From: Convolutriloba macropyga
Taxonomy: Eukaryota
Assembly: GCF_964194025.1 (NCBI RefSeq)
Contig: NC_134482.1
Coordinates: forward strand, 16,492,001-16,556,000
DNA: 64,000 bases
Direction: 5' to 3'
Of this stretch, positions 1 through 64,000 are shown piece by piece. The notes below the pieces were generated by a model. The model saw only the letters and a list, made by a program, of their open reading frames with translations, made no database searches and was not told the origin of the DNA. The translations under genes and the position numbers were made by a program. Numbering within the stretch: the first letter of the stretch is position 1; the number at the start of each line of letters is the position of its first letter.

Positions 1-12695: not shown

Positions 12696-14099
12696 ATCGA
12701 AGTCTCCAATAATAGCCACTATCGCTTCACAGCCAATAATCAAAGTAGATGAGATAAATAACAATAGAAATATAGTGATTTTGATTCAGAATTAGTAAAA
12801 ATATAGAAGCAGTTAGGAAAACAGCCTCCCTTCGCCTACAATGTTCTTATTAAAACTTCTACTACTTATTCAATGTAGCCATTCTACCGTTTTAAATAAA
12901 ACGGATTTCTGATTTTTTTTGCGAAGTTTTTGGATCTTTTTAATTCAAAGTGAATTGGCTTTTTTTTTCTGTTTGCGACCCCCAGTATACTGTATGCAAC
13001 GCATGGAAAAGGATGTCCCTTTACATGGTGGATCTTTTATGAAAAAAATTGGCTTGATCACTTGGGGGTTGCCAATAAAATTTAACAAGCTGGGAGAGGG
13101 GTGCTCTCTTAACTATCCGTTATTCTAATAGTACATTGATAGTATTACGAAAGTTTACATAAACAAAACCAACTAAAGTCAAAGGTCACAATGTTTTGAC
13201 GAGTACAGACGCTTGGTAACTGAACTTGTATTTGCTAAGAGATGAAAAAAAAATTTGCTTTGTCTCCTTAGACAGCTGTTGTTGTTGTCGCTTTACAGTA
13301 AGAAACTGATGGGAGTTGATCCCTAGTTTGAGTTTAGAAAAGAGTTCAGCATAATTGTGTCGATAAACTTAAAAAAAGAGTATTATGAAATTCTACTCAT
13401 AAATGGTCTTCATTGTGGGCACCAGCTTTTTAGTAAACGCCATCGATGCTGCTCCCGTACGTGCTGAAGAGGTTCCTCCGACGATTTTAATTCGCAGCCC
13501 ACGGACTGAGCCTCAACCCTGGGTCAAGTAAGCCCCTTAAAAGACTACAATACCTTCCGCAAAATGGCACGTTATCTTAAAAGTTCAACATTGTTATCTG
13601 GCACAAAATAATTAACAAAACACTCACCAAACCTCCTTACAACAATAATCGGGCTTGTCGCATTGGCAGGTTGTTGAGTCTCATCAAAAAATTCAAGCCT
13701 CGACTAGCTGCCCTTGCTTAGACCGCAGGGTCGTCGGCTCCTAACATACTGGAGAAACTAGGGAGTTCTCGAGTAGAGACAATCGACATCAGAAACCGTT
13801 TGCTTTCGACTCGAAAATGGAGATATAATTCTATTGTTGAAAACATTCGTCGTGTCCATCGACCAGCTTACTTGGATTTAAAATTTCTTTCAACCGTCCT
13901 AAATAACGCGAATAACTTTAGTTGCTTAGCCCAAAGGAAGGGTGGTTATTGGAAACGCCCAAATATCAAGAAAAGAAAGAAAGCACGAGTAGAAAATGAG
14001 CCAAGGTTGACTTCAGGTTACTTCTTTGTTTTTCTCTTGTTGGGTTTTCTGCATCCTTGAGACTTAAGTGTTTCGAGGGCAACGAGATCTCGACTTAGG

Positions 14100-17000
14100 G
14101 ACTTAACATTGAAATTCCTCATACATCCAACTCCAATAGTGACCCATGGGGTCAATGCGCTCTGCAGGTCACAGATGATGGACATGGAGCTCTACAATTT
14201 CATAGGTGTGACTTCTGGTTCCAGCTATAATGTACTTCTGTTCCTGCAGCCCTGATAACTCTGGGTTTGGCTTTGTGAGTCTTGCGAAAGTCCAGCTAAA
14301 GAAACATTCTTCATGTCTTCTCCCAATGTTGACAAAATCCAGAAACTTGGTGAAAGCGCTGACAAGTTGAAGAATAATTTCGTGTTCGTTAACGAAATTA
14401 AACGTGAATTGACGGAGATAAAGTCCTTGGTCATTTTTGTTTTTAACAGAGATCAACAACATCAAAGCTAAATTGTCGGAAGCCAATTTTAGTTCACCAG
14501 CAGAGCCTGCAGTGGTACCAAAAATTCTCGGAAACTCCTTTTTCGACCGCTTCAGAGAAGTATAAGGTATCAACGAACAAGATCCAACGTTGAAGTCTTC
14601 AGAAAGACTAAAAAAGACCATTCTACAGCACAAAATCTGATTGAGAAATGAGATCCGTCCATTTACTCAATCGAAGACGTCCACCAAACTGGCGTGCCGA
14701 TCATGAACCCGGACCAGTTGTTGTAATTTTCCAAAGTCAATGGGACAAACGGATAGACTGTCGAATTCTTATATGCTGAAGAAAACCAAGTTCTTCCAGA
14801 AACCAATGTTAACTCCGCAAAAACAAGCCCTGGAGAAACAAATGCTCAATTTGTGATTCAATCTATCAAATATATGCATCTACAAACAAGAGCTGTGAAT
14901 TTTGAGTTTAAAACTTTGTCATGGGAATACAATTTTGGATCATTCCAAAGTCCCAGATGTTCTAGCAAAGCAAATTAAAGTCACCTGAATACGCAATTAC
15001 TTTTTTGTAAATAAATTGATTGTTTCCCTCTTCTGAACTCTGGAGTATTGCTATCGCTAGAAAAATGACCTGAATTCGCAGCCCTCCTACATAAACACCA
15101 ACCACAACTGGATTTTCTCATCCGGAAATCCTTAGGTACGACGCTTGAAAGCTTGACTTTTCACCTGGGGATCGTTTTCAGTTATTGGAGATGAAGACCG
15201 CATACAAGGTCCACACAGCGGGACTCTGATTTTGCAGAACATCTCCAATACAACATTTGCGAAATCCTATGGCAATCCTGTCATAAGCAACGTTGACGTT
15301 GACATTAATTCTTCAGCTCTCATCAAAGTTGACGATCGTATCGCCCTCTTCAGTTTGGTCTACATGCCCCCACAAGGTAGTCCTTATGGATTCAGAACTA
15401 CATCCTTGGCTAGCGTTCTACATTTTGGCTTGACATTTCTGAGTTTTAATGACAATATTGCATTTGAACACCGCCATATGTGCCATCTTCGTGATTTTAA
15501 CATTCCGAAAACTGATTGGTCGACATTCAGTTATTCATATGCGAGAGAAACTAACTTTTTAAACATCTTAGATGACTATGAACTGTGCCCTTTTATTTTC
15601 GGTTACGCACACAGCTGTGGCAATTTCCTCGACAACCTTCCCGTTCTCTCATCTATCACCGGTTGTTTTGACTGTCTCGTGCTCTCACTCACTCCTTTCT
15701 CAGATAATGCTCTCATATCAGCAAAAATATACACAAAAATCCTTGCCCTCCTCTATAAGAATTCGAACTTATGCGTTTACTGAACCAGACAATTTTACTT
15801 TTTGCTCACTATGGCAAACTTACACCTGCTTCAATTATTTTTCTGCGAACACGGTCGCCGATTGCTACCACCATCTGCGTAACAGTTATTTTGGAGAGTA
15901 ACAAGAAAAAGGACGTCCGTGCCAATCTACTACTCATTCCATACTGTGCATACTTTGAAAAAACAGGCAATTAGCGTTAAAAAGTGTCATTCTGGTAATG
16001 ATGTTGAGCGTAACTTTGAGGACAACCTTGAAAAATCTGTGGAATTGGACAAAATGCTCTACGTATCTGGGAAGATCATATCCAACCTGGATTCTTGCTT
16101 CAAAAAAAAAGTTTCATGGAAAAAAGTCTTCTCCATCCACTGTTCAATGCTTTCGGTACATCGAAATTTGGTTCATGGATTTACGTTGCAAATGTTTTCA
16201 ATGATTTTTTTTGCTTTGAATTGCAATACGAACTCATACGGAACAAGGATACCAGATAATAGCCAAAATCCTATCTTCCTCAATGACTTCTGCGGCTTAT
16301 CTAGCGACTCTGATATTCTTCAAGTTATTCTAAACAGCATTGCTTGCACTTATGAGAACCATCATGACTTCCCGAATTGTCTTTTGAAGAAATGCTCTGG
16401 TCTTTTTGCAACGTTGTTGCGGACCGTCTTCAATTCCATAATTCTGGACTGCCAACTGCCCGAAATAGGAAAACCTTCATTTATTAAACCTATTCACCAA
16501 GACGCTTGCCGGAAAAAGATCACCAATTTCCGTCCAATTAGTCTGCAGCCAAAAATCTCATTGATATTGGAAAAGTTAATCCAAAAAATTCTTATTGATA
16601 TACTCAAAAATAAAATTTATCAGAGGCAGTATGGTTTCCAGTCAAAGAGATCGACAATTTTTACAGCTCTTTGAATACGCCAGCTACCTATATCTCAACA
16701 AGGGAGACATACTCTTCTAGATATACTTCAATTACGGCAAAGCCTTCGATCAAGTCCCACATTACGTTTTACTAGTGAAACTCGGAAAAATTGGCCAGGG
16801 CTCGAATTTTGTTTCCCTCCTTGAAAGTTACTCCCTCGGAAGATTTTAAGCAGTACGGATCAACGTATTTTCTTCGATGCACATAACAGTTTTGACCCAG
16901 TTATAACAGTGGCGAACCTCATAGTACAGTACTTAGGCCCGTTTTTCTCAATTTTTATCAAAAACTTGCCGTGTATTCTTATGGACGGTATTATGTGGTT

Positions 17001-17860
17001 ATTTGCTGATGACTCAAAACTAGTATTCAACTGCTTGTATATCAATGACACCCTTCTATGTTTTTGCAATTGCAATCAAGCAAACGAGATGTTATTCAAC
17101 GCAAAAAAGTGCTTTCGTGTTTCTTTGGGAACTGTCCAGCCAATTTTAGAGTAAGCCGACATCACAATTTCTCAACAAGAGTGAGCGAAAGATCGCTGAG
17201 TTTTTGTCAACAAAAAGGTAAGATGGAACACGCACACTCAGTTTAAAGTCACCAAAAGCCGCAGAGGTTTCTACAAGCATAAGATTACTATCCCTCGGAG
17301 CACTCCATCACATATCAAGTACAGGACCTAAGTCGCCTATCTTGTTCCAATGTTCCTCTCTGGTTCGCAAATCTGTTGCTTGTCCGTTTCAGACGTCAGT
17401 GTTTTCAAGAATATCCAGGAAAATGAGAAATTAGATGGACTTACGTGGGTTCTAGAAACTACTTGGTCGCTCTTATCACACACAAATTTCTACCGATGGC
17501 TTCTAGAATCCAAGTTGAGGACTGCCGACTGTTCAGTCTCTTCGCCCTAAAAAACTTTTGAGCGACTTCCGTAATAGTGTTGAAGTTGATCTCTTAGTGT
17601 GACGAGAAGACAGAGAAACAAGTTCAAACTCGAACGCAAAGTAGCCTTTACGAACAGTCCATCAATGTGCTCAATTTTTTTTATCGTCATGGGATAATTG
17701 ATTATTCAAACTTCAAGATCAACAGTATTGTTCAACACTTTGATTCTATCGATCCATATTCTACTCTCTGTTTTTGATGTTCATGGATTGCTGGTTGCAT
17801 TTGCACCACGTGTACGAGCTTTGTGAATGTTAAATAGGAGAAATGAATTTCATTGATTTT
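14100..17860 (+). mobile_element. Degenerate CR1/L2-group LINE (possible ORF1 remnant, APE and RT)
   Basis: APE: VYMPP, DFNIPKTDW, GNFLD, SDN. RT: IKPIHQ..NFRPISL, QYGFQSKRST, KAFDQVPH, LGPFFSIFI, LFADDSKL. C-terminal CICTTC. Many stops and frameshifts; 5' limit approximate. Confidence 0.8.
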
Positions 17861-18991
17861 TAGTTATTGGCCCTTAATCGGGTATTAAGCCTTTTTCTCT
17901 CTATCACACACACTCTCTCTTTCTCTCACACTTGTTTCCCTGCAGTGCTGGCAGTCGCACGCAATCAGCCAGGTGCAGGAGTTGAGTTCGTCGTATATAG
18001 CATCTACAACTCTTCAAGGTAGTTCGATCAGCCGTCTTTTCAGTCCGAAGGGTTCCTCGAAGTTTACGTGTTGGTTTACGTTTTCTTAGTACATAACCCC
18101 ATCTTCTTGGCATCATTTGGCAACTACGTTTTCTAGGTTGAGTGTTTTGTTCCACTTGTAGCTTGTAGGTTTTGCCGCCAAAAAACTTTCTGTGTGTGCG
18201 ACTTCGTCATCAATTTCGAAGGTACGCTAACACTGTCTCGTCATGATGAACTTTGTTCAAGATCTTTTAGGAGATTGTGGACTAGGATGTCGGTTTCTGC
18301 CAAGTGGTAGTAGATATTTGTGTTACCGACCGCTGACAGTAGACGATAATAAACAGTTTTTGAGTTTTTTACCTGTTGTTGAGGGGACAGACGGGGACGT
18401 GGATCAAATGGGTGCTTTCCGATGGAATTATATATGGGGTCGTGCCAAAAAATTAAAATCTTTGCCTGCTGAGATTTCTTTTGGATTTCCTGGTTGAGTC
18501 TGTGCTGAGCTCTGCTCTGTCGGCGTAGATGCAGACAAGGTATTGCTATAATGTTCCTATAGAACAAGTGTCGTCGTCTACCACGTTTCCAGGTTTCGGT
18601 TGCGTGACGAAGACTGCTTGCTCCGGTTATAAAGACCATCAAGAGGCCGCAACTGCTGCCTATGACATGCAATGAACTAAGATTGCTGATTATGCAAACT
18701 TAGTTAATCGCAAATATTTCTTCAGTTCAAATCAGGAACAAATCAGATAGTCACCTGGGACACATTCTGAACAATATAGTTGGGTTTTCAATGTCAACAG
18801 ATTTGTTGAATTATATTCCTCACACTCAAAGAATGTCTTCAAAACAGTTCTTGCGAACCACAAACAGTTACAAATCAAATGCTGTTTTATAGCACGCTAC
18901 TACGTAAAATAATAGCACGTGCGCCCGTGGGGCGTAAAAAATAAAGCCACTATGGTGAGGGGATATTATAGAATAGATCTCGAAACATTTC

Positions 18992-19143
18992 TTGGATCTT
19001 TTCCGTTTGCGTTCCCCACAGCTTACTGGACGCATATTATTTGTACCCCCAGATGCATGTGCTATATTTTAAATAAAGATATATGATGTAATGGCACGTG
19101 CTCTGTAACTGGGGGATGCATAGCGTACTGGGGGGCACAGACG
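18992..19143. mobile_element. MITE copy, inverted relative to 43449-43620
   Basis: ttggatcttttccgtttgcg...gcacgtgctctgtaactgggg is the reverse complement of the 43449 copy interior. Confidence 0.6.
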
Positions 19144-19597
19144 TACACGATACCAGTTCTTGTGAATCGCAAACTTTATGTAATGAAGAGAAATCACATC
19201 CGCGGCTTTTTGATTCCTTTCAGATGGTCCTCAATGTCCTAGCCCTGGCAAGAGGCTCCAGGTGACAATAAGCCCAAAACTCACGTGCGTTTTAATGGGA
19301 ATAGAAAATAATTAACAAGTTTTCGTTGTTCAACTTGAAGATGATGCTCCCGGAAACAAATTCTAGGCAACAACAATCAAGTGTTGAATGTCCATCAATA
19401 ATTTTGCGGCTTCGAATTACCAGAAACATCTGCTATCTAACAATCTTCATCCAAGCAATTACTTATTCGATGTCGTCATTGTACATTATCGTTTATGAAA
19501 TTTACTACTTGAGTGACATCTTATGGGTAATTTTTTGCGCATTTATTGGCTTTAGGAGTGATGCGAGTGTTTTATCTTTTCTACTAAGGCAACATTG

Positions 19598-19770
19598 ATC
19601 TTCTCCTGCACTGGTGGAGCTAGCCTGTCAGCGTCGAAAGCCATCGCAATGCTTAAAACAATGATTCGCAAAAGAAATGAGGACTCATATTCCAAAATGA
19701 TTGCATACATAAGGACAAAGCTTATCTTCGCCTAGCTCCATACTCTTTCTCCGTGGCGCGCAATCAACGA
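19598..19770 (+). mobile_element. CRE-clade retrotransposon extreme 3' fragment
   Basis: Translation FSCTGGAS...KRNEDSYSKMIAYIRTKLIFA resembles the F(S/T)xTGG..YS..+R.KLSF end of the RLE domain. Confidence 0.6.
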
Positions 19771-20179
19771 AAGACTACAAGCTGTTTTACTTATTAACGA
19801 TGCCTTCACGTTTGAATACTGTCAGCAAGTATAAATGTATATAGAATTTGACTTGTCGCCTCTGAGTTGACCGACTACAGTATAAAGGAAAAGGCCTTTT
19901 TCAATTGACCTTTTATTCTTAGGAGGTAAACCGTTTAGCAGGCACTTTTCTGCAGTACCCTTCGTGATATTTCTTTTTTAGCGAAGTGACATTCATAGCA
20001 TTTTTTACTATTGATCACCTTTGACAGTCCTCACTCGCGTCTTTGTTACTAAACAGTAATTCTATCACTCATATACATGTACTGCTGTTCATGGACTAAG
20101 TCAATCATAAAACCATATTTAAAAATGTTTTCGCTATAGCTAGCATCATCAGTTAAAATGCAACTGACAGCCAATTTTA

Positions 20180-22075
20180 CTACTAAAACGATTTCATTCC
20201 ATTTATGATACAAAATAGTAAACTCGATAAAAGCTTATTCGTTGAGAAATTGGACTTACAGGATCCGAAAGAGTGTTTCAATTTTCTTAGATGTCTCTGA
20301 ACGACCGATAATTACCCGACCACGATGTATCTGGGCAACGCATTGTCTTCTTCCGCTGTCGGTAACGAAACCCTTTGCAATAAGTTTTTCGGCTCCCTCT
20401 ATAGCGACAAACAGTGTTACCAACCCTTTCACCCAGCAAATGAAATTGTTCTAAGCGACATCGTTTTCACCACTGCTCAAATTGAATCCTTACTGCGTCA
20501 AAATTAAAACTCCTTTGAAATGAGTCCGAATGGAATTCTAAGTTTTGTTTTTGTCCTGTCATGCAATGTAATAGCACCTCTGGTGTACCAGTTGTTCACA
20601 TGGATATGCGAACAGAAAATTTGGCCGGAGGTCTGGAATTTATCATATGTAATTCCCATTCAATAGTTTGGTTCAACTATTGATATCACCAACTATCGTC
20701 CAATTAGTATTTTATCTAAATTATCATTACTATTGGAATTCCTCCTTTTTGAACATGTGTATCCGAGCGTTCGCTCTTCAATTTCAAATCAACAGTCTGT
20801 CTTTATGGAATTCCGCAACACTGTGACCCAGATGTTATATTACTTGGACCATATCTACTTTTTATGTGACAAAAACGTGCCGGAAGTTGCAGTATCTATT
20901 GATCTAAAGAAAGCGTTTGATTCCGTCAAACATAACGTATTATTGGCGAAACCAGAAAAATACGGTTTCCACATCAACTTCCTGACACCTATGGTTTCAT
21001 TTTTGTTCACAGGAGACAATGTTTTAAACTTGATTCCTCTCTTTGTTCGGGGATTCTTGAAACCTCTGTTGTTCCACAGGGCAGTTTAATTGGGCCCGTT
21101 CTGTTCATTCTGTTCATTAATGATATTGGTGACAACCTTGAAAGCAGCAGCTACTTTATTTGTAGTGGTGAATTGAAGATTGTTTTATCCGCCGAGCTAA
21201 AACCAGTGCAAGATGCTCTGGATGTCACTTTTAATTGAGCGTTTTCCAATACTCTAACCTTCCACCAGTCCAAGTGCTCTGTACTGTCTTCTAATTTTAC
21301 ATTTGACTCGATTTTTACGTTGGTCAACGTCTTACTCATCTCGACGAGCCGAATTATTGACTTGGGTTTAATTATTACGTCAAATCCAACATGGGAAACT
21401 CTTATTGATGAAAATTGACCATGTCAATTTATTTCTTTGATTTTCTGAGAAGAAAAGCTCTTTTTAATGTTAGAGCGAAACGGAAGAAACTTCTCTATAG
21501 TACACTCATTCAGTCAATCCTATTATACGGAAGTCCTGTTTGATCACCCACAAGAACCCAACTGCAACGTTTGGAAAGATTTCAGTGTTGAATGGTGAAA
21601 TGGATCAAAAGCGCAGATGGTTACATCACGAAGCTCAAACAACTTACACTACTTCCTATATACTTCCAGCTAATAAAAACTGACCTCATCTTATTATGGA
21701 AACTGTGCAATGACAAAATTGATAAAAGAACCCCCTCACTTTCAACTGTTTATCCACACTTTTATCAAATCATTATATTTTAAACATTCCATCTGAAAGA
21801 AAAATTTAGAGTGACAATAATTTCTTCATTCGTGCTCCGAGGATTGCTAATGTGCTTTTAAATTTCAAGATAATTCTTTCGACATCCCATTAACTTCACT
21901 TAGAACCGCTATATCTAAAAATCCGGATGCTTAGATGGATTTTTTTCTATTGATAAACCATGCACGTTCTAAATTGAATATTTCTGTAAATTTTGTCGAT
22001 CTTAACGTACCAGTTCGCTTTTTCCTAGCGCTGTACCTCTCATATAGAGAATTAGGTCTTTTACTACTACTAAAA
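20180..22075 (+). mobile_element. 5'-truncated degenerate CR1/L2-group LINE (RT)
   Basis: NYRPISILS, DLKKAFDSVKH, VPQGSLIGPVLFILFIND, C-terminal FCKFCRS*. (TAC)n tail at about 22063-22072. Confidence 0.8.
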
Positions 22076-22299
22076 TAACAACTAAATTAAAAATTTCTTG
22101 GAAGTTTTTTCTTGAATTAAAATTTCTGAAATTTTGTTTTCATTCAGATCTTAAATCTGGATTAAAGATCTTGTCTTTTGTCGTTTAAAAGTCTTCAAGG
22201 AGATTGGAACATTTCAAAATTTTATTTCGCTAAAATGTATATTTGGGAAAAACATTTTACTTCTAATAATTTTTAACCTAATATAAGCTCATTGCCTCG

Positions 22300-22960
22300 G
22301 TACCTATCGCGCGTGTTCAGCGATGTCTTCCGTTAAACTATATCTATTGCTTTGAGTGTCTCGAGCTTTTGTGGCAAATGGCACGGGCAGCTTTAATATT
22401 CTGCTGCCGTCTGGAAAGAGTTTTAATACCTTGAGATCTAAGCGAACTGCCTTCCTGCTGAGCGAATGATACAGCAATACAATGAAAAAAAAAAGAATAG
22501 GAGCTGATCTATCTTTATATTGATGAACGAGAAAAAGATGAAATGCTTCGAGCTTAAAATATTGATACGCGCATCAACTTTATCAATTCATGAACTGTGC
22601 ACTTCTTTTATCAACGGAAACAGGAGCAGCATGGTGACTTATTTCATTGCATTGACTACAAATTTTGGATCCTCTGAAAATTTGAACCAAAGGTGGAATT
22701 GCATTTATGGATGGATGCCAACCAAGTAATTTCCACTCAATGTGTTCTTCCGGAGTATTCTGGTTGAATACTACGCCAGAAGATATGGGACTCGTTAAGA
22801 AGATACACAACGACGAAAAACAATAGGAAATGTGTTCTTCAAAAAAGGCAAAAATAATCTTTAATATTCACCAAATAATCTTTTAAAGCCAAAAAAAGCT
22901 TTATATTACTTAAATCTTCAGTTCTTGAGAACTGAAGATCAAGTTAAAACCAAAATTGCA
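22300..22960 (+). mobile_element. Highly decayed CRE-clade 3' fragment
   Basis: Colinear nucleotide similarity to 24530-24840. Decayed GASSWL..LP, IA..+G..P.N..S.C and HND motifs. Confidence 0.55.
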
Positions 22961-22989
22961 AAATTCTGTGCACTGAATATAATGGATTG

Positions 22990-24845
22990 CACCACCACGG
23001 ACCAAAAGAAGCAGCGATGTATCAATAATGTAAACAATGAGAAGATGACCTGATCTTCAGATCTCCGAACAAATTTTTGAACTGTTCATTGGGAAAATGA
23101 TAGCAGGTGCCACAGCCAAAATCTAAATCCGAATGTCAAATTAACAATTTCAACGAATCTGATAAACAAATGGCTCTTTAAAAAGATACTAATTGCCCTC
23201 CAGTGTTTTACGGTAAACGCAAAAGACGGCGTCTTTCCCTGAACACAGAATCCCGACCGATGGAAGAACAAGAACAGTGCTTCAAAGTTTCAGAAAAGCA
23301 TATCTCATACAAAAACGAAGAGGAGCCTCAATATAAAGTAGCTGCAAGTCTTTTTTGAAATATATACTGCTTGTAATATTTTTAGACAAATGGCCTTTCC
23401 ACACGTAGAGCTGGTCAGGAAATCCAATGGACGCCACGGGCCGTCAGGATCTGACCTTCAAGAATGGCGCAGGTTTTTAGCTTCCTTTGGAACTTCATCG
23501 AGTGGTCAGTGCAAAAAAGAACAAACAACTAACCAGTAGAAAAGCGAAAGACTATCCATCTTTCTCTGACCATATAACGGGCGCACCCTCATTGCCCCTG
23601 ACAACTGTCCTTTTGCACGATCTCTCGGCGTTGATGAAGTGCTGCAACAAACTATAGAGCGAAGCACATTGAAGTGCGTTAAAGCTGATCAGATACAGCT
23701 TGGCAGCAGAACGCAGTTATCTTTAGGGCAATGAATTAGAATAGATCATGTTACTCATTTTTGCAGTTTCCATACGAAAGTCTAAACCCGGAAGCCATCC
23801 TCCTTATTGATGAAAAAATTGGATTCAACAACCTAAACCTCAAACTTGCCTTCAAAACATACAAAAACAATACCTTTTGCTGTATGCAGACCCATGAAAT
23901 CATACAAAATTGGCATCTAATCTTCTCATTAACATTTGACCTTAGTAGAAGGCATCACTCAGTGTAGCCCATTTGCCATGGCTAATTATCCAAGAGTAGT
24001 TTTAATTTCTATCTGCCAAGTAACGAAGCCGAGCACACTACAAAAATGATGTGCAGACAATGAGAACGGTCCCGGATCAATCAACTGGCTCAGATATTTG
24101 GTTCGAAAATTATTTGAATCTGGGCAAGAGTTTGGAAACAGTTTTAAAAACTGCCAGCTGTTCATTAAACAAAGACACCTTGCCGAAGCGAAGAAACCAA
24201 TAATCGGCAAAGGGAAGTATGAGAAAACATCAATTCTTTGAATCGGCTATTGCAATTTTTTTCTTGATCTCAGTTTCTAGAGTAAAAAGGGAAAGATTGC
24301 ACCTTTTAGCTGAAAAAAGCTATGTAAACATTTGAAAAGCTCTCCTCCATTTGTCTACAAAAAGTTTGTCAATCCTGTGCAATTTAGGTTGACCTTCAGA
24401 ACTATAACCACCACGACTCTCGAAATCTGTTTGAAAAAACGGAAACGTTTCTTAGCATCGAACACATATCGTTAATCCTGAGTCATCTAAGCTACAACGA
24501 TAAATACGGAAATCTACTCTCCTCCTAACCTTAAGATCTAAGCGGATTGCCGTCTTGTTGAGCGAGCGATGCAACATTACAAAAAAATAAGAAGAGGTGA
24601 TCTTTTTATGGATAAACGAGAAAAAGATAAAATGCTTCGAGCTGAAAAGGTCGAAGCAAGCATCAACCTTATCAGTTCAAGACCTGTGCGCTTCTTTCAA
24701 CCTCGGAAACAAAAGCAGCATGGTGATTAATTTCATTGCCTTGACTGCACAATTTTGATGGTCTGGAAATTTGAACTATGAGGTGCAATTGCATTTATAT
24801 GTGGATGCGAACCAAGTAAACTCCACTCAATGTGTGCATCCAGAG
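22990..24845 (+). mobile_element. Highly decayed CRE-clade retrotransposon (RT through Zn-knuckle region)
   Basis: Manual translation: GPSGSDLQEWRRFLASFG, PYNGRTLIAPDNCPFARSLGVDEVL, QLSLGQ, EAILLID..GFNNLN, EGITQCSPFAMANY (decayed RT domains 0-4). Confidence 0.7.
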
Positions 24846-27800
24846 ACAATTGTACAGTAGTGCATTTTTTAGATTAGATTGTCGGAAAGTTGGTTACACT
24901 CATATGATACGCTATGGCATCCGCGGTTCTATCGCCAGTCTACTTAATTTAGTAATTGATGAGAGTAGATTTTCGAACAATTATTCAGACTTCGCAAAGT
25001 GAAACATTCGCATATCAAGTAACAAGCGCTAATGACGATGCTCAACTTGACAACCCAGCAACAAGACTAAAAAAACAGATTTCCAAAAACGACTATTGAT
25101 GCTGAAATTGTCAAATTGCACACAAAAGGCTGCCCAAAAAAGTACCACAGAGCATAAAAACATAATAATTATACATATGTCGTGCAGATAAAAAATTGAA
25201 AAGCAACGGTCAGAAAAGCAACCTTCAACCCATTGATCTTCTCATGTACTTGAGTTGCAGTGCCCTTCCTCCAAAAAATCAAAAGAATAGCATGTACGCA
25301 TAGTGAGAAAAAAAGACGCTGACATCATAACAAAGGAACAAACTAAGATTAACTTTGCACTGCTGAGAAGCTCCATGTTTGGCATACGTGGAGCTCTCTT
25401 CCTCTAGCGTCATGCAGACGTCGAAGCATCAAGAGAAACCGTTTTTCAAAAAGGAGAGTACTTTTATAGGACATATAAATTGCAATGAAGCCTACAACGG
25501 CCCATGTTTCCCCAATTGCAAGTCCTCGTTAGCTAAGCTGCACATCACTAGCAAAAGTTTCCATAACTTTCCAGAATCAATGCTATTGTTCAAAATGCTT
25601 GAAGCAGATTGCTATTTTTAGTTGAAACAACTCTGCAAAATTAAAAATGTTTGAAATTATATTTTAATTATTAGAAACCAATTTTTAATTACCTCGCTCG
25701 TTTCGGAGAACTGTCGCAACATCCACGTTTTCTTAAGAAAAAATTCAGGAATTGGAGGTATTTTGTAGAATGTATTGCTCTGAAATGCAAGATGCAATAC
25801 GAGTTCGATGAACCCTGGCGCATTAATTTGAAACAAAAATTAGAAGAAGCAAGAGAGGGTCTGCAGCTGGAAATTGAAAAGATCTATAAGAGCGGCAAAA
25901 TTTTGATCGTACTGAAAAGTATAGTGTATTAGACAAGAATTTGGGCTTCACTTTGTTCAGTGACAGATTTAGCTAAAATTCTTTCTTTTTGTTCTCCAAT
26001 TTGTGAAGTGTTTACTTCACATAATGTTTTTCAGTCGTGTCAAGGAACTTTTGAAATGAAATCAAACTCAAGAAAGATATTCTTTGATGTATCTAGTATA
26101 TAATAGAACAAGAGTTTCCAATCTCCTTTATAACAAAAAGTTTACACTCTTTTACACAATTAAACCCTTAAAATGCATTTATAAAACGTGAATTGCCTGT
26201 TTTAGAAACCAATTTAATGAAATATTCGTTTCGTTCAATTTTTAGGTGAATCGACTCATAATCATCAGAAGAATAAAAGATTTTTTTTGGATAAACCAAG
26301 AAGCACATATACACCAAAAGTTGGGATAGAAAATGATCAATTTTTCGTATACGTCAAATTTATTCAAATTGCTCGTAAAATGGCTGAGTTCACAATGAAT
26401 AATCCTAATTAAAAATATCAAGGCATGAGCAAGTTGACGTGTGACTCAACGCAATATTACTTACGAAAACTGGTCAAACTATGTCCAAATTTTCTGCGTA
26501 AGTAAACTTGTCAGTTTATGCAAAATTAGTGCCATCCAACGTCGGCTTGTTATGCGTCGATTGATATAAAACTCAAACGAAATGGGTAAAAAATTTTTTG
26601 ACTAAAATTAAACTCTAGTACGAGCAGTTTCTCATATAAAATTGATATTTGACTGTTTCTTTGAGTGTCATAAGTCTCCTTTTTCATGTTCAATGAGGAA
26701 AAACTCAAAAACTCAGTTCTATTTTTTCTCCAAGTCGGCCAAAGGGTTTGTTGAAAAAATTCCACCCAATATGGAGGATTCTATTTGTACTAAAAGTAGA
26801 AATGGGTAAAAATTTCGAATATTCATAAATTATGAAAATAAAACCAATCGCTATACTGTTCTTTACCGATATTTGTAGAAAGTAACTGAGACAGATTTTT
26901 GGAAAACTATACGTCTGAGAATTAGTTGAGTTATCTGCTTCTCTATTAATTAACAAAACGTGCTATCAATTGTTTCCAGATCTTTTTGAGCTAAATTCGA
27001 CTTCAAAAAAATCTTACTTCATCTATTTAGAATATAACTGAACCAGATTTTGAGTCTGTTTGTGTTAAATAAATTAAGCTAATTCTCTGATTTTCATCTC
27101 CAAAAACGTTTCCCAATTGTGTCGAAATCATGTTGCAATAAAACCAAACCTCAATTGGATGTCTTCATATTTATGTAGCTGAAGAATTATTTTGAATCAG
27201 ATTTGTTACTGAGAAAGATAAACAAGTTTCATCCTGACAAACAAGTTTCATCCTTATAAACAAGTTTCATCCTGAAATAAAAGCAACCTCGATTTTGTTG
27301 CTTCCCTTTGTTTATAGAAAGTAACTGAGCCACAATTTTAAACAATTTTTGTCTAGGAATCAAATCAGTTATTTATATCTGTTGGTTTTCAATTAATAAT
27401 TTTTTTCACGAATGATATTCTCTAATTGTGTCAAAGAGTTACTGAAAACAAACCAAACATATAAGAATTTTTTTCTCCCTTGCATGTAGAAAATAATTTA
27501 TCAAGAACTGCGAGCCTATTTGCTACACTAAATTTATTTGTTTTTCCCGTTCTTATCTCCAATGAGCGAAATAACTTTTTCGAAAGCTTGTCGGGTCAAG
27601 GGGTTGTTCTTATGAAACGTTACTTAATATAAATTCGAGACGTAGTTGTTTAGATAAACAGGTAGCTCTTTCTCTCTTTTTGCTTTCCAAACTGTATTTT
27701 TCAGTTGGGTTAAAGACTTTTTGCAATGAAATCAAACGCAATATTGATCTCAGTCTATATAGGTATAACTTAATTGAGAAAAATATTGAGTTTAATTTCT

Positions 27801-28804
27801 ATATAAAATAGGATAATTTCTACCTTTTATTTCAAATAAAGGAAAAACTTGTTTGAAAAGTGATTTTAGTGAGTTCAAGTGGTTGTTGAAATGAAGTGCA
27901 TAGAAATGTGAAGCTTTCCTTATGTATTCAGGTAATTCCTGAAAAAAATAATTCTTCTTTGTTTAAGAGAAAACTTTCCTTCTTCTATTTCTGAATTTTC
28001 TAAAAAACAAAATTATTTGCAATCAGATAAATGGGTTGCTAAAATGAAATCAATTTCTATATTGTTGCGCTCCGATATATGTTTTCAGTAACAATAATAT
28101 TTAGAGTCATAATTTCACGCAATTGTAAAGCGAAGCAAATTATTAAATATAGTTGTGTAGTTTTAACATCAAATGAAAGTCTGCCCAAGCATGCAACTGA
28201 GATAAAAAGGAGAAATTCCCGTGAAAAATTACTCTAAAAACACTAGCTTGCAAAGGAAAGGGTTTATCAAATTTTAAAGACTGTCAAAATATGGACTGAA
28301 AAATTCAGAATCTTGGATCAATCCAAATTAATAACCAATTATTTAGATCAAGGATGGGAAAAAATTAACACATGATTAGCCAAAATTGATTTACAAAAAT
28401 CAATTTTATCCAAAAAATTGGATAACGATTCTGAAAATATTATAAATTTCACACAGAATAAAATAAAAGACATAAGATTTTGTTATTGGAAGAGAATAAT
28501 GGGCCGACATTTACGAAGCACAAATAAAATAAAAACTTTGCCCGAGAGAATGCAAAAGAAAATTCAAAAAATATTTGGTCAAGTTTTTATCTTAAAGATA
28601 TTTTTGTTATTATATTTCCTTAAGAAAACAGCATAAAAATAAGAAATTTTGTGAATCCACTCCAAATTGGAGATGAGTAAAACAAAAAATATTCCGACAA
28701 TTTTCAATTCTCCCAATTTTTCTCTATAAGTATTCTCACATTTCTTACAATTTTTAAAATAAGGATGGCATTTTTATTAATATACTCGACCTGGCATATG
28801 ATGG

Positions 28805-29306
28805 CCTGTGTTGAGAACTTCGTTGAGTTCAAACATAAGACATTGTCGGTTTTAGTTGGCTTTACTAATCCAAAACCACTCAAAACCCTCAAATTTTTTT
28901 CGTCGTTTTGATCGGTTCTGGTCGGTATTAAAACATAAGAAGCGTTGGTTTTTTCCGTTTTAAAGTCTTACAAAACGGACAGTCTTTGTCTGGATCCGAA
29001 CCTACAAAACAAGATTCATTACCACCTTTTTCTCTATTGCACCACCTCTCGCTTATTTTTCCTTCTTCTTTTGTATTTAAATCAAATTAAAACTGACGAT
29101 ACTGACAAAACACGACTATCATCGACACTTCTTACATAAAATACCAACAAAAAATTGCGCTAATCGACACTTCATAAATTAAATACCGACAATACCAACA
29201 AAATGACCATAATCGACAGTTCCTAAATGCAAAGCCGATGAAATCAACAAACTTCGACAAAAAATGACGCTTCTTGCGCCGATTGCATCGCAGTTTCTCA
29301 GCACGG
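28805..29306. mobile_element. MITE/foldback-like element (duplicated at about 34494-34995)
   Basis: Imperfect TIR cctgtgttgagaac / agtttctcagcacggg; inward-facing gtcgg / ccgac short-repeat arrays. Confidence 0.55.
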
Positions 29307-32300
29307 GTAAAGTAATAAAGTATCTATCAACCTATCTCGGAGAAGCTAATAAGTGTGAGGATTACGTTAAATTGACTACAACTGTAAAAATAGTAAAGAA
29401 ATAAGGTATATCTATCTCAATTGAGTAAATAAAGGTGAAAAATAATTCAAACCCAGAGGAGTTTTAAAATAGGATATATCTCTATCAATTTTGTAAATTT
29501 TCCATAAACCGAGTAGAAATGGCGAAAGATTGTAAAATTTTTGAAATATCTATTACATTAGTATAAGTAAGGGTTTTTTTTGAAAATCGCTAAGATTTAC
29601 ACTTTTTAGAGAGAGTGTAAAAGGAGTGAAATTAAAAGATTACATGCATTGTAGTTTTATCAATACACTCTCCTAACCCTTTCGCAATTATTTAGGTGTG
29701 GACTGGACATCACAACCTAATCCGTGCTAATTAGTTATAAAACTGGTGTCGAAGACAGACCGAGGATCACGAAAAAGAAAATATCGTCAAAACTGACATC
29801 GCGAACTTTGCCAAATGCTTGATGTTTTTTTAGGGTGACCTTTTTATTCAATCTTGGTTATTTTCCTCTGTGGGCAATAAATGTTATCAGAATTAAAGTG
29901 GGCAAAGGCAAAATTATGTAATTATGTATGATGAATGAAAACTATTATGTATAAGAAGTTGAAATAATTAGGAAAAATCCGAGTTTACTCACAGATCATT
30001 AGAGTGAATGGGTTCAAGTCAAGGTCCTAACTCAACGGCTTTAATAGAAAAAATTTGTTAGATGATGCTTGAAAATTGTCAAGTTGTCCACAATAGTTTT
30101 CGATTATCCTACATCAAATATACAATTACAAGCTTAGATAACACAAAAATTTTGCTTTTCAAATTGTTTCCTTGCCTTATGGTTTTCCGTATTCAAGGAT
30201 TGATCATAATTCCAATGTTTCTACTGTAGAAAACCTTCGCAAAGCTTCAATTTTACGTCAATTCATCTAAATTTACAGCTTTCGAAATGTGTTTTTTGCA
30301 AAACCAGGTCCTGCTTTTGATCTGCTTCAAAAAAACTCACATGTGAGGCTAAACTATCTTGTTACCCGCATATTAACGAAATAGTGAAAACCAATCGAAA
30401 TAGACCAGTACTTCGTTTGTGTATTTAAATGTAGATCTTGTTTTTCTGGCGTTTCCAAACCCACATTGTACATAATTCTAGCGTTTAATAGGTGGATCTT
30501 GCAAGTTATTTGCGTTTATAGTCATACATCTTGAACAGTTTAAGTATTTGTAGTTTACTTAAATAGTAGTTTTTGCGAGCAGATTATATTTAAATTTGGC
30601 GTCTTTAGGCGTAGGTAATGGATGATGTTGGGGTTTCCAAGCGTTCATCATACATAGTTCTCATGATTTTAAGCGTTTCTGCAGCACAGCTCTACTGCTG
30701 TAGCGCAGTGAAACTTTTTTCTAATTTGGTGCTATTATGACATCATTAGAACCCACCATTCATGTTTTCTCGCTTTATACTCATATTTTTGATTTAAACT
30801 TCATTTTTAATTTAAACTTCATGAATTGATACATCCCCTAAAAGTTATTAAGGCAAAATCCTAACGCTTTGTCATGGAAAATTACGCCAAGCGCGCTCCA
30901 TTTTAAAAAAAATAACTCAGACAAAATTATGTGATATCAGAAAACCGGCACACAAATTGCTTCAGATTATTCGAATTCTTCAAAATTTAAGGCTCTTGAA
31001 ATGCTTTTTTTGCAAAACCAAGGCGGGGTTTTTATCTATATAAAAAAATAAATTTGACAATTTGACAATAAAATTTCTTGTTATATAGATCTTGTAACCC
31101 GCATACTATCGAAAAAAATAAAAAACGATAGCAATAAATTTGTACTTCTTTTGCGTAATTAACTGTGGATGTAATTTAGCGTTGACGTTTCTAAACTTAG
31201 ATCTTACATAACTTTTAAAAAATTTTTAAAGCCTACGTCTTTCAAAATTTTTGAGTTTCTCACTATGGATCTTAAACAGTTTGAGATTTTGAAGCCTAAG
31301 TCTTACACAAATTGCCATTTATGAGAATATGCTTCCATAAGTTTGGTGTTTGAAGGCGTAGATCTTACGCAATAGAGGCGTTTCTACGCGTTCCTCTAGC
31401 ACTTATTCTGTCTCTGATACACTACCCACTGACCTAGTGGATGACTGTCACCTCTTCTCCCACCGTACCACCCAAACCGACTTTTCCTAAGAATATGTGC
31501 TTCGTAAATTGGAATTCAAAATCTCAAATTCTTACGCGTTGGTGAGTCCGTCAAATCAGTTGATTTGAGTTGGTTTGCGAAAATATAAACTCAATTTCTT
31601 CACCAACGCCTCCATCATGGCACCAACCCAAACCCTCTTACCGCCGATTCCTGCTTTTTCTTGCTTTCTATTTTCTTAAGCATATTTTGAGGTCAAAAAT
31701 TCACCTTCTAATATTGTATCGTAAGTGTATCTTTAAAAATTAAAAAAATTAGAAACGATGCAAAAAAATAACGCTTAGTTATGCAGGATGAACTATAAGA
31801 GACACTGAATCGTAAAAAATATTAAAATATGCCAAATTATGCCAAGAATATGAATAAATTAAGGTAATTCAAAAATTAAACAGTTGGTTATGAAAGATCA
31901 ACTATAAGAAAGACAAAATTAGTTAAGATCGATGCAAAAATAAGCCAAGCGCAATGCACCTTCAAAAATGGGTTTTGTCGGTTAAAGGAAGAGAAAGGTT
32001 TATGATATTTGAATCCCTGCCCAAGAACCGTTTCAGACAATTTTAATTCTTCAAAATTTTAAAGTTTTTAAAATTTTGTTCCAGAATACCAGGACTACCT
32101 GTTGATTAATTTCGAATTTGAGCTATGCAAAGCAAATGACTACTATTAAACAATCAAAACGCTTAGTTGTACAATATTGACGAAGAAACATAATTCAAGA
32201 CCCTACAATCCGCTTTCATATATCGCGAAACTAAAATGTTGACTAAAAATTGAATATTCATATCTAAGTGTCAAGAAAGAAATTGTACGTCCTTCTGTTT

Positions 32301-32325
32301 TCTTTCTTCTTTTGACCTGTCTCGT

Positions 32326-32476
32326 CTATTTGAGTTTTTTGATGAGTCTGAGTCTGATGTATGTGATGAGTAGAGACCCCACCATGATGCAAGTGAGACC
32401 CACTTGATTCTGCCAGTAGTCCCAATCTGTGCCGAACTTGATTCCTGCATCCACAAGATAGTCCTCCCCACTCTTC
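32326..32476 (-). other. Duplicated copy of the ABCG2-like terminal coding exon
   Basis: Identical to 38022-38172, including the TTTTAG acceptor and stop codon. Confidence 0.85.
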
Positions 32477-32500
32477 CTAAAAGAAATTTTCCTAAACGTT

Positions 32501-35500
32501 ATTTCGAATATTCATAAATTATGAAAATAAAACCAATCGCTATACTGTTCTTTACCGATATTTGTAGAAAGTAACTGAGACAGATTTTTGGAAAACTATA
32601 CGTCTGAGAATTAGTTGAGTTATCTGCTTCTCTATTAATTAACAAAACGTGCTATCAATTGTTTCCAGATCTTTTTGAGCTAAATTCGACTTCAAAAAAA
32701 TCTTACTTCATCTATTTAGAATATAACTGAACCAGATTTTGAGTCTGTTTGTGTTAAATAAATTAAGCTAATTCTCTGATTTTCATCTCCAAAAACGTTT
32801 CCCAATTGTGTCGAAATCATGTTGCAATAAAACCAAACCTCAATTGGATGTCTTCATATTTATGTAGCTGAAGAATTATTTTGAATCAGATTTGTTACTG
32901 AGAAAGATAAACAAGTTTCATCCTGACAAACAAGTTTCATCCTTATAAACAAGTTTCATCCTGAAATAAAAGCAACCTCGATTTTGTTGCTTCCCTTTGT
33001 TTATAGAAAGTAACTGAGCCACAATTTTAAACAATTTTTGTCTAGGAATCAAATCAGTTATTTATATCTGTTGGTTTTCAATTAATAATTTTTTTCACGA
33101 ATGATATTCTCTAATTGTGTCAAAGAGTTACTGAAAACAAACCAAACATATAAGAATTTTTTTCTCCCTTGCATGTAGAAAATAATTTATCAAGAACTGC
33201 GAGCCTATTTGCTACACTAAATTTATTTGTTTTTCCCGTTCTTATCTCCAATGAGCGAAATAACTTTTTCGAAAGCTTGTCGGGTCAAGGGGTTGTTCTT
33301 ATGAAACGTTACTTAATATAAATTCGAGACGTAGTTGTTTAGATAAACAGGTAGCTCTTTCTCTCTTTTTGCTTTCCAAACTGTATTTTTCAGTTGGGTT
33401 AAAGACTTTTTGCAATGAAATCAAACGCAATATTGATCTCAGTCTATATAGGTATAACTTAATTGAGAAAAATATTGAGTTTAATTTCTATATAAAATAG
33501 GATAATTTCTACCTTTTATTTCAAATAAAGGAAAAACTTGTTTGAAAAGTGATTTTAGTGAGTTCAAGTGGTTGTTGAAATGAAGTGCATAGAAATGTGA
33601 AGCTTTCCTTATGTATTCAGGTAATTCCTGAAAAAAATAATTCTTCTTTGTTTAAGAGAAAACTTTCCTTCTTCTATTTCTGAATTTTCTAAAAAACAAA
33701 ATTATTTGCAATCAGATAAATGGGTTGCTAAAATGAAATCAATTTCTATATTGTTGCGCTCCGATATATGTTTTCAGTAACAATAATATTTAGAGTCATA
33801 ATTTCACGCAATTGTAAAGCGAAGCAAATTATTAAATATAGTTGTGTAGTTTTAACATCAAATGAAAGTCTGCCCAAGCATGCAACTGAGATAAAAAGGA
33901 GAAATTCCCGTGAAAAATTACTCTAAAAACACTAGCTTGCAAAGGAAAGGGTTTATCAAATTTTAAAGACTGTCAAAATATGGACTGAAAAATTCAGAAT
34001 CTTGGATCAATCCAAATTAATAACCAATTATTTAGATCAAGGATGGGAAAAAATTAACACATGATTAGCCAAAATTGATTTACAAAAATCAATTTTATCC
34101 AAAAAATTGGATAACGATTCTGAAAATATTATAAATTTCACACAGAATAAAATAAAAGACATAAGATTTTGTTATTGGAAGAGAATAATGGGCCGACATT
34201 TACGAAGCACAAATAAAATAAAAACTTTGCCCGAGAGAATGCAAAAGAAAATTCAAAAAATATTTGGTCAAGTTTTTATCTTAAAGATATTTTTGTTATT
34301 ATATTTCCTTAAGAAAACAGCATAAAAATAAGAAATTTTGTGAATCCACTCCAAATTGGAGATGAGTAAAACAAAAAGTATTCCGACAATTTTCAATTCT
34401 CCCAATTTTTCTCTATAAGTATTCTCACATTTCTTACAATTTTTAAAATAAGGATGGCATTTTTATTAATATACTCGACCTGGCATATGATGGCCTGTGT
34501 TGAGAACTTCGTTGAGTTCAAACATAAGACATTGTCGGTTTTAGTTGGCTTTACTAATCCAAAACCACTCAAAACCCTCAAATTTTTTTCGTCGTTTTGA
34601 TCGGTTCTGGTCGGTATTAAAACATAAGAAGCGTTGGTTTTTTCCGTTTTAAAGTCTTACAAAACGGACAGTCTTTGTCTGGATCCGAACCTACAAAACA
34701 AGATTCATTACCACCTTTTTCTCTATTGCACCACCTCTCGCTTATTTTTCCTTCTTCTTTTGTATTTAAATCAAATTAAAACTGACGATACTGACAAAAC
34801 ACGACTATCATCGACACTTCTTACATAAAATACCAACAAAAAATTGCGCTAATCGACACTTCATAAATTAAATACCGACAATACCAACAAAATGACCATA
34901 ATCGACAGTTCCTAAATGCAAAGCCGATGAAATCAACAAACTTCGACAAAAAATGACGCTTCTTGCGCCGATTGCATCGCAGTTTCTCAGCACGGGTAAA
35001 GTAATAAAGTATCTATCAACCTATCTCGGAGAAGCTAATAAGTGTGAGGATTACGTTAAATTGACTACAACTGTAAAAATAGTAAAGAAATAAGGTATAT
35101 CTATCTCAATTGAGTAAATAAAGGTGAAAAATAATTCAAACCCAGAGGAGTTTTAAAATAGGTTATATCTCTATCAATTTTGTAAATTTTCCATAAACCG
35201 AGTAGAAATGGCGAAAGATTGTAAAATTTTTGAAATATCTATTACATTAGTATAAGTAAGGGTTTTTTTTGAAAATCGCTAAGATTTACACTTTTTAGAG
35301 AGAGTGTAAAAGGAGTGAAATTAAAAGATTACATGCATTGTAGTTTTATCAATACACTCTCCTAACCCTTTCGCAATTATTTAGGTGTGGACTGGACATC
35401 ACAACCTAATCCGTGCTAATTAGTTATAAAACTGGTGTCGAAGACAGACCGAGGATCACGAAAAAGAAAATATCGTCAAAACTGACATCGCGAACTTTGC

Positions 35501-38202
35501 CAAATGCTTGATGTTTTTTTAGGGTGACCTTTTTATTCAATCTTGGTTATTTTCCTCTGTGGGCAATAAATGTTATCAGAATTAAAGTGGGCAAAGGCAA
35601 AATTATGTAATTATGTATGATGAATGAAAACTATTATGTATAAGAAGTTGAAATAATTAGGAAAAATCCGAGTTTACTCACAGATCATTAGAGTGAATGG
35701 GTTCAAGTCAAGGTCCTAACTCAACGGCTTTAATAGAAAAAATTTGTTAGATGATGCTTGAAAATTGTCAAGTTGTCCACAATAGTTTTCGATTATCCTA
35801 CATCAAATATACAATTACAAGCTTAGATAACACAAAAATTTTGCTTTTCAAATTGTTTCCTTGCCTTATGGTTTTCCGTATTCAAGGATTGATCATAATT
35901 CCAATGTTTCTACTGTAGAAAACCTTCGCAAAGCTTCAATTTTACGTCAATTCATCTAAATTTACAGCTTTCGAAATGTGTTTTTTGCAAAACCAGGTCC
36001 TGCTTTTGATCTGCTTCAAAAAAACTCACATGTGAGGCTAAACTATCTTGTTACCCGCATATTAACGAAATAGTGAAAACCAATCGAAATAGACCAGTAC
36101 TTCGTTTGTGTATTTAAATGTAGATCTTGTTTTTCTGGCGTTTCCAAACCCACATTGTACATAATTCTAGCGTTTAATAGGTGGATCTTGCAAGTTATTT
36201 GCGTTTATAGTCATACATCTTGAACAGTTTAAGTATTTGTAGTTTACTTAAATAGTAGTTTTTGCGAGCAGATTATATTTAAATTTGGCGTCTTTAGGCG
36301 TAGGTCATGGATGATGTTGGGGTTTCCAAGCGTTCATCATACATAGTTCTCATGATTTTAAGCGTTTCTGCAGCACAGCTCTACTGCTGTAGCGCAGTGA
36401 AACTTTTTTCTAATTTGGTGCTATTATGACATCATTAGAACCCACCATTCATGTTTTCTCGCTTTATACTCATATTTTTGATTTAAACTTCATTTTTAAT
36501 TTAAACTTCATGAATTGATACATCCCCTAAAAGTTATTAAGGCAAAATCCTAACGCTTTGTCATGGAAAATTACGCCAAGCGCGCTCCATTTTAAAAAAA
36601 ATAACTCAGACAAAATTATGTGATATCAGAAAACCGGCACACAAATAAATTGCTTCAGATTATTCGAATTCTTCAAAATTTAAGGCTCTTGAAATGCTTT
36701 TTTTGCAAAACCAAGGCGGGGTTTTTATCTATATAAAAAAATAAATTTGACAATTTGACAATAAAATTTCTTGTTATATAGATCTTGTAACCCGCATACT
36801 ATCGAAAAAAATAAAAAACGATAGCAATAAATTTGTACTTCTTTTGCGTAATTAACTGTGGATGTAATTTAGCGTTGACGTTTCTAAACTTAGATCTTAC
36901 ATAACTTTTAAAAAATTTTTAAAGCCTACGTCTTTCAAAATTTTTGAGTTTCTCACTATGGATCTTAAACAGTTTGAGATTTTGAAGCCTAAGTCTTACA
37001 CAAATTGCCATTTATGAGAATATGCTTCCATAAGTTTGGTGTTTGAAGGCGTAGATCTTACGCAATAGAGGCGTTTCTACGCGTTCCTCTAGCACTTATT
37101 CTGTCTCTGATACACTACCCAGCACTGACCTAGTGGATGACTGTCACCTCTTCTCCCACCGTACCACCCAAACCGACTTTTCCTAAGAATATGTGCTTCG
37201 TAAATTGGAATTCAAAATCTCAAATTCTTACGCGTTGGTGAGTCCGTCAAATCAGTTGATTTGAGTTGGTTTGCGAAAATATAAACTCAATTTCTTCACC
37301 AACGCCTCCATCATGGCACCAACCCAAACCCTCTTACCGCCGATTCCTGCTTTTTCTTGCTTTCTATTTTCTTAAGCATATTTTGAGGTCAAAAATTCAC
37401 CTTCTAATATTGTATCGTAAGTGTATCTTTAAAAATTAAAAAAATTAGAAACGATGCAAAAAAATAACGCTTAGTTATGCAGGATGAACTATAAGAGACA
37501 CTGAATCGTAAAAAATATTAAAATATGCCAAATTATGCCAAGAATATGAATAAATTAAGGTAATTCAAAAATTAAACAGTTGGTTATGAAAGATCAACTA
37601 TAAGAAAGACAAAATTAGTTAAGATCGATGCAAAAATAAGCCAAGCGCAATGCACCTTCAAAAACGGGTTATGTCGGTTAAAGGAAGAGAAAGGTTTATG
37701 ATATTTGAATCCCTGCCCAAGAACCGTTTCAGACAATTTTAATTCTTCAAAATTTTAAAGTTTTTAAAATTTTGTTCCAGAATACCAGGACTACCTGTTG
37801 ATTAATTTCGAATTTGAGCTATGCAAAGCAAATGACTACTATTAAACAATCAAAACGCTTAGTTGTACAATATTGACGAAGAAACATAATTCAAGACCCT
37901 ACAATCCGCTTTCATATATCTCGAAACTAAAATGTTGACTAAAAATTGAATATTCATATCTAAGTGTCAAGAAAGAAATTGTACGTCCTTCTGTTTTCTT
38001 TCTTCTTTTGACCTGTCTCGTCTATTTGAGTTTTTTGATGAGTCTGAGTCTGATGTATGTGATGAGTAGAGACCCCACCATGATGCAAGTGAGACCCACT
38101 TGATTCTGCCAGTAGTCCCAATCTGTGCCGAACTTGATTCCTGCATCCACAAGATAGTCCTCCCCACTCTTCCTAAAAGAAATTTTCCTAAACGTTATTT
38201 CG
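32501..38202. repeat. Tandem segmental duplication, copy 2
   Basis: Differs from copy 1 by about 6 substitutions and +4/+3-nt indels (counted by eye). Confidence 0.97.
38022..38172 (-). CDS. ABCG2: ABCG2-like half transporter, terminal exon (join 51784-51660, 47071-46917, 46510-46421, 43889-43822, 38172-38022)
   Basis: KSGEDYLVDAGIKFGTDWDYWQNQVGLTCIMVGSLLITYIRLRLIKKLK* parallels the ABCG2 end GEEYL..QGI...W.NHVAL.CM...AYLKL..LKK. Acceptor TTTTAG|G (phase 2). Confidence 0.85.
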
Positions 38203-38410
38203 GTATCTGCTGGAAGCAACAATCTATTAGTAGATTATTCTTAGTAGATTGAGCATAATCACGGAAGGACAAGATGACGTAACAAAATGATCTCTGATCA
38301 GATTCGGAAACGCTCGAAATTTCCATGAGCAAGAGGTGTGTTCGAATTGAATTCTCATCAGACCTACATGCGCTATACCGTTTCTCATCAGACTATTATG
38401 CGCTCAAATG

Positions 38411-38482
38411 TTTGGGTCTTTCCCATTATAGCCAAAATGAGGCACTATAATTTCATGGGGGCTATAATGGGAAAGACCCAAA
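38411..38482. repeat. Perfect 23-bp inverted repeat (hairpin or mini-MITE)
   Basis: tttgggtctttcccattatagcc ... ggctataatgggaaagacccaaa. Confidence 0.85.
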
Positions 38483-38699
38483 TGTTTCTGATAAGAACAT
38501 TCTTATAGTATCCGTATACATTAATCTCATAAAAGTTAAAACAAACGTGTCCTTTGTAAAACGCTGAAATTACATGACCAGACTTTCAATGACATTCGCC
38601 ATTTTGAAAACTGCAGTTTCATGCAAGGCTACGTGACTATGCAGAAATCATGTCGCTACGCGTTTCTCGATAAACTTCAGAAGTTGTTGGTGACGTTAA

Positions 38700-38880
38700 G
38701 CAGAGTCACATAAACTATAATTAAAACACTCACGTTCACATTTTTAAAAGGCCGAAAGTCTGAAGTGACAGAAGTTAAAATACCGGAAGTTGCTACTTAG
38801 CCAGAAGTTGACTTCCGTTGACTTTCGTCATTTTAAAACGTGCGCGTTTAGTGTTTTAAGCATGGTTAAGTGACTCTGCA
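38700..38880. repeat. Imperfect ~60-bp inverted repeat (palindromic element)
   Basis: gcagagtcac...ttaaaacact...gaaagtc / gactttcg...agtgttttaa...gtgactctgc. Confidence 0.65.
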
Positions 38881-39586
38881 GAAGTCACTTCGAAATTCTG
38901 ACTTAATATCTCGAACCGCTTCGCGGTTCTCGAAAAACGCCAGAAGTTCTCAGTGACTTCAAGCTGGGTCACGTAACCATTACTTCATGGTTTTGCAGAA
39001 CAGTTTAAAAGAAGTTCAATTACACTGGGCAAATAGTGCCCAAAAAGCTGTAAATTTTAAGTAATGATTTTTTTTTTCATTATTGCATGATTCCGGTGCA
39101 AGCGATTGGAACTATTAGTTTTGATCTCAGCCAAAAAAACGACTAGGTTATGTAACCAGAAAATTTCTACTGTGCGCTTTCTGCAGAATCAACAACAGTG
39201 TATAGTTAACAAGAAATTCTTTTCTGGAAATTTTTCAGATATTTGGTCCAATCAGAGGTACTTAAGATAAACATGGTCTCTGATCAGACCCACTCGCGCC
39301 CAATTTGTCTCCGATCAAGCCCCATATTGGTTGAAAAGGTCTAAAACAAAAACCCATTACTCTCAAAAACGTTTCTGATCAAAACTATTTGCTCTCGCAA
39401 TCGTCTATGAGCAGAACCTCTTGCGCTGGAAATAGTCACTTCCAAGAGAAATTTACACTCGAGATTTCACTAGGCCTCACGATTTTCCCAAATTGTCTTC
39501 GGTTACACCCACTGTACTTCCAATTAATATCTGATCAAACACACTTTTGCTCGAAATTACTTCTCGTCCGACACAATTGAGATGTA

Positions 39587-40646
39587 CCCAGGTTGAGGTC
39601 CCAGACCGAAAGTGGATATGTCCAGACCGAAATGAACGCACAAGGTGGCGTCGTGCGTTCAAAATTACACGGTCTGGAAACGAAAATGAACGCACGATAG
39701 TCTGGACATATGCAATTTTGAACGCACGATGGTCTGGACATAAGCAATTTTGAACGCACGAAAGTCTGGACATTGTGACTCGGAGCGCACAAAATTTTTT
39801 TTCGAATGGAAACAAGAATGCCAAAAACTAATGAGTCCATGTTTGACTAAACACTCTTAATAGAGTGCTCACTCAAGTGAAAGCTTTCTACCAAGAAAAC
39901 CTCAACTCACTTGAGTTCAAAAGTTACAAAACATCGAACGCAGGAAAATTCGCATCCAACATTTTGCTTTGTTTAAAACAATTTCCTACCTAGAATTATA
40001 AACCCTTGCTGAAGTTGCAAAGCAAATCATACTTTAATAACTAGGTCGCTGGCAGCCCCTTCAGCCAATGCTTTCATCGAACATCTTTTATTAAACAAAA
40101 TGTAGGAACTGTTTGGGCACTTCATCACAACCATCACCCTAACGTATCTATATTTGAAACGAATACATTATAAAAACGTTATCTGAACATGAACGCACGA
40201 AAGTCTGGACATACGCATTTTTGAACGCACGAAAGTCTGGACATAGGTGTTTTTGAACGCACGATAGTCTGGACATGAACGCACAAATGAGCGCACGATT
40301 TTTCATTTAGAACGCACTAAAGTCTGGTCATATAAGATTTTGAACGCGCGAAAGTCTGAACATAAGCACGTTTGAACGCACGAAAGTCTGGACATAGGTG
40401 TTTTTGAACGCACAAATCAGCGCACGAATTTTAATTTGGAACGCACTAAAGTCTGGTCATATAAGATTTTGAACGCACGAAAGTCTGGACATAGGGAGTT
40501 TTGAACGCACGATGAACGCACAAAAAATTTTGAACGCACGAAAGTCTGGACATAGGCACTTTCCGTCTGGGAGGGTCTGGACATAGACACTTTCCGTCTG
40601 GGACGGTCTGGACATATCGACTTTCAGTCTGGCACCTCAACCTGGG
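39587..40646. mobile_element. Non-autonomous DNA transposon with ~43-bp TIRs and internal ~33-bp repeats
   Basis: Left TA|cccaggttgaggtcccagaccgaaagtggatatgtccagaccg; right cggtctggacatatcgactttcagtctggcacctcaacctggg|TA. Many tgaacgcacgaaagtctggacata units. Confidence 0.85.
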
Positions 40647-41219
40647 TAAATTGCCTATGACCAGAACAAAAAACGTCTAAAGACTTTTTTGACCCGAGCC
40701 ACTTAAAAAGAGCGTTCTCCCACATTGGAAAAAAACTGTCAATCGAAACAAGTGTCATATCAGGTCAAGAGCTGAATAATCAACTACCAGAATTGCGGGA
40801 ACGCTTATAATTTGAATTTTGAAAACAAGCTAGGTTTCGATAATTTGACTAACTAGTTTTATTAATTTGACTAGCTAGGTTTATATTAATTACTTCGTTA
40901 ACAAACTAGATTTATATTAATTTGAAAACAAGCTAGGTTTCGTTGAAGATTGTAGATAGACCAACTCTGATTTTAAACAGAGTTTCTCTTACACAGGTTC
41001 AAATTTTCTCTTTCCAATAGGTCAAAGTAAAAATAACTGGAACTGCCATTGAATTAATTAAAACAAAAGAGACCTAGTAGCAATTACTTACTACCGCTCG
41101 AAACAGAATTGTGTTGTTCAGCTTAAATTGATCTGTTTTTGAGGTTTTTAGTTTTTAAAGCTTTCAGTTTTTAATTTTTTGTTTTTTTTATGCTTTATTG
41201 AAACTCCTAGTCAAGTGAA

Positions 41220-41760
41220 TAATTGCTTTCAAAGGAAGTTTGTAGAAATTTTATTAGTCCTGTGGTCTTTGTATGCCATTTTTTGCTTGTCCAATTTTTC
41301 GTCCGACCCATTTGACTTTTCGGTCCTCAAAAGCGAGATAAACAGGTAGCGCCCAGAGTTCTTTAAGTTCTCTCAGAACCTTTCAACTCACTACTCTTCA
41401 AGTATGTGATTCACAGAAACTGTTTTGAAAACGTATACTGATGGTATGAAGGGCAGTTCTTAAAGTTTGTCCCGCTACACACCCCCCTCACTTCGCTCCC
41501 CTCCCCCAATCCCCACACTCGACATCGCTCACGCCGTAAGGAAGTGGCCCCGTGCAGCCAAAGAACACGTCCCCCACCGTTGCCCCATCAATCTTCCCGT
41601 TGCACCTCCTCCCTCACCCGCTGCGCTCACCTTACGCCCCTTCAAGTAAGCTAAATCTAGCCCCACTAAAGCCTATCTAGCCACTGGCGAAGCCAACCAT
41701 TTGCCTTTCGTTTGAGTCCAATTCACCCGACGTTGGTCGGTTATGTTTTACTTGTCAAAA
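41220..41760. repeat. Inverted, array-less copy of the 5170-6720 / 1-250 repeat family
   Basis: Reverse complement matches aacataaccgac.aacgtcggg.gaattg (about 5192) and positions 1-130. Confidence 0.65.
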
Positions 41761-43448
41761 CAGCTATTTTGATTGGTTGAAGTTAATTATAATAGCAGTC
41801 TGCAAATTTCCATAACGTCACTTGTTTACTGTGAATTTAACAGTAAGCAGAATTTGTTAACTTTCTTGAGCTTTTGTATTTTTGAAAACACCCACACACT
41901 CTATTTTCAAGCGTAGAGTTTACAGTTGTGCTTTTATTGGGTGCGCTAACTCTGGTAAGAAACATCTTTCCGATAGAGCAACTCTACACAGCAGGAACAA
42001 TAATGGAATTGGAGAGAAAAAACGTACCATCTTTCCTCAACAGTTTTCTAACCTCATTAGAGTTAGCTTAGGCTCTGAAAGATTTTGAATACTAAAATCA
42101 CAATTTTTCCTCAAAAAGGAAATTAGAAACGAAATTTTTTCTCAAGAAGGTCCGTTCAAACAACGATTCCTTTTTCAAGGACTTTTCGATGTTTTATCAG
42201 TTTTGATCCTTCGAACTAAAGTTACTGCTGACACAAAAGACACTCATACATTTAGTAGTTAGACGATCAAACAAGAAACTGAAAAGCAAGCAAGTAGAGA
42301 TTTTTCCATCAAGACGTTTCCGGTTCGCACATCATACAATTAAATTAGTTTTATAAAAGATCATATAAGATTCTTAGTAATCATTTTAGTTCATATATTA
42401 TGTGCATAATTGCTCATTGGTTATAAAAAAACTTATGAAAACCATACAAAAAGTTGAAAAGTTGTATAATGATCCTATTTCGTGGAATTTCGATAGAACG
42501 AATGAACATAAAATCGTTTGAGTCAATACACGACTAATAAAACATTTACTGGTGTCATAAATTCATAATGTAGTCAGATGATAAAAACGTATATTTTATC
42601 CCATGCTCAGTCCTTTTTTGACTCTAGGTGCGCTAAAACCTTAATATGCAATTGTGTGGCCATTTAGAAATAGATTTTGAAAGTACATAAAATGTATTGC
42701 ATTTTGTTAATAAAAACCATTTTTAGTTATAAGCTTTTTTTCAGAAAACATCAAAATTTGAGTCATATAGATACACCTATTTGTTAGCACCAAGCTGCAA
42801 AAATATTACCTCAGTGTTTTGGGTGAATCTCAATTTGACGCCGGGGAATGACATCATTTAAAAACCTAATTGGCAGAAAAAGATATGTCTGCTGGTTCAT
42901 ACTGCGATCATAATTGATTTCTTGGTAATGGGGCAAGGATGGCTTCACGGTTATACGTTCACATCGTAATTCGAAATCAAGTACAGAAGTTATTAAAAGA
43001 TATCTAATCCTCGTATCGAATCAAAGAATTTCATTCCGGGGCTGTAAAACAATTTTAGATGGTTTCGCCTATCATAGATTGAAATTTTAAAGATAATTGA
43101 TCAACTCATTTGAATAGTCATTGAGATTCACTAGATTCACTAAAATTTTTTGATTGATTCCCAAACACAATTGTTTTTCTTATTATTGTTATTTACTGTT
43201 ATTGTGGATTCTTAGCATCAATCGGAGTTTGAAATAAAATTGTGATGGTAACAATTGGATGGATAGAATTGTGAAACTGAGGCAACTTCTAATCAATAGA
43301 AAACTTAATTATGTAGCCGCAGGAAGGCAAAAATTCTTTGTCAAAGTTGAATTCTCGCTTATTTTTCATTCACTGATCGAAAAAATTAAAAAAGCTTACA
43401 ACCGACAAATTTTTGCCTATTTTAACAACTCAGGGGGCCTTCTGAAAC

Positions 43449-43620
43449 AAATTTTGGATCTTTTTCGTTTGTGCTCCCCAGTACGTTATGCGCCCCCAGT
43501 TACAGAGCACGTGACATTGCATTGTAAAAAATATGGCACGTGCGTCGGGGGGGGGGGGTGGTGCAAATAATATGCGACCAATAAGCTGGGGGGGCACAAA
43601 CTGAAAAGATCCCAAATTTT
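43449..43620. mobile_element. MITE with ~30-bp TIRs
   Basis: aaattttggatctttttcgtttgtgctcccc ... ggggcacaaactgaaaagatcccaaatttt. Confidence 0.75.
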
Positions 43621-43821
43621 AACAACATCAACAACAATATTATAAAATATTAACCTTTGAAAAGATTCTTTAACTAAAAAGATGGCTGAACATTTGGTTC
43701 GAGCATATATCTATGAAAAAATCTTTCATTTATTAAATGTTGAATTTTTACTCTATCTCTGTGTTTCACTTTGTAAATAAAGCCAATATCTCACTCGGTT
43801 TGTTCATAATAATTTACTCAC

Positions 43822-43889
43822 GTGATATTTGTTCCATCTTCTCCTGAATTTGTGAACACTTCATCTCTCAACTCCACTATTTGGATGGC
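43822..43889 (-). CDS. ABCG2: ABCG2-like penultimate exon (ECL3; not in ORF track)
   Basis: TTTTAG|GCC ... AC|GTGAGT; encodes AIQIVELRDEVFTNSGEDGTNIT. Phases 0 and 2 fit both neighbouring exons; contains an NIT sequon. Confidence 0.85.
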
Positions 43890-44012
43890 CTAAAAAAGTA
43901 TCATTTGTCCCTCTCAACACATTTGTTTTTAGTACTCAGTTTACGCATTGATACAAAAATATTCATTTACACTTATTTCTTTGGTCGAGGTTTTGTCAAA
44001 ACAAAAATATGC

Positions 44013-44205
44013 AAGAATTGCGGTGAATAGCGTTGAAAAAATTTTCATCGCAAAGCGGCCGCATCTTTTAACGATAAATGCGGTGAAAGCAGTGAATTCT
44101 TGTAAGACTCCCGATTCTTAGCGGTGACATTTTGTTCACCGCATTCACTGCATTCAACGCTAATAACCGCAATTCTTACATCTTTTCACCGCACTTACCG
44201 CATTT
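44013..44205. repeat. Palindromic gcggtgaa/ttcaccgc repeat element
   Basis: aagaattgcggtgaatagcgttgaa ... ttcaacgctaataaccgcaattctt. Confidence 0.6.
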
Positions 44206-44974
44206 CTTTGATTTTTAGCAACTTTCATCGTTGACACCTCGATCGGGGTTTATGAAAAGTTTGCAAGTTTAAACTATAGCCCCCAAAAAATTTTCCAAAG
44301 CATGATGTAAGTGGGCCATTGGTACGTGAAATCAATCTACTGAAATAACAATTGAATTAATAACTATTCAAAATGGCCGTTGTTTCTTTGTCTCGGCCAG
44401 ATGTTTAAGCGGAATATAGACATCAGCGGAATGGCAAATCAAACATTTATCTTTCATGGTGTCCAACAAACATCCAAATATGACTTTTACTTTTGCTGAG
44501 TTGCATATGAACCTATCTGGTTCAAGCCATATCTGATTCTGAAATTAGCTGATGGTGCTAACAGTCTCCGGTCACGAAAAAAATGTGGAGGATAACGAAG
44601 GATAACAACTTTGTGGGATGGAGTCTTCAACTGTGCTATTCATACGAGTACTTTGCTTTTTTGTTTTTTTTCTTTTTAATGTGTTCAATTAGAAGTGAAC
44701 TGCAAATTGCGATTTCCCAGGTGGTAAGTTGCGCCACCTTTTAAACCGCGCTTTCACTTTGGCTTTCACTTGACTTTAGTATTTTCTTTGGTTTCTGGTG
44801 GTTTATGTTAATTACTTGTCTGGAGGATGGAGGCAGTGAGATTGGCTTGGAAGGAATCTATGGATGTGATTTTTGGTGGTGGAGTTTAGTTTAATGGGTT
44901 TTTGTTAAGTATTCGGCGAAAGAAAGAGGGAGCCAGAGAGGGAGAAAAACGGAGAGAAGAGGGGGGGAGAGAGA

Positions 44975-44975
44975 A

Positions 44976-45031
<56 letters not shown>

Positions 45032-45033
45032 AA
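44975..45033. repeat. (AAAG)n microsatellite
   Basis: About 14 units. Confidence 0.95.
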
Positions 45034-45419
45034 CAGGCACCCCAGTGGAACTACGGCAGCCGAAAAGCTGGTTGCTTTTCCTCCAAAGCAACCAGCTTGT
45101 GCACTGGCAGTACAAAAATTCGCCGTTGGTTTTGATGATAATAACGAAACGTAAAAATAGAATATTTTGAGAAAATGAAAAAGAGGAACCCTCAGTGCAC
45201 ACCGGCAACCAGTCCCCCCTTTCAGAGGAAGCGCAGTCGGCGTGTGCACTGAAAACACAGAGGCTTGTAGTTTATGCCTAATTGAGGCGGGTATTTTTGG
45301 CCTTGCGGGTATGAGTGATTGTTCCCAAGCGGGAACTGAGTGTGGGGCCAGTATCAAGGCCTCTGCATGATTCCCACGATCATGCCCAGCTACCCAACTA
45401 CAACTGTGAAATCTCGTGT

Positions 45420-46275
45420 ATCACACGAGTACCACAACTGGATGCAGTCTATGTAAAAGTACTTGTCGCTTAGGTGTATTCCAGACACGCTATGTTTCTA
45501 CAGCTGAGGTGAATTCCATAAACGTGTACCTTCAATTGAGCTGCAGCCAGTTATGTATACCTGCGGTTCAAGTGAAGTACAGGTAAGCGTACCTGGGGCT
45601 GAGGTGCATTCCACCCGGGGCTGAGGTGTAGTACACCTGGGGTTGAGTTGTAGTGTACCTGAGGTTGAGGTATAGTCCCTTTAGGAGTAACCGTGGCTGA
45701 GGTGAAGTACAAGTACGCGTACAAAGGGCTGAAGTGCAGTCTACCTGGGCTCAAATACACTCCTAGTACGAGTACCTGTGGTTGAGGTGCAGTCCATAAA
45801 CGAGTACACTTTAGGCTGAGGTGTAGTCAATGTATAAGCACCTGCGGCTGAATCTGAGTCCAGGTACGCCTGCCAAGGGCTGAATCCATCTGGAACTGAA
45901 GCGCAGTCCAATTATGAAAACATGCGGCTTAGCTGATGTCGATGTGCAAAAACTTGCGGCTGACATGCAGTCGGCGAAGTAGGCAAACCTACGGCCAACG
46001 AGCAGTCCATTTACGAGTACCTGTGGCTGAGCTGCACCCAATGTATGAGTACCTGCGGTTGAGGTGCGTTCCATCTATGAGTACTTGAGGCTGAGGTGCA
46101 GTTTCTTTACGAGTAATTGTGACTGAAGTACAGTTTATGTGTAGTCCATGTGCTTAGGTGAGTACCTGTGACTGAGCTTTGTTCAAACAAAGCTGACCGC
46201 AGACTGAAGTGCAATCCAGAGGATCTTACCTGCAGCTGAAGGACCGTCGGATGAACAAAGCCTTCAGCTGAGGAG
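45420..46275. repeat. Degenerate ~32-bp minisatellite
   Basis: Consensus gagtacctgtggctgaggtgcagtccatntat; regular units visible at 46015-46130. Confidence 0.85.
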
Positions 46276-46420
46276 CGCTCCGATCCGATGCGATCACGTT
46301 CTCATGATTATTAACTGTTTTGCTGATAATAAATGTTTCATGTTTGATTAAATTGTTAATCACGTACAGGTCGGAAAAAGTATAGCGCAATAATACGAAG
46401 TGACTGAGTAATAGACTAAC

Positions 46421-46510
46421 AGATATTCCATATCTGATGACACTCAAGTACTGCAGATAAGTCAGTGGGATGGGGATGTTGTCAACATCTATGTAGAACC
46501 CACCAAACAT
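46421..46510 (-). CDS. ABCG2: ABCG2-like exon (TM5 / ECL3 start)
   Basis: MFGGFYIDVDNIPIPLTYLQYLSVIRYGIS; TTTAG acceptor, GTTAGT donor; 90 nt. Confidence 0.9.
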
Positions 46511-46588
46511 CTAAACAAACAAACAACAAAAATAAACATAACCTAACAATATAAACAAAAGCCTATTATTCCATTACAAGATTCGTTG

Positions 46589-46711
46589 CCCCAGTTGAGA
46601 GGTCGACTTTACGAAAAGACTTATAAAGTCGACCTTGGGGGTATTTCCCTACCGTAAATACACGGTCGACCTCCTAGTAAGGTTCAACATAAGTCAACCT
46701 CTCAGCTTGGG
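46589..46711. mobile_element. Small MITE in ABCG intron
   Basis: cccagttgagaggtcgactt ... aagtcaacctctcagcttggg. Confidence 0.6.
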
Positions 46712-46916
46712 TGATAAATCAAGTCAACTGTCTGTATATACACCCCTTAATCTTACATCTTTTTGGGAGTAGTTTGGTCTTACATCGTTTTATCCCCCCA
46801 GACAGTTACGCCCTTACTCTTTACATCAGTTTGGGGGTAATCAAGGGGGTAAACTTCGACTTGGGTAATATTCGAAGTGTGTTGTTGTTTTGTTGTTGTT
46901 TATGTTGTTTACTTAC

Positions 46917-47071
46917 TAGCATTAGTACATAGGTGGTGGTGACAGAGAGAATGGCGACTGGGATGACATTGAAAGTGGCAGACACAGCCAGTCCTGCCGA
47001 ACAACTGGACACTGCCACCAGACATGCAGTCAACATGTACAACAGGAAACTGTCCAACTCAGGTTTCAGAC
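46917..47071 (-). CDS. ABCG2: ABCG2-like exon (TM4 region)
   Basis: GLKPELDSFLLYMLTACLVAVSSCSAGLAVSATFNVIPVAILSVTTTYVLML; TACAG acceptor, GTAAGT donor; 155 nt. Confidence 0.9.
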
Positions 47072-48213
47072 CTGTAATCACAAACAACTGACAGCGAACA
47101 AGATGAAGAGTTTACAAAACTGGAAAACAACACGATTGTCTTCCCCGGGCGCGACCGGATGTTTGTTTGGCAAGAACTGGCGAGATTCTCCCAAAAATTG
47201 GTTATCTTGCAAAATCTTGTAAGACGTATGGTTATCCTGCAAGATTCGTTGCGGTCGAGCTTTGTTCTCATTGGTGCTTTTGAAGAACCATTTTTCATTT
47301 TTTGCGGAAAACTTCTGAGTAACAGTTGCGTGTTATTTCAGGGATAAATTAATCCATTTATAATTTCAATATCTCAATATTAATTTATAAAGACCAACCA
47401 ACCTAAGCACAACCAGCTAAGCATAAACCGTGATTGTTCCATTGTAAAGTCACTGTTCAGAACTCGGAAATCATTTAAAATTATTCTTTTTTTTGAATTT
47501 TTGAAATTGCACAATTCAAAAGTTTTTTTTAAAAAAAAACTTCACTCCTCCAAAATAAATACATGTCTTCTACTTTTTCCCTTCATTTCCTTTTATAGAT
47601 ATTTTTTCACAATTATAAACGTTTGTGGGAAAACGTAGATTTCTGAACCATTTTAATTAATAGCTTTGCAAAAACGTTGCGATCAGAAAGGCCACTACAG
47701 TCGAGGACGTGCATGATAGAAATGATTCGTGCATACTGAAGTCTTTCAAGGAATGCTTCGGGACTAAAAAAAACTTACAGAAATACTTTTGAATACTCAG
47801 ACCAAGGAGTCACTAAAATTTTAGTTCAAGTTCCAAAAGTCTACTTTTTTAAAATATAATTCTTTTTTTTGTACTTATAACTATTTGGAAGAATAGTTAA
47901 ATCCGGGGGTGGCGTAGAATTGAAATTTCTAAACAAATAAATGAGTTTTTGCATAATCGCAGCGGAGCAGCATTAGGCTTTCAGTCTGCAGTGTATTAAC
48001 AGTAGCCTGTTCTCAGCGGTCCTTTTTCAATTATGAAGCTCTCTTGAGAAAATTAAGGGCCAATACAGCAAACGCATTAACATATTTTAAAATGCTTTCA
48101 TTTTACATCTGTAGTGTCGCAATTTCAGACGCAGCAGAGAGATTGATGACACACCTGTCGGCGACGTCTTAACAAATAGACGTACCAAAATGTAGAATTT
48201 TCAACGGATGTGA

Positions 48214-48312
48214 TTGGTTGAGAAACATAAAATATTTAACATAAAATATCTACTTATAACCATCGTAGTTATTCTACAAAAATGTGGTGACATTGAAAGA
48301 AACCCAGGTCCA
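48214..48312 (+). other. 2A-like ribosomal skipping (StopGo) peptide
   Basis: LVEKHKIFNIKYLLITIVVILQKCGDIERNPGP: hydrophobic helix followed by canonical GD(V/I)ExNPGP at 48286-48312. Confidence 0.85.
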
Positions 48313-51300
48313 TCAAATTTGGATAGAATAACAACAATTGAAAATTGGAGTTCCCCAAATTTTGGTATATGAATTGTAGAAGCCTCAATAATAAACATGA
48401 GCAATTGTCTCGTTTTTTGAAAAATCTTAATGAAACCTCATTACTAGTTGTTACCGAAACATGGATAAACGAAATAACTGACATTCCCGAGTTTTATCTG
48501 TGCAATAGCCATCACTTCATTCACCAACCAAGATCATCTTTAACTAATGTACAGAGAGGTGGAGGGGTAGGTATTTGGGTTCCCAAACAGTTTGAAGCAA
48601 AAATGAGAAATGATTTGAACACAATCAATAGAAGTTTTTTTGAGTCAAGGTGGATTGAAATTGGTAAGCCTTTAACACAAAAACTACTCATTAATGTAGC
48701 ATACTGCCCCAATGTAAATCTTTCTAACTTTTTTCTGGATGAAATGACTGTAGAAATCTCAAATGTATATTCGTATACAGATAATCTCATTTTATTAGGA
48801 GATTACAATATAAACTTGTTAGGCACAAAAGGTAGACAGTCACTTGATATTTTCACAGCAAACAATGGGCTATGTTACGTTAATGAAACGGAGGCAACAT
48901 GGACAAATGGTGAAAAATATTCGTTAATTGATCACTGCTTTATCTCGAAGAACCAAATTTTTGAAGCCAGTGTTCTAGAGTCGACTCTTGGAGTTGATCA
49001 CTTCACAATAGTATATCAGTCATCATTAAAAATAGATCACAGTGATAAGAAAAGACAGTTTTTGATACGTTATACCAAGAAATATTCAAGATCAAATTTT
49101 AATCGTGACATTGCGCTGCAAGATTGGTCGCCTATGCACCAGATAAATGAGCCGAACGAAATGTTTTTAAAAGTTATTGAAGTTTTTGAAAGTATACTGA
49201 GTTGTCATGAACCCTTGAAGTTGGTAGACAGTAGTACCAAAAAACAACAAAAGCAATGGTTGACAAAAGAATTACGTGGTCTCATAAATGAAAAACACCG
49301 TCTCTTTAATGCGTGGAAGAAAAACCCAAAATCAGAGATTTATAACATTTACAAATCTTTACGCAATTCGGTGAGTAGAAAACTGAAAAAAGCTGCAGAT
49401 GATTACACAAAGACTTTTTTCCAGCAGCTACCAACTTCAGGAGAACAATGTAAATTCATCAAAAACAGGATCAATTCCAACAGCCAAATAGAAAAAATTG
49501 ACAATTTAAAGGAAAATAGTCATTTTGTTGAGGATGACAGAGAGACTATCAATGTTCTTAATAATTGTTTTGCGAGACTAGGATTATACAAAGGCAAAGA
49601 CGTTGCTCCAAATTGTTCTTCCCTAACATTTGATGGACCGGAATTTAGCTTCCGACCAGTCACCAGAAAAGAATTGTATAATGTTATTGATAATCTACCT
49701 AAGCATAAATCTCCCGGACCGGGCTATGTACCAGCATGGGCGCTAAAAGATAGTAAACTGTCTATTGGAACTCATTTACAATTTGTCGTCAAGGAATGTA
49801 TAAACAAAAACACGTTTCCTTATATTTTGAAAACAGCGCATGTTACACCTGTCTATAAGAAGTGAGATCGACTAGAGCCAGAAAACTATCGACCCATATC
49901 AGTCACACCAACTCTAGCAAAAATTTTTGAGCGAATACTACTTGAACAACTAACTCACCATCTAACTCTTAATGGTCTGATTAACAAGAATCAATTCGGC
50001 TTTCAAAAGCAAAAGTCCTGTCTCGATACTATCATTTCATTAACTGAAAAGATAAACCAATGCGTTGACGAAAGGAAACTGTTGTCACACTCTTTTTAGA
50101 CTTAGCAAAGGCTTTCAACTCAATATCTATAGATGTTTTTATGAACAAAATGAAAAGGTATGGAATTGGAGAAATTGCAAGAATCTTATTAAACTCTTTC
50201 CTTTGTGACAGAAAACAGTTTGTAAAAAATCGGATAGCAAAATCAGATTGGGTTGTCATAAATCACGGTGTTCCTCAGGGAACTGCCTTAGGGCCTCTAA
50301 TTTTTATACTTTATGTCAACGATTTCAGTGAAGCTGTATCAACGAATTGTGATGTATTACAGTTTGCCGATGATACAGCAATTCTATGTCATGCACAGAA
50401 TGAAGCAATTTTACAGTTAATAGCTGAAGATACATTCAACAAGACAGATCAATATATGAAACAAAACAGGTTAACTTTGAATGAGAAAAAAACGGAGTTA
50501 ATGGTGTTCAGGAATGAAAAATTGCCGATCATTGAAACTGTCGATTTCAAGGGACACCGATTGGAAACATCTGAAAAATGTAGATATTTAGGTGTAATAA
50601 TTGATAGGGAACTGACATACCAAAATCAACTAAATAAGGTTATCAGTAAAATGGCTTCAGCAATCAGATCATTATATTTGGTTCGTTATCAGGTACCGCT
50701 AAAAACAAGAATAAATCTTTTTAAATCACTAGTTTTGTCTCATTTAGATTTTAGCGCAATTTTTTTTCAAAATTTACCATCTTACTCTATTGACAGAATT
50801 AACAAACACATAAACTGGGGGAAAAAAGTTTGCTTTATGAAAACCAAATACGATACTGCCAGAGATCTACTTCTGGAGACTAAAATTCTTCCAGCAGAGC
50901 TCCAAATAACACGGGTGTCTTTAAATAGATTTTTCAATATTCTCCAACAAACAAGAAATCGCTCTAATAAACATTTCAGATTTTTAGAAAACGTGTCTAT
51001 TATTGTAAACAAACGAACCCATAACCTTTTCTTAGAACAAAAATGTAAGTCAAAATGGAGTAATGGTTCAATTGTTCGTAACTTTATTCGAAAATGGAAC
51101 ACACTTCCAATTACAATTAGAAAAGAAACGTCGAAGACCAAATTTAAACAAAAAGTTACAGCGGAAATGCTTAAACGACACGAAAGAGTTCCAATAGACA
51201 GAAGTGGTGCAGGATTTAAACATATTTTTTATTAGATTATTTTACGAAAACCGAACCTTAGTTTGTTATAAATTAGAAAAAAATAATGTTTGATTAATAA

Positions 51301-51480
51301 ATTTCTAACATGTAACATTAACCAAGTGGTTAGTTTAATTTACATGTTTGCAGATTTAAAAAAATTTAAAACACAGTACTGTTATGCGTTCAATTGGACT
51401 AATTCTAGATGATAGTTTTTACTACATCGATCCCGTGGGATTTGAAATGAATCTATCACAACCGAAATAATTTTTCTCTT
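48214..51480 (+). mobile_element. CR1/L2/Crack-group LINE, antisense in ABCG intron; near-complete ORF2 (APE-RT) preceded by a 2A peptide
   Basis: APE: NCRSL, VTETW, RGGGVGIWV, GDYNIN, LIDH, DH. RT: ENYRPIS, DLAKAFN, GVPQGTALGPLIF, QFADDT, YLGVIID. One premature TGA (49863) and frameshifts at about 48340 and 50075. Ends approximate. Confidence 0.93.
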
Positions 51481-51659
51481 CCGGCTTATTGCAATTTATG
51501 TGCGATTTTACGTTTACATTCATATCCTATTTTAAAACATGGAGAACTTGCTGAGCAATCAGCCATTCAGAAATCAATATTCCTATTTTCTCAATTGTTT
51601 TTGATCAGCAACAAAATTTCTATACTTTGGTACGTCTGCCATTTTCACTACTGCCATAC

Positions 51660-51784
51660 CTGTCATCCAGTATAGGAGTATCGCATATATAATGGTGGGA
51701 ATGGTCCTGAGAGGAATGACATCCATTATGAACTTGGATAGGAAGTAGGAGGATATCCTGTAGAAACCATTTGCTGACTCGTGT
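51660..51784 (-). CDS. ABCG2: ABCG2-like exon (TM3 region)
   Basis: HESANGFYRISSYFLSKFIMDVIPLRTIPTIIYAILLYWMTG, compare ABCG2 HEYISGYYRVSSYFLGKLLSDLLPMR. TTACAG acceptor, GTATGG donor; 125 nt. Confidence 0.92.
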
Positions 51785-52146
51785 CTGTAAACAACAAACA
51801 AACAAACAAACAAAAAATATTAGTCAACAATATCAATTGAGACAGGAAATTCATCTTTGATATTTACATAAGACTGTGACAATTAACTTGGGGTGCCTTT
51901 ACTTTATTTTCAAATTCCTTTCTGTTGGCATAATACTCTTAACTTTTTAACGTAACTGAAAATTAATATCTCGTCAAAAGCGTATTTTACAAGCGTTGCT
52001 CAAGAACAGTCCAAAAGAGCTTACTGTTCAAAGTGAAAAGAGTGGAATCGTTTTTTCCAACGCTAGTTCAGCTTTTGTGGAAAAACTATTAAACTTTCAA
52101 AAAAAGGAATTAAAAGTAAACAATTTGATTAAAAAAAAACAGAGTA

Positions 52147-52245
52147 GCCGCGTTACAGAAGCGGGGTTTGAACGGGGGTCTGTAGAGCCTTAGTCTCATG
52201 CTCGCTTGGACAAAAAGTTCTTCACCAATTCATTCGGCCAGAGTG
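52147..52245 (-). mobile_element. Possible tRNA-derived SINE head
   Basis: Minus strand has an A-box-like TGGCCGAATG and a B-box-like GTTCAAACC; no clean cloverleaf. Confidence 0.35.
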
Positions 52246-52434
52246 ATCATGGTAGACGTTATCGAGTTATTATTTTTAACCGGCAGACTCCTTTTGATAT
52301 TTTTCACATTTAAAATTATACCTCTTTAACTAATTATTTACTACTCGGTGTTTATCTAATCGGCATTTAAAAATGATCAGATTAATAAAATATCATTTTT
52401 CAATAAAGCCAATTAATTATCACACGGCGGATAT

Positions 52435-53730
52435 TGTATTACCAACCAGAATATACGCAACTACTTGGCAAGCCAAAATATTGTTGATTCAAGAGGGTGA
52501 TAAAACCCACTTTGCATTGAAATTGAAGCCACAGATCCAGAATTTGAACTTTTGTTCCGTTGGTTTGTTTATCAATCCGAGCAGTGATATGATAGCATCT
52601 GGAACCTTACTATGGGGACCAGAAAACTGTCGTAGAGTTTTCGTCGACGGATCTCTTTTTTCAAGCTACGGCTCACATTAAGCTCTTCTTGCTTAAATCA
52701 AGATCGTGACCGGATTTATGGGTAAACTTCTGTAATAATCACATTCGTTTATAAAAAATATCATTCGAAAAACGGAAAAATTGTTCCTAAATAAAACATT
52801 GTTATATGTTATTTTGACTTAAATCAGGGAATCACTGCTAGAGAGCGTTAATGGACACAATCATTTCGCTTCACTAGACAAAAGTCATCCTCAGACTCTA
52901 TCAAATTTGGCTGGGCTGCTACAGATCACACAATACGAGATCTCTTTATGTATGCCAGTCAAACTTGACAAAAGATATAACAAATCGAAGGCAAAGATAT
53001 ATCCCTAAGACCTGTCTGTGCTATAAGTCTCAATTTAAAACTGTTGGGGGGCTGAAAAGTTCAATTAATTAAATAGATAGTTTAAATAAACAAGCTTACA
53101 CTGAGTAGTATTTAACCGGGTTGAGCTGTTACTTGATTGTGTTGTTGTTAAGTGAGTGCGTCGTTGAAACTTCTTCAAGTCGGGTTCTGTTTGAAAGTTA
53201 GAAAATGTTCTTCTAAGTAAGAAGTCTTTTATATAATTTCTTCTCTGTTTGAATTTTGAAATTTAGTTTGTAGGAAAAATGAAGCAGTTGTCTGCTGCTG
53301 GTCGTTGGCTCTGTTATTTGTCTCTTTAATTTTATTCCGTCCCACTTCGCTGAGAGAAACAATTAATTCCTCTCAGCTCCGTTTGGGCCGTTAGGGAGCG
53401 AATCACAAACTCACGTTCATAGTGCAGCTGTCATATTGCAACTGTCAAAAGCAGAAGTAATTTAAATCAAAAGAAACTGTGGTTTTACAGGCCGCCTACG
53501 TTCAACAACGTACATTTTCTGTCCTGGATATAAGCGTGGAGATCCAGGCCTAAAGTTGTGTCATTTAAATAAGTCGAACTGAGTTGTTTAAATACTTGTG
53601 TACTGGTAGTCTTAATAAGCGTTAGTTTGTTTAGCGCGCGGCGAAAGAATGGTTAATTAGCGCCTAAATACGTTCGCTCTAATGCGGGATTAATTATCCG
53701 TTCATTTGTAACGGCTCTCGTAATAATACA
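52435..53730 (-). repeat. Putative 3' LTR (~1.3 kb)
   Basis: On minus strand, starts TGTATTA right after purine-rich AAAATCGGGGTGAGC and ends TAATACA (7-bp terminal inverted repeat), followed by ATAT(C). TATATAAAAG at about 53226-53235. The 5' LTR is not in the window, so the distal end is inferred. Confidence 0.6.
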
Positions 53731-53847
53731 GCTCACCCCGATTTTAAGATAGAAAAGAAAATGACTAAAAGAAAAAAATATACGGCATCGTATATGATTT
53801 TATTGCGCTTGGGACATATGAATGAGTTACTACAAGTTCAGACAGTT

Positions 53848-53921
53848 TATAAAATTAATCGCAAAGGGCGATAATGGTATGCTATAAAATTAATCGCAAA
53901 GGGCGATAATGTTGTGCTATA
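53848..53921. repeat. 35-bp direct tandem repeat between the last ORF and the PPT
   Basis: tataaaattaatcgcaaagggcgataatg at 53848 and 53883. Confidence 0.85.
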
Positions 53922-55096
53922 TTAGTTAAAAAATTCTGGAGGCAAAATGACTGGGCTTGGCATCGGACTGTTACCATCGTCTTCGATCAAAAGAACCTCT
54001 TGTATATCGTCCTCAGTTGGTTCGTCCTTATCCATTGACTGTCGCTTTTTGTGCTTTTTAACCCTCCTTTTGAGCTCGGAAATTTTGGTTTTTTGTTCAT
54101 CGTTTTCCTTCATTAATTGTGTTATTTTCTTTCCTAGCTCCAGATTCTTTTCTCCAAGTTTTTTGTTGGCGTTTGTTATTTCTAGATGTTTCAAGGAGAA
54201 CGTTTTAGCAAAGTTTGCGCGTTTGATTTGCTGGTTTTTTGGAGTTGATGGGCAACGACATATTGGCGCCGCCAATAGTCGTTAGGTAGTTGCTTCTCCT
54301 CAGGTGGTTTCTGTGATTCCATTTTAAGTTGTTCAAATTTCAGTTGCAATTCTTGCAACTCTGTTTCCTTTTGAAATTGTTCCTGCCTGAATGTGGTGTT
54401 TTCCTCTATTAAACTATTGGTGTTGATATTTGATAGTTCTGGCATCTCGACAGGAAAAGCGGAAATGGCATCGTAGGGGACTTCAATATATGCGTCGAGC
54501 ATGTTATTCCTAAGGGTATAAATGCCCTTCTTAGGGTCGCGATTTTTGATTCTCCATTTGTTGTTTTCTGCGGGAAGCGAGAAGGTTTTCAGAACTGGAA
54601 GCTTTTCGCTGTTGACTAGTATCTGTTGATGTCTATTTGACTGGATGATGTTTATTTTATTAGCAACCTCAAATTTGTTGTAGTTTGGTTTCAGGAAATA
54701 GAGGAGGGTGTTAACGTATCTCGGGTTTTCTTTATTCATGTTCTTCTCTCGCGGTTTCTGCAATTTCAAACATTCTGAGGGTATTTTCCTGATAGCGTCG
54801 GGAACGAGATCTTCAATGTTGTTCATCTTAATAATTTTGTTTTTGTGATTGCTAATTTGTTGGGTTGGGAATTGTCTCTTTCTGCTAACTTGCCAGTTGT
54901 TTTCGGGATCATATTGACTGGAAGTTGATGGAGATGCAACAGTTGTAGTAACTTGTTGTGTGTTCTGAGGTTTAAATGGAGGCTTTGTGAAAATAGGAGG
55001 CTGAGAAGAATGGGTTTGTGTTTGTTCTTGTTGTGTTGTCACTTGTTGATGTTGACTGGGGATTACTACGCTTGCGAGTGTGGGTCTGGTAGTCAT
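53922..55096 (-). pseudogene. Accessory protein (~390 aa if one frameshift near 54200 is repaired): Q/T/P-rich N-terminus, coiled coil, basic NLS-like patch, acidic tail
   Basis: Overlapping ORFs 54191-55096 and 53922-54275; LELGKKITQLMKENDEQKTKISELKRRVKKHKKR; EDDIQEVLLIEDD. Confidence 0.55.
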
Positions 55097-55381
55097 TCTG
55101 AGTGTTTCCTTGTGGATGATCTAAAATGTTTTGATTTTGGTTAGCCTGTGTCATCAATATCACACATTATGGCTTCTTTTCAAGTTTGCAATTGTATTGC
55201 TAACATAAAAAAGTATTCTATTGTAAAAAATGTTTTCGTAAGGTTTTGTTGCTAACTGCTTTACTTAAAAATTATAATGCTAAATGCATTTGTTATTAAA
55301 AATTGGTAGAAAAGTTTTTGTTTTGCTAAATGCAAAGTTAACTTTTATAAAGGGAGGGGGGCAATAATAATAAAATTTTTA

Positions 55382-55500
55382 TACTTATGCCAGGCGGGCA
55401 GCCCTGGCACAAGTACGTCTTACTCCGCTGCCCGGAGGTGTGAGTCTTGGGGCGTGCGTCACACTAACACGGCTGCAACGACCCGTGCAGCTGGGGAGAC
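55382..55500 (-). other. GC-rich structured RNA element with complementary hairpin loops (kissing loop or pseudoknot)
   Basis: 13-bp stem UACUUGUGCCAGG/CCUGGCAUAAGUA (G-U pair only on minus strand) with loop GCUGCCCG. Neighbouring CUCC-GGGCAGC-GGAG hairpin has a complementary loop. Two further 6-bp stems. Confidence 0.6.
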
Positions 55501-55785
55501 AACCTTGCTGAATTGAAAGAAAGAAATTTTCCGGGTCATTCTTGGAATTTTCAGTTATCGTGTTAGTGTTCTGAATTATTTAGGTTCAAAAGCCAGGGGG
55601 GCAGGCTGGAGAAAGCTGAGGTAACCCCTTCCCGAGGAAAAGTTAAGAGAGAGAGAGAGAGAGAGAAAAAGATCGTTTGTACTTGAGTTGTTTTTGATTT
55701 ATTAGACAACGTCGTCTAAAAAAATTTTTTGCAAATGGGACATCTTGTCAGCTTATTTATGCACACCCGACAGAATCGGTGTTTG

Positions 55786-56097
55786 TCATGTTGGGAAAAA
55801 TGTGGGTGTTTTGTTACTCCTAATTCTGTTTTCATTTTTTTTGCATAAATTGCAATGAAAGTAGGATGTGATCAGGACGCGAAGACAAGCTCGAAGACAA
55901 ATGGGACATTTAGGGTTTGGGTATCTTTTAAAAAGTGCCTTTCTGCAAGGAATACATACATAGTGAGGATTTTCTCTGGGAAATTGCTTATGTAGTTTTT
56001 CTACAGTAACGGTTTTTCGTGAACATATGGGGCAGATAATGTCCGTATGGGGGTAGAACCAACGGAAACCGTCGAATAGGGATTGTGAAAGACCCAT
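55786..56097 (-). CDS. Accessory RING-like zinc-finger protein C (103 aa, MGxxxS myristoylation motif)
   Basis: CPIC-KLH-PHYVCIPC-PKCPIC-FHCNLC; paralogous to 56556 and 57157 ORFs. Confidence 0.75.
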   Translation of the reverse strand: MGLSQSLFDGFRWFYPHTDIICPICSRKTVTVEKLHKQFPRENPHYVCIPCRKALFKRYPNPKCPICLRACLRVLITSYFHCNLCKKNENRIRSNKTPTFFPT

Positions 56098-56121
56098 CGA
56101 GTGACTGTTCTCTTATTTTCC

Positions 56122-56244
56122 TTAGATAGAAACAGGAAAACCTTTGAGAAACTGCAGTAGGATGAGATTAATGAGGAACGATATGGCAAGCAAGGTAATT
56201 AGGATTAGGATAAATATTTTTGTGGATAGGCCTAGATTGGTCAT
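56122..56244 (-). CDS. 40-aa single-TM micropeptide
   Basis: MTNLGLSTKIFILILITLLAISFLINLILLQFLKGFPVSI*; AAAATG start 2 nt after the previous stop. Confidence 0.55.
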   Translation of the reverse strand: MTNLGLSTKIFILILITLLAISFLINLILLQFLKGFPVSI

Positions 56245-56246
56245 TT

Positions 56247-56363
56247 TCACTGTCTGGAGAAAATTTGGCGAATTGTGGAAAGGAGGTAGTGATTAATAAA
56301 AAGGGATATTGCCAATGCGCATAAGAGAACAAATAGAAGAATAAACAATGTTATGGGTTGCAT
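56247..56363 (-). CDS. 38-aa single-TM micropeptide
   Basis: MQPITLFILLFVLLCALAISLFINHYLLSTIRQIFSRQ*; shares LAIS.+IN..LL with 56122-56244; AAAATG start 4 nt after the previous stop. Confidence 0.55.
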   Translation of the reverse strand: MQPITLFILLFVLLCALAISLFINHYLLSTIRQIFSRQ

Positions 56364-56367
56364 TTTG

Positions 56368-56505
56368 TCAATTCAATGAGTAGTGTAGAACTAGGGTGAA
56401 GGAGGTGACTTGCTTCTGGTAAAAACTGAGTTGAATTAGGGATATCGATTGGATTAAAAATAAAACTAGGGAAAGAAGTAAAATTTTGGATGTTCTTGGA
56501 CGCAT
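56368..56505 (-). CDS. 45-aa hydrophobic micropeptide
   Basis: MRPRTSKILLLSLVLFLIQSISLIQLSFYQKQVTSFTLVLHYSLN*; AAAATG context. Confidence 0.45.
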   Translation of the reverse strand: MRPRTSKILLLSLVLFLIQSISLIQLSFYQKQVTSFTLVLHYSLN

Positions 56506-56555
56506 TTTAGGTTATGTGATTGTTTTTTTGCAACGAGGGCATAATTTATAATCTT

Positions 56556-56888
56556 CTACGCAAAATTTACAAAAGTTGACGGGCTCATGATCACTGTGAT
56601 GAAACGTTTTTGCAACAGAATATTGAAATCTTGTTTCTTGCAAATATCACATTGAAACCAGTTAAAGATTGAAAAGATAACTCTAAATTTAGAGCATTTA
56701 GGACAAAAATCATAGCCCATATCTTTTATAACATATTGGTAACAGAGCAGACACATTACGTGGGGTAGTTCGTTAGGGGCGTTCTCGTGTAATTTCTTGA
56801 AAACAATTGTTTCACGTCTGCAGCATAAACCAATTAATGAGACCGGTTTGGATTCTATAGTATTGGTTTCTTTGTCAATTGTATTCAT
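56556..56888 (-). CDS. Accessory RING-like zinc-finger protein B (110 aa)
   Basis: GLCC-KKLH-PHVMCLLC-CPKC-FQCDIC, same spacing as paralogs. Confidence 0.72.
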   Translation of the reverse strand: MNTIDKETNTIESKPVSLIGLCCRRETIVFKKLHENAPNELPHVMCLLCYQYVIKDMGYDFCPKCSKFRVIFSIFNWFQCDICKKQDFNILLQKRFITVIMSPSTFVNFA

Positions 56889-56914
56889 TTTTGAAAGATT
56901 GTTATTGGAAGAAA

Positions 56915-57163
56915 TTATGGGACTGGCACGGTTGGAGGATTTGGTTGTCGATTATTTTGGGATTTTATTGTTTGGTCTATTACTAATATAATTATGAACA
57001 TCAAAAAGTTGAAAGGAATACTTACAACTACGAGGAAAACGGTTAAAACGAAGGAGAAGGCTGCTGCAATAATCATAAGGGCCATTAATAAAAAATCAAG
57101 TAATCTGGGGGTACACATTTTGGATAGTTTGTGAACGTAGTTTTGAATTGAGGATTTTACCAC
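56915..57163 (-). CDS. Small membrane protein (82 aa, long hydrophobic segment)
   Basis: LLDFLLMALMIIAAAFSFVLTVFLVVVSIPFNFLMFIIILVI; start overlaps the previous stop (ATGGTAA). Confidence 0.6.
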   Translation of the reverse strand: MVKSSIQNYVHKLSKMCTPRLLDFLLMALMIIAAAFSFVLTVFLVVVSIPFNFLMFIIILVIDQTIKSQNNRQPNPPTVPVP

Positions 57164-57555
57164 GGGTTGTTTGGGTCAATTGTTTGTTTGCATAAAGGGC
57201 ATTTAGTAGTTGTGAAAATCATACACTGCAAACAAACTGATTTTTTTGGGTGTAGGCTTTTGAAGTGGCTGTGGCAAGTGCATAACTTTTTGATTTCTTG
57301 ACAAGAATCACACTGGAAATAATGGCAATGACTGATTGTATAAATGGGAGTTACGCAAATGGGGCATTTAGGTTGGTTCCAATATTTAAATAATTCATTT
57401 CTACAAGGAATGCAAGCAAAAGGGGGGGTTTGACCGTTTGGGTTTTTGTGCAATTTTTTAAATTGACGACAAGGGAGGTAACAAATAGGACATTCGATTT
57501 TTGGGGTTGAGTCAATTTGTGGTTGCTGAGATAATATTTCCAAAATGTTTCCCAT
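57157..57555 (-). CDS. Accessory RING-like zinc-finger protein A (132 aa, extra C-terminal Cys cluster)
   Basis: CPIC-KKLH-CIPC-PKCPIC-FQCDSC, then CTCH..H..CLQC..CPLC. Start overlaps the previous stop (TAATG). Confidence 0.75.
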   Translation of the reverse strand: MGNILEILSQQPQIDSTPKIECPICYLPCRQFKKLHKNPNGQTPPFACIPCRNELFKYWNQPKCPICVTPIYTISHCHYFQCDSCQEIKKLCTCHSHFKSLHPKKSVCLQCMIFTTTKCPLCKQTIDPNNPW

Positions 57556-57821
57556 TATATGGATAAATCAGAGAGATCTGGGTATGCGACTCCTAATCCA
57601 TGGTGTTCAAGTTCGTTGGGGATAGTTACATTTAGATCTGCGATAGCAAAAAAGAAATTCCAGTGTTTCTCGTTTGGATAGATGTAATAATGATTAATGC
57701 TACCTGTGCTTAGGAACATAAAAGTTATTTTGATACATGCTTTATATTGTATAAAACAGATAGTAAACCATCTTTCTGCTTTAACAATTTTAACTTTTTC
57801 CTTACCAATGAACAAAATCAT
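57555..57821 (-). CDS. Accessory family A protein (88 aa)
   Basis: MILFIG..VKIVKAERWF...P..KHWNFFFAI...IPNEL family signature. Confidence 0.65.
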   Translation of the reverse strand: MILFIGKEKVKIVKAERWFTICFIQYKACIKITFMFLSTGSINHYYIYPNEKHWNFFFAIADLNVTIPNELEHHGLGVAYPDLSDLSI

Positions 57822-57944
57822 TTTATTTTTAACAATTTGGAATGAATTGAGGGAAAAGGGACAAATTGATTAGAAAAAAAAGAAATAATGAGCAGGGAAA
57901 AAAATTATTTTTTTCGGAGAGAAAGTTATGTGAAACAAATTACT

Positions 57945-58175
57945 TTACTGAAGAGCGCCCAAGTTGACTGGGAAGTGCTCTTCGATATCAATGAGTGCAA
58001 GAAAGAATTCCCAGTGCATCATTCCCATGGTGACTCGAGTAGAACCCTCACATCCACGCTCGTAGTCTGTATAGTGTATAATTATACAGGGTTTAATCTC
58101 TGCTGTGGGAGTTTTAATGAAAGATCTCTCGAGGGACTCTACTTTGACTAGGCGCTCACCAAAGTGGAACAGCAT
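57945..58175 (-). CDS. Accessory family A protein (76 aa)
   Basis: MLFHFGERLVKVESLERSF...PCIIIHY...HWEFFLAL...FPVNL; TAATG overlap with the previous ORF. Confidence 0.68.
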   Translation of the reverse strand: MLFHFGERLVKVESLERSFIKTPTAEIKPCIIIHYTDYERGCEGSTRVTMGMMHWEFFLALIDIEEHFPVNLGALQ

Positions 58176-58408
58176 TATAGAAGATCTAAATTAAAAGGGA
58201 TTTTAGAACCATTTAAAGCTTGGGATATATTTATAAAGAATGTCCAATAGGGGGAAGATGGTGTTAGGGTAATGGTTTCATCAGTCCAAGTGTTTAAATA
58301 TTCAAAATGGAGTATTAGTTGTGGGATTACTCTGTTGCTTTTTGTCGTGACAAATGATTTTTCAAAAAATTGTACTTGTTTAAGGCAGTTTTGGTATGAG
58401 AATATCAT
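58175..58408 (-). CDS. Accessory family A protein (77 aa)
   Basis: MIFSYQ...EKSF...PQLILHFEYLNTW.DETITLTP.S.YWTFF...IPFNLD. Confidence 0.68.
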   Translation of the reverse strand: MIFSYQNCLKQVQFFEKSFVTTKSNRVIPQLILHFEYLNTWTDETITLTPSSPYWTFFINISQALNGSKIPFNLDLL

Positions 58409-58416
58409 TGCTGCTT

Positions 58417-58701
58417 TTAATTGTGAATAGTTTCCAACTCTTTAAGGATTGAATCGTTTTGGCTAGAATCAGTCTTTTGCATATCAAAATAAATATTGTG
58501 AGGTACACAGTTTGGATTTTCTAGAATAAATAGGAAGAATTTCCAATGAACTGAGAGAGGATTAATACTTATTAAACAAATTTTTTCACTTTAGATTTCT
58601 TTGAGCGTTACTAGCATAGTAGGTACAGGAGTTGGCTATGCATCAAAAGATCGTTGAATTTTTTGTAACTCTACAAATTTATTGTTAACTGCAAATATCA
58701 T
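58417..58701 (-). pseudogene. Accessory family A paralog with two in-frame stops
   Basis: MIFAVNNKFVELQKIQRSFDA*PTPVPTMLVTLKEI*SEKICLISINPLSVHWKFFLFILENPNCVPHNI. Confidence 0.6.
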
Positions 58702-58957
58702 AGTTTAGAATGATACCTAAGCAATGTAGATTGGATGTTGTACTTGAAATACCAAGTTCTCTTTGAATGCTAGAAAAATGGTAAATTCGGCGAACTGAGG
58801 ATGAGTAATGAAAATAGTTAAAAGTCTGTAAATATTTGTCATGGGTTTTTTTTGCGAAAGTCATTATATTTATAGCGGAAACATAGTATACGGCTAATAG
58901 CTCAAAATTTTGGTTTCCGATTCTGATTTGTAAGTTTCTATTAGTTAAATGAATCAT
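58685..58957 (-). CDS. Accessory protein (90 aa), weak similarity to 59491-59775
   Basis: ATG ORF overlapping both neighbours by 17 nt; L.IR.G...++L...+SA+ shared with the 59491 ORF. Confidence 0.5.
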   Translation of the reverse strand: MIHLTNRNLQIRIGNQNFELLAVYYVSAINIMTFAKKTHDKYLQTFNYFHYSSSVRRIYHFSSIQRELGISSTTSNLHCLGIILNYDICS

Positions 58958-59183
58958 GTTGCTGATCTAGCTCTTTTGGCAAACTATTAGGGTCGAATTG
59001 TGCTAAATACACGAATTAATTCCAACACAACGAATGAGGGGTTAAAATCACAGTATCGTTTTCCCAAGTGTCTCAAAACTCAAAATTTATAACAATTTGA
59101 GGGAAAATGTCTCCGTGTTGTTCTTCAAAGGTTTTCTTTATTTGATAAATTGTAACAAGTCTATCTTGAAACAAAAAGTACAT
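58941..59183 (-). pseudogene. Accessory family A paralog with two in-frame stops
   Basis: MYFLFQDRLVTIYQIKKTF...PQIVINFEF*DTWENDTVILTPHSLCWN*F..LAQ...LPKELD, clearly colinear with 58175-58408. Confidence 0.65.
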
Positions 59184-59490
59184 CAATGGAAGCGTTTTAG
59201 TTGTTAATTAACTTAGTGTTCTTCATTTCAAAATTGGTATTAAAATAAATTTTTAAAAAAAGGATAAAAAAGAGTGTCAATTATTTCTAAAAACAGGATT
59301 ATTGACAACGATTGATATTTATAGATAATATATCAATCGGATTCACTGTAGTAAAATCGGAGTAGGGGGAGAGTGCAGGCAATAGCTAGATGAACATAGT
59401 TGGGATTACATAATTGAAACTGGATTATAAGAAATAAAAAGAAAGAAAGAAATTCATACATGTCTCTCAATGTTGAACTTACAAGAGAAT

Positions 59491-59775
59491 TCAAAATCTA
59501 GTAATATTTTTCTTCAGGTGCTTTGAAACAATTTCGTATTCGATTCCAATGTTTACAAAAGTAATTGTGTTATCAATCAGGGCTCCTAACAATGAGAAGT
59601 TTTGAAAATTTGAATGTGGTACATCCAGATCAATGATGTCACTGAAGTAGAAAGATGCAACTCTAATAGTTACAGTAGTTTTCAAGGCGGAAATACTTGA
59701 TGATAATATTTGTCCGGTGTATTGTCCAAATCGAATGAATAAAGCGTTAGGCTGTTTTATGAATTTGGGCTGCAT
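59491..59775 (-). CDS. Accessory protein (94 aa), first ORF after env
   Basis: ATG-initiated, co-oriented ORF; function unknown. Confidence 0.5.
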   Translation of the reverse strand: MQPKFIKQPNALFIRFGQYTGQILSSSISALKTTVTIRVASFYFSDIIDLDVPHSNFQNFSLLGALIDNTITFVNIGIEYEIVSKHLKKNITRF

Positions 59776-59902
59776 AACATAGCATCCTTGAGGTGTATCT
59801 AAACAAGATATTAACTAACTTACAGAGTCTAATACAAATAATTCTTATTATTTTTGAGACAAATTATTTTTTTTATAAAAAGCAAGATTTTTAGTCACAG
59901 CT

Positions 59903-62337
59903 TTAAGGAGGTGTCACCACACTTCGAATTATTGCATCATTTTGTGGTTGTGGTTGATGTGACGCCAGACTTGGGTATTCTGCTTTATTATTTTCTGTAT
60001 GACAATGCTCATCAATTTTATTTTCTCTTGGTTGATCCTCAACGCATTTGTAAGTTTTTTCTATTGTGCTGTAAGGTTGATAATTACTAAGCGGTAAAAA
60101 GTGATTGTTGTTCTGTGGGGCCGACGGTTTGGTTTCGTTAGAGAATACCGGTGTAAAGAACGATAAGATACAAAGATTATATGTTGCTCCTAATAGAATT
60201 TTCCAAAAACCCATTGTTTTGTTGGATATTTTGTGGATTTCGAACGCTCTTATGATTGTTACGATTACATCAGTTAAGAATTTTATGCAAAAGAAACAAG
60301 CAAAATAAACTCCAATTTTTTCCAGATAAAAAGTGATGATTCCAAAAGTGCCTTTGAACTGGTCTGTAAAAAATGTAGGTGAAAGAAGAGAATCTAGATA
60401 AATTTGTCTGTTAATTCCCATTACTGACGCATAGATATCTTTTTGAGAATTTGTCTATGCTTCTTCCTTCTAGAACTTCTCTTGAAATTTTTGTCAAAAC
60501 AGATTTTGAAGCTTCCGAATGCAAGATATTGTCCCAAAACGATTTAAGCTGATTTGGTGTGTAAATTCCGGCACGTTGCGATTCGTAACCGGTAAATTTT
60601 GGAATAGAACTAATAACTCTTGAAGAGAATATGTTTGGCGGTTGTAAAGGAACAGGTGCTGGCATCAAATGGTACTATGAGTTTTCATTATCAATATCTA
60701 ATTGGTAGGCATTTTTATAGCCTCCAACACAATCTACTTCGTTTGCAGATGGGCAGGTTTGTCGAGTAATTGGGTCGACGAACATTGTCCTACCATCATA
60801 ATGAATAGGAATTCTATCATAACACTGCTCAAGAACCTGAAGTGGTGAGTTTGGGTTTGGACAGTGGTACAGCCAACCTATGCTACCATCTGTGTCTAAG
60901 AACATCGAGCGGTTGCCGGTTAACATATATCCAGCTAAACGATTGTTTTGGATAGCCTGCATTAGTATCATTTGTTTTTGAGTTCGGTCAAGTTCGCATT
61001 GTTCTATGACCAAACCTTTCCATGCTTGTTTTTTTTGTTTGCATGTAACTATGATATATGACAAAATCCATTTTTACCGCAAGATTAAGATCATAGTCTA
61101 ACTTCTCTTTGTCTAAGTGTTCCCATGCAACAAAACCTTTGTCGAATGTTCGGATCTGTTCATCTGAAGGCTTCCTATTAAACCCATTTACACTTAGGCT
61201 ATTGTCAGGTTCAACACGAAGTTTATGAAAAAATTGTTGAGTTTTTTGTTTTATAAGGTTTGCCAGTCTTCATATTAAATCCGCCTTTATAAGAAACATA
61301 TAAAGAATCTAAATTTGTTCTGTAAATAAATTCTGGTTTTCCACACACCTTTTCTTTTTCATCAATTACTCTAATTTTTATGTCCATTTCAGCAGGAGAA
61401 TACGCTCCTGGTCCTTCATAGGGCGTCTCCGGTTTTTCATTACTCACTATGAAATACTGTACGTTACCAAGTTCGTTTTCATGTTTTAGCATTTTGGCGT
61501 TTTGTGAAAATCTTTTAGTAACTATACAATTTTCCGGTGCTTCCCAATTGTATGCAAAGGGGTCGAGTGATGTCGAATGACAACCTCCTTCTGAGAGGGC
61601 ACAAGGAAGTTTTAGTCCTTGACTGTTATAGACAGTTCTGTCATTAAGATCAATATCGAGTACAGTTTCTTGCATCAGGGTTTCAAAAGAGAAAAAGAGA
61701 AGTGTTTAATTTGACCACGATTATCACAAGATGTTGATGAATCACCTTCAAGATCAACTCCCTGGTTTTTATAGGAGACAGTTTTTTTTCCATGTTTTAT
61801 GTCAATTTCCATGTCATCATCGTCAAATTCGGTAACAGTAATTTTTCCAGTTTTATTAGCATTTAGGCATTTTTCGGGTGAAACAATAATATCGTATGTT
61901 ATTATTGGAGCGTTGTGTACAATTGATGAATGGGAAAACATACCACAATTATAACGAATGAGCATTGCAGTGACTTTGCACATAAGAGCTTTAACAAAGT
62001 TCCGATAAGACCGTTGATAAAGTGTTACATGTGTATCAACCATCTGAATGTTTTCGGGTGAATTTTTGCAAGGAGAAACTTGTGTTAAAGCATACATTTT
62101 ATTTTCTTTCATTTTAGAACAGTCATAATGAATGACCCTAAGTTTGTTAGATACGTCATTAATATCCTCAAAAGGAGGTCCAGTGGCGTTAATAACTATA
62201 GGAAGAGTACAAAAGTAGAAAAGACTTATAAGTAAATAAGAAAAATAGAGTTTTTCAAAACAAGGATATCTGTTCATCCTGTTCTTTTTTAGCGCTTCAA
62301 GTCGGGAATTAAGGCTATGAGTTGTAGTAATAGGCAC
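59903..62337 (-). pseudogene. env: Envelope glycoprotein, chuvirus-like / class III fusion type, split by frameshifts and one stop
   Basis: Signal-like YFSYLLISLFYFCTLPIVINA. Motifs HYDC, CKV..YNCGMFSH, LDYDLNLAVKMDFV, AGY..LYHC..CYDRIPIHY..FVDPITRQ..EVDC and GIYT..QL. C-terminal TM segments. Confidence 0.75.
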
Positions 62338-62380
62338 TGCCAGTAAATGTTGACTGGATTTATTGCTACCTAAAACAAAG

Positions 62381-62967
62381 TTAAGTAACTCCGGCTTGAT
62401 AGCGTGATGGCGGCTCGGCCGAGCGACTAGAAGTTCGCCTATTATTATTATTATTTTCTAAAGTTTGTAAATTATAAGATCCTTGTTCCGATGTATTAGG
62501 GCGGAGAGGACTTAAATTAGGGTCTAGAGGTATTCTAGAATTATGCTGTGGGCAAGGAGTTGAACTTCTTGTTCGACTACCGCCAGGCAACTGTGTTTGG
62601 ACTGGAGGTGGGTTAACACGACCACCTGAACTTGCTTCGTTGAATCCAGAATCGAAATTGGTAGGAGTTCGGTCAGGGTCGAAGTTCTGCACAGGGGAGT
62701 CTCTTCGTATGAAATTCTCCACGGGGAAATTTTCGGTGTTAGTGGGGCTTTGGAAGGAGAATTTAGTCAAGGGACTGTTGAGTTTATTCATCTGACTTGT
62801 CATTAGATTATTATAAAATGTGTCACAATTATTTTTATCTATACCATATTCTAGGGTTAACTCTGGTATAGTTTCAGTAGCTGGGTAGTACTCGACTAGG
62901 TGATTTCTATGAGCGACCTTCCTGGTGGCCGGGTTGCTATCTAAAGTTAATTCATAGTTAACATTGG
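62381..62967 (-). pseudogene. Frameshifted integrase C-terminal extension (S/T/P/N-rich)
   Basis: After GPY, TNVNYEL...VAHRNHLVEYYP continues in a shifted frame, followed by the low-complexity ORF 62381-62803. Confidence 0.55.
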
Positions 62968-63999
62968 TTAGTTTTTTTCTACTGTATAAGGTCCTGATCT
63001 TATTTCATGTAGTTTTTTTGACTTTCCTAACTCAATTTGATGGTTTTCCATTAGAACTTTTTGTCCAACCTCAAGTGGCTTGCCTAATTTGTGTTTGTTT
63101 CTATGTTTATGTGCGCGGTTATTGTTTTCTAAGCTCTTTTTATAAGCGTTATTGTATATTTGTTTGAATTGGTTTTCTTGCATAAGCAACGAATTGTTAA
63201 TAGTCGGTTTTAGAAGTTTGTCAATTTCGGTGTTTTTTGAAGTTAGCAAGGTATGCCTGTGAAGAGGCAGGTCTTTGCAAAACTCGGAAGAGCATGTGAG
63301 TTGTGAATTTCGTAGGAGTCCTAACTTAAGTGACAGAGGTATCTGTGGTTTTTGTCCGAACACAATTTCATAAGGTGAGATTCCAGTACTAGCATTTGGA
63401 ACCGTGTTATGAGAAAAAGCAAATTTTGGTGCCAGTTCATCCCATTTACCTCGAGCTTGTTCTAGAAAAATTCGGAAATGTGCTCCTAGATGTTTGTTTT
63501 GGATCTCAACTTTACCATTAGTCCAAGGCGCATAAGCAGTTCGAGGTGCGGGTCTTATACCTAAATCATGAATGTAACTCGCAAAATCTTGGTTCATGAA
63601 TGCCGAACCCTTATCATAAACAAGTTTTTGTGGTATTCCAGAAGACAAGATGAACTTTTCTAAAGCTTTTATGGTGTGTACTGCGACTGTGGAACGTACA
63701 GGGTATACTTGAATCAAACGCGAAAATGAATCGACAATAACTAAACAATGGTGTTTACCAATCGATGGAGGATTTAAAGGTCCTTTGTGATCAATATGGA
63801 CCGTATGAAAGGGGAATGGGACTGTATCATTCCAATTTTCGAGAGGTGCTTCGTGGATTTCTCTCCGTTTTTTTTCATTTTTTTTGCATTCCAGGCAATC
63901 AGCAATTAGGTTTTCAATCCATTTATACATTCCGGGCCAATAGAAAAATCGTTTTACATTAGCAAGTGTTTTATCTAAACCTACATGATCTGACAGTTC
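62968..63999 (-). CDS. pol: Ty3/Gypsy integrase (3' end of pol; open off the right edge)
   Basis: H.GLDKT..FYWPGM..CLEC zinc domain; HIDHKGP, VYDKGSAF-x35-E (NGKVE) DDE triad; GPY motif (RSGPYTV). Confidence 0.95.
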   Translation of the reverse strand, partial: ELSDHVGLDKTLANVKRFFYWPGMYKWIENLIADCLECKKNEKKRREIHEAPLENWNDTVPFPFHTVHIDHKGPLNPPSIGKHHCLVIVDSFSRLIQVYPVRSTVAVHTIKALEKFILSSGIPQKLVYDKGSAFMNQDFASYIHDLGIRPAPRTAYAPWTNGKVEIQNKHLGAHFRIFLEQARGKWDELAPKFAFSHNTVPNASTGISPYEIVFGQKPQIPLSLKLGLLRNSQLTCSSEFCKDLPLHRHTLLTSKNTEIDKLLKPTINNSLLMQENQFKQIYNNAYKKSLENNNRAHKHRNKHKLGKPLEVGQKVLMENHQIELGKSKKLHEIRSGPYTVEKN

Positions 64000-64000
64000 A

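Follow-up and report, generated by a model that had tools for sequence, protein, structure and literature searches.

Within a Ty3/gypsy LTR element that carries env, a short GC-rich stretch, read on the minus (sense) strand, is a real, conserved non-coding cis element, and it probably acts as a structured RNA. By exclusion of other roles and by analogy with the MusD transport element (MTE), it may govern the nuclear export or the splice balance of the whole element RNA, a reading that we prefer tentatively and rate at somewhat short of an even chance. In the predicted fold, hairpin A is followed by an H-type pseudoknot and by hairpin D, which is 13 bp long and whose loop would pair with the strand just upstream.

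The host retroelement and its copies

The window, that is, the whole 64,000-nt stretch of DNA analyzed here, comes from the 1.18-Gb genome of Convolutriloba macropyga. An LTR pair, an integrase after gag-pol, and an env ORF place the host element among the env-carrying Ty3/gypsy elements; Pfam detects pieces of the integrase and of the PF24664 fusion protein upstream of the structured stretch. The env gene itself (59903..62457, minus strand) matches the PF24664 fusion glycoprotein at E-values of 7.8e-11 and 6.6e-16 and is split here into several broken frames. After env come, in 5′-to-3′ order, small ORFs, three RING-like accessory ORFs (55786..57555, minus strand), the structured element, and a last accessory ORF (54191..55096, minus strand). 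The 836-nt 3′ LTR (52899..53734, minus strand) is 99.2% identical to the 5′ LTR, which lies outside the window; ~270 nt present in other fetched copies are absent from both LTRs of the window copy (53424–53435). The RING-like ORFs, which form the end of the small-ORF cassette, are similar to one another by mutual tblastn and match RING/zinc-finger Pfam entries below threshold. Between 57555 and 59814, the cassette that follows env holds ~6–8 ORFs of 70–110 aa each and is found in four families; several of these ORFs are coupled via overlapping stop–start words, and no confident Pfam match was obtained for them.

The last ORF reads as 301 aa here and continues in another frame; unbroken copies encode 371–414 aa, and its alleles, down to ~43% identical, have been exchanged at constant positions close to 55110 and 54874. 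The 301-aa piece has no match in Pfam. The last ORF has 42 homologues, every one from a single source collection, and its Atlas matches stay below 0.9. Its structure model (pLDDT 60) returned no fold match at an E-value of 0.001 or better; a predicted beta domain (approximately residues 130–210) weakly resembles Tudor/PWWP/SH3 barrels (best E 0.07) and is followed C-terminally by a long coiled coil and then a basic stretch. Elsewhere in the window lie a near-identical tandem duplication of ~5.7 kb (26812–37422), arrays of a 32-nt repeat (39654–40636 and 45445–46132), and, on the plus strand (48342–51235), two long ORFs that, judged from their translation, resemble parts of a non-LTR element, namely its endonuclease and its reverse transcriptase.

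The core of stem D has 170 exact matches genome-wide, as compared to none for a control, and the middle segment of the structured element has 159; the element core was counted at at least 170 genomic places. An env search and 40 downstream regions yielded five groups, families B to F, besides family A, within which a subfamily A2 is distinguished.

Fold, conservation, and covariation

All the helices proposed in a sequence-only reading of this DNA were located at their positions on the minus strand, within a GC-rich island that does stand out as that reading described (a peak of 65% GC over 100 nt vs. ~35–39% around it). Hairpin D (55382..55415, minus strand) has a 13-bp stem (55415–55403/55394–55382) with one G·U pair (55410/55387) and an 8-nt loop (55402–55395). 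The complete stem forms on the sense strand only, as had been claimed, the plus-strand maximum being 8 bp, and the 56-nt piece comprising C and D gives a folding z-score of −3.54 on the minus strand versus −2.07 on the plus strand. Segment C, the CUCC/GGAG stem (55423..55437, minus strand), carries at 55434–55427 the complement of loop D; this proposed complementarity, too, was recovered, spanning 8 nt with a duplex energy of −15.9 kcal/mol. Among 2000 dinucleotide shuffles, a stem of at least 13 bp arose 6 times, a 7-bp loop–loop complementarity 31 times, and both together never, while loop complementarity by itself occurs in 156 of 6390 tiles of the window (2.4%). The stability of the whole 146-nt region is not unusual (z −1.96). 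Stem D alone is thermodynamically dominant when pseudoknots are left out, and it is the only part with a high pair probability in each copy tested (0.97 in five of five).

Hairpin A (55472..55491, minus strand), with 6 bp and an 8-nt loop at 55485–55478, has 97.8% of its cells paired. The H-type pseudoknot is predicted at 55438..55470 (minus strand), with S1 at 55470–55467/55459–55456 and S2 at 55464–55460/55442–55438, the latter being the GUGUGA/UCACAC stem named in the sequence-only reading. The CUCC/GGAG stem is the least-kept helix (92.8% paired) and has a competitor: its GGAGA (55426–55422) may pair instead with UCUCC (55495..55499, minus strand), a pairing that would substitute for hairpin C in closing the 5′ domain. 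The two pairings are similar in energy, and 55495–55499 varies less than the 5′ strand of hairpin C (p 0.004; 0.04 excluding CpG changes). In addition, an 8-nt strand complementary to loop A lies 39 nt upstream (55532..55539, minus strand) and could make 8 pairs in 82 of the 117 copies labeled A; a U/C polymorphism at 55538 preserves this pairing as G·U or G–C, and the complement is absent in subfamily A2 and in a deletion subfamily. These refinements (the pseudoknot, the GGAGA partner, the loop-A complement, and the linker geometry considered below) are all post hoc. The window copy carries a private base at 55422, in the C–D linker.

The element varies ~3-fold less than its flanks, and up to 10-fold less in a biased sample. 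Across 17 copies ranked on a 400–401-nt query, the minor-allele fraction is 0.8% in the element versus 1.9–2.3% in the flanks, and sites with a variant in at least two copies number 0 of 119 in the element versus 16 of 217 in the pair of flank segments next to it. Across 69 distinct copies, a sample biased towards the element in that it was partly found through the element itself, variation is 0.7% versus 3.7–7.9% in four flank segments. The element is kept at ~80–92% identity in copies whose flanks are barely alignable, and nine A2 copies and a few old copies retain it next to genes that have diverged. Two contig runs of unrecorded type hold allelic variation only, with at least 3 sites inside the element and at least 37 outside it over 901 nt. 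The notion that the stretch has no function, being merely GC-rich and similar among copies through recent copying and ascertainment, is largely refuted, and we consider it extremely unlikely. Many copies were indeed found via patterns in the element itself, and loop complementarity alone is as frequent as the tile count indicates, but the less biased sample still varies less within the element, and family B has hairpin A in the corresponding place.

The structure alignment comprises 97 rows, a misaligned deletion copy (L288) being dropped from some tests. Pair 55407/55390 is C–G in 81 of the 97, U–A in 9 (subfamily A2, one event), and U·G in 3. Pair 55469/55457 occupies three states, U·G in 51 rows, U–A in 44, and C–G in 2, and is unpaired in none of the 97; stem S1 was proposed only after this variation had been seen. 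Since the three-state pair defines a 4-bp stem whose loop pairs with 55442–55438, GUGUGA/UCACAC is likely the second helix of a pseudoknot, making that stem probably one half of an H-type fold. Five single events common to at least nine copies (55471, an insertion near 55466, 55457, 55453, and 55445/44) all fall at unpaired positions of the model put forward in the sequence-only reading (chance ~0.01), and the sole remaining event in at least nine copies is the compensatory pair. Pairs changed on both sides, of which there are 3, do not exceed what shuffling yields (at least as many in 103 of 500 shuffles), and pair-breaking variants recur in 3–5 copies at 55489, 55436, 55428, 55415, and 55384. 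The kissing pairs are kept at 96.9%, with a change on both sides in none of the 97 aligned copies. The covariation expected among copies was found in part, as one compensatory pair in the 13-bp stem (55407/55390) and two wobble-preserving polymorphisms, with the kissing loop invariant and free of covariation. Together with conservation, that pair and those polymorphisms support the claim of a cis-acting structured RNA on the sense strand. For the kissing loop, invariance agrees with the proposed contact, and covariation does not demonstrate it.

The same polymorphisms bear on a reading at the DNA level, in which inverted factor-binding sites and a TATA box would serve as an internal promoter or enhancer driving the downstream accessory ORF. 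This rival stays alive because of a TATA-like word, TATAWAWR, located immediately past stem D in 79 of 116 copies; in A2, moreover, the RING AUG would come after a short leader, the complementary loops are readable as one motif inverted, and template switching may give rise to a symmetric palindrome change. Yet the common polymorphisms are wobble-type and agree with the sense strand, and the G·U of stem D is kept in 94 of 97 rows. The TATA word is missing in 37 copies, a second TATA-like word is matched in only 1 of 116, and in family A a transcript initiated there meets 2–4 upstream AUGs. We regard the promoter as unlikely.

The loop–loop contact is plausible, and simple helix arithmetic suggests how it would have to be made. 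With both stems complete, the stacked kissing complex spans 60–67 Å end to end, as compared to a reach of 47–56 Å for the 7-nt linker, so that two complete stems would not be able to kiss within one molecule; either stem C or the base of stem D opens, or the contact is intermolecular. In the latter case, segment C in each of two genomes would pair with loop D in its partner, which would align the two packaged RNAs at their 3′ ends and favor template switches that shuffle the accessory ORFs. Such cross-kissing would keep the stems complete, would entail the observed loop invariance, expected wherever partners must remain compatible, and would suit the heavy swapping of the flanking modules. There is also a precedent in Ty1, proposed to dimerize via two 7-nt loops that are complementary and non-identical (PMC5454406). 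But the known dimer signals lie at the 5′ end, and the family A leader has its own 8-nt palindrome. Fraying of the stem D base or opening of stem C would allow the contact inside a single molecule, and family B lacks the C/D pair. On balance, cross-kissing, the main rival, appears unlikely. The leader palindrome, ~210 nt past the LTR (L031:8216-8224, minus strand; also L377 and L378), is itself a candidate for a classical dimer-initiation site.

Splice-like signals and possible functions

Directly before the element lies a pyrimidine tract with tandem YAG (55508..55526, minus strand), a putative 3′ splice acceptor, and farther upstream a branch-point-like CTAAC (55562..55566, minus strand) that may be used in splicing. 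CTAAC is present in 95 of 116 family-A copies, a YTRAY word being absent in 12; at least one YAG is kept in 115 of the 116 and two in 55, a retention that amounts to few independent events because the copies are related. A second acceptor-like site (55121..55144, minus strand) stands 14–30 nt before the last-ORF AUG and downstream of all upstream AUGs, and its TTTAG is kept in 97 of 104 copies across ORF alleles. As the last ORF has this acceptor-like site of its own, the structured element would be left out of its mRNA. In a search for spliced retro-copies, the junctions inspected, in 4 of 20 fetched copies (L337, L340, L343, and L344), are microhomology or filler joins and not splice joints. 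Coding constraint was also considered and rejected: one sense frame reads through the whole element in family A, yet it lacks an AUG and meets a stop in A2, and two antisense frames, open for ~45 codons in A and A2, lack a start. Before the last ORF, at 55160–55171, 55280–55290, and 55320–55330, lie short motifs that recur between families and are possible DNA-binding sites: CATAATGTGTGA, common to A and B, and two GCATTTAGC, common to A and C.

The element is not tied to one ORF. In subfamily A2 the next gene is a RING ORF, with its first AUG 63–97 nt away; in family A it is the last ORF, in several swapped alleles, 267–288 nt downstream behind 2–4 AUGs; and in family B the next ORF is ~279 nt away behind 2–3 AUGs. 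This arrangement bears on the suggestion that the structure is an IRES, or a shunt, that occupies the 5′ portion of an mRNA, either spliced or polycistronic, and serves the next ORF. Multi-pseudoknot folds are typical of IRESs, and A2 lacks any AUG on the way from the upstream acceptor-like site to its RING ORF. Loop A has a GGG, as does HCV domain IIId. For a type IV, HCV-like IRES, neither a Watson–Crick match of the loop A GGG at the apex of host 18S helix 26/ES7 nor a fixed short start-codon distance was found, the spacing to the next long ORF ranging over 63–288 nt with 2–4 upstream AUGs in A and B; the host helix-26 loop complements loop A over no more than a 6-mer rich in wobbles, and even the best matches to 18S are what chance would give. 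Several cassette ORFs, moreover, are coupled by overlapping stop–starts without any such structure. The specific proposal of an IRES for the ORF at 55096 fares poorly because of the distance and the intervening AUGs, that ORF's own acceptor-like site, the varying downstream gene, and the missing 18S match, and an IRES or shunt for whichever ORF follows is decidedly unlikely.

A self-cleaving ribozyme or an exonuclease-blocking fold, both raised in the sequence-only reading, would have to belong to a class yet undescribed, and we judge this very unlikely. Loops and junctions are near-invariant and several pseudoknots are predicted, as might suit such a fold, and a GAAA is followed by a strand able to pair with 55500–55497, reminiscent of hammerhead stem III. 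Hammerhead ribozymes have CUGANGA and GAAA cores around three stems; here the CUGANGA core is absent, and the GAAA is missing from the window copy. Cleavage inside genomic RNA would, in addition, cut ahead of the 3′ LTR. Rfam searches with the window, an A copy, and a B copy returned no family at a meaningful score, whether of ribozymes, IRESs, CTE/RRE-type elements, or xrRNAs, the best matches lying far below gathering cut-offs (E 0.19–3.8); the element belongs to no Rfam family.

An element that is retained whatever gene comes next, has its structure on the sense strand, and sits ahead of the 3′ LTR most likely acts on the whole RNA. Lying immediately after a splice-acceptor-like site, it would recruit export or splicing factors of the host, or else a protein encoded by the retroelement, and the bound factors would help intron-containing RNA out of the nucleus. 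A more elaborate scheme, which we consider quite unlikely, is a splice-sensing RNA switch, in which pairing of loop A with the upstream strand would loop out the acceptor in unspliced RNA, C and D would cross-kiss between two genomes, and splicing would flip the fold by taking away the partner of loop A. If true, the switch would mark full-length RNA for export or dimerization from its 3′ end, and the element would be a fixed crossover point for accessory-gene swapping. The export or splice-balance reading bears on how unspliced RNA of env-carrying Ty3/gypsy elements leaves the nucleus and how their long accessory cassettes are expressed. The candidate is short and bounded, has natural variants, and is naturally missing from some families, so that it is testable on a ~170-nt fragment.

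Related families and known systems

Family B, whose last ORF is ~30% identical and whose gag is 70% identical, retains hairpin A at the same position with its loop unchanged, a closing A–U replaced by G–C, and a 4-bp stem. Hairpin A is the sole part in common: the remainder of the element differs, the C/D pair is absent, and the fold predicted for family B itself shows no significant covariation. Complements of loop A occur upstream in 31 of 40 family B copies and downstream in 38 of 40, with 7 upstream pairs in 28 of 39; a U/C site in the upstream complement also fits a branch-point word and is therefore not independent evidence of pairing. Two further ideas were set aside. For a long-range contact between loop A and the 5′ leader, complements exist in two of two further A leaders and in none of four B leaders in which gag was located, and a tRNA-like reading of the family B element found no gene by ARAGORN in eight of eight loci. 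A profile search found no counterpart in families C, D, and E, which share a last-ORF homologue (gag 76%, 65%, and 53% identical, respectively), or in family F, and the element is thus not essential clade-wide.

Pattern searches for further families returned a MITE family, chance matches, or counts below control. The MITE-like DNA repeats (L219–L248, e.g., L235:1501-2084) start with a 13-mer one base off the 5′ half of hairpin A and end in an imperfect inverted copy of it (107 pattern matches vs. 15 in the control), a likeness that may be coincidence because the search pattern was built from hairpin A. A generic scan for loop pairing in the 40 env-downstream regions found only an LTR-end motif in family F, where, in 26 of 28 copies, the nearly invariant LTR end includes a small hairpin with a loop complementary to a strand 33 nt upstream (L127:3550-3640 and relatives). 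IMG/VR gave 15 matches, of which the 6 inspected all resemble chance GC-rich matches, and a metagenome search gave none.

Among open-access papers, the literature search yielded no 3′ RNA element acting in cis for env-carrying Ty3/gypsy elements of invertebrates. The nearest relatives by layout are errantiviruses with a gB-type env, which share the LTR-gag-pol-env order and a match to the class III-type fusion protein family (PMC13524379); the present element differs in that its env is followed by a small-ORF cassette, by RING-like ORFs, and by a last ORF. The words "UTR," "RNA structure," and "splic" are absent from the main text of that survey. In the Ty3/gypsy class, Cer1 of Caenorhabditis elegans needs a dedicated route for export of its unspliced RNA, according to the available passages of PMC10309623; its CERV, unlike the element here, is a protein, and those passages name no cis RNA target.

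By fold, the closer comparisons lie elsewhere. The Ty1 SL1a and SL3a hairpins have two different tips, complementary over 7 nt and nearly invariant, which are proposed to pair between molecules (PMC5454406). Segment C and loop D are likewise non-identical, complementary, and invariant, but the Ty1 motifs lie in the 5′ packaging domain and far apart, whereas the loops here are ~25 nt apart and ~1.65–1.7 kb before the 3′ LTR. The MTE of the murine LTR retrotransposon MusD combines a kissing contact with a pseudoknot, both needed for export (PMC5767303). The element described here would likewise be a structured cis RNA of an LTR retroelement with a loop–loop contact of ~8 nt and a pseudoknot, the pseudoknot being predicted with a three-state pair and the loop contact being predicted without covariation. 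It belongs to another retroelement lineage and another host, spans ~120–160 nt, and is likened to the MTE by fold and not by sequence. On these analogies, the MusD MTE would be the closest working model for the element, with Ty1 two-loop kissing as the model for the main rival reading.

Follow-up and report, generated by a model that had tools for sequence, protein, structure and literature searches.

Paralogous tandem RING-like genes in the accessory cassette of an env-carrying Ty3/gypsy element from Convolutriloba macropyga

Related retroelements and RING proteins

Gypsy elements that carry an env gene are usually described as three-gene elements. The element reported here shares several properties with the Ty3/gypsy elements bearing a gB-type env that have been surveyed as "ancient errantiviruses" (PMC13524379), as these are set out in the main text of that survey: the LTR-gag-pol-env order, a pol with RT-RNaseH-integrase, a gB-like env and many near-identical copies. 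It differs from them in adding about 16 ORFs after env and three before gag. The words "RING", "zinc" and "accessory" do not occur in the main text body of the survey, and an existing catalogue, e.g. in its supplements, may already include these elements. Planarian Burro elements, according to the accessible text of PMC6431247, are giant gypsy-like elements with env homology whose extras relate to ubiquitin or apoptosis (MATH/TRAF, BIR, BCL2 and an AIR1 motif annotated "with RING Zn-finger"); the same text mentions fish foamy-like ERVs with accessory ORFs. The Burro extras are described there as lying mostly in one 4,900-aa polyprotein, whereas the present element has its extras as separate small paralogous ORFs that are packed closely in a 3' cassette. 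The terms RING, zinc, myristoyl and ubiquitin do not occur in the searchable text of a bdelloid paper on extra ORFs (PMC5408684). A literature search, with most subscription papers and repeat databases outside its scope, recovered no free-standing paralogous tandem C2H2C4 RING genes of a retroelement. The genes described below are a real, selected accessory gene family of a known element class, and apparently an undescribed one; the functions discussed for them are those that we infer.

Among viral RING E3s, ICP0 and IE2/PE38/CG30 are single C3HC4 RINGs within larger DNA-virus proteins, and have in common with the present family that the RING fold is virus-encoded. PDB 4ap4, which we take to be an engineered RNF4 RING-RING fusion, is tandem like the family, but it repeats one RING, whereas the family is natural, asymmetric and C2H2C4. 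In MDM2, His452 stands in for the third Cys (PMC7010608, accessible text), and MDMX, inactive alone, stimulates within the dimer (PMC6465955, accessible text). With MDM2/MDMX the family shares the C2H2C4 ligand order, His as the third ligand and the C-x2-C-x10-H spacing. It differs in its His-His spacing (x7-8, against x4 in MDM2), in having two modules per chain, in being probably myristoylated, as judged from its N termini, and in having no p53-binding, acidic or RanBP2 domain. The arenavirus Z protein resembles the family in small size, Gly2, a flexible N-terminal arm and a RING, the myristoylation of the family being predicted by motif only. In contrast to Z, the family has two modules, another ligand set and no late domain, and its element has a Gag of its own.

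The host element and its copies

The window is the whole stretch of DNA that was analysed, 64,000 nt of contig NC_134482.1 (positions 16,492,001 to 16,556,000) in the 1.18-Gb assembly of C. macropyga. The three RING-like ORFs (A, B and C) are spanned by an element of 19,368 bp, of an approximately 19.4-kb Ty3/gypsy LTR type, which extends from the window into the neighbouring stretch. The features of the window copy are as follows.

52899-53730, minus strand: 3' LTR of 832 bp with TG...TA ends and 99.2% identity to its 5' counterpart
53922-55096, minus strand: last ORF, 391 aa in full-length copies, with no known domain; broken in the window
55719-56097, minus strand: ORF C including its out-of-frame part (ORF proper 55786-56097), 103 aa in the window, starting MGLSQS
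56125-56505, minus strand: three hydrophobic ORFs between B and C, 38-45 aa
56515-56888, minus strand: ORF B including its out-of-frame part (ORF proper 56556-56888), 110 aa in the window, starting MNTIDK
56915-57118, minus strand: hydrophobic ORF between A and B, likely transmembrane, 67 aa, omega 0.53
57157-57555, minus strand: ORF A, 132 aa, starting MGNILE, with a conserved NPW tail; full length, without one module-1 ligand
57555-59183, minus strand: run of ORFs s2-s7, 76-94 aa each
59336-59775, minus strand: immediately following env, s1 (94 aa) and a hydrophobic ORF of 42 aa
59903-62277, minus strand: gB-like env (Pfam Monjiviricetes_fusion), which is split into five pieces in this copy
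62381-64000, minus strand: 3' part of pol (integrase), broken; the rest of pol, gag and the 5' LTR lie past the window edge

A 4-bp TSD flanks the element on both sides, and was found in both of the two copies inspected. The PBS-like site starts with TGG, and the Pfam domains follow in the order Retrotrans_gag, RVT_1, RT_RNaseH, rve and Monjiviricetes_fusion. The roughly 16 small ORFs after env sit between it and the 3' LTR, the other three being placed ahead of gag. The window copy is decayed, with pol, env, s3, ORF B, ORF C and the last ORF all broken.

Candidate places for ORF A number 987 across the genome, and 150 of these were scored. Nine further copies of the element, picked among the best ORF A matches, all contain the whole plan of three small ORFs, gag, pol, env, cassette, last ORF and LTR. 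In these copies gag is about 444 aa and pol about 1630 aa (unbroken in seven of the nine), env is 756-782 aa in all nine and the last ORF is 371 or 391 aa; the LTR pairs of eight of them are 99-100% identical. At 38 further loci, chosen by ORF A similarity in a count that does not cover stand-alone copies elsewhere, the s-cassette stands beside the RING genes in every case and pol or env lies within 10 kb in 34. That the genes are encoded by a retroelement, as a sequence-only reading of the window had proposed, is borne out by the LTRs, TSD, gag-pol-env and cassette of the window copy and of all nine further copies. ORFs A, B and C are paralogous accessory genes inside an env-carrying Ty3/gypsy LTR retroelement.

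A second element family is found in the same genome. It is about 15.5 kb long with 804-bp LTRs, its Pol and Env are 72% and 63% identical to those of the first family, and its cassette has the same order but contains two tandem-RING genes (P0116 and P0119), giving two RING paralogs per element against three in the first family.

Two zinc modules and their distribution

ORFs A, B and C of the window are 32-41% identical in pairwise comparisons (E 1e-10 to 1e-19; 28-41% is the range given for the three paralogs overall) and share the motif CxxC, KLH, CxxC, x12, CPxC, FxCxxC. The motif occurs three times in the window and in none of 150 codon-block shuffles, in its strict and loose forms alike, and the three paralogous ORFs and their common Cys/His layout are confirmed at the positions first noted. 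The F(Q/H)CxxC with which that layout had been taken to end is present as a motif. It does not end the domain, however: the final FxCxxC opens a second zinc module, which is complete in ORF A of the window and wherever B and C are full length. The sequence-only reading had not gone past module 1 and the opening CxxC of module 2, the reason being a frameshift at that place in both B and C. It falls just after the fourth CxxC of each, and module 2 is found in other frames at about 56515-56640 for B and about 55719-55865 for C; the window ORF B also has one module-1 ligand missing. In full-length copies elsewhere B is 125 aa and C is 126-130 aa.

Each full-length paralog contains two tandem C2H2C4 modules with 16 ligands in all. 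Module 1 is C-x2-C-x10-H-x7/8-H-x2-C-x2-C-x12-22-C-x2-C, module 2 is C-x2-C-x9-21-H-x3-11-H-x5-C-x2-C-x6/7-C-x2-C, and the linker between them is 14-15 residues long. Family proteins of 124-170 aa consist of a short N-terminal arm and the two modules, and beyond that arm they have no substrate-binding domain. Of 14 proteins tested from different lineages, 11 had the 16-ligand pattern. The Cys/His positions are conserved across element copies as well, with all 16 ligands in 28 of 30 full-length A ORFs, 35 of 42 B ORFs and 31 of 35 C ORFs (from partly overlapping loci). Tree-based omega was 0.28 for A (17 sequences), 0.33 for B (32) and 0.29 for C (24), against 1.2-2.3 in shifted frames of the same alignments, and the RING genes are under purifying selection. 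In the family tree, three of the 13 inner branches are supported. Decay after insertion should push omega values up.

The model of an ORF A-type protein (P0002) has a mean pLDDT of 76, with 84-91 over residues 21-90, a disordered N-terminal arm (below 50 at residues 1-16) and a central helix at residues 49-58. RING proteins occupied all 41 Foldseek rows shown from the PDB, none at E 0.001 or better; among them were a Ring1B-BMI1 fusion (E 0.023), MDM2 (E 0.12, about 30% identity), RNF8, TRIM21 and, at rank 31, Lassa Z (E 0.42). The viral structure search was topped by herpesvirus ICP0 and baculovirus IE2/PE38/CG30 at E 0.008-0.18, none significant. The best VIA match was the TRAF5/6 RING, mostly over residues 14-87, with a Z of 5.6 (rmsd 7.0, 86 aligned), in a range below 8 that can mean a common arrangement. 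For module 1 a RING fold is predicted, in line with the RING-variant zinc finger recognised earlier, while the single domain of that interpretation left out the second RING-like module. When folded alone, module 2 had a pLDDT of 80 and a best VIA Z of 3.1 (CNOT4 RING, rmsd 2.6, 47 aligned), while its best Foldseek E was 0.45 (PML RING). Its matches to RING and U-box folds were weak, and ZZ domains came up at Z 2.0-2.5. The prediction here is a RING-like fold that is weaker than that of module 1 and degenerate.

At the sequence level, P0116 was the one member of 22 to pass the Pfam zf-C3HC4_3 cut-off (27.2 vs 27), and zf-P11 was matched weakly (E 0.04-0.2). Searched against PDB sequences, the family profile scored best (E 7.5e-4) with a chain that contains two copies of the RNF4 RING, the match covering both modules. 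The Atlas indicates RING families, which we treat as a lead only. A LIM-domain reading was rejected, as the third ligand pair is not at the general LIM ligand spacing used for comparison and LIM reached E 0.005 in just two of 22 members. In P0116 the C-x2-C-x10-H part and the residues that follow the last Cys ("QPI...Y") can be aligned with the MDM2 RING, with E values of 0.016-0.7 that are not significant; the earlier proposal that the KLH histidine replaces the third Cys is consistent with this alignment. A host source of the domain was looked for in 30 of the 61 PF13920 loci, among which none was C2H2C4 and none exceeded 11.9 bits against the module-1 profile. An MDM2 gene may be among the remaining PF13920 loci of the host. 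Because no source RING was found among the 30 of 61 loci examined, the MDM2 likeness is treated as analogy, not as shown descent.

An unrestricted profile search returned 39 representative proteins, all of 67-203 aa, and no name was attached to the cluster members read. P0123 is absent from this genome, where the best identities are about 39-46%. For four of 15 members listed in the P0123 cluster, the contig sizes (233920, 135805, 125524 and 502635) equal those of a related env cluster, and the P0121 cluster and another env cluster both include a contig of 14,468 bp. The evidence of these matching contig sizes is specific, though indirect, and suggests that gB-env elements of other genomes carry the RING family too. 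For P0124 and P0132, a look-up of 10 env clusters gave no matching contig size. Viral and metagenome contigs scanned for the genomic context of distant homologues yielded nothing, the sole metagenome locus being an unrelated gene on inspection.

Possible roles and expression of the cassette

Eleven of 13 proteins matched the pattern of the E2-contact scan and were scored. In module 1, all 11 have V/I/C after Cys1, L/V/I/Y/W on the helix (Trp in three of them) and Pro after Cys7. The helix position of module 2 is hydrophobic (L, Y, A) in just three of 11 and mostly polar otherwise. Arg or Lys follows the last Cys in two of 11 proteins for module 1 and in three of 11 for module 2. The accessible text of PMC7010608 lists hydrophobic E2-contact residues, the terminal basic residue and C-terminal dimerisation residues as important in RING E3s, a positive charge following the last Cys being important in "many" (not all) of them. 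The C terminus of A-type proteins is an aromatic tail (NPW, DPWN, SVWD), which is absent in B, C and P0119.

A Met-Gly start, first noted for ORFs A and C of the window, is kept in 30 of 30 full-length A ORFs and 35 of 35 C ORFs, against one of 42 B ORFs and one of 380 other cassette ORFs. Seven of 11 lineages have it (A, C, P0119, P0121, P0124, P0126 and P0132); B, P0116, P0123 and P0127 do not, and two divergent relatives of B begin Met-Gly. Ser or Thr at position 6 is favoured for myristoylation, Lys or Glu giving a weaker context, and ORF A has Lys or Glu at this position.

With moderate confidence we favour a role on host proteins: the family would be E3 ligases, or mimics of them, in which a single membrane-anchored chain forms the RING dimer. 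Module 1 would bind host E2~ubiquitin via its conserved hydrophobic positions, and module 2 would be a built-in partner RING, comparable to MDMX, BMI1 or BARD1 in two-chain ligases. The aromatic C-terminal tail of A-type proteins may help to prime transfer, while myristoylation would bring the proteins to the membranes used by Env and particles in their traffic. Different targets or compartments may be addressed by the three paralogs; B, with neither Gly2 nor tail, may lack catalytic activity or reside in the cytosol. As to targets, host restriction factors or stress factors would be a guess. Many RINGs are not ligases, and what counts against ligase activity here is the lack of a Foldseek match at E 0.001, the module-2 Z of 3.1, the sparse basic residue after the last Cys (2/11 and 3/11), the missing substrate-binding domain and the residue at position 6 of ORF A.

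A more elaborate form of this proposal is possible but doubtful: a natural one-chain heterodimer of MDM2/MDMX type, in which myristoylated element ligases destroy host anti-transposon or antiviral factors, in retrovirus analogues with about 19 accessory genes. The parallel drawn for it is with lentiviral accessory proteins, here with a catalytic RING of their own. A natural single-chain asymmetric RING dimer, if true, would be a compact model of E2 activation by a partner RING. If the proteins are ligases, retrotransposons would bring their own ubiquitin enzymes, and the targets would name restricting host factors in little-studied animals. Either way, the element carries a dense, selected accessory cassette, unlike the three-gene description, and the cassette includes an apparently undescribed natural tandem C2H2C4 RING family that was expanded by duplication and is common to elements outside this genome.

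The main rival reading, though an unlikely one, is that the proteins are instead matrix or budding adaptors resembling arenavirus Z, i.e. myristoylated RINGs without ligase activity that would connect the membrane with Gag cores or Env and be packaged into particles. The small size, the Met-Gly start with a RING, the fusogen-type env, a Gag that begins MAANVV and is without Gly2, and the Lassa Z and zf-P11 matches would all suit such a role. C-terminal late domains are a common feature of arenavirus Z according to the accessible text of PMC3509680, but 19 of the 20 family proteins scanned, A, B and C among them, contain neither PTAP/PSAP nor PPxY nor YPx(1-3)L. The budding analogy put forward in the sequence-only reading is weak because these motifs are missing in 19 of 20 proteins and because Z has a single RING where the family has two modules. 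Moreover, B and the RING gene R1 of the second family are conserved though without Gly2, the change from three paralogs to two between element families is unlike a core structural gene, and cellular E3 RINGs rank above Z in every search.

Inactive RING decoys seem less probable again. These would sequester host E2s or pair with dimeric ligases of MDM2, IAP or TRIM type and blunt the host response. The poorly kept basic residue after the last Cys and the missing substrate-binding domain agree with a decoy, as does module 1, which matches the start of the MDM2 RING ligand for ligand and has a similar "QPI...Y" end. Against a decoy, the MDM2 similarity is not significant, and a built-in second module would fill the dimer surface. 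Of the 61 host RING loci, 30 were examined; two His ligands were found in none of them, and none gave a conspicuous score with the module-1 profile.

Zinc-finger regulators of the RNA or transcription of the element, Tat- or Rev-like, or silencing suppressors, are improbable. Complex retroelements such as the Cer1 CERV encode regulators of this kind (PMC10309623, accessible text), ORF C encodes a basic protein and the cassette needs an unusual expression route. The structure matches are nevertheless to RING or U-box folds and not to nucleic-acid-binding fingers, and the conserved Gly2 suggests membranes. Neutral passengers or chance ORFs, for which only the decay of the window copy speaks, are refuted by the selection and conservation data: omega is about 0.3, shuffling yields no motif, and the ligands are kept between families with Pol just 72% identical.

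Between s1 and ORF C, 90% of the cassette is coding, with gaps mostly below 40 nt and two one-base stop-start overlaps; the stop of s7 overlaps the start of ORF A. Five of the s2-s7 ORFs form a second paralog family, with no match in Pfam, PDB or Atlas. Plain leaky scanning is unlikely because the cassette is not depleted of ATG, the observed/expected ratio being 0.94 and 0.85 there against about 0.5 in 5' leaders. Splice-acceptor-like sites are not enriched upstream of the cassette ORFs, and s1 is the only ORF at which a T-rich TTTAG site is alike in both element families. The stop-start overlaps and gaps of 2-38 nt would be compatible with reinitiation.

Further ORFs between env and the 3' LTR

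Besides the RING genes, the stretch between env and the 3' LTR holds further ORFs, placed in the window as follows.

57555-59183, minus strand: run of the s-family, the second family of paralogs after the RING genes, with ORFs of 75-94 aa; also found at the loci L026 and L078
53922-55096, minus strand: last ORF before the 3' LTR, with two forms among near-identical elements
56125-56505, 56915-57118 and 59336-59461, minus strand: five short hydrophobic ORFs, 38-67 aa long and interleaved with the RING genes

The s-family has five members in family 1, the 19.4-kb element type of the window, and four in family 2, the second element family of this genome. Phe19, Trp55, Phe58 and Pro70 are invariant, and the family is under purifying selection, with an omega of 0.20 for s6. 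Searches of Pfam, PDB and Atlas with the s-family returned no match. The forms of the last ORF are 391 aa and 371 aa, and many copies match at only ~45%; this pattern among near-identical elements suggests module exchange or fast evolution. The five hydrophobic ORFs are possibly small membrane or fusion peptides.

Leader organization and structural variation among copies

The 5' leader of L027 and other element copies holds ~104-bp units, 70-75% alike, that are arrayed in tandem just inside the 5' LTR, and three small ORFs lie between this array and gag. Of the small ORFs ahead of gag, u1 is related to u2. ORF A is broken at about one common codon, near codon 44 and within a proline-rich stretch, in 13 of the 20 lower-identity copies (L040-L059), and this site is a hot spot of mutation or assembly error. 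Family-2 copies L084-L089 (G000 C10 and C8) lack pol while retaining env, the complete cassette and the LTR at each end, and one of them is also without gag. Tandem duplication of the accessory cassette inside single insertions was found at L054 and L058.

Host genes and other repeats

An exon, a host E2 gene and further repetitive elements were recorded.

Window 7473-7988, minus strand: exon that looks to be from a class I histone deacetylase
L097:1471-1932, minus strand: intronless host E2 gene (PF00179) that resembles UBE2N/Ubc13
Window 48369-51235, plus strand: LINE-type element that carries endonuclease and RT, in two pieces
Window 39582-40651 and 45445-46132: two arrays built from 32-bp repeats

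The array at 39582-40651 resembles a MITE in the 48-bp inverted repeats on its flanks. A direct duplication, near-identical and ~5.69 kb in period, occupies 26812-38000, and dispersed inverted repeat segments at 55-223 and 41220-41389, 41 kb apart, are 83-86% complementary.

Follow-up and report, generated by a model that had tools for sequence, protein, structure and literature searches.

Tightly packed small genes downstream of env in a Ty3/gypsy-type endogenous retrovirus, with features consistent with serial termination-reinitiation

Between env and the 3' LTR of an env-bearing Ty3/gypsy-type element, which occurs in hundreds of copies in a eukaryotic genome of 1.18 Gb, we found 14 small ORFs that are conserved across 32 copies and followed by a longer gene, O391. 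The 14 comprise S1-S7 (paralogues of 76-94 aa), Z1-Z3 (double RING-like zinc-finger proteins) and T1-T4 (hydrophobic peptides), three families born by tandem duplication. Tentatively, with confidence just short of even, we read the array as the accessory-gene cassette of a young, high-copy endogenous retrovirus, whose genes would be translated serially from a few shared RNAs via termination-reinitiation.

An array of small genes between env and the 3' LTR

The window, i.e. the whole stretch of 64,000 nucleotides analysed, contains one copy of the element from the 3' part of pol to the 3' LTR (Table 1); it stops short of the remaining pol, gag, a 2.6-kb leader and the 5' LTR. The LTRs were identified by self-BLAST as an 836-bp direct repeat (99.16% identical), with a possible 4-bp target duplication, TAGA, at their ends. 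RNase H, protease and gag domains were detected, the reverse transcriptase resembles that of Ty3 (entry 4ol8, E 1e-10), and env, searched with an intact copy, matched its Pfam family with E 6e-39. In all, the element is 19.4 kb long and combines its LTRs with gag, PR, RT, RNase H, IN and a class III env. Genome searches returned 239 candidates with the cassette DNA as query and 854 with Z1. Counts within the family refer to 32 compared copies; diverged lineages, including B and C, were represented by seven loci.

Table 1. Features of the element, in order of transcription (dN/dS within the family; intact, copies with an intact ORF)
Feature	Coordinates	Strand	Description	Evidence
5' LTR	71435-72272 (extended coordinates, outside window)		partner of 3' LTR	
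pol, 3' part	62381..64000	-	integrase	rve + Integrase_H2C2
env	59903..62277	-	class III-type fusion glycoprotein	Pfam PF24664
S1	59491..59775	-	94 aa, distant S-family member	intact 28/32; dN/dS 0.29
S2	58941..59183	-	80 aa, S-family	intact 29/32; dN/dS 0.17
S3	58717..58957	-	79 aa, S-family	intact 25/32; dN/dS 0.18 (first part)
S4	58417..58701	-	94 aa, S-family	intact 25/32; dN/dS 0.32
S5	58175..58408	-	77 aa, S-family	intact 26/32; dN/dS 0.17
S6	57945..58175	-	76 aa, S-family	intact 31/32; dN/dS 0.09
S6-S7 spacer	57822..57944	-	pyrimidine-rich	neutral-like divergence
S7	57555..57821	-	88 aa, S-family	intact 29/32; dN/dS 0.24
Z1	57157..57555	-	132 aa, double RING-like zinc-finger, starts MGNIL	intact 31/32; dN/dS 0.14
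T1	56915..57118	-	67 aa, two hydrophobic stretches	intact 32/32; dN/dS 0.63
Z2	56512..56888	-	125 aa, double RING-like zinc-finger	intact 28/32; dN/dS 0.22
T2	56368..56505	-	45 aa, hydrophobic	intact 30/32; dN/dS 0.59
T3	56247..56363	-	36-40 aa, hydrophobic	intact 26/32; dN/dS 2.6, few changes
T4	56122..56244	-	40 aa, hydrophobic	intact 29/32; dN/dS 0.33
Z3	55702..56097	-	130 or 126 aa, double RING-like zinc-finger, starts MGLSQS	intact 22/32; dN/dS 0.14
GC-rich block	55355..55517	-	conserved, ends in TATAAAAA (55383-55376)	diversity 0.010 among copies
Block adjoining O391 start upstream	55097..55203	-	conserved, non-coding	86-91% nucleotide identity to lineage B
O391	53922..55096	-	last gene, 371-414 aa in other copies	dN/dS 0.38
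3' LTR	52899..53736	-		self-BLAST direct repeat

The copy in the window is a partly decayed family member in which 5 of the 14 ORFs are broken. S2 and S4 carry two in-frame stops each, and frameshifts interrupt S3, Z2 (56888-56556, with a tail at 56643-56512), Z3 (ORF 56097-55786, tail to 55716) and O391 (55096-54191 and 54275-53922). Its env, 782 aa in other copies, is broken into five frame segments.

The initial annotation had described operon-like packing in a eukaryotic element at 55786..59183. The packing is that of real genes of a retroelement, tightly arranged; the span was drawn too narrow, as the array extends from S1, at 59775, to the true end of Z3 at 55702/55716, with O391 as one further gene beyond it. 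Packing exceeds chance: of the cassette, sense-strand ATG-ORFs of at least 36 aa occupy a fraction of 0.79 in the window copy and 0.90 in another, compared with a mean of 0.20 and a maximum of 0.40 in 300 dinucleotide shuffles and 0.24-0.31 on the antisense strand. Each of the 14 ORFs is kept in 22-32 of the 32 copies, and all 14 in 10.

Junction geometry and the route of expression

Much of the geometry first described is present in the sequence: the TAATG in which stop and start overlap at S5/S6 (58175) and S7/Z1 (57555), the 17-nt overlap of S2 and S3 (58957-58941), the 8-nt gap 58417/58408, and the spacers TGA-CAAA-ATG (T2/T3) and TGA-AA-ATG (T3/T4). Two junctions had been misread. The supposed ATGGTAA at 57157-57163 reads GTGGTAA, and T1 starts in the family at the ATG at 57118, 38 nt past the Z1 stop. 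A second 17-nt overlap (58685-58701) is an artefact of the frameshifted S3 in the window copy, where the shift extends the ORF to 58685; the S3 stop of 25 of 32 copies is at 58717, leaving 15 nt to the S4 ATG.

The initial annotation had named variation of the geometry among copies as evidence against its reading; the geometry is kept in the 32 copies and in the diverged lineages. At least 31 copies have TAATG at S5/S6, and 31 have it at S7/Z1. At Z2/T2 a 7-nt deletion has produced a new TAATG in at least 8 copies, and the T3 stop and T4 start overlap as ATGA in 13. Gene order is identical in all seven diverged loci, where the S5/S6 TAATG was found at 6 of 7 junctions, TGACAAAATG at 4 of 5 and the T3/T4 ATGA at 2 of 3 read; in lineage B, S7 and Z1 are separated by a 28-nt gap. 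The S5/S6 TAATG, the T2/T3 TGA-CAAA-ATG and the T3/T4 ATGA recur where synonymous sites are saturated. Conservation of TAATG alone is no proof of coupling, because the two genes that share the overlap freeze it.

Nine junctions connect S3 to Z3; at these, 30-32 of the 32 copies have no ATG between the stop and the following start, and about 3.5 ATGs would be expected in the gaps in sum. Each start in this run is the first ATG past the preceding stop, which fits the prediction of reinitiation by scanning. The S6-S7 spacer is free of ATG in 31 copies (1.8 expected), and the env-S1, S1-S2 and Z3-O391 spacers contain 2-6. ATG depletion was not found in the cassette. Purines occupy position -3 at 13 of 15 starts (A at 11). 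From these sequence features we infer serial reinitiation, in which S2 to Z3 would form one translation unit: after terminating, a ribosome would restart at the next ATG, which is between 17 nt behind and 38 nt ahead, or in one case 130 nt ahead. Ribosomes would gain access to S1 and S2 through splicing and to O391 through a predicted internal TATA promoter.

A search for TURBS-like motifs upstream of the overlaps had been suggested; the interval from 40 to 90 nt ahead of the TAATG junctions contains no UGGGA or TURBS-like motif. Five conserved TGGGA sites represent Trp-Asp/Glu or Met-Gly codons, none positioned before these junctions. G makes up a low 12.4-12.8% of the cassette RNA, which folds weakly, and at the TAATG junctions no structure above shuffles was detected (mean z 0.08, 140 windows). 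Restart after long ORFs is put at 3-20% per junction in the available text of PMC10275272. At the reported efficiencies of cis signals, 13 restarts after ORFs of 40-130 codons would fade to nothing, so that a putative helper acting in trans, as in cauliflower mosaic virus, is probably needed for the relay. No ORF resembling the caulimovirus TAV was found in the element.

Complex retroviruses express accessory genes by alternative splicing. The main rival reading, which we regard as unlikely, applies this precedent, exemplified by SIV in the available part of PMC5902531, to the cassette: one leader donor and many acceptors inside upstream ORFs would place each gene or gene pair first on its own mRNA, the packing being space economy only. 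A GTAAG donor-like site after the S1 stop (31/32 copies) and an acceptor-like pyrimidine tract with YAG about 108 nt ahead of the S2 start (27/32) also speak for it, as does X1, the stretch between these sites, which evolves neutrally (dN/dS 1.16) and is mostly missing in lineage B. An acceptor had been proposed within about 59190-59280; the tract and YAG are located at about 59291, just upstream of that zone. The acceptor proposed in the pyrimidine-rich gap at about 57830-57940 found no support, as the S6-S7 spacer is free of AG in 30 of 32 copies. Against HIV-like splicing, moreover, there is no non-coding room for acceptors where genes overlap or are spaced by 2-8 nt, the high diversity (0.07-0.09) just upstream of the S7/Z1 junction indicates no conserved signal there, and the ATG-free spacers from S3 to Z3 are not predicted by it.

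Several internal promoters in the provirus, each driving a separate transcript for one gene or group of genes in the manner of large DNA viruses, are an improbable solution. In their favour is the conserved, TATA-containing GC-rich block before O391, which in lineage B is placed before Z3. It is 84-90% identical in diverged lineages, a genome search with it gave 228 candidates co-located with element copies, its fold z-score is -2.9, and it is predicted to be an internal promoter (TATA box) or other cis element. However, the cassette yielded no other conserved non-coding block, and the remaining spacers are 2-38 nt long or evolve neutrally.

Spliced-leader trans-splicing is known from nematodes, flatworms, tunicates and some cnidarians, and operon-like spacing is typical of such hosts. 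Resolution of a polycistronic precursor by a host spliced leader would suit the spacing of the cassette and the AG dinucleotides shortly before the starts of S1, S3, S5, T4 and Z3. We consider it very improbable, since cutting at the TAATG, ATGA and 17-nt overlaps would truncate the upstream ORF, and AG is lacking before S7, T1 and Z2.

Coding constraint and gene families

In the true frame, dN/dS is 0.09-0.32 for S1-S7 and 0.14-0.22 for Z1-Z3, compared with 0.5-2.5 in wrong frames and 0.75-0.95 in spacers. Evidence of coding also comes from comparisons between lineages (dN/dS 0.21-0.34), with synonymous sites saturated versus lineage B. These substitution patterns indicate that the ten S and Z genes stay open under purifying selection, across the main family and old sister lineages alike. 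A reading of the small ORFs as functionless frames, open by chance or in decay, has hardly any probability left, and the S and Z genes already contradict it: the broken ORFs of the window copy, the lack of clear protein-level constraint on X1, T2 and T3, and the many neutral ORFs that would remain open by chance at 93% identity would suit it, but the low dN/dS is confined to the true frame, paralogues 13-28% identical keep length and frame, the ORFs survive where synonymous sites are saturated, ORF cover exceeds the shuffle maximum, and the fold of S6 is predicted confidently.

The S6 model (pLDDT 87) has four strands and a C-terminal helix. S5 shares 49% identity with a protein in other public assemblies, and S4 is missing from lineages B and C. 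No Pfam family matched S, T or O391 proteins. The Z alignment contains 16 invariant or near-invariant Cys/His residues in two C2-H-H-C4 modules. Z1 matched the TRIM32 RING weakly (E 0.025), and the top Foldseek rows for its model (pLDDT 70) were RING domains, every E being above 0.08.

Among the T genes, T4 has a dN/dS of 0.37-0.39 between lineages. For T2 the corresponding value is 0.7-1.1, with dS of just 0.16-0.18 and 83-88% nucleotide identity to lineage B; as conservation there is seen at the nucleotide level, it is doubtful whether T2 is coding. Whether T3 is coding is doubtful as well, and these doubts about T2 and T3 weaken three of the tight junctions.

O391 is hypervariable, with a diversity of 0.2-0.39 versus 0.02-0.09 elsewhere and at least four allele classes of 45-55% aa identity. 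Coding DNA is 44-73% identical to lineage B, below the non-coding block that adjoins the O391 start.

Comparison with known systems

The closest known layout is that of the caulimovirus pregenomic RNA, and the cassette layout is otherwise known from plant pararetroviruses. According to the available part of the review PMC5902531, caulimovirus RNAs carry long ORFs joined by 1-nt spacers and 19- and 38-nt overlaps, their relay requires the viral TAV protein and no cis restart element, a promoter lies in the spacer ahead of the last gene, and no TAV-like activator is known outside Caulimoviridae. As far as that text goes, the element is similar in being reverse-transcribing and Ty3/gypsy-related, in ORFs that abut, are fused stop to start or overlap, and in a last gene set apart behind a spacer with its own, here predicted, promoter. 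Unlike Caulimoviridae, it is integrated, with LTRs, integrase and env, and has 13-14 small ORFs instead of 6-7 ORFs.

Out-of-frame ORFs that overlap as UAAUG or AUGA are shared with caliciviruses and influenza B M1/BM2. These TURBS systems couple two ORFs and need a structured upstream element and an 18S-complementary motif (PMC10275272, available part), whereas the cassette has no such motif or structure. The same partial source cites a retroelement with UAAUG coupling of ORF1 and ORF2, the non-LTR retrotransposon SART1; according to that citation it has two cistrons and relies on RNA structure beyond the stop codon. The cassette gave no structure signal.

Metazoan env-carrying Ty3/gypsy elements ('ancient errantiviruses', with HSV/gB-type class III ENV) have the same gag, pol and class III-type env and likewise occur as multiple near-identical copies (PMC13524379, available text). 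The words accessory, subgenomic and spliced are absent from the main text of PMC13524379 as available, and the element described here has, in addition, the 4-kb multigene cassette and O391.

Extra genes downstream of pol or env occur, as here, in lentiviruses, foamy viruses, fish foamy-like ERVs and planarian Burro. Foamy viruses have an internal promoter. In Burro, RING-type domains are present too, among other host-interaction domains (PMC6431247, available part). Complex retroviruses and giant LTR elements, unlike the cassette, have few accessory ORFs or one giant polyprotein, and none has been described with three tandemly duplicated families whose genes, of 40-130 codons each, are in stop-start contact.

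Z1 and Z3 resemble the arenavirus Z matrix protein, a small myristoylated RING protein, in small size, Met-Gly start and RING-like modules. Pfam zf-P11 matches were faint (E 0.038 and 0.048, far below threshold), and Lassa Z chains occur among the weak fold matches. Inspection of the Z proteins by eye revealed no late-domain motif. Unlike arenavirus Z, they have two modules with C2-H-H-C4 ligands, and the myristoylation consensus is fitted by Z3 only.

The element and its copies

The next 10 kb of the contig were joined to the window, and extended coordinates run beyond the window end. The LTR pair (see table) gives an element of approximately 19.4 kb on the minus strand, which runs off the window. 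In sense order, the Pfam matches on this strand are Retrotrans_gag, gag-asp_proteas, RT_RNaseH_2, rve and Integrase_H2C2, that is, gag followed by PR-RT-RH-IN. In other copies env is a separate ORF of 782 aa located 3' of pol, which matches the class III-type family PF24664 (E 6e-39). A PBS-like sequence starting with TGG follows the 5' LTR, the purine run before the 3' LTR is weak, and a putative 4-bp target duplication (TAGA) is present, the LTR ends being uncertain. The element is a Ty3/gypsy-type LTR retroelement with env, errantivirus-like, and is of the same kind as the env-carrying Ty3/gypsy elements of metazoans in PMC13524379. The reverse transcriptase is divergent, matching the Ty3 RT structure 4ol8 at E 1e-10; Pfam RVT_1 was not matched at E up to 0.05. 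A 2.6-kb leader with tandem repeats separates the 5' LTR from gag; at 11% G, it is poorer in this base than any other part of the element.

Coordinates of features in the window, the joined contig and related loci
Feature	Coordinates	Strand	Remarks
LTR pair	window 52899-53734 and extended coordinates 71435-72270	minus-strand element	836-bp direct repeats, 99.16% identical, 18.5 kb apart
Reverse transcriptase	L013 1685-3487	minus	divergent
Leader tandem repeats	L013 6473-7164 (extended coordinates 70473-71164)		period of ~104 nt, units 72-76% alike
Damaged stretch of the window copy	window 55786-62277	minus	~12 disabling changes in ~8.4 kb
O391 (last gene of the cassette)	window 53922-55096	minus	diversity per site 0.2-0.39 against 0.02-0.09 elsewhere, 5-10 times that of the rest of the element; both flanks conserved
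GC-rich conserved block ending in TATAAAAA	window 55355-55517; L045 3760-3914	minus (window)	conserved more strongly than any other part of the region; diversity 0.010
TATAAAAA	window 55383-55376		280 nt upstream of the O391 start
T2 stretch	window 56368-56505	minus	83-88% nucleotide identity to lineage B; neighbouring genes 44-73%
X1 (rejected ORF, S1-S2 spacer)	window 59461-59333		
Three cassette copies (L017, L015, L011)	G000:C4:72259293-72306710		21.66-kb steps, same strand
Non-LTR retrotransposon remains	window 48342-51235, 15157-16674, 20667-21089	plus	endonuclease/exonuclease/phosphatase and RVT_1 domains
Hist_deacetyl frame	window 7473-8003	minus	176 aa, open

Scoring 36 of 239 candidates in the genome yielded at least 36 near-full matches to the 4.1-kb cassette, the set of small genes between env and the 3' LTR, at 92-97% identity. 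For one of these genes, Z1, there are 854 candidates, and the frame was open in most of the 150 that were scored. The window copy was aligned with 31 other copies of the main family and each ATG-to-stop frame was mapped. All 14 ORFs are kept in 10 of the 32 copies and 13 ORFs in another 10. The window copy keeps nine: S2 and S4 carry two in-frame stops each, and S3, Z2 and Z3 are frameshifted. In addition, its O391 is split in two and its env is broken into five frame segments. All three frameshifts in the cassette coincide with homopolymer runs or lie close to them, and may represent decay or assembly error. The damaged stretch of this copy contrasts with an LTR difference of only 0.84%; the ancestor of the copy may have been a defective element mobilised in trans, or assembly error may explain some of the damage. 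Elsewhere in the genome, the three regularly spaced cassette copies encode nearly identical proteins and are a whole-element tandem array or a local segmental duplication, and the locus L047 carries two partial cassettes in tandem.

Small genes in stop-start contact

The cassette comprises the paralogues S1-S7 (76-94 aa), the double RING-like zinc-finger proteins Z1-Z3, the hydrophobic peptides T1-T4 and the hypervariable O391. Sense-strand ORF cover is 0.79-0.90, compared to at most 0.40 across 300 shuffles. The frames are intact in most of the 32 copies (S1 28, S2 29, S3 25, S4 25, S5 26, S6 31, S7 29; Z1 31, Z2 28, Z3 22; T1 32, T2 30, T3 26, T4 29). Pairwise Nei-Gojobori dN/dS among these copies was 0.09-0.32 for S1-S7, 0.14-0.22 for Z1-Z3 and 0.33 for T4, whereas the two wrong frames gave 0.5-2.5 and the spacers 0.75-0.95. 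T1 and T2 reached approximately 0.6, and T3, with few changes, 2.6. The S proteins, 13-28% identical to one another, are paralogues of conserved length, and T2, T3 and T4 resemble one another. The recurring cassette ORFs are genes, with T2 and T3 doubtful as coding sequences, and the family has at least ten, perhaps fifteen, selected small genes in stop-start contact.

The initial annotation had described an operon-like packing of these ORFs, an observation that is largely right. From S2 to Z3 the spacers of the main family measure -17, 15, 8, -1, 128, -1, 38, 26, 6, 4, 2 and 24 nt, with TAATG overlaps at two junctions and, in a subset of copies, at a third. Of the 32 copies, at least 31 have the TAATG of S5/S6 and 31 have that of S7/Z1; at Z2/T2, a 7-nt deletion in at least eight copies converts the 6-nt spacer into a new TAATG. 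The T3 stop and the T4 start overlap as ATGA in 13 of 32 copies, and further junctions have gaps of 2-8 nt.

A search with a decayed Z1 relative reached seven diverged loci. Four of them (L045, L047, L048 and L049) constitute lineage B, with S proteins 30-60% identical to those of the main family; identity is approximately 80% for L050 and 60-80% for L051. All seven loci share the order env, S1-S3, (S4), S5-S7, Z1, T1, Z2, T2, T3, (T4), Z3, O391. Between lineages dN/dS was 0.21-0.34, the copies being partly decayed and synonymous sites being saturated against lineage B. The geometry of the junctions, on which the operon-like reading depended, is kept not only in the 32 copies but also in the diverged lineages. 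TAATG joins S5 and S6 at six of seven junctions, the start being lost at the seventh; TGA-CAAA-ATG recurs at four of five T2/T3 junctions and ATGA at two of the three T3/T4 junctions read. In these lineages S2 and S3 overlap by 17 or 13 nt, and S7/Z1 has TAATG in L050 versus a 28-nt gap in lineage B. Selection on both genes makes a shared overlap difficult to alter, and a conserved overlap does not by itself prove translational coupling.

T2 is exceptional between lineages, with a dS of just 0.16-0.18 and dN/dS of 0.7-1.1. Constraint on the protein is not seen between lineages, and what is conserved in the T2 stretch may be the nucleic acid and not the peptide; an RNA or DNA element may overlap the ORF, or the lineages may have exchanged the stretch recently.

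Expression of the cassette

Leaky scanning was rejected, as the cassette ORFs hold 46 internal ATGs against 48 expected. Each of the nine junctions from S3 to Z3 has as its start the first ATG past the preceding stop (30-32 of 32 copies), including the one with the approximately 130-nt S6-S7 spacer. The spacers of these junctions would be expected to hold approximately 3.5 ATGs in sum, and the chance of zero is approximately 0.03. In contrast, the env-S1, S1-S2 and Z3-O391 spacers carry 2-6 ATGs. The first-ATG rule mostly held in the four lineage-B spacers read. This pattern from S3 to Z3 is one that scanning reinitiation predicts. A purine occupies position -3 at 13 of 15 starts. The 18S-complementary, TURBS-like motif that the initial annotation had proposed to look for upstream of overlaps did not emerge: none of the five conserved TGGGA sites lies 40-90 nt before a TAATG junction, and these sites derive from Trp-Asp/Glu or Met-Gly codons. 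Likewise, no fold above shuffles was detected in 140 windows of 120 nt (mean z 0.08); z was below -2 in four of the 140, none at TAATG junctions. The cassette RNA is low in G and folds weakly. Among the sequencing runs listed, none recorded as RNA contains the stretch; the four runs compared with part of it appear to be DNA, as their contigs add up to roughly the size of the genome, and they yielded short unitigs and two low-depth joints that lacked support. AATAAA poly(A) signals occur about as often as composition predicts, and an Rfam search at E up to 1 returned nothing save one chance snoRNA row.

Signals that could serve splicing are found in the S1-S2 spacer. In 31 of 32 copies the S1 stop is closely followed by GTAAG, an acceptor-like tract with YAG lies approximately 108 nt upstream of S2 in 27 of 32, and the stretch between them evolves neutrally. 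Of the two pyrimidine-rich gaps suggested to hold acceptors, the one before S2 has this candidate just upstream of it, and that at 57830-57940 is without an AG in 30 of 32 copies. The putative S1-S2 intron would run from about 59481 to about 59291. The S1-S2 spacer also contains X1, which was rejected as a gene (dN/dS 1.16, mostly missing from lineage B).

Upstream of O391 lies the GC-rich block that ends in TATAAAAA. It is 84-90% identical in diverged lineages, and its position differs: Z3-O391 in the main family, T3-Z3 in lineage B. This TATA-bearing block is predicted to be an internal promoter, from which O391 would be made, or another cis element. The 108 nt directly before the O391 start are likewise conserved (86-91%). 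The distribution of ATGs and the other features of starts and spacers suggest three expression units, namely S1, S2 to Z3, and O391.

Serial reading of the cassette by termination-reinitiation, a relay from one ORF to the next, is plausible as a mechanism. Restart rates in PMC10275272 are 3-20% per junction. Such rates would leave nothing after thirteen steps, and therefore a relay would need a trans-acting helper that keeps ribosomes restart-competent after long ORFs. In cauliflower mosaic virus this role falls to TAV, which acts with no cis element (PMC5902531). A homologue of TAV/P6 was not found, O391, S and T matching no Pfam family at E up to 0.05-0.1; a non-homologous analogue is possible. 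Partly for this reason, we place the relay at slightly short of an even chance. An HIV-like set of spliced mRNAs, for which the GTAAG and YAG signals could provide sites, is somewhat less likely, and is the main competitor. The fuller proposal, in which approximately thirteen cistrons of a non-plant Ty3/gypsy endogenous retrovirus are read as a caulimovirus-style relay with one of the element's orphan proteins (O391, Z or S) as restart helper, seems improbable at present.

Known systems and orphan proteins

UAAUG coupling is known in SART1, and relays assisted by TAV are known in plant pararetroviruses. Retroviruses and LTR elements are thought to carry few extra genes, expressed through splicing. 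The cassette shares stop-start overlap or closeness with TURBS systems, but neither their UGGGA motif nor a structured upstream element was found at the required place before its TAATG junctions. It is more akin to caulimoviruses, whose consecutive ORFs lie on one strand in short overlaps, fused codons or short spacers; the cassette ORFs would likewise share one RNA. For cauliflower mosaic virus, PMC5902531 describes ORFs joined via 1-nt spacers and 19- and 38-nt overlaps, and a promoter in the spacer preceding the last gene. PMC6431247 documents earlier cases of extra ORFs 3' of env, of giant gypsy-like elements and of fish foamy-like ERVs with many accessory genes. Among the openly available papers found, none describes such a cassette in its title or abstract. 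By that measure, an LTR element with three tandemly duplicated small-gene families under selection in stop-start contact is apparently undescribed, as are a hypervariable last gene and a TATA-bearing conserved block shifted between lineages.

The cassette genes have been kept through deep divergence and are still present in hundreds of young copies. Should they be read in series, a second branch of the reverse-transcribing viruses would have evolved long polycistronic translation, and the cassette would offer a natural system for reinitiation after long ORFs. On the fuller proposal, no known retroelement would have a larger accessory-gene set, and the helper protein would extend TAV-like translational transactivators beyond Caulimoviridae for the first time. 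Whatever the mechanism, the orphan families (SH3-like fold, double RING-like, membrane peptides), the hypervariable O391 and the moved cis block mark active host conflict, and S, Z, T and O391 are new proteins to test.

By sequence, the S, Z and T families and O391 are orphans. Homologue matches (11 for Z1, 41 for O391, 109 for the S profile) are all ENA records without names or Pfam domains. Out of 1.84 billion proteins, an exhaustive S-profile search retrieved 43 (E up to 0.001); the ten looked up all belong to ENA, one cluster occurring in Logan assemblies as well. Because this cluster holds an S5-like protein (49% identity), an S6-like protein (32%) and a 156-aa form fusing both, relatives with the same S5-S6 adjacency exist elsewhere. 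In the PDB sequence search the S profile had no match and the Z profile weak RING matches alone, and ESM Atlas gave nothing usable for S6 or O391.

The S6 model (pLDDT 87, pTM 0.73) has four strands and a C-terminal helix, suggesting a small SH3-like barrel plus helix. A Foldseek search of BFVD and PDB gave nothing with an E of 0.001 or lower. The best VIA match was an EF-P-like domain I (Z 5.8, rmsd 2.2 A, 52 residues), followed by eIF5A, Sso7d-type and chromo domains (Z 3.5-4.8). As all VIA matches fall below the level the tool calls common or chance, S6 was not linked to translation factors.

Z1-Z3 contain two C-x2-C...H...H-x2-C-x2-C...C-x2-C (C2-H-H-C4) modules, whose 16 Cys/His are invariant or nearly so in 31 sequences. 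The Z profile matched the TRIM32 RING weakly (E 0.025), its third ligand being displaced relative to TRIM32, and Pfam RING models stayed below threshold. The Z1 model has a pLDDT of 70, four of five models reaching just 40-51; RING domains make up nearly all of its top Foldseek matches, every one at E 0.085 or above. The N-termini are MGNIL in Z1, MGLSQS in Z3 and MN in Z2; of these, that of Z3 is a candidate for a Gly2 myristoylation signal as in arenavirus Z. Z1 and Z3, with their Met-Gly starts and putative cross-brace RING-like modules, may be comparable to arenavirus Z and RING E3 proteins.

O391 occurs in at least four allele classes (371, 377, 391 and 414 aa) at 45-55% identity, each open. 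The alleles share motifs such as DDYWRRQY and the C-terminal SPVILPPEFF. From these sequences, O391 looks like a set of old alleles recombined onto a uniform backbone.

Outside the element, the window carries non-LTR retrotransposon remains and an open frame with a Pfam Hist_deacetyl match (E 6e-51), the latter probably a host-gene exon.

Follow-up and report, generated by a model that had tools for sequence, protein, structure and literature searches.

Four small hydrophobic ORFs in the window, the 64,000-nt stretch of Convolutriloba macropyga DNA analysed here, are real, fast-evolving genes under purifying selection, to judge by the way their sequences vary among copies, with p1 the least certain of the four. 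TM67 lies between the genes RING A and RING B, and p1, p2 and p3 lie between RING B and RING C, all on the minus strand of a 19.4-kb Ty3/gypsy LTR retroelement with a gB-like env. We suggest, with a confidence that stops somewhat short of even, that the four predicted membrane microproteins serve as adaptors through which putative double-RING ligases of the same element attack host membrane proteins.

The host element and its RING-like proteins

The features of the element that fall within the window are the following.

52899..53734, minus strand: 3' LTR, 836 bp, 99.2% identity to the 5' LTR
54191..55096, minus strand: last accessory ORF, 301 aa in the window copy, with counterparts in 5/5 families
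55385..55500, minus strand: conserved non-coding element of ~115 nt, a possible pseudoknot, 3' of the peptide slot
55716..56097, minus strand: RING C, a paralogue starting MGxxxS, split in the window copy (55786-56097 and 55716-55835)
56122..56244, minus strand: p3, 40 aa, predicted single-TM, starting 2 nt past the p2 stop
56247..56363, minus strand: p2, 38 aa, predicted single-TM, starting 4 nt past the p1 stop
56368..56505, minus strand: p1, 45 aa, a basic N-terminus and then a hydrophobic stretch (signal-anchor-like or signal-peptide-like)
56556..56888, minus strand: RING B, a paralogue without Gly2, 110 aa in the window copy, where the frame of its second half is broken
56915..57118, minus strand: TM67, 67 aa, hydrophobic, predicted to form a hairpin of two helices, its short tail polar and rich in proline
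57157..57555, minus strand: RING A, 132 aa, with Gly2 and a tandem pair of RING-like zinc fingers (the first C2H2C4)
57555..59775, minus strand: upstream array of accessory ORFs, each 74-94 aa long and without a known family
59903..62277, minus strand: env, broken into several pieces in the window copy; Monjiviricetes fusion glycoprotein PF24664 (gB-like class)
62968..64000, minus strand: the end of pol that encodes integrase, the window stopping short of gag, protease, RT-RNase H and the 5' LTR

The element extends from window position 52899 to ~16,564,270 on G000:C16, ~8.3 kb past the window end, and is flanked by a target-site duplication of 5 bp. Pfam domains PF03732, PF13975, PF17917/PF17919, PF17921 and PF00665 follow the Ty3/gypsy order gag-PR-RH-IN, and the scanned pieces of the element gave no Pfam row for the RT core. 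Downstream of pol, the env pieces matched PF24664 in Pfam with E values of 6e-16 and 5e-8, and in the window copy the interval from env to the 3' LTR is taken up by ~6 kb of small ORFs. The ORFs of the upstream array have look-alikes in 5/5 families. More than 100 copies of the element are present in the genome; when this genome was searched with RING A, 150 of 987 candidates were scored, and 150/150 were matches. Despite the LTR identity of 99.2%, the window copy has breaks in each of gag-pol, env, RING B and RING C, and part of these breaks may be assembly errors at homopolymers. By its sequence features, the element matches the gB-type errantiviruses as these are presented in the main text of PMC13524379.

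Tandem copies of the element were seen at G000:C4 72.26-72.30 Mb and G000:C8 16.73-16.75 Mb, with periods of ~21.7 and 18.4 kb. Elsewhere in the window, a non-LTR retrotransposon with APE endonuclease and RT, distinct from the element, lies on the plus strand at 48369-51235, and a degenerate tandem repeat with a 32-nt unit occupies 45500-46250.

The RING proteins consist of ~20 N-terminal residues and two zinc fingers, 125-144 aa in all, and carry no separate adaptor-binding or engager domain. The first finger fits C-x2-C...H...H..C-x2-C...C-x2-C in most copies, and the MDM2 RING has the same C2H2C4 ligand order. RING A of the window copy is without one putative zinc ligand near residue 45, and RING B is 125 aa long in 47/63 copies. 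A RING-like fold is predicted for these proteins. The predicted structure of a natural RING A copy had a pLDDT of 78, and its best structural rows were RING or U-box domains without exception, with MDM2 reaching 30-35% identity; these matches are weak (E at least 0.012, Z at most 5.7), and Foldseek gave no row at E <=0.001 with the RING A model. Pfam RING rows for these proteins were under the cut-off, and viral RING look-alikes were found. A protein search with RING A matched no named protein, and 11/11 close relatives were unnamed.

The N-termini of several RING proteins, with Gly2 or a start that fits the myristoylation motif MGxxxS/T, point to a role at membranes. Within family I, to which the window copy belongs, RING C begins with MGxxxS, RING A has Gly2 only and RING B has no Gly2.

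Starts, composition and selection of the four ORFs

The first-pass annotation had described four small transmembrane ORFs interleaved with the RING genes, one of them 82 aa long. The three ORFs between RING B and RING C are found where it placed them, but the length of 82 aa does not hold, as it needs a GTG at 57163, within the last codons of RING A, and the ORF is 67 aa long from its ATG. The GTG-started form was discarded because the ATG at 57118 is conserved, being kept in 62/63 copies (a set from which 15/77 loci were excluded as partial), and in alignment coincides with the start codon of the counterpart in the sister family. The AAA-ATG context reported for p1, p2 and p3 was seen at 3/3 starts and also at the TM67 ATG; on the sense strand of the element it occurs at 21 of 266 ATGs. 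The LAIS motif common to p2 (LAISLFINHYLL) and p3 (LAISFLINLILL) is present as described.

The genes are packed head to tail, with gaps of 38, 26, 6, 4, 2 and 24 nt from RING A to RING C in copy L065. TM67 contains ~45 hydrophobic residues, enough for two helices. The weakest of the four is p1 (KD19 2.42, basic N-terminus), which from its sequence may be a signal peptide or a signal anchor. The hydrophobic span begins at residue 1-6 in the four peptides, and their soluble tails comprise 6-21 aa with 1-2 K/R. No tail motif was found in common between different families, and the TM67 tail is unconserved. Pfam gave no match for p1-p3 and sub-threshold DUF rows only for the TM ORF, and an ESM Atlas search with TM67 gave no usable match.

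T-rich composition as the cause of this hydrophobicity was ruled out by shuffling and by a T bias at codon position 2. Hydrophobic ORFs were defined as ATG ORFs of at least 30 aa with KD19 of at least 2.2, a threshold chosen after the peptides were seen. Dinucleotide shuffles of the 458-nt spacer between RING B and RING C gave one such ORF in 35/5000 cases and two or more in 0/5000, and three were observed. When each ORF's own DNA was shuffled, the observed hydrophobicity was reached in 0-3 of 5000 shuffles. The frequency of T is 0.48-0.61 at codon position 2 and 0.22-0.35 at positions 1 and 3. Across the window, 7/154 minus-strand ORFs and 0/145 plus-strand ORFs exceed the threshold, and four of the seven are the peptides described here.

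Selection was assessed in two sets of copies. In a set of 63 mostly young copies, the shared-variant w was 0.16 for the RINGs, 0.38 for TM67 and 0.13 for the three upstream-array ORFs tested, which are under strong purifying selection by this measure (dN/dS ~0.13), and p1-p3 gave no selection signal (w of 0.65 vs 0.69 for single variants, p=0.88). The p2 ATG is absent in 6/63 of these copies, four of which have ACG. The other set, to which older subfamilies were added, held 99 distinct copies that span p1-p3 at 71-97% identity, drawn from 151 loci with 11 excluded as repeats or flanks; its counts of shared variants may be raised by tandem copies and unplaced contigs. Here TM67 had an S/N of 27/30 among shared variants vs 30/122 among single variants (p=1e-4). 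An excess of synonymous shared variants was found in the own frame of p1 (p=0.03), of p3 (p=0.005) and of p2 over its first 30 codons (p=0.024), and in the three pooled (p=5e-5), and the shifted frames of the same 99 copies gave no significant excess (p 0.08-0.6). Shared stops numbered 0 in frame vs 7 and 3 in the shifted frames. Within the ORFs, indels present in at least three copies kept the frame (4 copies with +3 nt, 17 with -12 nt); those in the spacers were out of frame. The ATG and a near-normal length were retained in 69/99, 76/99, 67/99 and 84/99 copies for TM67, p1, p2 and p3, listed in that order. The shared variants of these 99 copies showed no enrichment of exchanges between hydrophobic residues (p=0.23-0.32).

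The synonymous excess in the own frame, the lack of shared stops, the frame-kept indels and the non-enriched hydrophobic exchange together lead to the conclusion that the four are real but fast-evolving genes. The first-pass annotation had held that its proposal would fall if the ORFs were not conserved or translated and their hydrophobicity merely reflected T-rich sequence. Across copies, the ORFs proved to be conserved and selected, and composition does not account for their hydrophobicity.

Related families and the exchange of peptides

Stepwise searches of the same genome led to five families, I, II/III, IV, V and VI. In family I the order is RING A, TM67, RING B, p1-p2-p3, RING C, found at 78 loci, and older copies of this family have an extra peptide, q, after RING C. 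Family II/III has RING A, a TM67 counterpart of 58-59 aa, RING B, q and RING C. The counterpart is 26-34% identical to TM67 in four copies and 16-19% in three decayed copies, and the likeness between the two scored z=8.1, with 0/2000 shuffles reaching it. Family IV has a single RING and then, 3 nt past the RING stop, a hydrophobic ORF of 29-34 aa, and family VI has two RINGs followed by q. A hydrophobic ORF lies directly after a RING gene in 4/5 families (I, II/III, IV and VI). Family V has two RINGs, and no hydrophobic ATG ORF was found near them in 11/11 copies.

The most widely shared peptide is q, which is hydrophobic, 31-64 aa long and marked by an internal EE; it occurs in families II/III and VI and in older family I copies, with z of 4-18 (loci L083 on the minus strand, L111, L125 and L045:4013-4108). 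It is missing near window position 55590, where the window's subfamily has a deletion of ~150 nt. Two loci, L047 and L085, have a family II backbone in which family I p1-p2 replace q, and the sequences identify this as a cassette exchange between families. The interleaving with RING genes described in the first-pass annotation is therefore true of the window copy but is not a fixed arrangement, because the peptides change slots between families.

Pairwise shuffle scores over 66 pairs gave no significant counterpart of p1-p3 outside family I. The likeness of p2 and p3 was reached in 18/2000 shuffles, as one of these 66 pairs; the figures were 41/2000 for p2 vs the family IV peptide and 5/2000 for p3 vs q. 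No nucleotide signal of tandem duplication was found in p1-p3. The LAIS likeness is a weak sign of duplication, and a common origin of p1-p3 is not established.

Two further hydrophobic ORFs were seen away from the RING genes. In family VI, L123-L125 carry a multi-helix ORF of 103-105 aa upstream of the small-ORF array, at the start of the accessory block, and among the family V loci listed, L116 and L117 carry a hydrophobic ATG ORF of 37-42 aa directly after the last accessory ORF, not adjoining the RINGs.

Counted with one representative per gene, Gly2 is present in 7/9 RINGs of the peptide-bearing families (one of them copy-specific) and in 0/2 of family V. The MGxxxS/T start is present in 4/9, one in each peptide-bearing family (I, II/III, IV and VI), and again in 0/2 of family V. 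In the trees of the RINGs and of the last ORF, which have long branches and a midpoint root only, no family is more distant than V, and the env-tail tree did not settle its placement. Because of this distance, the co-occurrence of peptides and Gly2 counts as one event and not as repeated co-evolution.

The conserved non-coding element travels with the peptide slot between families. It was also found at L045, L052, L081-L083, L086, L103, L105 and L111, and its 5' part only at L093, L098, L101 and L102. Two 7-bp helices within it could form an H-type pseudoknot; over nine sequences, 94% of the helix cells are paired, and one pair is changed on both sides. A pyrimidine tract ending in AG lies directly upstream. 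Rfam gave no match beyond one chance-level row, and the TURBS core UGGGA does not occur within 100 nt upstream of any of six starts.

Possible functions and comparison with known systems

The adaptor model is supported by the RING-like neighbours, by the myristoylation-type starts and by the hydrophobic ORF that follows a RING in 4/5 families. According to this model, reinitiation or leaky scanning on a polycistronic RNA would allow translation of the ORFs, which follow one another head to tail at distances of -1 to 38 nt, and RING A and RING C would be myristoylated and located at membranes. Each peptide would grip a host membrane protein mainly by its helix and so bring the target to the RING. 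The tandem RING would then recruit an E2, and degradation of the target would help particles to leave or enter cells. With several interchangeable peptides, one ligase set would have several targets. The element may thereby hold a complete, self-encoded modular degradation kit, made up of myristoylated tandem-RING ligases and swappable TM adaptors of 30-70 residues, a proposal that we put forward tentatively and at clearly less than an even chance.

Several observations weaken the adaptor model. Family V keeps two RINGs with no adjoining ATG peptide, and q and p1-p2 change slots between families. Tails of 6-21 aa, that of TM67 unconserved, are unlike those of known adaptors, and the RING proteins have no separate domain to bind an adaptor. 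The structural matches are weak, RING B is without Gly2 in family I, hydrophobic exchange is not enriched and the p1-p3 signal is absent in 63 copies. Additionally, a neighbourhood of this kind can be inherited without function. Of the split module of TM adaptor and RING proposed in the first-pass annotation, the RING-like neighbours and the gene linkage stand, and the adaptor role is our reading of them.

Alternatively, the peptides could be viroporin-like or small virion or egress proteins that self-oligomerise and support the gB-like env, the RINGs being mere neighbours, which we consider possible but rather doubtful. The layout is typical of rhabdoviruses as set out in the available text of PMC4334499, with small hydrophobic ORFs after the fusogen, stop-start packing and duplication; the env belongs to a related RNA-virus class, the short tails would suit a pore or packing, and TM67 is of hairpin size. 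However, the viroporin likeness raised in the first-pass annotation is not borne out by the tails, where the highly basic C-terminus of class IA is absent (1-2 K/R in 6-21 aa), and the peptides are placed after the RING genes and not immediately after env, while family V, which does have env, lacks such peptides in the vicinity of its RINGs. The fast turnover, the slot swapping and an amino-acid constraint weaker than that on the RINGs would fit an arms race with host targets if the peptides were stand-alone antagonists, blocking or mis-sorting host membrane proteins helix to helix, with or without host ligases and independently of the RINGs. Vpu and papillomavirus E5 are models for such helix-binding antagonists, and minimal tails would fit binding inside the membrane. 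This explanation seems unlikely to us, since it leaves the co-occurrence with myristoylation-type RING starts unexplained and the peptides show no DSG phosphodegron or other ligase-recruiting tail.

For p1-p3, it could further be argued that they are spacer ORFs tuning reinitiation at RING C, or decaying remnants, with products of little function. Such a status would suit the missing selection signal in 63 copies, the want of a significant counterpart beyond family I and the loss of the p2 ATG in 6/63 copies, four with ACG, but it is made improbable by the frame-specific synonymous excess and the in-frame shared indels of the 99 copies, by hydrophobicity in excess of composition and by the conservation of TM67 and q across families. 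A role as FAST- or sORF2-like cell-cell fusogens for envelope-independent spread is very improbable. Comparable small TM proteins are known from LTR retrotransposons, in some cases encoded downstream of pol (available text of PMC11952523), and TM67 is inside their range of 63-107 aa. However, Gly2, an ectodomain of ~30 aa and a polybasic patch are absent in 4/4 peptides, p1-p3 are below the size range, and the element has an env of its own.

If the adaptor reading is true, the degradation kit would be self-encoded, in an invertebrate endogenous retrovirus. To our knowledge, invertebrate env-carrying retroelements have been described only as gag-pol-env, and the known host defence is small RNA. 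Selected membrane microproteins beside the element's RINGs would imply a protein-level conflict at the membrane, as with the complex retroviruses of vertebrates. Because the genes are very small, present in many copies and separable from one another, screens for partners and targets are easy, and any targets would reveal invertebrate restriction factors that are not yet known. Furthermore, minimal TM adaptors for a RING ligase would be of interest for targeted membrane-protein degradation. If the peptides are pores or fillers, the finding reduces to another set of viral small hydrophobic proteins.

Among known systems, HIV-1 Vpu has a long cytosolic tail with DSGxxS and uses a host SCF ligase. 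Like the modelled peptides, it is a small viral TM protein that sends host membrane proteins to ubiquitylation. The Vpu likeness drawn in the first-pass annotation goes no further, as neither the DSGxxS motif nor a long tail is found in 4/4 peptides and Vpu works through a ligase of the host.

The gB-type errantiviruses of Chary and Hayashi (PMC13524379, main text) resemble the element in their LTRs, in the order gag-PR-RT-RH-IN and in a class III (gB-like) env after pol. In contrast, env is followed in the element by ~6 kb of small accessory ORFs, and the terms 'accessory', 'zinc', 'small ORF' and 'downstream of env' are all absent from that main text. A search of the literature, at the level of main texts, gave no separate side-by-side RING and micro-TM genes in a gypsy element, and the element list of PMC13524379 could include the family. 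Small TM proteins in LTR retrotransposons (PMC11952523; PMC5408684) and ubiquitin-related Burro domains (PMC6431247) are already known from the available texts of these papers. As described there, sORF2/FAST of the MDG1 group is likewise a small accessory TM protein of a Metaviridae LTR retrotransposon, but it belongs to env-less elements and combines myristoylation with an ectodomain and a polybasic patch, none of which is true of the peptides here (PMC11952523). The giant Burro gypsy elements and bdelloid ORF3 are similar in their ubiquitin-related or TM extra genes (PMC6431247, PMC5408684); the Burro domains are fused into the polyprotein, whereas the genes of the element are separate, and the bdelloid rotifer TM ORFs are 210-230 aa long, with RING unmentioned in the available text. 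Rhabdovirus post-G genes share hydrophobic ORFs past the fusogen, stop-start packing and rapid gain and loss, and the element differs from them, as far as PMC4334499 describes them in its available text, in having no basic C-terminal domain and no TURBS core and in its RING neighbours.

The precedent for the model is cellular. Myristoylated MGRN1 requires ATRN or MEGF8, and plant LOG2 binds the single-pass GDU1, so that in both a myristoylated RING E3 is brought to membrane targets by a single-pass adaptor (available text of PMC13161197). These ligases have a single RING and an 'engager' domain, and their adaptors a conserved tail motif, whereas the element has bare tandem RINGs of 125-144 aa and peptide tails of 6-21 aa, with no homology between the two (PMC13161197, same text). 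On the kit reading, targets would be picked inside the membrane, and the element would itself encode, in minimal form, an equivalent of MGRN1-ATRN and of Vpu with its host ligase, a comparison to which we give rather less than even weight.

Follow-up and report, generated by a model that had tools for sequence, protein, structure and literature searches.

A densely packed run of small open reading frames (ORFs) in the genome of Convolutriloba macropyga raises the questions of whether they are genuine genes of one family, what kind of genetic element carries them and what their products might do. The run, here termed A-E, lies in a 64,000-nucleotide stretch of contig NC_134482.1 (hereinafter the window). 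The original prediction, made from the sequence alone, was of a tandemly amplified family of five proteins of about 80 residues, which it interpreted as a gene accordion of small effectors in a host-virus conflict.

A divergent family of five tandem paralogs

All five ORFs are real and occupy the minus strand, with A, B and C intact and D and E interrupted by stops (Table 1). Comparison by the Smith-Waterman procedure against 1000 shuffles, a control that the original prediction had itself proposed, gave z = 3.5-19.7 across all ten pairs; in eight of these none of the 1000 shuffles reached the observed score, while for the weakest pair, A-C, 13 did so. Trained on A, B and C only, a hidden Markov model (HMM) also picks up the D and E orthologs in other copies of the carrier element described below (E = 1e-3 to 4e-16). 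When the whole window was scanned in six frames with a profile of 32 family sequences the matches corresponded exactly to A-E, with none of the other matches better than E = 0.008 and the shuffled control reaching 0.07.

The identity among the paralogs is low (20-28%; 17-28% relative to B), and no stretch of 7-10 columns is conserved in the family alignment. Nevertheless, the alignment of the 32 members is almost gap-free, with an invariant M1 and with F19, W55, F58 and P69 conserved in at least 90% of them, bearing out the claim of strongly diverged proteins that have kept their length and shared motifs. The stops reported for D and E are present, but they reflect the decay of this one insertion rather than a property of the genes, both of which are intact elsewhere: E in L005, L006 and L003, and D in L005 and L002 (L-numbers denote loci of other element copies). 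An alternative genetic code was considered for these stops and rejected, given that all three stop codons occur across D and E and that other copies carry undamaged versions of the two genes.

Table 1. Features of the element in the window, listed in the direction of its coding strand
Feature	Coordinates	Strand	Remarks
pol, integrase part (rve core)	62968..63930	minus	Pfam PF00665, E = 2.5e-12; blastn to other copies
env	59906..62277	minus	Monjiviricetes-type class III fusion glycoprotein; Pfam PF24664, E = 8e-16 and 7e-11
Gene G	59491..59775	minus	94 aa, intact; first ORF after env
Paralog E	59183..58941	minus	80 codons; stops at codon 37 (59075..59073) and codon 56 (59018..59016)
Gene F	58720..58957	minus	Conserved 79-aa ORF between E and D; frameshifted near 58851-58844
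Paralog D	58701..58417	minus	94 codons; stops at codon 22 (58638..58636) and codon 37 (58593..58591)
Paralog C	58408..58175	minus	77 aa, intact; stop overlaps start of B (TAATG)
Paralog B	58175..57945	minus	76 aa, intact; query for structure prediction
Paralog A	57821..57555	minus	88 aa, intact; stop overlaps start of next gene (TAATG)
RING-like double zinc-finger ORF 1 (RING1)	57157..57555	minus	132 aa, starts MG...; first of second amplified family
RING-like paralogs 2 and 3	55716..56888	minus	Each split into two ORFs here
Q/P/T-rich ORF	54191..55096	minus	301 aa; 377 aa in L005
3' LTR	52899..53730	minus	Starts TGTAG..., directly after purine-rich tract; element end

The carrier is an envelope-bearing LTR retroelement

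The genomic context showed that A-E do not form a host or DNA-virus locus, being instead located inside a many-copy LTR element, downstream of a broken env of the Monjiviricetes type (class III) and ahead of the 3' LTR. The suggestion of a virus-like setting stands: a marine animal carries this endogenous retrovirus-like element in its genome. The carrier is a giant retroelement of the Ty3/gypsy type (~19-22 kb) that has an envelope gene and was recently active, and A-E belong to its conserved accessory genes. Its env is captured from a negative-strand RNA virus lineage, and several copies (L005, L009, L010 and L012) display the Pfam domain order PEG10_N-capsid, gag-asp_proteas, RVT_1, RT_RNaseH, Integrase_H2C2 and rve, with the complete gag-PR-RT-RH-IN-env series present in L005 and L010. 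Clustering places the products of gene G and of RING1 each among 72-117 near-identical proteins, and a single variant can occur on as many as 27 contigs.

The copy in the window is a decaying insertion, with D and E broken and with at least four frameshifts in env (near 61690, 61240, 61030 and 60450, as located by tblastn with the intact env of L005, a 782-aa ORF). Since the element extends past the window's right-hand edge, only its 3' LTR is seen here, but contig ctg35970 carries both LTRs (5', L004:5507-6524; 3', L001:17353-18453; 92-96% identity). A search of the window with Rfam recovered no match at the gathering threshold. Separately, an HDAC1/2-like exon was noted, which scores 330 bits over 160 residues against human HDAC2 and so indicates an animal genome, though we do not regard the contig as human.

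The region from env to the 3' LTR is a block of ~6 kb with at least ten further ORFs, and several small ORFs also precede gag. Gene F is intact in L005, L006 and L010, and gene G is conserved in all three element lineages; its AlphaFold2 (AF2) model reached only pLDDT 34. Profile-profile comparisons (hhalign P = 0.4-0.8) yielded no demonstrable relationship of G, F or the leader ORFs before gag to A-E; the leader ORFs constitute a family of their own (P = 7e-8) with 2-3 copies. Together with the RING-like family, whose members start with Met-Gly and number 1-3, and A-E themselves, this makes three internally duplicated families of small proteins in the element. Small transmembrane ORFs are situated between RING-like paralogs 2 and 3. 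The Q/P/T-rich ORF is the oldest of the accessory genes, with homologs in the distant elements L009 and L012; by eye, these homologs have in common a motif of the form NPR(Y/F)V..LKYSLKP.

Selection and history of the array

A comparison of six copies, which are not independent of each other, gave a pN/pS of 0.37 for A-E (confidence interval 0.29-0.45), as against 0.95 and 0.85 when the two alternative frames are read, indicating that A-E are genes under purifying selection. The gene-wide values for the amplified genes range from 0.22 to 0.46; env gives 0.42, pol 0.27 and RING1 0.23. Hence, the selection invoked by the original prediction is of the purifying kind, with no evidence for positive selection on A-E from gene-wide pN/pS in these six copies, the divergence between lineages being saturated.

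The same gene order, env-G-E-F-D-C-B-A-RING...LTR, is found in the window and in L001, L002, L003, L005 and L006, such that all six examined copies of this lineage (lineage 1) have the five A-E genes, with all five intact in L005. Two sister lineages, one of them from Tara Oceans plankton metagenomes, hold positional orthologs of E, D, C and B, and the family has four members in both L008 and L010 as opposed to five here; in more distant relatives of the element it is absent. Between lineages the A-E orthologs are 36-56% identical, env 57-64% and pol 70%, i.e. A-E evolve faster than env and pol, and yet the length and start of each ORF are kept. In a tree the members cluster by position with 77-90% support, although with 82 columns it contains no strongly supported branch; A lies on a long branch and looks like a lineage-specific fifth member, an extra copy confined to this lineage. 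The E/D/C/B set goes back to old tandem duplication in an ancestor common to three or more element lineages, and its order has been retained ever since. This concurs with the old duplication that had been proposed, with four positional groups being shared with lineages of such divergent env.

These observations bear directly on the proposed accordion, under which redundant effectors directed at one host factor would undergo rapid swings in copy number in an ongoing arms race. Such a process predicts near-identical tandem copies, of which none was found anywhere, and variation in number among close relatives, where in fact the same five genes recur in every lineage-1 copy and the difference of five versus four is seen only between lineages. 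The low paralog identity, the persistence of four positional groups of orthologs across ~40% env divergence and the purifying selection among copies likewise speak against it. In its favor are that very difference in copy number, the long branch of A, the faster divergence of the orthologs relative to env and pol, and the two additional amplified families (RING-like and leader ORFs) in the same element. On balance we consider a true accordion unlikely; for an old array whose copy number has hardly moved from four to five, the term is only partly right.

Gene packing and probable separate products

Within the run from E to B the spacers measure -4 to +12 nt in L010, -17 to +45 nt in L008 and -17 to +15 nt in L005. 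Larger spacers in this lineage are found from B to A (123-135 nt) and from G to E (~300 nt). Stop/start overlaps of the form TAATG occur at C/B and A/RING1, and nearly all start codons in the block have an A at position -3. From these near-zero spacers and overlaps we infer that the A-E genes belong to an operon-like block. Packing of this kind suggests that a single subgenomic or polycistronic RNA probably gives rise to their products jointly; translation of the block might proceed via termination-reinitiation, or the individual frames might be reached by trans- or alternative splicing, with no shared splice-acceptor motif visible upstream of each start. The near-zero spacing of at least seven ORFs raises the question of how a eukaryotic host translates such a block.

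The same tiny spacers and overlapping stops and starts could also be expected if A-E were repeated domains of one larger protein, produced by splicing, stop-codon readthrough or frameshifting. Consistent with this, D and C share a frame in L005, being set apart there by a stop codon plus a spacer of 9 nt (8 nt in the window), and a single ORF joins C and B in two other lineages (P0170 and P0173; 156 and 162 aa), which implies that strict separateness is not required. However, in all 32 aligned members the initial Met coincides exactly with residue 1 of the predicted fold, and each stops soon after the fold. Moreover, neighboring genes are in different frames, and both frames and spacers vary between lineages and even between copies. 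We therefore regard a single composite protein as decidedly improbable; each A-E ORF would encode a separate soluble protein of ~76 residues, mostly acidic (pI 4.2-6.9 for most members of the family).

A predicted fold with no recognizable relatives

The AF2 model of B (pLDDT 84.5, pTM 0.69) has strands at residues 2-5, 8-21, 27-37 and 43-49 and a helix at 55-67. Accordingly modeled, each A-E protein is predicted to consist of four antiparallel β-strands followed by an amphipathic helix, on which the (H/Y)W.FF motif would lie, probably as part of the hydrophobic core.

The statement that no known domain is present was borne out. None of the 32 members has a Pfam match at E <=0.05; the best hits of a profile search against PDB sequences (E = 0.25 and 1.7) are not significant; and a Foldseek search of the predicted fold against PDB and BFVD returned no match with E <0.01. 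A profile search of 1.84 billion representative proteins retrieved 41 small proteins of the same kind and nothing else. B alone detected no related loci in the JGI metagenomes, and its sole match in IMG/VR is an 11-residue chance match, L007. The lack of known kin, the confidently predicted fold and the purifying selection together make the family a clean candidate for a new domain.

The weak structural matches are nonetheless worth considering. The best per fold were the COMM domain (E = 0.25, TM 0.35; structures 8p0w and 8f2r were among the matches), Borrelia Pur-alpha (E = 0.4, TM 0.31) and PC4 (E = 0.5, TM 0.26), all of which resemble the A-E prediction in size and order of secondary structure elements. 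COMMD proteins are, like A-E, a set of paralogs, and this set assembles into one hetero-oligomer. Yet A-E have no sequence similarity to any of the three, and with Foldseek E-values of at least 0.25 and TM of 0.19-0.36 membership in these folds is unsupported.

A PUR/Whirly/PC4-like module that binds single-stranded nucleic acid, and chaperones or packages the RNA or DNA of the element, would have precisely the strand-helix order of the PUR repeat and PC4. We view it as highly improbable, since the Pur-alpha and PC4 matches are not significant (Foldseek probability 0.2-0.3), most members are acidic or neutral, and the conserved residues are hydrophobic rather than basic or surface aromatic. 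Nucleic-acid binding by A-E proteins is unlikely. That A-E are chance ORFs or non-coding repeat remains in a long retrotransposon 3' region, with no protein product, can be dismissed as extremely improbable: an AT-rich region does yield many short ORFs and Pfam matches are absent, but the frame-specific constraint, the cross-lineage identity with lengths kept, the confident model and profile E-values as low as 1e-39 all contradict it.

A putative set of protein-binding accessory factors

The retention of four non-redundant paralogs, conservation restricted to the core and variable, non-basic surfaces point to a set of small protein-binding modules. Our best guess from these sequence features is that A-E are a co-expressed set of protein-binding accessory factors. 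Their products could form a hetero-oligomer, or each could be an adaptor with its own partner, a proposal that draws on paralog retention and gene packing. They would then serve particle assembly or egress of the element, or counter host control. The explanation that unites accessory genes of the element, an old ordered array, the predicted fold and the postulated binding modules is in our estimation very likely to be correct.

A bolder version is rather doubtful, namely that a clade of endogenous retroviruses of marine animals bears an operon-like block of ~12 accessory genes, in which a conserved set of four to five paralogs of a previously unseen fold is translated polycistronically and builds one hetero-oligomeric machine that the element needs in order to spread. 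If true, it would take the genome complexity of Ty3/gypsy elements to a new level and add a new protein fold family. The A-E family offers a way into the expression of such elements and their dealings with hosts.

Comparison with other elements and viruses

LTR retroelements are usually described as comprising gag-pol, sometimes with an added env. Metazoan env-carrying Ty3/gypsy elements (errantivirus-like), including those with a Chuviridae/herpes gB-like class III glycoprotein, have been reported (eLife 2026 RP108449 = PMC13524379; Dezordi et al. 2020, PMC7642597); the portions of these accounts used here concern gag, pol and env, with additional ORFs mentioned only in passing in the former. 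The present element shares with them the LTRs, the PEG10/Ty3-type capsid gag, the PR-RT-RNaseH-IN order, a Monjiviricetes-related env that follows pol and the many genomic copies. It differs in its size of ~20 kb, the block of ORFs after env and the small ORFs before gag. Extra accessory ORFs are also carried by lokiretroviruses (PMC7947760). Literature searches on accessory ORFs of env-carrying elements of this type found nothing relevant.

Lentiviruses, spumaviruses and epsilonretroviruses are complex retroviruses with extra ORFs. Their accessory genes, like A-E, are placed between or after env and before the 3' LTR, and the proteins are in both cases small, fast-evolving, lineage-restricted and lacking in cellular homologs. 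What sets the element apart is the presence of four to five diverged paralogs of one, albeit predicted, fold in tandem with near-zero spacers, and neither sequence nor predicted fold (PDB, Foldseek/BFVD) revealed similarity of A-E to any retroviral accessory protein. The long packed accessory region gives this invertebrate-type element a complexity close to or beyond that of the complex vertebrate retroviruses.

Large DNA viruses contain multigene families and gene accordions, such as the poxvirus K3L amplification and the MGF families of ASFV. These resemble A-E in being tandem paralogs of small, presumably host-directed proteins in a virus-like genome. In contrast to them, A-E reside in a retroelement and are ancient paralogs, each of which has been kept, and the six copies gave no sign of recent amplification or copy-number polymorphism.

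A divergent family of small proteins

The five small ORFs A-E (about 80 residues each) are related, as the original prediction held: local alignment scores exceeded shuffled controls in all ten pairs (z 3.5-19.7). For eight pairs no shuffle out of 1000 scored as high as the real alignment, and for the weakest, A-C, 13 of 1000 did. A profile trained only on A, B and C also picks up the D and E orthologues that other copies of the carrier element contain. The window is free of N stretches, and scanning all of it in six frames with the final family profile recovered A-E and no other credible match; a borderline hit of 29 residues far outside the element (E 0.008, 13.6 bits) is probably due to chance, a shuffled control reaching E 0.07. 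The alignment of 32 members is nearly gap-free and bears out the motifs noticed by eye, with M1 invariant and F19, W55, F58 and P69 at least 90% conserved.

That these proteins contain no known domain also held on comparison with Pfam, the PDB and Foldseek targets. No Pfam family matched any of the 32 members, and no PDB chain matched the family profile (best E-values 0.25 and 1.7). Among 1.84 billion representative proteins, a search with the family profile gave 41 matches at E <=0.001, all of 49-162 aa, with the same motif pattern in all 29 of those inspected; two matches are fused C-B pairs. Of two matching contigs that were fetched, one is another contig of the ENA assembly ERZ25071359, and the other, 586 nt long, comes from a further ENA sample. 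The AlphaFold2 model of B from the family alignment is confident (pLDDT 84.5, pTM 0.69). It places strands at 2-5, 8-21, 27-37 and 43-49, followed by a helix (residues 55-67) whose first residue is the invariant Trp and by a second, short one (72-75). Foldseek searches of this model against the PDB and BFVD returned nothing significant (none with E <0.01; TM ~0.5 or lower); the weak look-alikes, namely the COMM domain, the Pur-alpha repeat, PC4 and the EF-P/eIF5A N-domain, all fail significance. Most members are acidic or neutral (pI 4.2-6.9), none is Cys-rich, and neither a signal peptide nor a transmembrane segment is apparent by eye. Conservation falls mostly on hydrophobic positions, which probably represent core residues.

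Features of the window and of related element copies (L, fetched loci: L001, L003-L005 of the window's lineage; L008 and L010 of sister lineages; L009 and L012 more distant)
Feature	Window position	Strand	Other copies	Remarks
Integrase core (PF00665)	63930..62968	minus		upstream of A-E; Pfam
env, Monjiviricetes-type class III fusion glycoprotein gene (PF24664)		minus		after integrase, upstream of A-E; Pfam
E	59183..58941	minus		80 codons; in-frame stops at codons 37 and 56
F	58957..58720	minus	L005:9452-9691; L010:11127-11366	conserved 79-aa gene interleaved between E and D
D	58701..58417	minus		94 codons; in-frame stops at codons 22 and 37
C	58408..58175	minus		77 aa, intact
B	58175..57945	minus		76 aa, intact
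A	57821..57555	minus		88 aa, intact
RING-like 1-3	57555..57157; 56888..56512; 56097..55716	minus	L005:10866-12693	Cys-rich paralogues directly downstream of A-E
Small hydrophobic ORFs	57163..56915; 56505..56368; 56363..56247	minus	L008:12685-13002	between RING-like ORFs in window
Q/P/T-rich 301-aa ORF	55096..54191	minus	L005:13302-14435; L008:15296-16177; L009:9882-12095; L012:12651-13466	downstream of RING-like ORFs; 290-377 aa elsewhere
3' LTR	53730..52899	minus		downstream end of element
LTR pair of one contig			L004:5507-6524; L001:17353-18453
Internal duplication			L001:12825-17651	ctg35970
Leader ORFs			L010:504-1633; L003:9790-10939; L004:7824-8588; L008:8547-8834	between 5' LTR and gag
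Leader tandem repeats			L004:6748-7425
Borderline profile match	17075..16863	minus
Tandem segments	26812-37422
Non-LTR retrotransposon	48345-51235	plus		just outside LTR element
RT fragments	15919-16674; 20733-21089
HDAC1/2-type exon	7988..7473	minus		171 uninterrupted codons

The carrier element

A-E lie between env and the 3' LTR of an env-carrying Ty3/gypsy-type element. Word searching with C yielded no more than five proteins (75-95% identity), all from ERZ25071359, whose contigs carry further copies of this element. One copy (L005) has an open pol of 973 aa, an open env of 782 aa and every accessory ORF open; tblastn with the intact 782-aa env shows the window's env to be split by at least four frameshifts. 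Both LTRs (92-96% identical) occur in a single contig, spanning ~22 kb. This copy is longer because ~2.4 kb of its 3' accessory region, including part of an LTR, is duplicated internally. A circular 18.8-kb contig, with twice the coverage of other contigs, fits a collapsed element. Exact-sequence look-up placed the window's G (the first small ORF after env) and RING1 on a 241,755-nt contig of ERZ25071359; each falls in a cluster of near-identical proteins (72 and 117 members), with single variants on up to 27 contigs. These numbers indicate an abundant, recently active element, of which the window holds a decaying copy.

Env-carrying Ty3/gypsy elements whose glycoproteins resemble gB or those of chuviruses have been described from across the metazoans (PMC13524379; PMC7642597), and the carrier accordingly shows every membership feature that could be checked. 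In the literature consulted on such elements, we found no description of so large an accessory block with gene families inside it. In function it is most closely comparable to the accessory genes of complex retroviruses, e.g. lokiretroviruses (PMC7947760).

Selection and history of the array

The order E, (F), D, C, B, A is identical in all six copies of the window's lineage, and the positions of stops vary between copies, which indicates decay after insertion. Among these natural copies, with broken genes read with X at the breaks, pN/pS of concatenated A-E is 0.37 (bootstrap 95% CI 0.29-0.45) against 0.95 and 0.85 in the two other frames; this is an estimate from six non-independent copies rather than a formal test, but the contrast between frames is clear. 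By the same measure env gives 0.42 and pol 0.27. A-E are real genes maintained by the element, and we consider it very likely that they constitute a new family of retroelement accessory genes.

A word search with the intact env uncovered a graded series of relatives. A sister lineage in the same assembly (L008; env 64% identical to that of L005) has four family members, all open, and another from Tara Oceans plankton metagenomes (L010/L011, PRJEB4352; env 57%) also has four, with a homologue of F lying between E and D. More distant elements in GCA_013332775.1 from NCBI (L009; env 43%) and ERZ25074608 (L012; env 46%) have no family member, only homologues of the 301-aa ORF. The family appears to be an innovation of this element subclade. 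In a maximum-likelihood tree the members cluster by position, with E, D, C and B types each grouping across lineages and A on a long branch beside the B types, though support is only moderate (77-90%) and no branch is strongly supported. This positional grouping implies that four paralogues predate the lineage split and that each has been kept since; A would be one further paralogue added in the window's lineage. Judged by sequence identity, the family evolves faster than the core genes, its orthologues being 36-56% identical between lineages versus 57-64% for env and 70% for pol. The gene accordion proposed in the original prediction would consist of young, nearly identical copies whose number varies; four old paralogues, each kept, do not fit that pattern. 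Multigene families of large DNA viruses offer another analogy for the array.

Gene packing and a possible mode of action

In all three lineages the small ORFs are tightly packed. From E to B the spacers measure -17 to +15 nt in L005, while L010 has -4 to +12 nt and L008 has -17 to +45 nt. The stop of C overlaps the start of B in a TAATG, as does that of A with the start of RING1, and nearly every start has an A nucleotide at -3. This packing leaves no non-coding room for separate promoters and suggests that the block may be expressed jointly from one RNA. Downstream ORFs could then be translated by reinitiation, or splice or trans-splice acceptors might be embedded within the upstream ORF. The individual retention of four paralogues, the conserved core, the variable surfaces and the non-basic charge together point to a co-expressed set of small protein-binding modules as the most likely role. 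The modules could assemble into a hetero-oligomer or serve as a panel of adaptors, whether in particle assembly or egress or to counter host control. Taken as a whole, the mechanism is speculative and rather unlikely to be right in full.

Other accessory genes

The RING-like ORFs constitute a second amplified family: three paralogues of ~125-132 aa, each a double zinc-finger/RING-like protein, in which the Cys/His columns are invariant. Two of them start with Met-Gly, which may be a myristoylation signal, and RING2 starts with MN. Pfam gave only weak matches, to arenavirus Z-type zf-P11 and C3HC4 RING (E ~0.02-0.05). In the window copies 2 and 3 are split; copy 1 has a pN/pS of 0.23, and the sister lineages have one or two copies. 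F, frameshifted in the window, shares 17 nt with the end of E in L005 and is 44% identical between lineages; no relation to A-E was detectable. A third internal family comprises two to three related leader ORFs of ~75-85 aa and a 124-aa ORF, the two leader groups being related by hhalign (P 7e-8); one long leader also contains a tandem-repeat stretch. The 301-aa ORF shares, by eye, an NPR(Y/F)V..LKYSLKP-like motif with ORFs of the distant elements that lack A-E, is duplicated in L009, and seems to be the oldest accessory gene. Small, strongly hydrophobic ORFs, probably transmembrane, are scattered among the accessory genes; that of L008 (105 aa, multi-pass-looking) lies between G and E.

Other features of the window

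A 5.69-kb segment occurs twice in tandem at 99-100% identity and holds its own internal ~440-nt spaced repeats. The non-LTR retrotransposon has an APE-type endonuclease ORF (506 aa) and a reverse transcriptase ORF (364 aa), and further RT fragments are also present. The only clear host gene seen, an HDAC1/2-type histone deacetylase exon, suggests that the host is an animal, here not taken to be human; the exon matches human HDAC2 with 330 bits over 160 aa.
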